A DNA stretch of 35,259 nucleotides from Planctomycetota bacterium (GCA_027001995.1 JALTLO010000170.1:1-35259); one strand, 5' to 3'. Positions 1 to 35,259 are shown, counted from the stretch's first letter. Numbers and translations are program-made. The notes: generated by a model from the letters alone, not told the origin.

Positions 1-1720
1 TGGTGAAACTGAGGATATCGGGGGCGTTTTTGTCTTTGAGCAGTTCTTTGAGGCTGTATTTAACAAGGCACTGCGTGAGGACTTCTGGGGTGTAGTAAGA
101 AGCACTCTTTTCTCGATCTCGTCCAGCGAGACGGAAGACGTAGCTTCCCCTAGGGTGAACGATGAGTTTCTTGTTCTTGTCTCGTCTTATTTGCTCAGGC
201 TTGAACTCGTCTTGGCGGCTCTTAGGCACAAACCAGACTTTGTCGTCGTCGCCGGACTTGGCTCCCTTCGGGGCAACTTCGATGAGTTCTTCGTCGGCGA
301 AGAAGCCAGAATAAGAGAGCATGCCTTCATAGACAGCGCCTAACTGGTTAATGCCCAACTGAGCGTAGGAAATGCGACCCCGGCCCCGTTTTGATTCTTT
401 GGACAGGGAGAGAAGAGCAATGACTTCTTGAAGGACGAAGTTTCTGAATTTGACTTTGCCCAAAGTCGGCGTTTTCGTCTCATCAAAAAGCGGGCTCCTG
501 AGAGCCTCCATCTTGAAACAATCAATGCTGTAGCCAGAGGATTCGGCGAGTTGTTGTTGGCGTTCATAGTCATAACCCTCGTTCACAATGCGAAAGAGGT
601 GTTTCAGGCTGGTGTGAATGAACAGGCCGTTTCTGGCTTTTTCGGTGGTGAGTTCGACTAACTCTAAGTCGCGTAGAGTCTCTAAGCTGTAGCCCGTGCG
701 ATAGGCGTCAGAGTAAGTCGGTGAAACACCTAATTCCTTGCCTCGGGCTTCGACGAAGAAAAGAAAGAGCAGACGATAGAGATAGGTGAGGCACTCTGTT
801 TTAATGGGGCCAGCGAAAGCGGCCAGTTTTTCTGGGTCTGAGAAGACCGCCTCTCTTCTGACTTCACGGTAATAGTAAATAGCCTCATTGGCGATCAATT
901 CAACGGCTTTTCTTAGGCCATTCTTGAGGTCGCCAGAGACGGCAAAAGCATGCTTGTGGCTGTTTTCGTCGAGGGTTTCGTGAAGCGGCAAGCCTTCTGT
1001 GGGCGCCAAGCTATCTTGGTGCAGAAGACCGGCTATGGCTTTGAATGACTTTTGTTCTTTGCGAGCGAATAGCTGAGTAAGCTCAAAATGCAGGTTTTGC
1101 CCTTGATGCCATTTTCTTTTGTCGATGAGCCAGGCGTCTTCTCCGCCTAAGAAGAGAATCCATCGTGGGGATGACTCACCCCGAAGAACCACGCCATCGA
1201 AGAGTTGACGAAAAGTAAGATCGCTGAGAGTGGTGTCTTCTCCTTGCTCTTCTGAGAGTTGGGCTTTGAGGGATTTTCCGAGGAAACTTGTGTGAGCCGG
1301 AAGATCAAGGGCTGAGGCATCTTCTTCCCCTAAGTCAAGGGGCGCATCGAGGATCCAAAGCCAGGGTTTATGGTCGCGCTCAAGGGCGACCAAGCGGGTG
1401 ATGTAGTGGGCATCTCCAAGTTGATAGATATCGGGTTGATATTGGTAGCCCAAAGCGCTCAAGAACCTGACGTGAAAGTCTCTGGCCAACTCAGCTCGTT
1501 CTGCCAAGTCTGAACGGCGGCTTTTTTGCAGGAGCTGCTCATGGATTGAAGAAAGAGAAAGAAGGGCCTTTGTGGGGGTGTGCTTGCTCTGCCCCACTTC
1601 GCGCTCTTTGCCTTGCCATCGTTCAAAGACGCCGCGCAAGTCGTTCTCGAGCAGCGATTCCAAATAGTGAGGTGAGTAAAAATCACCGACGTTGTTGATA
1701 CCAACCAATTCCAGTGACAT
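1..1720 (-). CDS. Large type IIG-like restriction-modification DNA methyltransferase (DrmMI-like), 5' part only; runs off the window edge and is absent from the ORF track
   Basis: ATG at 1720 overlaps the helicase stop codon (TGATG). It begins MSLELVGINNVGDFYSPHYLESLLENDL. The same frame near position 1-150 reads GSYVFRLAGRDREKSASYYTPEVLTQCLVKYSLKELL, the YYTP motif that precedes motif I in N6-adenine MTases. I read both ends but did not translate every codon in between. Confidence 0.85.
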   Translation of the reverse strand, partial: MSLELVGINNVGDFYSPHYLESLLENDLRGVFERWQGKEREVGQSKHTPTKALLSLSSIHEQLLQKSRRSDLAERAELARDFHVRFLSALGYQYQPDIYQLGDAHYITRLVALERDHKPWLWILDAPLDLGEEDASALDLPAHTSFLGKSLKAQLSEEQGEDTTLSDLTFRQLFDGVVLRGESSPRWILFLGGEDAWLIDKRKWHQGQNLHFELTQLFARKEQKSFKAIAGLLHQDSLAPTEGLPLHETLDENSHKHAFAVSGDLKNGLRKAVELIANEAIYYYREVRREAVFSDPEKLAAFAGPIKTECLTYLYRLLFLFFVEARGKELGVSPTYSDAYRTGYSLETLRDLELVELTTEKARNGLFIHTSLKHLFRIVNEGYDYERQQQLAESSGYSIDCFKMEALRSPLFDETKTPTLGKVKFRNFVLQEVIALLSLSKESKRGRGRISYAQLGINQLGAVYEGMLSYSGFFADEELIEVAPKGAKSGDDDKVWFVPKSRQDEFKPEQIRRDKNKKLIVHPRGSYVFRLAGRDREKSASYYTPEVLTQCLVKYSLKELLKDKNAPDILSFT

Positions 1721-4629
1721 CAGAAATCCTCGCCACGATAAAGAACACAGGCCACCCGCAAGTAGGGATTGTCGGCAGTTCTTAGCTGTTCTAAGTAGTC
1801 TTCGTGTTTATCAATTTCGCGGTCGAAGTTTCGGCGGTCTTCGGCGAGTTTCTTGGCGGCGGTGCTAGTGGTGTTGGAGACCTTTGATTCTCGGTTGGCA
1901 AAAATGGCAAACATCTTCTTCTTCCAGCGATCACGACGACGCTGCTCGGCTTTGAGCCACGGCAAAATGTCCTGGCCACGTGATGTGCGAAGATCCGACA
2001 TGTGGCTTTTTGCCCGTTTGACTGCTTGTGGCAAGAGCGCTTCGATGGGCGCCCCATCGATGGCCTTATCAGGATTGGCTAAGGACTTCTTGTCACTGAG
2101 GCCGGAGAGACGGGCGAGGTTTTCAAAGTCGCGAATACTGTGGGGTTCTGTGCTTGCGCCTAAGAAACTCACGCCGAACCAGGCGACGAGTACCGGTCGG
2201 CTGCGACGGTTGGCGAGTTGTCCCTGGAAGACAATGACTTTTTCGCCGGGCTCTAAGCCATTCTTAACTAAGATCAAAGGGGCCTCATGGCGCTCAAAGG
2301 AGGCCAGGACTCGATCGGTGAGCCATTCGCTAAAAGGATGAAGCTCCCAGAAGAGCTGCCATTTAGGCCAGCTATTGGCATCTTTTCTTGATTGAGCAAG
2401 GGCCTCTTTGACTAAGTCACGATCGGTGGTGAAGCGCGCCGCTTCGATCTTGCGGTCGAGTTCAACTGGCAAGTAGGCGTAGCGTCTGGTTAGGTCTGGA
2501 GGGGTCTCTATGAGCTCAAAGCCCTGCATGTCGCTAATCCCCTGGATGCAGGAGCTTTCGCCAATTTCCTCTAAGGAGCCTCTGGCAAAGATGAGGTCGT
2601 CATCGATGAGATGGAAGGGGTCTTTGGTGGGTACTTCCTGAGATGTGGAGATTCCTGATTCCTCGTCATCGTTGGCGAACAGCTCAACCAAGAAATCATA
2701 AGAGTCGTCTCTCGCTGGCGTGTCAGGAATGAGGTCTTCAGGGCTTGCCTTCTCCTCAATGCCCTTGGCGATTGTTTCTTCTTCTTTGGACGCATCGTGG
2801 AGCTGAAGAAGGTCGGCGACGTCGCCTAAGTTCTTTTGGGCGTATTCTTCTTTCTCGATGAGACGTTCCAAAATGCGCGCATCGCCTTGAAGGGACTTTG
2901 TCTCAGGGATGGTGAGAAGATAATGGATCTGAGGATCTTCTGTTTGGCCATAACGATCGATGCGACCATTGCGCTGCTGAAGAGTGATGAGACTCCAGGG
3001 GATGTCGTAGTGAAAAAGACGGAAGCAGCAGAAATGAAGATTGATGCCTTCAGCGGCGGCATCAGAACAGAGTAGAACTTTGACCTTGCTGTCTTCGGTG
3101 CCAAAGTCACGGATGATTTCTGTTTGTTGGCGATCGTCCATGGAGCCATTAAACGTTGCGATTTGGACTGGTTTGAAACCGCAGTTGCCTAGCAAGTGAT
3201 CAGCCAGGCTGGCCAAAGTGGCTATGCGCTCAGAGAAAACAACCACACGGGGGGAAGTCCTTTTATTGGATATTTCATGGGCTTTCAGGAGAGCTGTAAA
3301 TTTCTTGAGCTTGGCACCGCCAGATTTGACCAGAGGATCATTTTCTGCGGAGAGAGCCGCAAGTTCACTCATATCATGTTCAATGGGCGCTAAGACATCT
3401 GGGCGGTCCTTCGCCTCATCAGCCATTTTCGCCAACTTCTTTTGGCGCTCGGCGATAGTCTCATGAAGGGCCCGAGGTGAAGAAAGGAAGGCCTTCTTAA
3501 GGGTTGTGGTAAACAACATCGACCCAGAACGTGTACCTCCTCGACTCGTGGCACGCAGGTCAAGGGCTTCTAAGCGGCCGAGAACAACCTCTTCTTGAGG
3601 TTCAGCGGTGATTTTCTCGCCATGAATTTGTCGTTGTCGAAACGCTTGGCCGACTTCTGCCGCTACATCTTTCTTGAAGCGTCGGACGAAGAGGCCTCTT
3701 ACGTCTTCCCTGCCATAGTCAGAGGGATCGGCGATGGCAGTTGGGTCCAAGAGATTCATGAGGCTGGCGAAACTCTCGGGTTTGCCGTCGTGAGGCGTGG
3801 CTGAAGTGAAGATCAAGGAATCGGCGGTATTGGCCAAGAGCTTGGCGAGCTTGGCTCTTTGGGAAGTCGAGGAACCTCGTTCAGCCACATTTTGGCACTC
3901 ATCGACAAGCACAACATCCCAGCGGCATTCTTCGAGGTAGCGAGCGTATTTTGTGTCTTTCTTAAGAGTATCAATGGAAATAATGCAGCGATTGAAATGA
4001 TGAAATGGATTCATCGAAGCTGGGATTCGACGTTGGATGCGCTGAAGCCCGACAGAGTCAAGGCGCACCAGCGGGATGGTGAAACGGGCCCAGAGCTCTT
4101 CTTGAAACTGGGCCAAAATACTCTTCAGGGCAACGACTAAGATTCGTTCACCCCGCCCTCTGCGAATGAGCTCAGAAAGAAGTATGCCTGCCTCGACCGT
4201 CTTGCCCATACCCACACCATCAGCCATCAAGATGCGAGCCCTTGGTCGTTCTAAAGCTTTGTGGGCCGGCACCATTTGATAATTGGTGACGTCAAGCGCT
4301 GCCCGATGACCAACGGCAATAACGTTGTCTGTGGGGGGCGACTTCCTCAGGAGTGCTTCGAGGTAGAGTCTTGAACGACGATATCTTGGGGTTGGGTCAT
4401 GGACCAGCTTGGTCTGTTCCGGTCGCAGTTCGACAATCTTGTCAAGATCGCTGAGATAAATGGCGTCCTTGCCACGAACAAGTTCAGAGACGCCGGTCAC
4501 ATGAACGGCCAAGCACTCATCGGACACCCAATCGCACTTACGAACGATCCACTCTTCGTCACGAATCTCGACTCGTGAGCCTGGTGCGTATGTCACATAG
4601 GCCTGTTTCTTTGTCTTGAGTCGCGCCAT
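1720..4629 (-). CDS. SNF2-family helicase, DISARM DrmD-like (969 aa)
   Basis: Motifs MADGVGMGKT, LVDECQN, SATPHDG, AAAEGINL and QRNGRIDRYGQ. N-terminal PGSRVEIRDEEW segment. Translationally coupled to the MTase gene. Confidence 0.88.
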   Translation of the reverse strand: MARLKTKKQAYVTYAPGSRVEIRDEEWIVRKCDWVSDECLAVHVTGVSELVRGKDAIYLSDLDKIVELRPEQTKLVHDPTPRYRRSRLYLEALLRKSPPTDNVIAVGHRAALDVTNYQMVPAHKALERPRARILMADGVGMGKTVEAGILLSELIRRGRGERILVVALKSILAQFQEELWARFTIPLVRLDSVGLQRIQRRIPASMNPFHHFNRCIISIDTLKKDTKYARYLEECRWDVVLVDECQNVAERGSSTSQRAKLAKLLANTADSLIFTSATPHDGKPESFASLMNLLDPTAIADPSDYGREDVRGLFVRRFKKDVAAEVGQAFRQRQIHGEKITAEPQEEVVLGRLEALDLRATSRGGTRSGSMLFTTTLKKAFLSSPRALHETIAERQKKLAKMADEAKDRPDVLAPIEHDMSELAALSAENDPLVKSGGAKLKKFTALLKAHEISNKRTSPRVVVFSERIATLASLADHLLGNCGFKPVQIATFNGSMDDRQQTEIIRDFGTEDSKVKVLLCSDAAAEGINLHFCCFRLFHYDIPWSLITLQQRNGRIDRYGQTEDPQIHYLLTIPETKSLQGDARILERLIEKEEYAQKNLGDVADLLQLHDASKEEETIAKGIEEKASPEDLIPDTPARDDSYDFLVELFANDDEESGISTSQEVPTKDPFHLIDDDLIFARGSLEEIGESSCIQGISDMQGFELIETPPDLTRRYAYLPVELDRKIEAARFTTDRDLVKEALAQSRKDANSWPKWQLFWELHPFSEWLTDRVLASFERHEAPLILVKNGLEPGEKVIVFQGQLANRRSRPVLVAWFGVSFLGASTEPHSIRDFENLARLSGLSDKKSLANPDKAIDGAPIEALLPQAVKRAKSHMSDLRTSRGQDILPWLKAEQRRRDRWKKKMFAIFANRESKVSNTTSTAAKKLAEDRRNFDREIDKHEDYLEQLRTADNPYLRVACVLYRGEDF

Positions 4630-5030
4630 TAGATGATTGCAATCGTGAGGTCTGTGTGCCCTAGCCTCTTGGCCACGGCATTGAATACTTCGACGTCATC
4701 GTCGAGCCCAAGGCATGACGCTGCGTCATCAGAAGCATCATTTTCGAGAACGAAGTAGCGAGCCGCTACCATGACTGCCTGACAAGCTGAAAAAGGTGCA
4801 TCAGATCCCAAGCGACGGATCAGTTTCGTGCAACCAAGAGACAGTTGCTCGGCGGTAGTGAGATCAAGAGTCTCATCTTGCCTATGTAGCTCCCGAAGAT
4901 GGCCCAGATAGGATTGGACTTCCCGCAATAAAGCCTCACCGCCAGGCCACTGAGCATCCATTAACTTTACGGCAATACTACGTTCTTTATCTGGAAGCTC
5001 ATTTAACCATTCAGTCGACATGGGCGGCAC
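4629..5030 (-). CDS. YkvA/DUF1232-like small protein
   Basis: C-terminal YFVLENDASDD...LGLDDDVEV resembles the DUF1232 pattern YxxxPxDxIPD..xGxxDD. Stop overlaps the helicase start (TAATG). Confidence 0.6.
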   Translation of the reverse strand: MPPMSTEWLNELPDKERSIAVKLMDAQWPGGEALLREVQSYLGHLRELHRQDETLDLTTAEQLSLGCTKLIRRLGSDAPFSACQAVMVAARYFVLENDASDDAASCLGLDDDVEVFNAVAKRLGHTDLTIAII

Positions 5031-5183
5031 TCTTTATCATTAGTCTCAAACTTCCCTCCACGCTGAGGGGTGGAGGGCAGAACACTCATGGGGCAGGTAT
5101 AGACGAGTTATTGTCTGCCTCGGTCCTGCTCTCTACTGGTCCAAGATTAGCGATCGTAGCGAAATCTGCAAGAGTTTGAGCAC

Positions 5184-6119
5184 TCAGGGGAGCAGATCCT
5201 CCAACCAATTGCGCAAGTACTCCAGAACTTTTTCCTCAGACCCCGGAGCAAATGGGATGATTCCCACTTTCTCCTCATGCTGAAATTCTTCAGCTTCAAG
5301 CCAAGGAGCCCCACTGCCTCGGGGGACCAGTAACAGTGCCCCATCGGCATGCTCACCATCTTGGCGAAGCGCGTCTCTGTAGATGTGGGCAGTAGCCATA
5401 GCCTCCAGTACATTGTTTCGCTTGGTTCGATACTTGGCATCGAAAACCAAGAAAGAACTTCCGCCAGATTCATCCGATTTTTGGAGGACAATGTCTGGAC
5501 ACCTCATCCCGGAAATGGAGTAGAAGCTCGAAGACGAAGCGCCATTCGAAGCAGAAAAAGTCTGTTGCAAGACAACTGAGACTCGAGCACCAGAAGAATC
5601 GGATCCGATCCAGGAAACGCGATCTACCGAATTCGACTTTTGCCGCCGTTTCCATACCAACGCGGGCAATAGTTTTCGAACACCCTTCGCCACAGTGGCA
5701 AAACACCACCGTTCATAAACTTCCCATGTTGGGGCAAGCCAAAATCGAGCCGATGATGTTTGGCCCGAAAGACCTCTTCGAAGAGCTCCCCATCCAAATT
5801 TGAAAGCACGGGAGTAAAGGGGATGTGCGGCCACGGCAGTGAGGCCAGCTGAAGTGATTTCTGAAGATGTCACCTCGTTGAATGGTATTCGTCTCAGAAT
5901 CTGTGAGAGGTCTAATTCAAGGGAATTTAGAAAGGCCAAACGCCTTGGCCAACGGCTTTGGAGCGAAGATCGAGTGGCACTTTCTCTTTCCTTCGCGACA
6001 ATTTCAGAGATTTCTGAACGAACTCGTCGAATGCCTTGTTGGACATTCTTGACCATGGCAGCAAGACAGCGATTTGCCGGACCATCCAAGTGGCGTTCCG
6101 TGCAAGGAACGTCTAACAT
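5184..6119 (-). pseudogene. McrC-like / DUF2357 PD-(D/E)xK nuclease, apparently missing its N-terminus
   Basis: Motifs LDGPANR, HPLYSRAF, TWEVYERWCF, and RCPDIVL...VFDAKYR...AHIYRDAL. It begins mid-domain and overlaps the upstream ORF out of frame. Confidence 0.6.
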
Positions 6120-6595
6120 AGGATTAACATCATCATGCGAGCCAAGCGTCGCACTGCTGCCCCTCGATACGCTATGGTTGTAAAATCAGTGGGATAAAAG
6201 GCGGCCATCACCCGAAAAACTTTTAGGTGCGGCTTGACACGAATTGACTTAGCCAAACGTGCAAGCATTTCATCAGCGAAAGAAGTGAGGTATTTCAACT
6301 TGGCCACTTCGTCTTTCGGCACTGGCTCAAGAGATCGTTTGGCAACCCAAGACCGAAAAACAGGATCGGAGGTGGATTTGGAAACATTGATTGTTCCTTG
6401 GCCTACAGCAGAAACAGGATTCTTCTCCCAAAGGCGATGATGAAATTCAGATGTCGACCGTTCTTGTTCATCAGCGGCTTGTACTCCGTCAAGAAACTCA
6501 GTGAGATTCACGCGCCACTCATTGCCCCGGTGCTTGCGTTCAACATTCGCGCAGATTTTTTGAAGCTCTTCAATCGTCAGAATGTCCATTGACAA
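6113..6595 (-). pseudogene. Probable N-terminal fragment of an McrB-like protein; no NTPase domain present
   Basis: 160 aa ORF directly upstream of the McrC-like nuclease. It has no Walker motifs and ends abruptly in RMMMLILC. The McrB link rests on position and recalled similarity. Confidence 0.4.
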
Positions 6596-6630
6596 GTCCT
6601 TTCTCAGTTCGCTTTCAGAGGATCAGGCCA

Positions 6631-8586
6631 CTAAGGGCCCAGTCGGCGCAGTTGGATCTTTGTGGTGCCGACCTCGATTTCCAAGACGTCTTTGTCGACT
6701 GTCACAATCTTTCCTGGTTCGAGTTCCTGATCGTCTACAATGGGTGCATTCTTGGATCCTGAGTCGGCGGTGAAGGTTACTGATTGTGCTACCAGATCAA
6801 TGATCAATTGACGCCGTGAAACCATGGGATCGTTCACTTGCAAATCACATGCTTGGTGACGCCCCAAGATGTAACAACCCGGGGCCGTCAAAATTTTGTC
6901 ATTTGACCCTGGGATTGAGATCGTCCATGAGACGGATCGGGGCTTTGTGATTGTCTGTTCTGCGGAGCGGGTGGCGGTCCAGTCATTAAGATCCTGTTTC
7001 AATACAGTTTCATCTCCGGAATCCCACGCAACGTCTCGGTCTTCGTTCACGCTTTCCATGAGCGGAGTGACTGATTGTGACGGTAGCATTGGCTCTTGCT
7101 CGGGCGTTACAGCTTGAGAACGGGCAATGGCTTGTGCAGGATTTGATTTTTCATCTTGATGTAGCTCGCGCCGAAGATCAATCAGTGTGGCCAAATCAGC
7201 AAGCTGATGAGGGTCAATCACATGGTGAGCCGAATACAACCAACGTTCGCTGATTTGCTCAATGCCGCCATCGGTCTTGCGGATAAGGAACTCCCCGGGA
7301 TTCAGAGAAGTCAGGCGACTTGCGATGTCGATAACCGCATTTGAAGCACTTCCAATTGTCTCATGAATCCGTTTGCGTTCATTCGCGGATGTCAAGTTGC
7401 CAACGCCCCAAGTTCCCACATTCCCCAATCCTCGATGATCAACTCCAATGACATTCTGAGTCGCCAACAGACTGCAAACGCCAAAAGCCCGCCCCTGACG
7501 GAGGACAACGTTCAAGGATGACTTTGATGGTGGATTGTGAGGATACGATGGGTAGAACCCTTGGGATCCGCCAGCACCTCCGATCTCGTCGATAAAAAGA
7601 AGAAGTCGCGGAGCTGCCGCGCCACCCTGCCCTCTCATCCAACGATAGACGCTATGGCACACTTGTGCCACGACAAATGCCTGGTCAAAGAAGTCGTGCA
7701 AGTGGGCAAGACTCAAAGTGACAATTGGTGTTCGTCCCGACTTCGGCGCCAGCAATTGATCCAAGTCAAATGGGACACCTGTGTACCATTGTGGCTCTAA
7801 CCCCATCAACTGGCTATTAACTTCGCGGCAGAGATCCATGCGACGTCGTTCGGCCATGAACATATCGACAGGGAGATTCCCGAGCCTTTCGACTGGTGGC
7901 GCAATGATCCAACTCACAAGCGTCGAAAGACCGTCCGTGCCCTCAAGATTGACATTGTTTTCCCAGGCGTATTTCAGGAGTTCAAGAAGGAATTGCTCAT
8001 CTTGAGCTGCCTTCGCGCCCTTGGATTCCTTCTGTCGAAGCCGACCAAGAAATGCTCTGACGAATGCCTGCATCAGCTCTAAATAGTCGTTCTTCTCTTG
8101 TTCATCACAATCTTTCGGAGATTTCCCAGGCTTAGGAAACGACGACAATTGGAGAGGCCGAACGCCGGTAGATTTTGGAGTGAAGAGCTGGAAATCAACT
8201 TTCTTGGCAAAAGTCGCAGCTCGCCTCGCCCAAAAAGGATTTGCCCGTTCAGCATCTTTATAACCTCGCACCTGTTCATCGTAGACATCACCAAGAATCG
8301 AGCGAGACAAACTCTCAATCTCGCGGCTCGCACCAAAGTCTGCCCCGGCAAGCGCCATGGAGCTGAGGTCGCCCTTCAGGTCCAAAACGATACATGGGAT
8401 ACCCCCCAGAGCAGCTTCTTCTACAACAGACTTTGAGAGGACTGTCTTGCCAAAACCGCTGGCCCCGCAGACAAATATGTGGGTCATGAGGTCTTTGGGA
8501 TCAAGAAAAGTAGCTTCACCAATCTTACGGTGACGCGACATTGAAGGAATGCTCTTATCACCTACGTAAAGGCCATCATTTGCCAT
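6631..8586 (-). CDS. HerA/FtsK-superfamily (DUF87-type) ATPase with C-terminal FHA domain (651 aa)
   Basis: Walker A GASGFGKT, LDLKGD, Walker B LLFIDE, RQGRAFG, LATQN. C-terminal ILGRHQACD...DPMVSRRQ...SKN is the FHA signature (GR, SR, N). Confidence 0.85.
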   Translation of the reverse strand: MANDGLYVGDKSIPSMSRHRKIGEATFLDPKDLMTHIFVCGASGFGKTVLSKSVVEEAALGGIPCIVLDLKGDLSSMALAGADFGASREIESLSRSILGDVYDEQVRGYKDAERANPFWARRAATFAKKVDFQLFTPKSTGVRPLQLSSFPKPGKSPKDCDEQEKNDYLELMQAFVRAFLGRLRQKESKGAKAAQDEQFLLELLKYAWENNVNLEGTDGLSTLVSWIIAPPVERLGNLPVDMFMAERRRMDLCREVNSQLMGLEPQWYTGVPFDLDQLLAPKSGRTPIVTLSLAHLHDFFDQAFVVAQVCHSVYRWMRGQGGAAAPRLLLFIDEIGGAGGSQGFYPSYPHNPPSKSSLNVVLRQGRAFGVCSLLATQNVIGVDHRGLGNVGTWGVGNLTSANERKRIHETIGSASNAVIDIASRLTSLNPGEFLIRKTDGGIEQISERWLYSAHHVIDPHQLADLATLIDLRRELHQDEKSNPAQAIARSQAVTPEQEPMLPSQSVTPLMESVNEDRDVAWDSGDETVLKQDLNDWTATRSAEQTITKPRSVSWTISIPGSNDKILTAPGCYILGRHQACDLQVNDPMVSRRQLIIDLVAQSVTFTADSGSKNAPIVDDQELEPGKIVTVDKDVLEIEVGTTKIQLRRLGP

Positions 8587-10165
8587 TTTGGATTAAGTTC
8601 CTTGTTTCCTCTAATCGTGCTTGAAGTAGCTCGCTTCCGTCAATGACATCGCGTGCCAGGACTACGATATCATTGAGTACACTTTCCTGCTTGAGGATTC
8701 CGACTGCAATCATGAGATCCTCGATTAACTCTGATTCACAGATTCCCGCTTTCAGGGCACTCAATCCGAATCTTAGCGCCTGAGAATAATCGCCATCACG
8801 AAATCTCAGCGTCGAAATTAGCCGACTTGATATGGCGTCGTCTGGCAGCAAAGGCAAGAGTTCCTTGCACCGTTGGCCAAGATTGGCAGCAAGAAGGTAA
8901 CTTGCTTGCGTTTGAATCAAGCCACCGGCAAGAGGCAAAGACTGCCGAAGCAATTCGACAAGGTTGAGTATCTTCTCACATTTTTCAGCCGGTACAGAAA
9001 ATCGAAGCGCCGTCTCTGCCTGGTCAACAACCTGCATAGCAAATTCTTCGGCGACTTCGTCACATTGGGCAATCGCCTCATAAAGGGAAGTCAGGCACTT
9101 GTCATACTTGCCCGCCATTTCCTCGACTTGAGCACGCGTCATCAAGAGATCAGCGCTCAGCGGCCCTTCAGAGACAGCAAACATGCGCTCAGCCAAGACA
9201 AGATCTTGAATCTTGAATGCAAATCTTAGACCTCGTTTGAGATTCCATTCATTTGGCTGCCGTTGAATCAAAGCAAACTGCCTAACGCTAGCAGCCTGCC
9301 AATTTGCACTCTTAGCTGCTATGGCCACGAGAACCCCAAGCGCGACCGTGGGACGACAATCAGAATTCAGAGCAGACTCCGCAAGTTCGAGGGCACACTG
9401 TTCATCGCCTCTTTCAAATGCTCGCCAAGCCAACAACGCCCCTTCGCGCCTCTCGTCGACTTCTATTTTTAGTTTCTTGGCAATCTGAAGGGCTTTGTCA
9501 AACGCAACGATGGACCTCGTTTGACATGCAGCCATGAGCACTTCGGCAAGGAGGTCTCTGGACGGCAAGATATTGAATGCTTCGAATAGCGCATCAATCT
9601 GAACTTCGCTATTGGCATTTTCTTGTCCTTTTTGGCGAAGTCGAGCCACCCGAGCCTCTGGCTTAGTCTTGACAAGATTACGATCCAATATCCCGGCATC
9701 AGCAAGCTCATCGCGGAGTTGGACAAATGAACTCGCATGCGACGCCTCAAAATCAACAGCGCAAACAGCCCTCACCCAAGTGCTGGCAGGGCTTGGGTCA
9801 CATCTTAAGTGCCACCCCAAGAATGGGCCATGCAGATGGACGTTCCGCGCGGTCCGATCATAGAACACACAAGTAACATTGAGATAACCGAAGAGATCAG
9901 GAACCGCTTCTTCCACTTTGCAAATGTAACCCAAGACTGCGTGAGATTCCTCATGATTTAGCTCCAATGAATTCACGCATTCTCCATGTGGTGTCCGCAA
10001 TCGCACTTGCACTTCGGACGACAACTTGCGCGTACTCAAGACCGGAGAAAAACCGAACCGCGAAGCCATTGACTCGTACCGGTCGATTTCCTCGATCACG
10101 CGCCCGACATCAAAACCTTCAGATGTCGCAAAACACAGTTCAATGCTCTCAGAGTCCAAGGCCAC
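8576..10165 (-). CDS. TPR-like helical repeat protein (~529 aa)
   Basis: Likely start is GTG at 10165, preceded by GAGGGAG and overlapping the upstream stop. Ala/Leu-rich helical repeats include AFERGDEQCALELAESAL, AGKYDKCLTSLYEAI and FRDGDYSQALRFGLSAL. Confidence 0.65.
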   Translation of the reverse strand: MALDSESIELCFATSEGFDVGRVIEEIDRYESMASRFGFSPVLSTRKLSSEVQVRLRTPHGECVNSLELNHEESHAVLGYICKVEEAVPDLFGYLNVTCVFYDRTARNVHLHGPFLGWHLRCDPSPASTWVRAVCAVDFEASHASSFVQLRDELADAGILDRNLVKTKPEARVARLRQKGQENANSEVQIDALFEAFNILPSRDLLAEVLMAACQTRSIVAFDKALQIAKKLKIEVDERREGALLAWRAFERGDEQCALELAESALNSDCRPTVALGVLVAIAAKSANWQAASVRQFALIQRQPNEWNLKRGLRFAFKIQDLVLAERMFAVSEGPLSADLLMTRAQVEEMAGKYDKCLTSLYEAIAQCDEVAEEFAMQVVDQAETALRFSVPAEKCEKILNLVELLRQSLPLAGGLIQTQASYLLAANLGQRCKELLPLLPDDAISSRLISTLRFRDGDYSQALRFGLSALKAGICESELIEDLMIAVGILKQESVLNDIVVLARDVIDGSELLQARLEETRNLIQNGK

Positions 10166-12947
10166 GTACTCCCTCAGGCCTGGGAACGATTGAAGGCAAT
10201 CGATTGCCTGCAAGGTCGAAGACCCCGAATTTATTTTTCTTGAGCAAGCCAGATTGCACCCACACCAAGACACAATTCTCGGCGACACTCCACCGAATAG
10301 TGGCCAATTTCCGAGCGAACCCACTTCCACTACGAACGAAGCAATCGATCTTCTCTATTGAAAATGGAAGCTCGCCAGCAGTAATTCTTGTCCGGAATAT
10401 CTCGCAGAGCTTGCAGAGATTGGATCCAACCGAAAAGTACGCCGACCTTTCATTGCAACAGCTACACGTTTTCAAGTGACTATCACAGAAAATGCCGGTA
10501 TCGAGCGTTGTCGTGACAGCGCATTTATCGCACAGAATCTTGTCATCAAGGCGGCATCTCGCGGTGTGTTCCCAACAGGAATAGTCGCCACAAGAACTGC
10601 AGGCCTCCGCAACTTCTTCTTTCAAAGTCGCCTCGCATCTCACGCACGATTCCCTGTGAGACTCGCATAATTCTTGCCCCGTGATCTTGCATGCCGATAG
10701 ATGATCAACACACGTAGGATGCCCACCCTCTGCACAATGAGGGACCTCCCCGCAAAGGCCACAAAAACGTGCGCTACAGGAACCGCATCCGACCCCCTCA
10801 TCAGGACCAATCGCTACTTCACACGTTTGACAAGGAACGGCACACGTGAGGCAAACGACAGCCCCGGTCAACACCGAGACTACGCGATGAGTGTGGCAAA
10901 CTGGTTTCAGACAGTAGCTGCACTTGGAATCATGCGCTTTGCAGTGCGGTTGATCACAAATTGTGCAATGAACTGTTTCAACCTCCCGAAGTGTCCCACC
11001 GCAATCACTGCATTCAACAATGCACCGCGAACACAATGTGTCGCTACTTAAAGACGCAATTTCTGTATGCTCGGCGCAAATGGGGACCGCGCAAGATTTA
11101 CAAGTTGAACAATGGTCCTCACAAAACTGAGCACTGCTATCGTCGTGCTGCGTGCACCTCTTCAGCTGGTTAGAAAAGTGAACGTGACCGTCAACGGCGC
11201 ATTGGCCAGTACAACCCAAACATGCCATTTGACCAGCTCTAGTTTCTACGCAACATGCCTCACAAAATGGCGCATGACAGCCTTCGCATTTCTGGCTTTC
11301 AATCTCTCCAAGCACAGTCCCACAGGCTCGGCAATCTACGCGATGGGAGTCACAGAATGGTCGATTCGTAAGAGTCGAATCGCCAAGGTGATCGACGCAA
11401 GTGACTTTTCCGCACTGTGTACAGAAGTGATCATTGGCATCCTCGGGGCAAAGCACCTCCGCGCACGTGGACGTGGAACACATGATCCCTTGGGATTTAG
11501 ACATCGTCCCCTTGCAAGCGCTACATTCGACGGCACAGCCACTGCAAAGTGGTGCGTCATCAACGCTGGACCTCAGTGCATGCGAACTACAAACCTTGCC
11601 ACCACATTCTCGGCATGCATAAAGGTGAATCGTGGCGCATTTTCGACAGAATGTCTCACCTTGGGTCTCGCATTGTGAGGAATGTTCTTCCAATCGACAG
11701 ACATCGGCATCACACCGGGCACATTTCGTACGTTCGATACTCAGGTGGCGCTCCCCCCCTATCGAGCAGACAAATGAATGTTTCTCACAAGACCACCCGT
11801 CACCGACGCTAACAGCACAATCGATGCAAACAGAATGACCCTGTTTGGCACAAGCTTCACAAGCAGAATTGGCCGAACCGGTGCTGCAGCAGCGGCATTC
11901 CTGCAAACACTCGTCGCAATAAATTCCTCCAGCAGGATCAATGAGGAGCGGTCGGTCAAGGTGCCCACAACAGATCGCGTCATCTGGGATCTCGGCGCGC
12001 CCTGGAATCGCCGGAATTCTGAACTCAAATTCTCGACCTCGACCGTTCGCGACAATCACCCCTAGGTGTGGCACAACTTCATGAATGACAGTCAAAGAAA
12101 TCGGCATGGCTGCCGCCCTCGCATGGCGGGATTCGTCCAATGATTCAAGGCGAGTTGCCCGCTCGGCTTCAATGGCATCCCTGTCGAAAGGGGCTAAGAG
12201 CAGTTGTCTGTCATAGTAGCGCTCGGTCTCAATACGCTGAGCTTCGACCGCCTGAGTATTGGGACCAATAGCCTCCGCCATGAGACTTGAACCGATCTGA
12301 TCTACTGCATGGGTGATGGAATCAAGCGCGCTACTCAATCGTACTCGGTCGATTTCCTTTGGCAGTGCTCGTGCGATTGCAGGGTGATCTTTCGGGTCAT
12401 AAGTTGTTCGCGCGGCAAACAAGCTTGCAGGAACGAGCTCGCCATCTGCAAGATTTACAAGAACAGGAAAAACCTCGTGAAGGGGCCTTGCGCCATGTAT
12501 CTTGAGCTCAACAAGGGCCCTGAGAAAAGTCCTATAGCCAACCTCCTGCTCCAAAGAGACGAGCTCGTACCCGGGAGGCAACTTCCCCTTCTCGCGAGTC
12601 GACGAGATAAACCGTTTTGCGAAAGAATGGGCATATTCTTCGGCATCAACACGCTTGGGAACCCCGGCAATCACTGATCCAAAGGGTACGTTCTTGCCAC
12701 GCATTAAGTCGAACATGCAGTCAACGACAAAGTTTCCTGGCGCAAGGTACTCAAGCTCGCTGTCGAGCCTCTTCATGTCTTGGGATCCAGTAAGCCGCAC
12801 CGTTGAAAGATTGCCAAACCTTTTCCTTAAGTGAGGTGGAATGATCAATTCAATCTCATGAGGCGATGGCCGCTTCACCGAAATGCCAAGCTCTCGGCAA
12901 ACATCCACGACAAAGCGTTCTAACTCACTTGTTATCCACGCACTCAA
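10149..12947 (-). CDS. YqhG-like N-terminal domain plus ~520 aa Cys/His-rich repeat region (932 aa)
   Basis: GTGA overlap with the upstream SNF2 gene. Residues 326-~848 are tandem CxxC-x4-Cxx(H/C) units. The N-terminal ~290 aa resembles YqhG in layout and gene position. Confidence 0.75.
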   Translation of the reverse strand: MSAWITSELERFVVDVCRELGISVKRPSPHEIELIIPPHLRKRFGNLSTVRLTGSQDMKRLDSELEYLAPGNFVVDCMFDLMRGKNVPFGSVIAGVPKRVDAEEYAHSFAKRFISSTREKGKLPPGYELVSLEQEVGYRTFLRALVELKIHGARPLHEVFPVLVNLADGELVPASLFAARTTYDPKDHPAIARALPKEIDRVRLSSALDSITHAVDQIGSSLMAEAIGPNTQAVEAQRIETERYYDRQLLLAPFDRDAIEAERATRLESLDESRHARAAAMPISLTVIHEVVPHLGVIVANGRGREFEFRIPAIPGRAEIPDDAICCGHLDRPLLIDPAGGIYCDECLQECRCCSTGSANSACEACAKQGHSVCIDCAVSVGDGWSCEKHSFVCSIGGERHLSIERTKCARCDADVCRLEEHSSQCETQGETFCRKCATIHLYACRECGGKVCSSHALRSSVDDAPLCSGCAVECSACKGTMSKSQGIMCSTSTCAEVLCPEDANDHFCTQCGKVTCVDHLGDSTLTNRPFCDSHRVDCRACGTVLGEIESQKCEGCHAPFCEACCVETRAGQMACLGCTGQCAVDGHVHFSNQLKRCTQHDDSSAQFCEDHCSTCKSCAVPICAEHTEIASLSSDTLCSRCIVECSDCGGTLREVETVHCTICDQPHCKAHDSKCSYCLKPVCHTHRVVSVLTGAVVCLTCAVPCQTCEVAIGPDEGVGCGSCSARFCGLCGEVPHCAEGGHPTCVDHLSACKITGQELCESHRESCVRCEATLKEEVAEACSSCGDYSCWEHTARCRLDDKILCDKCAVTTTLDTGIFCDSHLKTCSCCNERSAYFSVGSNLCKLCEIFRTRITAGELPFSIEKIDCFVRSGSGFARKLATIRWSVAENCVLVWVQSGLLKKNKFGVFDLAGNRLPSIVPRPEGVRGLGL

Positions 12948-15900
12948 AGCCCAATTTCCGCATCAGACCCCAGGCCAATAAGCAAAGAGTCAAAGCGATT
13001 TGCAGAGACATTCGAATCTGCCGCTTGCCGGGCTTCTTGGATGCGTTCTCCCCCACGGCGTGCGATTGAAGGGTCAATTTCGCCAGCACTTCCCTGTTGA
13101 AGTGCCTTCCGCACAAATCCCTCGACAGATTCACTGTCCTTGAACTGGCCGAGTATTGCCTCTACGAATCCAAATACCGTTTCGAACATCCCTAATTTCT
13201 GTTCGATATATTCGATAACGAGATTTTCGATGGTCTCCTCTGCCATGAGATTGAGCACCAGAACTTCGCGAAACTTGCTGCCAAGACGCTGAATTCGGCC
13301 TATCCGTTGTTCGATCTGTTGCGGGTTCCAAGGTAGGTCTAGGTTAATCATACATCTCGCAAATTGAAGGTTTACTCCTTCCGACAGCCCCACTCCAGTC
13401 ACAAGAAAACGAGTTTTGGCATCGTGCTGAAACTGCTTGATCGCTTTTACGGTCCCATTTCCACTCCAAGCAGTTCGGTAACCTGCAGACTCAAGTGCGG
13501 CACAAATCTCTTTTTGGCTGGCGACAAACTGCGAGAAGATAATCACTTTTTCTTCGCCTGCATTCATCAATTGTGGGACAATCTGATCGATGAGACATCG
13601 AGTCTTGAAATGAGAGGACTGCGCCACACTTCGAATGTGGTCCAAGAAATCACTACCGACCGAAGAATCAAGGAGCGCCTGAAACGAAGAACAAAACTGG
13701 CGAGCGCGAGTGGTGATGACTAATCCGCCGGAAACGCTACCTTGTAGAGCACCAATGAATCCTTTGTAGGCTTTCGACTCCTTGGCGCTTAGGGTAATCC
13801 GGAAGGTTTGTGACTTCCTACTCGGGAAGGCCTTGTGTACCATTTCTCTTCGATTACGAATCATGACCTCTTCAAGTGTTGACTGCAGCATGTCCAAGTT
13901 TTTTACCGCCCAATTGCCTTTTCTACCGCCAAAAAAAGAAATGAATGCATTTGTGTCCTCTGCAAATAGGCCGGGTCGAAGGAGACTCACAAGGTCATAG
14001 AGTTCTGTCAGGCTGTTTCTTGCCGGCGTCGCGCTCAACAGGAGCATTCGCCGAGTCTTGAGCGAAGCGACCAGTCTGCCAAGATTGTTGGCCTTTCTCC
14101 CTGGACGGGCTCGATGCGCCTCGTCAACGATAACGACATCCCAAGGCGACTGGCGAAACATTTCGAAATTGTCCCGCCGACTAGCAATGGAATGAGACAC
14201 AACCACAAAAACCTCGTTTCGATGAAAAGACCGACGGTCTGAAGTTTCACCATCCCCCGTCCCAAAGACTTGGACGTTATTGATTCTGAATTTCATGCGC
14301 ATCTCTTCCGCCCATTGCATTTTCGTTTGTGGGGGAACAAGAACCAATATCCGTTTGGCTTCCTTGCGAACAATGTATTCTTTTACAATCAAGCCGGTTT
14401 CAATTGTCTTTCCCAACCCGACCTCATCCGCCAAAATACCACGTCCTCCAAAATCTCGCAGGACTTTCAGTGCGGCACCGGTCTGATAAGGGTAAGGTGA
14501 AACATCAATGTAGGGCAAACATGTGAGTTCTTCGTAGGCTGGCAACCTTTGAAGAGAGGCAGCCCTTTCTGCAAGATCGATTATTTCAGCAGGGGCGCCA
14601 TCAGGGGCACCATCGCACGCAATTTGCAGTTGATGACGTAAATTGGCCTTAAATCCATCGATTCTGGCGGCGCCAACGCTTGCGACTCCTTTCAACCATG
14701 TCCCACATTTCCAGCACAGAAAATAGTCCCGACCTTGAGGAGCGTCACACCGTTCGCAACGATTAACAACCGCATGCTCGCTATTTTCGATTTTGCTGAA
14801 GGCGGCATGAAACAAATCTTGAGCACTGCGCACACTTGCAGGTCGATCACCGGGAGCTTCCGATCTTAAGGTCGCGACGACTTCGACCAAGCTTGATGGC
14901 AGACTCCTTTCAGCACTGAAAGGTATAGTGTGCAGCACTTTCTTGGGATCACTGGCTCCCCGCGACTGCAGTAAACAAGATAAGATGCCGCCCAATGCGT
15001 AGAGATCACTTTGGACAGAATATGTCCCTAATTGAGCTTCCGGGGCCCAAAAAAACCGAGTGCCCGCATGAATGTCATCTCGCTCAGACATGGAAGCAAT
15101 TCCAAAGTCAATCAGCCGAACCGTAAGAGGATTTTTCTCAACCATAATGTTACTGGGTTTCAGGTCACGAAATAAGACTTGACCGCCCAAGAAGTTGTGC
15201 AAATAGTCCAATCGGTCGCAAATCTGATCAAAGACCTGGCGAACAAATGCTGCATCGATGGCGGCGGGGTCAGCTGATTCTAAATGCACCCTGAGATCCT
15301 CGCCTTCGAGGAGATCCATCGGCATGAAGAAAGCACCTTCAAACTCAAAGGATTCATAGACCCGTGGGAAATAGTCAGGACGATCAATCAGGGTGAGCAA
15401 CTCGACTTCGTTCTTGAGGGCGATTCTATCGACTCCTTCCCGACGTCGAAGTGTTTTTAGGGCAACTTGCCGCGAGCGTTGCAAGTCGAGAGCACATAGC
15501 ACCTGTCCCATTCCTCCTTCGCCCAACAACGCAATTACTTCATAACGGTCGTCAAGAACCTCACCAGCTTCATAGCGTACAGTGTTGACGACCGACTCTG
15601 CTCCTTTCGAAGTATTGCCAACTGGTTTCGCTCTGGGCGGAGTTGTAAGCGTCGGCGATAATGCGGGGTGACCAAGTATTGTTACCTCTTTTCTGCCCAC
15701 GACTATCGAGCGTTTCACTCGAGGAGTTGTCATTGTCAATTCTGGAAACAGAATTCCGTTTAGTCCAGGGGCGACACCTATCTCCTCTGGAACGACAGGC
15801 AGATCATCTTTCTTTGGCCCCCCCCGGGCCGGTGGTGTCCTTGTGCTACTCAACAGATCTATTCGTTCATTATCAGCCGATTCGATTTTTCTCGTTTTCG

Positions 15901-16168
15901 GTTCATCGCGCGGAACGGGTTCAGGGTTCTTCGCTCTACCGGTCTTGGCAACAGACTCCCAAAGAGGTCTTTTGGATTCACCACGACAACTTCGGAAGTT
16001 TTTCCCATGAACACCAGAATAGAGAATGCTATTGATTTCTTGCTTTGTGACGATGTGCCCTTCACCTCGAAGTCGATCGCCAATGGAATGAGCACAAAGT
16101 GGTTCGTTTGATCGAATCAAGACTCGGCATATTTGGTCCGCGAGCTTTTTGCGAGCATCGATGGTCAT
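12944..16168 (-). CDS. Fusion of Z-alpha-like winged helix, Hanks-type Ser/Thr kinase, zinc ribbon and YqhH-type SNF2 helicase (1074 aa)
   Basis: Kinase motifs LGEGGMGQV, VALK, RDLKPSN, DFG, APE and SDLYALG. Zinc ribbon CERC...CWKCG. Helicase motifs ILADEVGLGKT, VDEAH, SATP, EGVNLQ and EQRIGRIQR. N-terminal KQEINSILYS...RPLW. Confidence 0.88.
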   Translation of the reverse strand: MTIDARKKLADQICRVLIRSNEPLCAHSIGDRLRGEGHIVTKQEINSILYSGVHGKNFRSCRGESKRPLWESVAKTGRAKNPEPVPRDEPKTRKIESADNERIDLLSSTRTPPARGGPKKDDLPVVPEEIGVAPGLNGILFPELTMTTPRVKRSIVVGRKEVTILGHPALSPTLTTPPRAKPVGNTSKGAESVVNTVRYEAGEVLDDRYEVIALLGEGGMGQVLCALDLQRSRQVALKTLRRREGVDRIALKNEVELLTLIDRPDYFPRVYESFEFEGAFFMPMDLLEGEDLRVHLESADPAAIDAAFVRQVFDQICDRLDYLHNFLGGQVLFRDLKPSNIMVEKNPLTVRLIDFGIASMSERDDIHAGTRFFWAPEAQLGTYSVQSDLYALGGILSCLLQSRGASDPKKVLHTIPFSAERSLPSSLVEVVATLRSEAPGDRPASVRSAQDLFHAAFSKIENSEHAVVNRCERCDAPQGRDYFLCWKCGTWLKGVASVGAARIDGFKANLRHQLQIACDGAPDGAPAEIIDLAERAASLQRLPAYEELTCLPYIDVSPYPYQTGAALKVLRDFGGRGILADEVGLGKTIETGLIVKEYIVRKEAKRILVLVPPQTKMQWAEEMRMKFRINNVQVFGTGDGETSDRRSFHRNEVFVVVSHSIASRRDNFEMFRQSPWDVVIVDEAHRARPGRKANNLGRLVASLKTRRMLLLSATPARNSLTELYDLVSLLRPGLFAEDTNAFISFFGGRKGNWAVKNLDMLQSTLEEVMIRNRREMVHKAFPSRKSQTFRITLSAKESKAYKGFIGALQGSVSGGLVITTRARQFCSSFQALLDSSVGSDFLDHIRSVAQSSHFKTRCLIDQIVPQLMNAGEEKVIIFSQFVASQKEICAALESAGYRTAWSGNGTVKAIKQFQHDAKTRFLVTGVGLSEGVNLQFARCMINLDLPWNPQQIEQRIGRIQRLGSKFREVLVLNLMAEETIENLVIEYIEQKLGMFETVFGFVEAILGQFKDSESVEGFVRKALQQGSAGEIDPSIARRGGERIQEARQAADSNVSANRFDSLLIGLGSDAEIGL

Positions 16169-16259
16169 GGCGCGACTATTTGCCTTGCGAATTAATGTTG
16201 AAACCTGAGATCCTTGCTCCGAAACAAAGATGCAAACGCGCCTTCACGGAACTACGCGC

Positions 16260-16288
16260 AAGTTATTCGGTCCCAAACTGGCTGTCAA
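16260..16288 (-). promoter_or_regulatory. Candidate sigma70 promoter for the kinase-SNF2 operon
   Basis: Minus strand reads TTGACA, 17 bp spacer, TAACTT, about 90 bp upstream of the ATG at 16168. Confidence 0.5.
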
Positions 16289-16538
16289 GACAGAGGATTG
16301 TCACACGCCATGTGGAAAAGGGGATTTTACCGAGAAACGGCGAGCCGGGTCCGTGAGCATGTGCAGCAAGAAGTGCGGTAGGAACGACTTACACCGAACA
16401 CCTGAGTGCTCTGCAATTCGCAGAAAGAGAGAATCAACAGGCGAATTCGAACTCCGCCCTCATTCGGCAACACCTACCCCACACAGCCACTGGCTTCCAG
16501 GGAAAATCGAGAGCATTCTATCGTGTGAGAGTTCTGGA

Positions 16539-18047
16539 TCAGCGATACTGCTTGAGGCAATCCAGGGCGAGGGCCAAAAGGAGCAAACAGGTGATGAGCC
16601 CTAACCATGGGCCCCAGGGTTGTGCTCTTGAGGACGGATTGGTTGCGGGGCAGGCTTGTTGGGGTGATGTAGAAGCTTGGGTTTCGTTGAGGCGGCTTTC
16701 GAGAGGTTGCGAGGTTGGGTCATGAGGCTGCCAGGCATTGGTGCTGCCTGAGCCTTCGAAACCAAGTTCAGTTAGAAGTGCTCGAATCATGAGGGGGAAG
16801 AACGCTCTCTCAGCCCATTTCGATTTGATGGGATCACCAGCAACGAAGATCGTGTTCGTCGCCTTCTCCTTAACCACCACCGGACCTGACTGAGTGCTTA
16901 CCAACAGTTGGAAGCCTTGGGGCAGAGGTGTTTGAAAACGTTGTTGAAAGAGCCAGTCGTTGATTCCTGGCAGGTCATTGAGCTTGGCAGATCGACGTGT
17001 TGTCGCTTCTGGACTCATCAACACTTGTTTGGGAAGGGAAGTTGCAGCCATGACTAAGTTGCCTCGGGCACTGGGTGTGGGCATCCCCACAGACAGGACA
17101 AACTGCGAACGAGTCGTGGTGGAATTTACCGCCATGATGGGGTCAAAACGCAAGGCCGCTGCGGCGTCCCACATGGCTTGCCATGTTTCTGAGCCGCGCC
17201 CCGGTTCCGAAAAAACCAGACGCGCTGGGTGGGGACGGGACAACGTCATCTGGTTGTCAAAAGAAAGATCATCCTGTTGGGGGAGCCTTATGATCAAACT
17301 TTGGGCGTCTTGAGGAATGCTCAGAGCCACTGTTTCCTGTTGGTATTGGCTCACCCCTCCTTCAAAAGTAAGGGCGTGAATAGGAGTCGGCAATCCGGGG
17401 ACCAGTATTTGGACTTCGACCTTGCCACCGATCTCATTTGTAGTGCGTGCAATGGCGACAAATAAGCTGATACCACCTTCAGTCGCCGGAACTGCGCGGG
17501 CCTTTACAAGTCCCACGTTGTGCACGGGATCACTGATCACTTGAAAACCAACGTTCGGCGGCAAGCTGACGTTGGCTGCTAAGAAATCAGATACGATTTC
17601 CGTACGGCGCCCCCGGTAATCCGCCGATGACAAGAGCTGAGTCCAATGGGGAGGAAAGCCGTTCTTGTCAGGAGGTAGAAATACAACGTCTACGGAGCCT
17701 CTATTTTCCTTTTTCAACTCGCTGACCCGAAGTTTCGCTCCTGCGACTCGATTGGGGGCCCCCATGGACCCACTTTGATCGACCAAAACGAGGAGCGGGT
17801 CTTCCTCAACATAAGCTGGATTCACGATTGTCAGAATGATCAACAACCCAGCGAGCAACTCAAGAAGTAGACGCCAAGGAATACGCAAAGCGGTGGTTTG
17901 CCCCTGCCCTTGCTCAGCCAAAAGCTGTTGCCAAATCGCCAAAGTACTGACATTGCGTCCCAATTCTCCTGTTCGCCTCAGTCGCCACCAACAAAGAGCA
18001 ATAAAGGGAAGAAGAAGCCACAAGAATTGGGGATTGATGAGAATCAT
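16539..18047 (-). CDS. BatA-domain / vWA-like membrane protein
   Basis: N-terminal NPQFLWLLLP...STLAIW...LLLELLAGLLIILTIVNP BatA pattern. MIDAS-like DQSGSM. C-terminal hydrophobic helix. Confidence 0.75.
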   Translation of the reverse strand: MILINPQFLWLLLPFIALCWWRLRRTGELGRNVSTLAIWQQLLAEQGQGQTTALRIPWRLLLELLAGLLIILTIVNPAYVEEDPLLVLVDQSGSMGAPNRVAGAKLRVSELKKENRGSVDVVFLPPDKNGFPPHWTQLLSSADYRGRRTEIVSDFLAANVSLPPNVGFQVISDPVHNVGLVKARAVPATEGGISLFVAIARTTNEIGGKVEVQILVPGLPTPIHALTFEGGVSQYQQETVALSIPQDAQSLIIRLPQQDDLSFDNQMTLSRPHPARLVFSEPGRGSETWQAMWDAAAALRFDPIMAVNSTTTRSQFVLSVGMPTPSARGNLVMAATSLPKQVLMSPEATTRRSAKLNDLPGINDWLFQQRFQTPLPQGFQLLVSTQSGPVVVKEKATNTIFVAGDPIKSKWAERAFFPLMIRALLTELGFEGSGSTNAWQPHDPTSQPLESRLNETQASTSPQQACPATNPSSRAQPWGPWLGLITCLLLLALALDCLKQYR

Positions 18048-18979
18048 GTCGTCAACCCACCATGAGTGACCAAAGAGATGATGGCCTGCTCCAAAGTCGA
18101 CTCAGAACCAACGATGAAGAGCTTCAGCCCAGCGGCTCGGGCCAAACGCTGTTGGTCTTCTAAGTGAGCTTCAAAGAGCTCAACATAACGATCAAGCATC
18201 TTCGGGTTTAGAGTCAAGCGAAGTTCAGCATTTGACTCGATATCCCACAAATGAACTCGGCCATGCAACTTGGGAGCCCGCTCTTCTTCCGCGCATATCA
18301 AGACACATTGCACCTCACATTGGCTGCTGCGCAAAGATGCCAACTCCCCTATCAAGTTGCCGCTTTGGAGGAAGTCTCCCAAATAGAAAACAACACGATT
18401 CTGGGCCGTTCTGGGCAAACCATCCCCAAGTGGCAACTCTAATTGCCCTTGGGCTGGGGACAGAGATTCCAGATCGTTCATGGCGACCTCAAGATCGTTG
18501 CTGTTTCTTATTTGGGGGCCAACCCTTGGTAGACCTCTTTCAGCGAGAACAATTTGAACGGGTTGAGCTGGACCGGCAAAACAAGCAGATAAGGCAGAAG
18601 CAAGCCGTCGGCAAAAAACATCTTTGCTGGGCTTCCCTAAAGACATGGATGCGCTTCGGTCCAAAATCAGGAAAAACTCTAAATTGGTCTCCTGGCGAAA
18701 CCTCTTGATATGCAACTCCCCATGACGCCCAAAGAGATTCCAGTCAATGTAGCGAAAGTCATCGCCTTCGGAGTATGGCTTGTGGTCGTGAAAATCATGA
18801 CCTGCCCCCAGTCCCCGAGCCCGAATGGCGCCACCCCCTTCTCCAGAGAAAACCTTGCGAACACGCAATTTCATAGCGCGGATCTGCTTGCGGATTTCAT
18901 TGTCGAAAATGGGAGAGCTCACGGCCTTATTCCTCAATGACTCAAACATCAGAAACGCCGATTTTCTCTTCTGGTTCAC
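18044..18979 (-). CDS. DUF58 domain protein
   Basis: Motifs DFHDHKPYSEGDDFRYIDWNLFGR, IKRF and LDRSASM. Confidence 0.9.
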   Translation of the reverse strand: MNQKRKSAFLMFESLRNKAVSSPIFDNEIRKQIRAMKLRVRKVFSGEGGGAIRARGLGAGHDFHDHKPYSEGDDFRYIDWNLFGRHGELHIKRFRQETNLEFFLILDRSASMSLGKPSKDVFCRRLASALSACFAGPAQPVQIVLAERGLPRVGPQIRNSNDLEVAMNDLESLSPAQGQLELPLGDGLPRTAQNRVVFYLGDFLQSGNLIGELASLRSSQCEVQCVLICAEEERAPKLHGRVHLWDIESNAELRLTLNPKMLDRYVELFEAHLEDQQRLARAAGLKLFIVGSESTLEQAIISLVTHGGLTT

Positions 18980-20895
18980 CGATTCGGAGATCTAACGTGC
19001 CGTCGATATTCATGGACCATGCGATCTGCCAATCCTTGGCGATCCAGCCCCATGCGTCTTAGAAGCCGCATCCGCGAGAGTCGACTCACTGCACCCTTGG
19101 GAACACCAATGGGGACAATCTTCCCAGCCCCCAAGCGCTCCCGAGCCGCCAGCTCAAGTATAGCTGAGCCATACCCTCCAGCGATTGCATGTTCTTCTAA
19201 GGTGAAAACGATGGTGTGCTCATCCAACATCGACTCCAAAAATTCGGCGTCGAGGGGTTTAGCGAAGCGCGCGTTGATCACCGTAGCTTCGAGCCCCTTT
19301 GCTGCCAATAGATCGGCTGCCTCCATGGCCGAGTAGACCAAACTGCCCAAAGCAAAGATGGCCATATCACTTCCGCGACGCAAGATTTCAGGACGACCAC
19401 GCACCAACTCTTGTTGCTCGTCATAGAGACGATCGGCATCTGGAGCGAAAGAATGGGAAATCCGCAAAACACTGGGGCCACTGGATTGCAAGGCCATATC
19501 AAACATCAAATCGAGTTCGCGCCCGTCCCTGGGCGACATCATGTCGATGCCAGGCATGGCACGAAGAAGAGCGATATCTTGAATACCATGATAAAGGCCC
19601 GCGCGGGCATCAATCAACCCGGCGTAACACAAAGCCAAAACCACTGGCAAACCACTCAAAGCAATTTCTTGAAAAATCTGATCTTGGGCCCGTTGGATGA
19701 CGCTGGCAGGAGACACGATCACAGGTTTTAGACCAGCATGAGCTAAGCCCGCAGCGAAAGCAACTCCGTGCTGCTCGTTCACCTGCATATCAAAGACGCG
19801 GCCCGGTAATTTCGATTCAAATTGGGAGCTGGCCTTGCCGATGCCACGCACATCGGGAGCGGCAAGAAGAAGAACCCTGATGGCCTCGTCTTCTTCAGCC
19901 ACCCGCAGGAGACTGTGGGCAAAAACGTCATTCCAAGGATCTTCTCCCTGGCGTTCAAACTCAATGCCCCGCACCAGATCAGCATCAACGTCCTCATCTT
20001 CTGCCACAGAAGCGACAGGAAAAACCAAACGTTCATGATCGCTATCAACTCTTTCATCTCGCCGAGTGATCACATGGAGAAGATTGAACCCTTCCTGGTC
20101 CTTGATCTCGTTCATCAATTGGACCAAATGACCGACATTGTGACCGTCAACGGGACCAAAGTAACGCGGTCCCAGTTTCTCAAAAATCGACCCTGGGACG
20201 AGCGCCTTCGAAACTGCATCCTTCAGTTGCTCCGCTGCCTTATCCAAGCCCGTTCCGATGATGGGGATGGACTGCAGAATCTTGTGAGCGTCTTTTTTGA
20301 GTTCGTTATAAGTCTTGCCCGCCCGAACTTTTGCCAAGTACTCCCCCATGGCGCCGACAACTTTCGAAACACTCATTTCATTGTCATTGAGGATGACCAA
20401 AGTGTTGCTGTCTAAGCCGTGTCCGTTGTTCAAAGCTTCCAAGGCCACCCCAGAGACCACAGCCCCATCGCCAATCACCGCAACAGTCTTGGAGTCATTG
20501 CCAGAGGCCTGGGCAATTCCCAAAGCCTTCGATACCGCAGTGCCAGGATGAAGGGAGAAGAAGTGATCGTAGGGCTCTCTCTCATCGCCAGGAGAAACAG
20601 GGAGAGGTCGTTCGTCCAAGGAATTGCCATTCTCCGATTTCCCTCGCGTCAACACCAAATGGGCTGCCGCCTGATGGGCCAAATCGAAAACCAGCTTATC
20701 ATGGGCAAAGTCGAAGACGTGATGCAAAGCAACTGTCAGGTCTGCCATACCCAGAGCACTTTTCAAATAAGCGTCTTTCATGGCGAAGCGACGCAAGATG
20801 TGCTCTCTAAGCTCAATGGCTAAATGAGGCAAACGTGCAATCGGCACTTGCCGAAGGTCTCTGGGGTTGCGAATGGACTGAAGGAGTCCTGACAT
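18976..20895 (-). CDS. dxs: 1-deoxy-D-xylulose-5-phosphate synthase homologue, strongly diverged
   Basis: Motifs VIGDGA...EALNN...ILNDNEMS, YFGPVDGHN, EQH, INARFAKPLD and TLEEH. Canonical position after xseB-ispA. Several active-site motifs are altered. Confidence 0.8.
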   Translation of the reverse strand: MSGLLQSIRNPRDLRQVPIARLPHLAIELREHILRRFAMKDAYLKSALGMADLTVALHHVFDFAHDKLVFDLAHQAAAHLVLTRGKSENGNSLDERPLPVSPGDEREPYDHFFSLHPGTAVSKALGIAQASGNDSKTVAVIGDGAVVSGVALEALNNGHGLDSNTLVILNDNEMSVSKVVGAMGEYLAKVRAGKTYNELKKDAHKILQSIPIIGTGLDKAAEQLKDAVSKALVPGSIFEKLGPRYFGPVDGHNVGHLVQLMNEIKDQEGFNLLHVITRRDERVDSDHERLVFPVASVAEDEDVDADLVRGIEFERQGEDPWNDVFAHSLLRVAEEDEAIRVLLLAAPDVRGIGKASSQFESKLPGRVFDMQVNEQHGVAFAAGLAHAGLKPVIVSPASVIQRAQDQIFQEIALSGLPVVLALCYAGLIDARAGLYHGIQDIALLRAMPGIDMMSPRDGRELDLMFDMALQSSGPSVLRISHSFAPDADRLYDEQQELVRGRPEILRRGSDMAIFALGSLVYSAMEAADLLAAKGLEATVINARFAKPLDAEFLESMLDEHTIVFTLEEHAIAGGYGSAILELAARERLGAGKIVPIGVPKGAVSRLSRMRLLRRMGLDRQGLADRMVHEYRRHVRSPNR

Positions 20896-20897
20896 GT

Positions 20898-21779
20898 CTA
20901 ATTGAGCCTCGAATAAATGAATCCAGCCAAGGCTTCTAAATCGCCATGGGGATCAAGTCCAACTAACAATTCACGCCCGCCATCGATCAATTCCTTTGCT
21001 TCCTTGCGCGAAGCCTCGACGCCGATGCAGGCGGGATAGGTCATCTTACCTTGTTCTAGGTCTTTTCCGGCAGTCTTTCCGAGAGTGGCGGCGTCACTTT
21101 CTAAGTCGAGAATGTCGTCCATAATCTGAAAGGCCAAGCCCACGCGACGGCCAAACTCACAAATATGTTCCAGTTGCTCAGAAGTCGCCCGAGAGGCAAT
21201 GGCCCCCAAGCGCATAGACGCCACAAAAAGCGCCCCTGTTTTCCGCCGATGAATCTCCCGTACAGCTTCGATCTCCGGCTTGGCCCCTTCACTGACAATA
21301 TCCAGGACTTGCCCCCCAATCATGCCACTGGTGCCCGCCGCCGTGGCCAGTTCAGTGACCAAATCAGGGACTAAGTCCTTATCCCGCGTGTGCTCAGCAA
21401 TGACCCAGAAGGCTGCATTCGACAGAGCATCTCCCGCCAGCACCGCCATCCCTTCGCCATACTTGACGTGACAAGTTGGCTTTCCACGGCGCAAGTCGTC
21501 GTCATCCATGCAGGGAAGATCGTCGTGAATCAGAGAATAAGTATGGATCATCTCAATGGCACATGCCACCGGTAAGACATTTTCTGTCTCACCCCCCAAT
21601 GCATCTTTGACCGCAAGCATCATCCCGGGACGCAACCTCTTTCCCCCGGCGAACAAACTGTAGCGCATCGCCTCATCAACAATGGCTGCATTGACTGGGC
21701 AAGTTGGCAATATTTCGGCCATCTTTTGCTCGACTGTCTGCTTGTGGCCTTCCAAGAGATGTTTCAGATGATCGCTCAC
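20898..21779 (-). CDS. ispA: Farnesyl/geranylgeranyl diphosphate synthase
   Basis: Motifs GGKRLRP, SLIHDDLPCMDDDDLRRGKPT, GQVLD, KTGAL and FQIMDDILD. Confidence 0.95.
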   Translation of the reverse strand: MSDHLKHLLEGHKQTVEQKMAEILPTCPVNAAIVDEAMRYSLFAGGKRLRPGMMLAVKDALGGETENVLPVACAIEMIHTYSLIHDDLPCMDDDDLRRGKPTCHVKYGEGMAVLAGDALSNAAFWVIAEHTRDKDLVPDLVTELATAAGTSGMIGGQVLDIVSEGAKPEIEAVREIHRRKTGALFVASMRLGAIASRATSEQLEHICEFGRRVGLAFQIMDDILDLESDAATLGKTAGKDLEQGKMTYPACIGVEASRKEAKELIDGGRELLVGLDPHGDLEALAGFIYSRLN

Positions 21780-22006
21780 GCTTTCTCCCCGTCCTTGATT
21801 TCTAGAGGAGCGAAAGTTCCATCGGCGGTCACCGCCTCGATTTTCTTCTCCATAGCATTGAGCATCCCTTGGGCGTCTCGGTGAAGTTTGATTCCCTTTT
21901 GATAGTGAGAAACCGCATCTTCCAAACTCAATTCACCCCCTTCGAGATCGGCAACAATTTTTTCCAAGTCGGACATCTTTTGTTCAAAACCAATTTTCTT
22001 GGCCAT
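21776..22006 (-). CDS. xseB: Exodeoxyribonuclease VII small subunit
   Basis: FEQKMSDLEKIVADLEGGELSLEDAVSHYQKG; located between xseA and ispA. Confidence 0.93.
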   Translation of the reverse strand: MAKKIGFEQKMSDLEKIVADLEGGELSLEDAVSHYQKGIKLHRDAQGMLNAMEKKIEAVTADGTFAPLEIKDGEKA

Positions 22007-22038
22007 GGTCTTTCCTCATTCTTTGGGGCACTCCGAGT

Positions 22039-23502
22039 TCATCGGTTTGCTTCGTCTTCCCTTGATATTTTCGTGACAGTCGATGCCGCTTCGCCATCGG
22101 CAAAACGCGTGTTCAGTTGATCCCCGGGAGTCAGATCGTCCGCCCTCCGCACGATCTTACCATCTTGAGTTCGGGTGATGCTGTAGCCCCGCTCGAGGAC
22201 AGATAAAGGTGATAGGCCCTCTAACAATCGTCTTTGAAAATCCAGGTCATTGGCAGCGCGCTTCATCAATTCATTCATACTGCCGTCCAACCGAGAACTC
22301 CCGCGAGCCAGGCCTTCCTGTGCTTGGGTCAAACGAGAGAGCAAACCAAGACGACCTGGTGTTTCTCCCAAAACCTCCAGCCGTTTCTTCGAGGCTGCGA
22401 GTCTGTCCGAACAAACGCGATTGAGGGTGCGTCCAAGTTCATCCAACCTCTGCTCAACTCGGCGCAAGTAATTCAGGGGCTCACGCAAAGCCCAGCTTCG
22501 TGCCAAGGCGTTCAAGCTGTTTTGTGCACTTGCCATCTGATGGTTGACCACACGATTGAGGCGACCAAGAGAATCACCAAGGTCATCCTCCAAATCTTCC
22601 AAGATCGGCACGACAACTTCCCCAGCAGCCGTCGGCGTGAGAGCACGGTGGTCGGCCACAAGATCTGACAAAGTGACATCGGTCTCATGCCCAACAGCGG
22701 AAATCACGGGGATCTTGGCTCGATGAATGGCTTCTACCACGGGCTCTTCGTTGAAAGCCCAAAGATCTTCAATGCTGCCCCCACCTCGCCCGACAATCAA
22801 AACGTCGCAGGCCTTGGTGGCGCAAAAGTGATCGATGGCCGCGGCAATTTCTTCTGAGGAACCTGCCCCCTGCACACGAACGGGAATGAGACGTAGATGA
22901 GCCTTAGGAAAACGCCCAAGAATCGTCTGCAAAATGTCATGGATGGCAGCCCCCGCAGAAGAGGTCACAACACCAATCGTTTCCGGAAGAAAAGGCAGTT
23001 CCAATTTCTGGGCCGGGTCGAACCACCCCAACTCTTCATAGCGGGCTTTGAGAGCGCGGAATTGAGCTTCTAAATTTCCAGTGCCTTCTGCCACCATGGA
23101 AGCAGCGATAAGCTGAAAGCTGCCTCTTGGTTCGTAGAGACTCAAACGGCCGGTCACAACAACCTCAACCCCATCCTCCACTTCAAAGTTGAGCCGGGCT
23201 TTCTGGGTCCGCCACATAACCATGGCGATCTGCGACTTTCCATCTTTCAGGTTGGCATAGAGATGACCGCTGGCCGCATGGACCACATTGCTCAATTCGC
23301 CAACAACGACGATTTGACGAAACTCGCGCTCCAGACGTTGCCTGACCATGGCGGTCACTTGGGAAACCGTTAATGACTCTTCTTTGGCCGAAGGTCCCAA
23401 ATTGGGCCGGTCAAGAGCGTTAGGGTCATAACCAAAAAGTGAGCGGCGGCGGCCTGTCACAGAAAAATCATCCTTTTCTTGGGGCGAGAGCCCCGCATTC
23501 AC
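22039..23502 (-). CDS. xseA: Exodeoxyribonuclease VII large subunit (start uncertain)
   Basis: Motifs GELSN...SGHLY, IGVVTS..GAAIHD, RGGGSIEDLWAFNEE, SAVGHETD, TPTAA and LERGYSI. Confidence 0.95.
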   Translation of the reverse strand: MNAGLSPQEKDDFSVTGRRRSLFGYDPNALDRPNLGPSAKEESLTVSQVTAMVRQRLEREFRQIVVVGELSNVVHAASGHLYANLKDGKSQIAMVMWRTQKARLNFEVEDGVEVVVTGRLSLYEPRGSFQLIAASMVAEGTGNLEAQFRALKARYEELGWFDPAQKLELPFLPETIGVVTSSAGAAIHDILQTILGRFPKAHLRLIPVRVQGAGSSEEIAAAIDHFCATKACDVLIVGRGGGSIEDLWAFNEEPVVEAIHRAKIPVISAVGHETDVTLSDLVADHRALTPTAAGEVVVPILEDLEDDLGDSLGRLNRVVNHQMASAQNSLNALARSWALREPLNYLRRVEQRLDELGRTLNRVCSDRLAASKKRLEVLGETPGRLGLLSRLTQAQEGLARGSSRLDGSMNELMKRAANDLDFQRRLLEGLSPLSVLERGYSITRTQDGKIVRRADDLTPGDQLNTRFADGEAASTVTKISREDEANR

Positions 23503-23579
23503 GGTCCTTGGAGAGCGCAGAATAACAAAGAGCAGCGAAAGAGCCGACCCGCTCGGAGGACTGAAGGTATGCTGGGGTG

Positions 23580-23762
23580 ATGTCTATTACGATACAAGAA
23601 GAATGCGTGAGCTGCGCTTTGTGCCTGGCCCCCTGCCCCGAAGACTGCATTGTCGAAGAGGCGGATCAGTTTGTGATCAATCAGGAGAAATGTACCTCCT
23701 GTCATGCTTGCATTGAGGTCTGCCCCATGGCTTGCATCGTTCAGAGCCCACAGTATTCCTAA
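23580..23762 (+). CDS. 2x[4Fe-4S] ferredoxin
   Basis: Two CxxCxxCxxxCP motifs: CVSCALCLAPCP and CTSCHACIEVCP. Confidence 0.88.
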   Translation: MSITIQEECVSCALCLAPCPEDCIVEEADQFVINQEKCTSCHACIEVCPMACIVQSPQYS

Positions 23763-23827
23763 GTTCACTCTGAGCGCTGGGGTGTTGGCTTTCGCCCGAA
23801 AGCGAATATGGCCGAACGACAAGGCAA

Positions 23828-25249
23828 TTAATCGACCACGAAGAAACCGTAGTTCCGCGCCATCCACTTCTCGCCATTGAGGCAGTAGATGGTCAGGCGA
23901 TAGCGACCATTGTAGAAACTGGTCCATGGCCCCATGGCACCGCCAGTTCGTTTCTGTTGAACTTCGCCGTTTTTGAAGTTGAATTCGACGATGTCACCAC
24001 GACCTGAGATGGCAATATCGAGTTTCTTGGCTCGCACCTTCTTGATGAGACCACGTCCAGGAGCGGATTCCGTTAAGACAACGTCTTCCAAGTGGTGTTT
24101 TCCCACTTTGCCAATACTCTCAATACGATACTTCCGGCTACCTCGATGATTGCTCATCAAACCATTGAGATCGTCTAAGGCTTTTTCGTTGGAAATGGAT
24201 GGTGGACCTGAATTGCCTCCCTCTGCTCCATCTTTCAACAAAGCAGCAGTAGCCTCCCCTTGTTCGATAATCCGTTTCTTGGAGTTGTCGTTCTCAGTCG
24301 TTTCAGCCATACGCTCGGCCCCCACACGATTGAGTTTGGCAATCACATTCATGCGCAGGTGATCCGCTTCTTTGCGCGAAGCCTCCAGCCGCTGAAGGGA
24401 GTCTGTGAGCTGATTTTCGAGATCTTTCACTTTGGCCGCTAAACGATCCAGCTCGGGTTTTTGACTCATGACCTCCCCACGCAAGCGAGCCAATTCTTGG
24501 CCTTCTGCAGAAGAGAGGTTGTTCGCTTTCTCCAGGGATTCATTGAGGATATCGATCTGCATCTTGAACGCATTGCGCTCAGTTTCGACTTGACGGAGAT
24601 CTTTTCGCGCCTGGTCAACGATCGATTGCCATTTCTCGGCAGAGTCGTTGTTCGCCACCCCTTCTTCGTAGAGGGCATCTAAGCGGTTAGCAAAGTCAGC
24701 CTTCAATTCATTGCGCAGGCCATCACTTCTCTTTTCTGATTGATCGTTATTCCAAAAGAACAACCCAGCGAAGGCAAAAAGAACCACCACACACACACCA
24801 ACTGCCCAAAGAGCAATGGACTTGGACTTAGTCCCACGGTCTTCCAATTCATCGAGCAACTTCTGTTGCACCGACTTGACACCCTTGAAGGTGCTGTTGA
24901 GAGAATCGGTGGCATTCACCATCATCTCTGCTTTGGAGTCGTTCTTGATCGTCTTGCTAAGTTCGACTTGTGTCTCATGGACACCTCGGAGAATCTCAGC
25001 TTGCATAGCAAAGGCTTTGGCCAGATCATTCAATGGTTCCGACAGAGCATTGGCCGCTTGCTGGTCAACCACACCGTTGCGCATGTCAACGATAAGTTGA
25101 GCCATTTGACCAGGCTCCAATGACGGATTCTCCTGGTCAGACTCTTCGACTTCCAAAGTCTCTTCTGGGTTTTCCTGGGGCACTGGCTCCGCGGTCTTCT
25201 TGCGTCGATAGGGAGAATTTAGGCCGCGTTTCGTTGATCGTCTAGTCAT
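23828..25249 (-). CDS. Hypothetical single-pass membrane protein with long coiled coil
   Basis: 473 aa ORF. One hydrophobic helix (IALWAVGVCVVVLFAFAGLFFW) followed by a heptad-rich region. Confidence 0.7.
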   Translation of the reverse strand: MTRRSTKRGLNSPYRRKKTAEPVPQENPEETLEVEESDQENPSLEPGQMAQLIVDMRNGVVDQQAANALSEPLNDLAKAFAMQAEILRGVHETQVELSKTIKNDSKAEMMVNATDSLNSTFKGVKSVQQKLLDELEDRGTKSKSIALWAVGVCVVVLFAFAGLFFWNNDQSEKRSDGLRNELKADFANRLDALYEEGVANNDSAEKWQSIVDQARKDLRQVETERNAFKMQIDILNESLEKANNLSSAEGQELARLRGEVMSQKPELDRLAAKVKDLENQLTDSLQRLEASRKEADHLRMNVIAKLNRVGAERMAETTENDNSKKRIIEQGEATAALLKDGAEGGNSGPPSISNEKALDDLNGLMSNHRGSRKYRIESIGKVGKHHLEDVVLTESAPGRGLIKKVRAKKLDIAISGRGDIVEFNFKNGEVQQKRTGGAMGPWTSFYNGRYRLTIYCLNGEKWMARNYGFFVVD

Positions 25250-25953
25250 CTTTGTCCCTCTTTCTTGCGGCTCGCTTGTTCCTGATTTTCTTTTTGGTCT
25301 TCCCGTGTGATAAGGATCTTTTCAATGTAACCCCGAGGTTGAGAGATGTACTGAAGAAGGTCGACCCGTCTCGCGGAAGCAGGCCGAAATAGGATGCTCC
25401 TTTCTCTCTGAGTCACCGAATCCAGGAATTCCAAGTCAACTTCGCTGGGCATCGCCACCGTGAGATCCACCAGCTCGCGTTTTGCCAATTGGATCTTATT
25501 GACTTGTCCCAAAGTCGTGAAGACCATTTGTGCCACACGACTCAGTTCTTTCTTGTCCTGAGTCAGAGACTTGATCGATTGGCTGCTTCCACTGTTGCCC
25601 TGCCCCCATGTGAAGTCGAGAACCGATTCTTCTCCCACGTCCAGGGCGACGTCACGAGCGCTGTGGTTGACAATCCAAAGGCGGCCAAAGGTGTACTCCA
25701 CTCCGTCGCCCAACAGCCTGTTGAGTTGCTCCGTCTGAAATTCGTCCTCGCCATCGTCACCATAAAAAGGCCGCAGCAAGAATTCGAGTCCATCTTTTTG
25801 GCCGTAGAAAACCGCCACATATTCTGCGGGTTCTGGTAATTCGACACTTTCGCCGATGTCTTCATCAACTTGATTGCGCAATAAATAAATGCCAACGCTG
25901 AGTGCAGCGGAAGTCGAGACCAGCAGCAGAAGAATCATCCATTTGCGCATCAA
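25246..25953 (-). CDS. Hypothetical protein with N-terminal membrane anchor or signal
   Basis: 235 aa ORF overlapping both neighbours by 4 bp; hydrophobic N-terminus. Confidence 0.65.
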   Translation of the reverse strand: MMRKWMILLLLVSTSAALSVGIYLLRNQVDEDIGESVELPEPAEYVAVFYGQKDGLEFLLRPFYGDDGEDEFQTEQLNRLLGDGVEYTFGRLWIVNHSARDVALDVGEESVLDFTWGQGNSGSSQSIKSLTQDKKELSRVAQMVFTTLGQVNKIQLAKRELVDLTVAMPSEVDLEFLDSVTQRERSILFRPASARRVDLLQYISQPRGYIEKILITREDQKENQEQASRKKEGQR

Positions 25954-26510
25954 TTACCCTCAGAAGTGACTGTTTGACGATCCTTTGAGGGCTTGACTTC
26001 CCTTAGATCTCGCCTTTTCTGCTCTCGGCGCTCAAAGTAGCGCCGACAAAGGGGATACGCAGGCAAAGCAACAACAGTAGCGACCAGCAGGCTTCCCACC
26101 CAAAGAGGTTTTCCCAAAACATCAAAGTAGTAAACCACAAGATCCCAGCCGCTGATCTCGGCCGCGTTTTCTTGAAGCGTGGCATAACTAATGGGCTCTT
26201 GCCCCAAAGGCCAAAGACCAATGCGGTAGTAGCCATAATACATAGGTAGGAAGGTGACGGGATTCGAAATCCATGTCATCGCAACACCGGCAATTCGATT
26301 CGCCTTGAAGATTGTCCCCAAGACAAAAACCAAAGTCATTTGTATGCCCACCGTTGGGGTCAAACTAATCCACAAGCCAATGGCAATCCCCAAAGCCAAA
26401 GCATGGGGGGTGTCTTTTACCGTCAAAACGGGTTTGATCAGCTTCAAATAGAAAATCGCCCAAAGGCGATTCTCTGGTTTCTGACCAACAATTGGATCTT
26501 TCGAAGTCAC
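25950..26510 (-). CDS. DUF2062 family membrane protein
   Basis: TPHALALGIAIGLWISLTP..G.Q and WISNPVT...Y...Y.IG. Confidence 0.85.
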   Translation of the reverse strand: MTSKDPIVGQKPENRLWAIFYLKLIKPVLTVKDTPHALALGIAIGLWISLTPTVGIQMTLVFVLGTIFKANRIAGVAMTWISNPVTFLPMYYGYYRIGLWPLGQEPISYATLQENAAEISGWDLVVYYFDVLGKPLWVGSLLVATVVALPAYPLCRRYFERREQKRRDLREVKPSKDRQTVTSEGN

Positions 26511-26530
26511 AAATCAGCGAAAGGTATTGA

Positions 26531-27283
26531 CTACCATTCCTTTCGTTTCTTGCCGTCTTTGCGGAACCAACGATTCCACTCATTGGCACCTTTGATTTCT
26601 TGCTTCGTCAGTTTCTTGAGTGTGGATTCGAAAGGATTGTAAAGAGCTTCGTACCTGGCCTTGTTTGTCGTTGTCGGATTGGGCTTCGAGTAGGCGCTGG
26701 CAACAGACGAATATACCTTGAGAAGACCCTTGACGATTTCCTTGCGCAACTTGGTCGGGCTATCCTTGTAGTTGCCCAAGGCGTAGATGGCAATCTTGAT
26801 GACATTGTTGTCTTTGTTGTTGAGGTACTTCAAGAAGTCCTTGACCACGCTTTCATCACGCAACTTACCAGCAGCATTCAAATAGCGTTGTTGCAGGTCG
26901 GGATCTTTCTTGGCGGCTTTCGCCCCCTTCATCAAGATCTTGATGGCTTTGCCACCGGTGTGCCCTAAAGCTGCAATCGCTGCCTTACGAACCGACAAGT
27001 CTTTGTTTTTCAGGCAACCCTTCAGCATGGAAACCGCAGCTTCTTTTTGCTTCTTGTTACCACCGGCATACTGAGTCGAGATTTTGTCAATTTGAGCAGT
27101 GGCTTGAGAAAAGTCTTTGTCCTTGAGAGATTCGGAAAGACCATCCATGGTCTCCTGCAAGGCGGCGATAGACTCTTCCGTGGGCTTGGGGTCCTTTTTC
27201 TCATTTTGACACCCGGCCAAAGTCGCGGGACAAAAGGTGACAAGTGCCAAAATGGCAATCAGTGTGACTTCTAAGATTCTCAT
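26531..27283 (-). CDS. Exported HEAT-repeat protein
   Basis: Likely ATG at 27283 with upstream GAGGT. Signal-peptide-like N-terminus. HEAT-like VRKAAIAALG and VIKIAIYALG, plus C-terminal WNRWF. Confidence 0.75.
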   Translation of the reverse strand: MRILEVTLIAILALVTFCPATLAGCQNEKKDPKPTEESIAALQETMDGLSESLKDKDFSQATAQIDKISTQYAGGNKKQKEAAVSMLKGCLKNKDLSVRKAAIAALGHTGGKAIKILMKGAKAAKKDPDLQQRYLNAAGKLRDESVVKDFLKYLNNKDNNVIKIAIYALGNYKDSPTKLRKEIVKGLLKVYSSVASAYSKPNPTTTNKARYEALYNPFESTLKKLTKQEIKGANEWNRWFRKDGKKRKEW

Positions 27284-27461
27284 CGCGTACCTCGTGGTAA
27301 TGGACCTAAAAGGATCGGTGAATGGGAAAAACTCCGGACATGGCTCGCCAATGGCGAATCTGGGGTTCCTTTCCCTTCTTCGGACAACCCTCGCTAAACC
27401 CGCCTTACCAATCATGGTTCAGGGGCATGGCCTCAGGGTGAGACGGATTACTGGCAGAAGG

Positions 27462-28283
27462 TTAACATATCGAGCGCCGTGCTGCCCGTTCATACTGATC
27501 GATCAAGGCCAGTGTTTTGGGACCGGGCACGGCAACGAAGGGCACACTCTCAATACGTGAAACCGGCTGAATTCCAGAGAAAGATCCGGTCAAAAATGCT
27601 TCGTCCGCCTGTTTTAGGTCATTTGCGGTGAATTCCCCCTCTTCGACCGCCATTCCTGCGGTTTTTCCCAACTCAAGAATAACGGCCCTTGTCACACCCG
27701 GGAGAATGCCTTCTTCCAGTTTCGGGGTCAAAAGTACATCGTTTTTGAAGAAGAAGAGATTCGATCGGGTTGATTCTGTGAGGTGGCCTTCAGAAGACAG
27801 AAAAACCGCGTCATCAAAGCCAGATTCTTCCGCCCGTTTGCGGGTCAGGGCGTAGGGAAGTCGGTTCCACAACTTCATCGTAGGCAAATCACAATTCGCC
27901 CCAAAAGGTGAGGGGCAGAGGGTAATAGCTCGGGGACCAGTCCAGGGCATAAAATCTGAAGCTGGTTCAGCGGTCACCAGAAGATTGACACCATTCTCCA
28001 CCAGCAAAAGACAAATTTTGATGCGCCCTTCCGCCCCAGGCAGGTCCTTCACCAAGGTTGCCACCTGTTTCTCAAGATCATCTTGGCAAGGCAGAGAATA
28101 GGAGAACTGAAGACTCTTGGCGCCGCCGGCCAGTCGAGCCAAATGCTGGGCAAAAAACATCGGGCGGCCTTCGATCGTTCGGAGAGTCTCAAAGACACCT
28201 AAACCCGTGTCAAAAAATGGATCTCGCCAAGATATCGACAACTGATCGCCCAAGATATGTTCGCCATTGAGAAAATAAGCCAT
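27462..28283 (-). CDS. Class IV aminotransferase / aminodeoxychorismate lyase (PabC-like)
   Basis: Motifs GLGVFETLR, HLARL, ESTRSNLF, LPGVTR and ADEAFLT. Adjacent to pabB. Confidence 0.85.
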   Translation of the reverse strand: MAYFLNGEHILGDQLSISWRDPFFDTGLGVFETLRTIEGRPMFFAQHLARLAGGAKSLQFSYSLPCQDDLEKQVATLVKDLPGAEGRIKICLLLVENGVNLLVTAEPASDFMPWTGPRAITLCPSPFGANCDLPTMKLWNRLPYALTRKRAEESGFDDAVFLSSEGHLTESTRSNLFFFKNDVLLTPKLEEGILPGVTRAVILELGKTAGMAVEEGEFTANDLKQADEAFLTGSFSGIQPVSRIESVPFVAVPGPKTLALIDQYERAARRSIC

Positions 28284-28285
28284 TA

Positions 28286-29671
28286 TTAGTCCTTCACGAC
28301 TCCTTTCAGTGCTTTCAAGATCCCGGCTACTTTGACCACCGATTCTGCATACTCTGCCTCATCATTCGAATCGATGACAATACCTCCCCCCCCATGAACC
28401 CGTGCATAGCCGTTTTCGAAAACAACCGTGCGGATGGCGATATTCCATTCACCTCGGCCATCTACCCCCAAGTAACCAATAGACCCAGTGTAGGGCCCTC
28501 GCCTCAGGGGCTCCAACTCGTTGATCACTTCCATGGCCCGGATCTTGGGGGCACCGGTAATTGAGCCTCCAGGCCATGCGGCCTTAAGGAAGTCAAAGAA
28601 ATCGAGCCCTTCCTTCAGGCGCCCACAAACCCGAGAAACGAGGTGATGGACCGTTGGTGCTGTTTGAATATGGGCATGATCGTGAACAGTGACCGTTCCT
28701 GGGCGGCAAACCCGCGAAAAATCGTTACGCATCAAGTCGACAATCATGGCCAGTTCAGCTTTGTCCTTCTCGCTATTCAGTAGATCGGACTTAAGTGCTT
28801 CGTCAATCACCGGATTCGGCGAACGGCCAATCGTGCCTTTGATTGGCTGAGACTCAATATGAGGGCCCCTGAGTTTGACAAAACTCTCCGGAGAATGGGA
28901 AGAGATGGCCGCCCCGTCCCATTCCATGAAAGCACCGAAAGGCGCTCCATGTTGCCGCCGAATTTTTTCGAACAGGACGATTGGACGGTCATTCACCGGC
29001 AACAAGAAACGTTGGGTCAGATTCACCTGATAGACGTCACCAGCTCGAATGTAGTCTTGAATAGCTCGAATGTGAGACAGATAGGTTGATTTCGAAAAAC
29101 TGGAAATCGCGAGTGATTCCCCTGTGCTTCTTTCCTCTTCAGCGGAGAAACCAGAAGCCCCTTGAAGCACATTGGCGATTGCGGCCATGCGTTCTTCCGC
29201 AGATTCTGTCTCATCTAAGCTCAAGATTCGGACTGTGCCTTTGCGCTCTTCATCAATCTCAAGCCAAAGATCATAGGCCCCTAACACCGCATCCGGCAGT
29301 CCAGAATCCCGGGGATTGGCCACTGAAACTTGCTCAAAATGTTGGTTGAGCTCGTAGCCCAAGAACCCCATAAGCCCCCCCGAAAAGACCCTTTCGTTTC
29401 GGGGGATCTCTCCCAATCCAGACAACTCGGAGAGCATGATACGCGCGGCACTCAAGAAGTCCCCCACGATCTCCAATCCCCCTTCCCGTCTCTTAAGGAG
29501 GAAACGCTTATCCCGAATGACCAGGGTCGTGCGAGGGAGTAGCCCTAAGAGAGAATACCGCTGTCCCTGTCTTCGGGCGCTATCGTCTAAGAGAATCTTG
29601 CCAGAGAAGCGATCAAGCAAATCATAGATCTGGCTGGCGCCTTGATCTGTTTCAATGTCGATTTGCAGCAT
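28286..29671 (-). CDS. pabB: Aminodeoxychorismate synthase component I
   Basis: Motifs GDVYQVNLTQR, SPESF, PIKGT, AELAMIVDLMRND, GGSITGAPKIRAMEVI and NIAIRT. Likely ATG at 29671 with GGAG upstream. Confidence 0.88.
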   Translation of the reverse strand: MLQIDIETDQGASQIYDLLDRFSGKILLDDSARRQGQRYSLLGLLPRTTLVIRDKRFLLKRREGGLEIVGDFLSAARIMLSELSGLGEIPRNERVFSGGLMGFLGYELNQHFEQVSVANPRDSGLPDAVLGAYDLWLEIDEERKGTVRILSLDETESAEERMAAIANVLQGASGFSAEEERSTGESLAISSFSKSTYLSHIRAIQDYIRAGDVYQVNLTQRFLLPVNDRPIVLFEKIRRQHGAPFGAFMEWDGAAISSHSPESFVKLRGPHIESQPIKGTIGRSPNPVIDEALKSDLLNSEKDKAELAMIVDLMRNDFSRVCRPGTVTVHDHAHIQTAPTVHHLVSRVCGRLKEGLDFFDFLKAAWPGGSITGAPKIRAMEVINELEPLRRGPYTGSIGYLGVDGRGEWNIAIRTVVFENGYARVHGGGGIVIDSNDEAEYAESVVKVAGILKALKGVVKD

Positions 29672-29718
29672 GACAACTCCGGAAAGAAAATGGTCCCCAC
29701 TTGGGGTAGACTTGAACC

Positions 29719-30621
29719 ATGATCGAACTTGACGCATTTCTCAAGGTCATGCAAGAAGGCAAGGGAGTTTCCAAGCACACCCTCAAAGCCTATCGCAGCG
29801 ATTTGCACAGTTTCTTCACTGACTTGGCAGAAAATCGTGGGAATCCCAAGTTGACTGATGTGGAGCTGCACCATCTGCGCCACTTCTTATCTAACTTGGT
29901 AACCGAAGGGTATGCGCGGTCTTCCATCGCTCGCAAGGCCGCAGCACTCCGCGCTTTTTTTTCCTATTCGCACCGAGAAGGCATGATCCCAGAGAACCCA
30001 GCAGCCAGCCTGAAAACTTCCTCTGGCCCCCGTGGAATTCCCACAGTGCTTTCCTCCGAGCAAATCGAAGTCTTGTTCGACGCCATGCACGGCAATGGTT
30101 TCATCAATATTCGTGATCGCGCCCTCTTTGAGTTTCTTTACAGCACTGGGGCGCGGGTGAGCGAGGCCTGTAGCTTAACGATGGCAGACTTGGACGTCGA
30201 AGAGGGCATCGCTCGCCTCATGGGTAAGGGTGACAAAGAACGCTTGGCGGCTTTAGGGCGTTACGCCCAAGAAGCCCTCGACGAGTACCTGCCTTTGCGG
30301 GCGGCGAAGGCAAAGAAAGAACGCTCCCTGCACATTTTCCTCAATGATCGAGGCGGCCCGCTTTCAGACCGGAGCGTTCGACGCATTCTCAAAAAGCGCC
30401 TCATGGAAGCCGATCTTCCCGTTTCCATCAGCCCCCATTCTTTGCGTCACTCATTCGCAACCCATCTCTTGCAAGGGGGTGCTGGGCTTCGAGAGGTCCA
30501 AGAGCTCTTAGGCCACGCTTCCGTCAATACAACACAGATCTACACCAAGATTTCTCCTGAACAACTCCAAGAGGTCTACTTGAAGAATCACCCACGGGCC
30601 CGCCTCATCCCAGAGGACTAA
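29719..30621 (+). CDS. xerC: Tyrosine recombinase, XerC/XerD family
   Basis: Motifs HTLKAYRSDL, RDRALFEFLYSTGARVSE, GKGDKER and PHSLRHSFATHLL...VQELLGHASVNTTQIYT; 300 aa. Confidence 0.85.
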   Translation: MIELDAFLKVMQEGKGVSKHTLKAYRSDLHSFFTDLAENRGNPKLTDVELHHLRHFLSNLVTEGYARSSIARKAAALRAFFSYSHREGMIPENPAASLKTSSGPRGIPTVLSSEQIEVLFDAMHGNGFINIRDRALFEFLYSTGARVSEACSLTMADLDVEEGIARLMGKGDKERLAALGRYAQEALDEYLPLRAAKAKKERSLHIFLNDRGGPLSDRSVRRILKKRLMEADLPVSISPHSLRHSFATHLLQGGAGLREVQELLGHASVNTTQIYTKISPEQLQEVYLKNHPRARLIPED

Positions 30622-30642
30622 CCCTCCGTTCTTCCAGTGATA

Positions 30643-31128
30643 CTAGTTCGATTTTGGGGCGCGAGACGGACTCGGCAAGGGCACAGACATGTCTTCGAGC
30701 TTGAGGAGAATCTCAGGATCCAGGTTCTCAGTAGAAACGTCGATGGTGCCGTCACCATCCATGTCAGCAAAGACGCGCCCTTGCTGATCTTGGATGAAGA
30801 TAGCCCGCCTCGTGGTCGTTTGAGAAACCTGAGCTTCTTGTGAACAACTGTCGTAGATGTAGAAATTCGCCCATGGATCGTAAGCCTTTGCCCCGGTGAC
30901 AGCGACGAAGGTCTCCGGCAACACCCCATGAGTCAAGTAGAAAACGTTGAGCGAGTTCGCCACTGATTCGGCGTCCTCAATCACGTGCGCTTTCTCATTC
31001 ACACCTTCGGCACTCAAATAAATCGCCGTGCCCATGGCAAGGATAATCGTGATGAGAGTCACAGTACCGCAAATTTGCAGAAGTGTGAAACCAGAGACAG
31101 GAGAGTTGGAAGCGTTGCATGTTTCCAT
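30643..31128 (-). CDS. Pseudopilin-like protein, diverged paralogue of the neighbouring gene
   Basis: GFTLLQI followed by a hydrophobic helix, DPWANFYIY and DMDGDGTID. Confidence 0.65.
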   Translation of the reverse strand: METCNASNSPVSGFTLLQICGTVTLITIILAMGTAIYLSAEGVNEKAHVIEDAESVANSLNVFYLTHGVLPETFVAVTGAKAYDPWANFYIYDSCSQEAQVSQTTTRRAIFIQDQQGRVFADMDGDGTIDVSTENLDPEILLKLEDMSVPLPSPSRAPKSN

Positions 31129-31137
31129 AGAAATAAG

Positions 31138-31767
31138 TTAGTAGCGCTCCACCCGATCGACGAAATCACCATTGCGTCCGCGGATGATATCATCCTGATT
31201 CTCTGGAGAGGTTAGCTTCTCGGCAGAGTCTCCATCAGGGCCCATGCTATAGAGATCGTAGTCCGTGTTGACCGGCGTGTTGGTCGCGTCCAAGAATTTC
31301 CGAGCCCGGGCCACTTTGTCAATAATCTCAGCAGACAAATCTGAAACAACGAGATCAACCACACCGTCGCCATCAAAATCAACGGAGACCGAGCCGTCTT
31401 TGTTCTTCTCATAAGTTGGATTGATTGCTGGCATGGAAGCATGGCCACCACCATGGCCACCACCATGGCCATCAGACGGACTCTCAATAGTCTTATAGAC
31501 ATAGAAACGACCCCAAGGGTCTTTCTTGTTGTTCATACCAATTTGAACCAAAGTCTTTGGCAGCTCACCATTGTTCATACGAAAAGTGTCCACCGCCGAT
31601 GAAATCGCCTTGATGTCTTCAATCGCTGTTGTCTCTTCGGCCACGTCCATAGCACTGGAATAGATTGGCACAGCCATGAGCACCATAATCGTCATGATTG
31701 ACATGACGACAGTCATTTCCACCAGACTAAAACCGTTGGCCTCACGATGGGTCAGACACTTTCTCAT
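31138..31767 (-). CDS. Prepilin-type N-methylation domain protein (GspG/PulG-like pseudopilin)
   Basis: GFSLVEMTVVMSIM class III signal, DPWGRFYVY, YDLYSMGPDG and DDII. Confidence 0.85.
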   Translation of the reverse strand: MRKCLTHREANGFSLVEMTVVMSIMTIMVLMAVPIYSSAMDVAEETTAIEDIKAISSAVDTFRMNNGELPKTLVQIGMNNKKDPWGRFYVYKTIESPSDGHGGGHGGGHASMPAINPTYEKNKDGSVSVDFDGDGVVDLVVSDLSAEIIDKVARARKFLDATNTPVNTDYDLYSMGPDGDSAEKLTSPENQDDIIRGRNGDFVDRVERY

Positions 31768-32390
31768 TTGCTTGACTCCAAAAGGGCCTGCTCATGATTC
31801 TTCAGAATGTGGGCGATGGCCTTTGCATGCTTGCTCTCCCCCTCCTCCTCCATGTTCGACTTGAGGAACTCAAGTTCTGACTGGAGACTAGCTAAAGCCG
31901 ACGCTCGGCCTCGCACCCGATCCAGAGCACGGTTGAGTAATTCAGCTTCATGCATCAAGTAGTCGCCATTTCGAAGCTTAAAAGCATTGGGCACTGTGTT
32001 TCCACCAAGTTCTTCGAAGATACATTTGAACCGATAGAGCGGACCGGCCAAGCGATGAGTCACCTTGATGGCCATGACGAGTACGAGCAGTGCCGCCACA
32101 CCAAGGGCTGGCCAATACCGGGCATCCAATGCCATGAGTTGCGTGGTGTTCTTCACCAGATCCTGGCTGCTCTTGCCTTCCAGCAAGATCCCCACAATGG
32201 GTGGGCCGAAGATGCATGCCGTGAGCACAAAGAGAAAAATCGCCAGCAAAAGAGCGAAGGAACCGATAATCCCGAATTGCAAACGAGAATCGACGATGAA
32301 CTTTTTGCGTCGAAAGAGCTGACTCTCAGAAGAGTCTCTTTCAACGATGCCATCGGCGATGGCCTTTTCAATGGTCTTGGTATGTGCCAC
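31764..32390 (-). CDS. Two-transmembrane protein with HAMP-like region
   Basis: RRKKFIVDSRLQ, two hydrophobic helices, THRLAGPLYRF and LRNGD. Confidence 0.65.
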   Translation of the reverse strand: MAHTKTIEKAIADGIVERDSSESQLFRRKKFIVDSRLQFGIIGSFALLLAIFLFVLTACIFGPPIVGILLEGKSSQDLVKNTTQLMALDARYWPALGVAALLVLVMAIKVTHRLAGPLYRFKCIFEELGGNTVPNAFKLRNGDYLMHEAELLNRALDRVRGRASALASLQSELEFLKSNMEEEGESKHAKAIAHILKNHEQALLESSK

Positions 32391-32561
32391 AAGCGATCTC
32401 CACCTAAGTGACTTGTTTCGGCCAGAAAATAAGAAATTCCGGGCAATCGAGTAGACAAGTCCTGAAGGCTGGATCGACCAATAAAGAAAAGGATCTGAGC
32501 TAAAAGTCTTTATCCAAGGAGGTGGCTATTTATTCGAATAAGACTTGGTCAAGACAACACT

Positions 32562-34826
32562 TCAATAAAGGTCAGAAATACGCTTGCGGAGGAACTCCAG
32601 AGCCTCTTTCAGACTAAACTCATTGTAGCCATAGGATTCTTGCATCCGAGTAAAGAAGGATTCGGCAGAGGCCTTGTCAGCCTCGCTGACATTTCCTGGA
32701 ATCGCCCCTTCCAAAATGAAAACGTCGGTCACGAGTTTCTCAACCTTCTTGAGACTCTGTTTGAAGACGTTGGAGCGGAGACGATGGAACAAATCAGCAA
32801 AGACGTCCTCATAGACAATCGGTGAGTCCGGGTTGGATATCCGGAAAGATGCCACTTGGTTCATCAATCCCGAACGAAATACCTCCACGGATTCATCACA
32901 CTCTAAGAGATTCTCAATCCGTTCCATCAAGCCTTCGTCGGGCTCCAAAGAAGCTGAAGTCCGTGGGTCGACCACTTTTTCGTTGGTGGCAAAAGCCTTC
33001 ACATTCAAGAAATAGGTTTCGAACAGGCGGTTGTATTCTTCCTCATCCACTAAATCGGCGGCTTTCTGTACGTCCACCGTGAGCAGCCGCAGGTATTCTT
33101 CGCGGACGACATCAACGAAACCCTTACAGTCATGGTAACCATTCTTACTTCGTTTCAGTCTGAGGAACTGATAGAGGGAAACGTCCTTAATCAACTCAGG
33201 AAGCTTATTGAGAATGAGTAGTGGAGTCAGAGAGTCTCCTGGTGGATTGATGCCAATCTCACTCAACATGGTCAGCATTTCTCTGGCCGAACATCCTCTT
33301 CGCCCCTCATAGGCAGCATCCCACATACCCTCGAATTCGGCTTCGTGGTTGTCATACTCATGACGCAAGCTGCCGATTTCTTGGCGTAACAAATTCTTCT
33401 CGTTGTCGGTGAGACGCATAGGGACAGAACCATCGTTGTAAAGATGAGCCTTCTCCAAAGGCGTTAGCCCCCCCACAATGCTCTGAATCGCCTTTTTCCT
33501 CCCCTCAACTGATGGCTGAAGCAACCTGGTGAGCACGCTCCAGATCCCCGCCACTTTGGCCGTATGGGGAGCGATATGAATAGCATCACCCATCTTTTCG
33601 AAATGATGCTGATAGATCTGGGCTTCCTTATCGAATTCCAGCAAGTAAGGCACGGAAATCAGTTCAAGGCGACCTTGAAATGACGGGAAGAGCGGATCTC
33701 TCCGGAAAGCCGAAAGATAGTTCTCATTGCTTGTGCCCATGAGGATGAGATCGAGGTGGGCCGTGTACGACTGAAGGTTGATAACACCGGTTTCTGCTGT
33801 GGTTAAGAGGTATTTGTTGGCTTCGATGGGTCGCTTGAAGAAGTCGCTGTATTCGACAATGCCCCGGTTGGCATCAACCAAGTCCCCTTGGGCTTCGAAC
33901 ATCGTTTCATTTTGCAGAATCGGAGGAAGTCCCTTCATGGTGGCATGGCCAATCTGCCTGGAATGAGCGTCGATGTTCGACTGAGGTTCAATGGTGACAG
34001 CTCCACGCCGATATTGCCGACGAATCGAATAGCGCTCGACCTGAACGTGTCGAAGAATCTTCTTCCAGTCCCCACGGTAGGCCTTCATCAAGGCGTCGTA
34101 GATGGCCCGGAACTTGGGGGAGAAATCACCGTCTTGCACCATGCGCGTTTCAACGAAGGACTCTCGCTCATGTTCCGAAGCCTCTTTCAGGGAATTAGCC
34201 AGGAAAGTGGCCCTTTGGCTGCGGGGCAAAAGAAAGATGGGGTGGTCATGAAGATCAGAAGGGATTTTGGCTGAAATGCGCTCCGCATCCAAGAAGGCGA
34301 AGGTGTCCAACTTCTCTTCCACATCCACGGGGTTAAAGCCGAGAGACTCACCCTTGTCTCCCGCTTCGCTAAACACCCAGCTAAAGCGGAACAAAGCGCC
34401 CTCAGGAGTCTGAGAATAGGCTTCCAAACCGCGCATCAACCCGGTGATCAAGGTGGTTTTGCTCGATCCATTGGGGCCATGCAAAAGGAGCATTTTGTCG
34501 TTCTGACGACGTTGCACAAACTCACGAAAAGTCCGATAGAGGGCATTCTGAGTTTCTTCTTGCCCAATGGTGGCGTAGTCCACCCCACCATCGACACCAT
34601 CGAATAACTTAAATCGACGGGTCGGAGTCCCGCAGCACCAAGTTTCTTCGGTGCCGAAGTAGTCCATCATGTCGGCCATATATTGGGAGGACGACCGTGT
34701 CAGGGAATAAGGTTTCTTACGAACCTCCTCGAGAAACTGAGAAAACGACAGGATGACGTTATCTCTTTCAAATCGCTCTTCCGATTCCCGGCTCAGTTCA
34801 TCAATAATTGTCTCAATGGGCCCCAT
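32562..34826 (-). CDS. prkA: PrkA-family AAA+ serine protein kinase
   Basis: Motifs LLLHGPNGSSKTT, GDLVDANRGIVEYSD, VPYLL and IAPHT. RBS GAGGAG upstream of the ATG. Confidence 0.85.
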   Translation of the reverse strand: MGPIETIIDELSRESEERFERDNVILSFSQFLEEVRKKPYSLTRSSSQYMADMMDYFGTEETWCCGTPTRRFKLFDGVDGGVDYATIGQEETQNALYRTFREFVQRRQNDKMLLLHGPNGSSKTTLITGLMRGLEAYSQTPEGALFRFSWVFSEAGDKGESLGFNPVDVEEKLDTFAFLDAERISAKIPSDLHDHPIFLLPRSQRATFLANSLKEASEHERESFVETRMVQDGDFSPKFRAIYDALMKAYRGDWKKILRHVQVERYSIRRQYRRGAVTIEPQSNIDAHSRQIGHATMKGLPPILQNETMFEAQGDLVDANRGIVEYSDFFKRPIEANKYLLTTAETGVINLQSYTAHLDLILMGTSNENYLSAFRRDPLFPSFQGRLELISVPYLLEFDKEAQIYQHHFEKMGDAIHIAPHTAKVAGIWSVLTRLLQPSVEGRKKAIQSIVGGLTPLEKAHLYNDGSVPMRLTDNEKNLLRQEIGSLRHEYDNHEAEFEGMWDAAYEGRRGCSAREMLTMLSEIGINPPGDSLTPLLILNKLPELIKDVSLYQFLRLKRSKNGYHDCKGFVDVVREEYLRLLTVDVQKAADLVDEEEYNRLFETYFLNVKAFATNEKVVDPRTSASLEPDEGLMERIENLLECDESVEVFRSGLMNQVASFRISNPDSPIVYEDVFADLFHRLRSNVFKQSLKKVEKLVTDVFILEGAIPGNVSEADKASAESFFTRMQESYGYNEFSLKEALEFLRKRISDLY

Positions 34827-35012
34827 GTGAAACTCCTCATCGACGTGGCGTTTAGACTATCCCTATCATATACGTCGGCATTTCATAGCTGACGTCAGAA
34901 GTTCCTTATTTGTCAAAAGTTGAGGCAAATGAGTTGGTCGGGCTCATCTTGCCCAAAAAAGGGATGAATCTCAGCTTTGGGACAAATGAGACCGTTGCCG
35001 CTGGGGAGGCAA

Positions 35013-35050
35013 TAAAAAATCGCCATCGCGCTGTTGAGCACGATGGCGAT
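35013..35050 (-). terminator. Rho-independent terminator of the tRNA operon
   Basis: Minus strand hairpin ATCGCCATCGTGCT-CAAC-AGCGCGATGGCGAT followed by a T run. Confidence 0.85.
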
Positions 35051-35051
35051 A

Positions 35052-35126
35052 TGACCCCGACGGGATTTGAACCCGTGTTGCTAGGATGAAAACCTAGTGT
35101 CCTGGACCTGACTAGACGACGGGGCC
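35052..35126 (-). tRNA. tRNA-Glu (TTC), CCA not encoded
   Basis: Acceptor stem GGCCCCG/CGGGGTC-A, anticodon arm CTAGG-TTTTCAT-CCTAG, T loop GGTTCAAATCC. Confidence 0.96.
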
Positions 35127-35136
35127 GACTCTTTAA

Positions 35137-35209
35137 TGAGGGCAGAAGGACTTGAACCTTCGACCCACTCCTTAAAAGGGAGTTGCTCTACCGACTGAGC
35201 TATGCCCCC
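35137..35209 (-). tRNA. tRNA-Lys (TTT), CCA not encoded
   Basis: Begins GGGGGCATAGCTCAGTCGGTAGAGC; anticodon arm ACTCC-CTTTTAA-GGAGT; T loop GGTTCAAGTCC. Confidence 0.96.
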
Positions 35210-35220
35210 GAGTTGGCGAG

Positions 35221-35248
35221 ATTATAGGAGCAAGTCAGCGGGATTCAA
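35221..35248 (-). promoter_or_regulatory. Sigma70 promoter of the tRNA-Lys/tRNA-Glu operon
   Basis: Minus strand reads TTGAAT, 16 bp spacer, TATAAT, ending 11 bp before tRNA-Lys. Confidence 0.8.
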
Positions 35249-35259
35249 TAAGTTATGTC

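Follow-up and report, generated by a model that had tools for sequence, protein, structure and literature searches.

The window, i.e., the whole 35,259-nt stretch of DNA analysed here, comes from a Planctomycetota bacterium (GCA_027001995.1, JALTLO010000170.1) and carries four minus-strand genes, A to D, each of which begins within the end of its predecessor (Table 1). That these are real, overlapping genes, as a preliminary description had claimed, follows from ORF calls and from junctions read directly: A and B share 4 nt (TTGA), B and C 17 nt, and C and D 11 nt (ATGGCAAATGA). The gene caller placed the start of B at Met58 (875-aa protein P0001); residues 1–57 are kept in orthologues with L9, V13, G21, and F44 invariant, and this conservation supports the TTG start and the A/B overlap. 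The longest ORF of C extends further, to a GTG at 10330; its GTG at 10165 is closely preceded by a GAGGGAG Shine-Dalgarno sequence, and the database protein (P0122) has 529 aa. The sigma70 promoter suggested upstream of A could not be upheld, as TTGACA is followed after 17 nt by TAACTT, with only three of six matches to TATAAT, and a promoter scan called no minus-strand promoter-like site within 4400–16700 (four sites in all vs. 8.2 expected by chance).

Table 1 Features of the four-gene block and its neighbourhood in the window (residue numbers refer to the respective protein).
Feature	Position	Strand	Basis or remark
Gene A	12944-16168	minus	1074 aa ORF
A residues 1-65, three-helix winged-helix-like domain	15974-16168	minus	AF2 model
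A residues 86-205, Thr/Ser/Pro-rich linker	15554-15913	minus	composition
A residues 209-470, Hanks kinase domain	14759-15544	minus	Pfam and motif alignment
A residues 471-488, zinc ribbon (CxxC...CxxC), between kinase and helicase	14705-14758	minus	alignment
A residues 548-1020, SNF2 ATPase core	13109-14527	minus	Pfam, PADLOC, PDB sequence match
Gene B	10149-12947	minus	932 aa ORF, TTG start
B residues 3-293, alpha/beta module and long helical hairpin	12069-12941	minus	AF2 model resembling RapA 711-968
B residues 327-892, Cys-rich region	10272-11969	minus	~570 aa
Gene C	8576-10165	minus	529 aa ORF
Gene D	6631-8586	minus	651 aa ORF
D residues 570-647, FHA domain	6646-6879	minus	Pfam
Intergenic region upstream of A	16169-16538	minus	370 bp; TTGACA at 16288-16283 and weak -10
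Neighbouring genes, outside conserved block	2-6595	minus	160-aa ORF, PDDEXK_7 nuclease, 133-aa ORF, DrmD-like SNF2, type IIG-like MTase N-terminus
PDDEXK_7 nuclease	5184-6119	minus	neighbour (Pfam/PADLOC)
DrmD-like SNF2	1720-4629	minus	neighbour (Pfam/PADLOC)
Type IIG-like MTase, N-terminus	2-1720	minus	neighbour (Pfam/PADLOC)

Gene A encodes a multidomain protein in which an N-terminal winged helix and a Thr/Pro-rich linker precede a Hanks kinase, a zinc ribbon, and a RapA-like SNF2 core. The kinase (Pfam Pkinase, residues 209–403, 1.7e-28, 100.2 bits vs. a cut-off of 31.7) displays the full motif set of Hanks-type Ser/Thr kinases: the glycine loop GEGGMGQV at 216–223, E254, DFG D354, APE at 375–377, and the two residues correctly named before, K238 (VAIK Lys) and D335 (HRD Asp). 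K238, E254, and D354 are conserved in the window, G401, and G402 copies of A, as is D335, which is not conserved in the G054 copy; the glycine loop was found in all six full-length A proteins. Threonine accounts for 10% of the linker vs. 4% of the remainder of A in the window copy, and for 9–17% of the 120 residues preceding the kinase vs. 4–5% across the six full-length proteins. Based on this composition and its recurring [A/S]-T-R motifs, we propose the linker as a putative phospho-acceptor region. The ribbon cysteines C471, C474, C485, and C488 are invariant in four of four aligned sequences. Both lobes of a Swi2/Snf2 ATPase are present (SNF2-rel_dom, residues 577–804, 1.1e-35, 123.6 bits; Helicase_C, residues 863–963, 5.7e-15, 56 bits), together with motif I (GLGKT) and motif II (DEAH, 682–685). 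The core is matched by PADLOC models of DrmD, BrxH, HmaA, and DpdE, and the best PDB sequence match of residues 520–1074 is RapA (3.6e-28).

The N-terminus of A had been read as a Z-alpha domain. The Z-alpha motif consists of Lys, Asn, and Tyr in the recognition helix and Pro and Trp in the wing, which the window sequence KQEINSILY...PLW resembles. The best match of the AF2 model (single-sequence, low confidence, pLDDT 59.9) among 48,161 chains is ASFV I73R (VIA Z 8.0, 59 aligned, rmsd 2.4), with generic wHTH proteins close behind at Z 6.5–7.0, and I73R, ADAR1 Z-alpha, and PKZ are among the leading Foldseek rows, at E-values of 1.8–6.7. Residues 1–65 matched no Pfam family at E ≤ 5 and no PDB sequence at E ≤ 10 (phmmer), and the domain is neither conserved among orthologues nor alignable to them. 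A Z-alpha-like N-terminus is a weak possibility raised by the model, for this lineage only.

Protein B matched no Pfam family at E ≤ 0.01 and no PADLOC or NCBIfam family. Its N-terminal module, modelled with AF2 from seven sequences at medium confidence (pLDDT 73.7, pTM 0.61), resembles RapA residues ~711–968 in fold: four RapA entries were recovered by Foldseek at 5.7e-8 to 9.5e-7 (prob 1.00), and VIA matched RapA at Z 8.8–9.3 (236–240 aligned, rmsd 6.3–6.9), vs. Z 6.8 for the next unrelated row. This is a match of structure only, as no sequence-level match was found and hhalign of the B N-terminus against the DrmD-like neighbour returned a probability of 0.35%; together with the medium confidence of the model and an rmsd above 6 Å, it was counted against the functional reading given below. 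The modelled module thus resembles the RapA C-terminal domain and not YqhG, after which B had been labelled: YqhG (PF11079) was not recovered, with zero Pfam families at E ≤ 5 for the N-terminal regions of B from the window, L015, and G054, and the sole lead was an Atlas feature match of 0.89 to a cluster with YqhG in 15% of its members. The Cys-rich region is probably an array of zinc ribbons. As the whole window protein contains 89 Cys and 29 CxxC vs. 42–56 Cys and 6–8 CxxC in orthologues, this array varies strongly among lineages.

Protein C is helical and TPR-like and belongs to a very small family (15 proteins reach E ≤ 1e-3 in a set of 1.84 billion representatives). The search of the window's ORFs assigned it no Pfam family at E ≤ 0.01; a sub-threshold TPR_14 match (E 0.0098, 16.9 bits vs. 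a cut-off of 23.5) recurs in four of four members tested (E 2e-4 to 0.075), and one JGI homologue was named TPR repeat protein by its source. The C profile also catches short TPR-like stretches in many genomes. One JGI contig size (21458) is common to a C match and a D match, and one NCBI member of the family bears the name of a Myxococcota MAG. Housekeeping Hanks kinases and FHA proteins abound in Myxococcota.

Protein D combines a HerA/FtsK-superfamily (DUF853-type) ATPase with a disordered linker and a C-terminal FHA domain. Residues 1–465 qualify as such an ATPase by HerA_C (27.7 bits vs. a cut-off of 22) and by Walker A (GASGFGKT, G41–T48) and Walker B (D333-E334) motifs that are invariant in 16 sequences; DUF87 reached 19.5 bits, under its cut-off of 23.2. 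The FHA domain, likewise noted before, scored 31.8 bits vs. 20.7 over residues 572–636, and its pThr-loop residues G575, R576, S590, and N613 do not vary in any of the 16 sequences. The window copy carries Gln where most homologues have His (consensus VSRRHL), an observation counted against the defence reading. FHA-bearing D proteins form at least 11 clusters among the best 120 matches listed. The nearest FHA-less relatives of the ATPase are encoded in cassettes with S-like, PglZ, N6-MTase, and HerA genes (10 loci) or, as fusions with Mrr nuclease, lie beside McrBC, indicating that the D ATPase clade is defence-associated.

The genes A-B-C-D occur in the same order in eight genomes, i.e., the window's (G000), G401, G402, G695, G834, G863, G815, and G819, with maximal ORFs overlapping by 4–17 nt. 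Identity to the window proteins is 32–34% for A, 32–37% for D, and ~20% or below for B and C. The contigs of G815 and G819 are too short to reveal their context. Since none of the flanking genes recurs from genome to genome, the four genes are the unit, and they co-occur elsewhere amid non-homologous flanks; kinase and FHA co-occur wherever contigs allow sight of both. No homologue of the window's 160-aa ORF, nuclease, 133-aa ORF, or MTase adjoins the block in G834, G863, G815, G819, or G695, and the DrmD-like SNF2 query matched only inside gene A at these loci. The seven genomes other than the window's all fall into a single other order, where 7 of 154 genomes yielded B; this concentration, together with the C relative from Myxococcota, was counted against a defence role. 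The B profile matched 2 of 61 relatives (G000 and a degenerate pair in G054), and the C profile had a full-length match in 1 of 401 genomes of the window's phylum (G000 only). The block was not found in the two same-genus (completeness 83% and 89%) and six same-family genomes searched.

The neighbours of the block are as described before. Within G000, it lies in a ~41-kb defence island between BatA and proC that contains the type IIG-like MTase, DrmD-like SNF2, and PD-(D/E)XK nuclease of Table 1 as well as a GajB-like UvrD, a KAP NTPase, HNH proteins, an Old nuclease (1.9e-195), and a DruE-like helicase (1.4e-108). The same-genus genome G002 reads xseA-ispA-dxs-DUF58-BatA, with proC following ~1.5 kb on; the island was thus inserted, and the site in G002 is empty. 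Absence from the congeners searched and this empty site support an accessory block. Defence genes also accompany it elsewhere: in G401, a BrxE-type BREX locus (BrxE-BrxA-BrxC-PglX) is found downstream of D, in G695 these genes sit upstream of A in divergent orientation, and in G863 a McrB-like AAA+ gene lies directly 3' of D. In G834, the flanks include another kinase-like ORF and unannotated genes, and three large ORFs yielded nothing or a weak sphingomyelinase-like match; that these flanks were not identifiable as defence genes was counted against the defence reading.

PADLOC and NCBIfam models and a full-text literature search returned no named system of this composition, as had been anticipated. 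One close parallel is type 2 BREX (PglW, BrxHI, BrxD, PglX, PglY, PglZ), a defence locus that likewise unites a Ser/Thr kinase and a helicase with a further ATPase; BrxHI/II models match the helicase of A (3e-52, PADLOC). However, the block lacks PglZ, PglX, and BrxC, its kinase is fused to SNF2 and not to a NERD nuclease, and it further encodes the Cys-rich B, the TPR-like C, and an FHA reader. NCBIfam PglW scored 36.7 bits vs. a cut-off of 990. BREX of any type includes PglZ, BrxC/PglY, and PglX (or BrxP). Since A-D match no PglZ, BrxC, or PglX model and BREX genes adjoin the block in G401 and G695 only, the block is not BREX. Among the Swi2/Snf2 proteins RapA, DrmD (DISARM), and BrxHII, the core of A is nearest RapA by solved structures and also matches DrmD models (7.7e-59, PADLOC; NCBIfam DrmD 199 and 171 bits vs. 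cut-offs of 950 and 610), whereas the C-terminal module lies on the separate polypeptide B, a kinase, a Zn ribbon, and a Cys array are added, and DrmA, DrmB, and DrmC are missing. DISARM, which unites the DrmA helicase and DrmB (DUF1998) with DrmC/DrmD/DrmE and a methylase, was rejected because A and the neighbouring SNF2 stay under the NCBIfam DrmD cut-offs and no DrmAB pair lies beside the MTase; the genome's two DUF1998 matches are in the DruE-like 2108-aa protein and on contig C17. Stk2 is a single-gene kinase defence. Among defences of this kind, PD-T4-6 models match the kinase of A (3.7e-36, PADLOC); PD-T4-6-type proteins are stand-alone kinases, whereas that of the block is a single domain within an assembly of four genes and two motors. 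By analogy, the kinase could itself be the effector.

MADS is an eight-gene (mad1-mad8), methylation-associated locus with a kinase, ATPases, and nucleases, as given in the accessible part of PMC13662399, which describes no SNF2 fusion, FHA domain, or Cys-rich protein; the block has all three. The kinase of A matches mad6 (5e-37) and D matches mad8 (7e-12), in generic kinase and P-loop parts only (PADLOC). MADS was rejected at 92.2 bits for MAD6 vs. a cut-off of 460 (NCBIfam) and without equivalents of the other mad genes in the block. In KKP, the kinase-kinase-phosphatase module of Pf prophages, a PP2C phosphatase precedes two kinases with CSD and FHA fusions, and the FHA domain is needed for toxicity or defence (PMC11341870). 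This precedent for an FHA domain on a Hanks kinase supports the defence reading, as such a combination acts in phage defence there (ibid.). KKP has no motors, whereas the FHA domain of the block sits on a HerA-type ATPase; moreover, the block has one kinase only and no phosphatase, PP2C included, was detected among 26 window ORFs (Pfam), so that it is not KKP. HerA/FtsK-superfamily ATPases serve as defence motors in "capture" systems such as DndH and BRC (PMC10853773, PMC12839542), and the term FHA occurs zero times in both papers. HerA also acts with SIR2 or DUF4297. In all these systems the partner of HerA is a nuclease, SIR2, or a modification enzyme, unlike in the block; PADLOC HerA models match D only at 6e-4 and 9e-3.

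With moderate confidence, placing it slightly above even, we read A-B-C-D as a self-contained and horizontally mobile module against invaders, most likely phages, that combines two nucleic-acid motors with a phospho-threonine switch, which makes it a credible new candidate defence module. The preliminary description had envisaged a writer-reader defence circuit triggered by nucleic-acid sensing. Its core is strengthened by the conserved, separable unit, the accessory distribution, the defence context, and the conserved residues, whereas sensing through Z-alpha is at most a putative step, given an unconserved domain of weak likeness. A circuit in which the kinase writes and the FHA domain reads would fit the conserved catalytic and pThr-binding residues and the Thr-rich linker present in every full-length A. 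A and B may together form a RapA/DrmD/BrxHII-type remodeler split over two translationally coupled genes, with the ATPase core in A, the RapA-C-terminal-domain-like module at the start of B, and, as extensions, the kinase of A and the fast-evolving zinc-ribbon array of B, which would serve as a sensing or binding surface. Engagement of a stalled polymerase or of foreign nucleic acid would lead the kinase to phosphorylate the Thr-rich linker and possibly other targets; the FHA domain of D would then dock on the pThr marks and thereby recruit or switch on the second motor, while the TPR-like C could scaffold the assembly. As output, the motors could remove or translocate the DNA or proteins of the invader, or alternatively the kinase could shut down the cell. 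As noted at the outset, Pfam and PADLOC detect no nuclease, toxin, or obvious effector in A-D, and this was counted against defence.

Another explanation, which we consider rather unlikely, is that the block is non-autonomous and, as an accessory layer, supplies a neighbouring methylation system (BREX or DISARM/type IIG-like) with sensing, helicase, and kinase functions. By analogy with PglW, BrxHI, and BrxD of type 2 BREX, it would need the MTase or nuclease next door for self/non-self discrimination and killing. The missing nuclease, the matches of the SNF2 core to BrxHI/II, DrmD, DpdE, and HmaA models, and the S-like, PglZ, and MTase genes around FHA-less D relatives agree with this, as does the 35-nt gap, free of terminator-like sites, between D and the next window gene. 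In three of five lineages with enough flanking DNA (the window, G401, and, in a different, divergent arrangement, G695) the block adjoins N6-methyltransferase systems, so that dependence on them is conceivable, which we counted against autonomy. However, the partner varies by lineage (type IIG-like vs. BREX), no flanking gene co-varies with the block, and three adjacencies are weak statistics given that R-M and BREX genes are common in defence islands anyway. Furthermore, the cassette contigs of G834 (90.7 kb) and G863 (37.5 kb) carry no PF02384 or PF07669 methyltransferase, the two families covered by the search.

Less probable still, in our estimate, is a role in housekeeping or stress signalling. 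Ser/Thr phosphorylation would then control a RapA-like remodeler acting on RNA polymerase or in chromosome maintenance, and the HerA/FtsK motor would be recruited through FHA, similar perhaps to the Ser/Thr-kinase and FHA networks of developmentally complex bacteria. RapA is the nearest solved relative of both the A core and the B N-terminus, and the missing effector, the predominance of one order, and the G834 flanks would all suit such a role. Yet the distribution is patchy even within that order and the window's phylum, the same-genus genomes searched lack the block, and the window copy was inserted with 41 kb of defence genes at a site that is empty in a congener. B and C also diverge very fast, and the translationally coupled operon lies beside BREX or McrB-like genes in G401, G695, and G863. 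Finally, machinery of a mobile element for DNA processing, transfer, or anti-defence is very improbable: HerA/FtsK ATPases also serve conjugation and packaging, D homologues show weak TrwB, TraG, and FtsK Pfam matches, and the window island contains a DDE transposase, but IMG/VR scans matched B nowhere and D only in a single FHA-less relative, the annotated loci show no relaxase, integrase, or capsid gene adjoining the block, and the nearest window integrase is 13 kb off, beyond core genes.

The four minus-strand genes A (kinase-SNF2), B (Cys-rich), C (TPR-like) and D (HerA/FtsK-type ATPase with FHA domain) form a real and conserved block that spans 9.5 kb of the window, which is the whole contig G000:C170. 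Direct reading of the junctions upholds the preliminary description of four overlapping genes: the TGA of A overlaps the TTG of B by 4 nt, the end of B overlaps the GTG start of C by 17 nt, and the end of C overlaps the ATG of D by 11 nt. A GAGGGAG Shine-Dalgarno sequence precedes the GTG start of C. A gene caller placed the start of B at Met58, but since residues 1–57 are kept in the orthologues, the overlapping TTG is the better reading. The promoter that had been proposed ahead of A, where a 370-bp intergenic gap lies, fared less well. TTGACA at 16288–16283 is a perfect −35 element, but the −10 (TAACTT) is poor and a promoter consensus scan of the block region called no minus-strand sites, which leaves this promoter unsupported.

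Coordinates and content of the block, its surroundings and related loci (G000, genome of the window; G002, genome of the same genus; G054, genome of the same phylum)
Feature	Position	Strand or setting	Content
Gene A	12944–16168	minus	ORF, 1074 aa
Gene B	10149–12947	minus	ORF, 932 aa, TTG start
Gene C	8576–10165	minus	ORF, 529 aa
Gene D	6631–8586	minus	ORF, 651 aa
Genes preceding the type IIG-like MTase	window 1720–6595	MTase strand	160-aa ORF, PDDEXK_7 nuclease, 133-aa ORF, DrmD-like SNF2
Defence island, ~41 kb	window 1–16538 and G000 contigs C196, C41	between BatA/DUF58 and proC	site empty (~1.5 kb) in G002
C41 genes		ahead of proC	DDE transposase; Old-family nuclease (1.9e-195); KAP/PifA-like NTPase; HNH-RuvB-like AAA protein; SatD; HNH protein; 2108-aa DruE-like helicase (1.4e-108); GajB-like NERD/UvrD helicase
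Degenerate kinase-SNF2 and B-like pair	L087 (G054:C4) 9645–14326		kinase Lys to Arg, HRD Asp to Gly, SNF2 motif I lost
PglZ-MTase-HerA cassette	L003, L005, L007–L014, e.g. L009:4138–11899		type-I-S-like ~500 aa, PglZ-domain ~826 aa, N6 methyltransferase ~606 aa, HerA/DUF853 ATPase ~657 aa

The alignment of D led to two loci that are ~90% alike, L015 and L016 (genomes G401 and G402 of one other order), in which A, B, an unnamed C-sized ORF and D follow one another in the same order. Whole-genome searches with a profile of B added G695 and then G834, G863, G815 and G819, bringing the carriers of B to 7 of the 154 genomes of that order. The synteny that the preliminary description had named as a check is found in G000 and in all seven of these genomes, where the maximal ORFs overlap by 4 or 11 nt. 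Kinase and FHA are each present in seven of the eight genomes, the exceptions (G819 for the kinase, G402 for the FHA) being cut by a contig end. No flanking genes were common to different lineages, and conservation is confined to the four genes A–D. Among 1.84 billion representatives, the profile of C matched 15 proteins; a JGI homologue of C and the closest homologue of D (50% identity) come from contigs of identical size (21458). When 401 genomes from the phylum of the window were searched with this profile, 233 had matches at E ≤ 1e-3. Among the matches listed, the only full-length one was that of G000, the rest being short TPR-like stretches of which the longest (model positions 12–312) was in G161. 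Among 61 relatives, the B profile found G000 and one degenerate A–B pair in G054, near which tblastn detected no homologue of D. IMG/VR scans returned no match for B and one relative of D, which is FHA-less, and a metagenome scan with the D alignment gave seven loci among the matches listed, none of them with the FHA part.

Both ends of the proposed phospho-signalling circuit, an intact Hanks kinase in A and an FHA domain on the last gene, were confirmed. The kinase (Pfam 1.7e-28) retains its Gly loop, K238, E254, HRD D335 and DFG D354, and it is followed by a CxxC...CxxC Zn ribbon that is invariant in four of four aligned sequences. D is a HerA/FtsK-superfamily (DUF853-type) ATPase with invariant Walker A and Walker B motifs, continued by a disordered linker and a C-terminal FHA domain whose pThr-loop residues (G575, R576, S590 and N613) are unchanged in all 16 sequences compared. 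No alignment of the pre-kinase region of A was possible between lineages. In all six full-length A orthologues, a small helical domain and then a Thr/Ser/Pro-rich linker precede the kinase, and Thr makes up 9–17% of the 120 residues ahead of the glycine loop compared with 4–5% elsewhere in A. [A/S]-T-R motifs, which may be phospho-acceptors, recur in each of the six linkers examined. C yielded sub-threshold TPR matches only, in four of four members tested. As a separate observation, the linker of the G695 orthologue of A contains at least six 'TAATR'-like repeats (L118, G695:C130, about 6138–6800).

B belongs to no family in Pfam, PADLOC or NCBIfam; word-indexed protein searches with the whole protein or with residues 1–330 returned only B itself, and its relatives were found solely by profile searches over genomes. 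A model of residues 1–330 built from seven orthologues (pLDDT 73.7, pTM 0.61) matched four RapA entries in Foldseek (5.7e-8 to 9.5e-7, prob 1.00), and VIA-align placed B 3–293 on RapA 711–968 (Z 8.8–9.3, 236–240 residues, rmsd 6.3–6.9), the next unrelated row having Z 6.8. The SNF2 core of A, with GLGKT and DEAH motifs, has E. coli RapA as its closest solved relative by sequence (3.6e-28) and also matches the DrmD, BrxH, HmaA and DpdE models, all under the NCBIfam cut-offs. Because this RapA-like core ends ~110 residues past Helicase_C and the modelled N-terminus of B matches RapA, A and B look, on structural grounds, like one RapA/DrmD/BrxHII-type remodeler split where the C-terminal domain starts. 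With hhalign, no relation was detected between the B N-terminal alignment and the neighbouring DrmD-like SNF2 protein. Beyond this module B continues as a Cys-rich array, a fast-changing surface that probably binds zinc; the whole protein has 89 Cys and 29 CxxC in the window's copy, compared with 42–56 Cys and 6–8 CxxC in orthologues. The split RapA-like architecture hints at a system that watches transcription or DNA translocation.

The Z-alpha domain that the preliminary description had placed in A could be upheld only as a possibility. In a low-confidence model (pLDDT 59.9), the first ~65 residues of the window's A form a three-helix winged-helix-like unit, for which ASFV I73R ranks first among 48,161 chains (Z 8.0), with generic winged helices within 1 Z and the Z-alpha domains of ZBP1 and CyHV-3 at Z 5.8–6.3. 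Foldseek E-values for this model were not significant, and sequence searches with the N-terminus gave no matches. Given the tie with generic winged helices and these two null results, Z-alpha is a weak, lineage-specific possibility suggested by the model rather than a trait shared by the family.

FHA-bearing D proteins make up 11 non-self clusters among the best 120 matches listed, and the D homologues listed also include TPR, Mrr, kinase and DnaJ fusions. The closest FHA-less relatives (35–38% identity) occur in another conserved four-gene cassette at 10 loci, and further ones are fused to Mrr beside McrBC. From these PglZ/MTase cassettes, Mrr fusions and varied partners it follows that the ATPase clade of D is a recurrent defence motor with an exchangeable C-terminal module, which in the block is FHA. 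The PglZ-MTase-HerA cassette has weak PADLOC matches to mad5, PglZ, mad2 and mad8 and looks like an R-M-type system related to BREX or similar to MADS. One of its loci, L009 from the cultured strain Ectothiorhodospira shaposhnikovii DSM 243, is a dense defence island in which Lamassu (LmuA/LmuC/LmuB), a HARE-HTH-Mrr nuclease and an AAA_5 (McrB-like) protein come after the cassette (L009:11905–18874).

The MTase gene at the left end of the window continues onto contigs C196 and C41. PADLOC type IIG model positions run 5–554, 577–1292 and 1312–1511 over the three contigs, whose ends along the gene share 9 nt and 6 nt, and the joined product has about 1500 aa. In G002, xseA-ispA-dxs-DUF58-BatA are followed closely by proC (84% identical); this proximity identifies the BatA–proC stretch of G000 as an inserted defence island, of which the block is the first unit. 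The genes between D and the MTase are joined by three overlaps, while a gap of 35 nt follows D and one of 153 nt the nuclease, and their 160-aa and 133-aa ORFs belong to no family found; with the MTase they may make up a separate restriction-type unit of five genes. A single system of all nine same-strand window genes was rejected because in other genomes the block is not accompanied by homologues of the five downstream genes. DISARM, considered for the MTase and the DrmD-like SNF2 protein, was likewise dismissed, since the MTase gene ends by the transposase on C41 and DrmA, DrmB and DrmC are absent.

In other genomes the neighbours of the four-gene block differ: BrxE-BrxA-BrxC-PglX follows D in G401, in G695 these BREX genes sit upstream of A in divergent orientation, an McrB-like AAA+ protein follows D in G863, and an MkoA-like helicase is found upstream in G402. 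No PF02384 or PF07669 methyltransferase is encoded on the cassette contig of either G834 or G863. For ORFs flanking the block in G834 and G695, phmmer against the PDB gave nothing usable. L132 (G863:C131), which has no other BREX genes, carries at 3331–3528, 7 kb beyond D, a short BrxE-like stretch of 77 aa (38% identity, E 3.5e-7) that may be a leftover or may stand alone as a domain. In the window, a PrkA-type AAA/kinase (32562–34826) and an XerC/D-like tyrosine recombinase (29719–30621) are surrounded by core genes, well away from the block, and appear unrelated to it.

As the preliminary description had anticipated, PADLOC gave no complete match; it has no model for B or C, and neither A nor D reached an NCBIfam equivalog cut-off. 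A literature full-text search, within the portions of the papers that it covered, likewise yielded no named system with the block's composition, including those on MADS (PMC13662399), BREX diversity (PMC12839542), Dnd and HerA capture systems (PMC10853773), conflict systems (PMC7159879) and KKP, which combines a kinase with FHA (PMC11341870). The term 'FHA' is absent from the main texts of the BREX and Dnd papers. Type 2 BREX also has a kinase, a helicase and an ATPase, KKP shares the kinase and FHA, and MADS, RapA-type defence helicases and HerA capture systems are among the nearest ideas; however, the block lacks the defining features of each, those of MADS, KKP and HerA capture being taken from the covered portions of their papers.

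From its genomic context, we infer that the block is a multi-gene defence system of NTPases and a kinase. In the mechanism we propose, A and B would form a split RapA-like translocase whose variable A N-terminal domain and zinc-ribbon array would sense invader nucleic acid or a perturbed polymerase. The kinase of A would then phosphorylate the Thr-rich linker, and the FHA of D could dock on the pThr marks, thereby recruiting or activating the HerA ring, with C as a scaffold of the assembly. In line with the preliminary description, no nuclease was found in the four genes, which leaves motor action, kinase-mediated shutdown and hand-over to a neighbouring restriction module as candidate outputs. 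We regard as rather unlikely the full reading of the block as an unrecognised class of immunity, in which a eukaryote-like pThr writer-reader pair couples a split RapA-type remodeler (Hanks kinase, hypervariable zinc-ribbon sensor) with an FHA-recruited HerA/FtsK ring, and in which the window's lineage has acquired a Z-alpha-like sensor domain and would parallel, in bacteria, the sensing of Z-nucleic acids by ZBP1, ADAR1 and PKZ.

If the block protects against phages, its defence logic would be pThr signalling between two motors, in contrast to defences built on a nuclease switch or a nucleotide second messenger. To our knowledge, no targets of PglW and MAD6 have been established, and the block would therefore offer a tractable model for Hanks kinases in immunity. 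The killing step of BREX is also, as far as we know, poorly understood; since the block lies next to BREX more than once, it is a candidate for a missing accessory layer of that system. With only four genes, it is small enough to be directly testable. No RNA run was among the sequencing runs listed for the window; the DNA run that matches it best is labelled hydrothermal vent metagenome.
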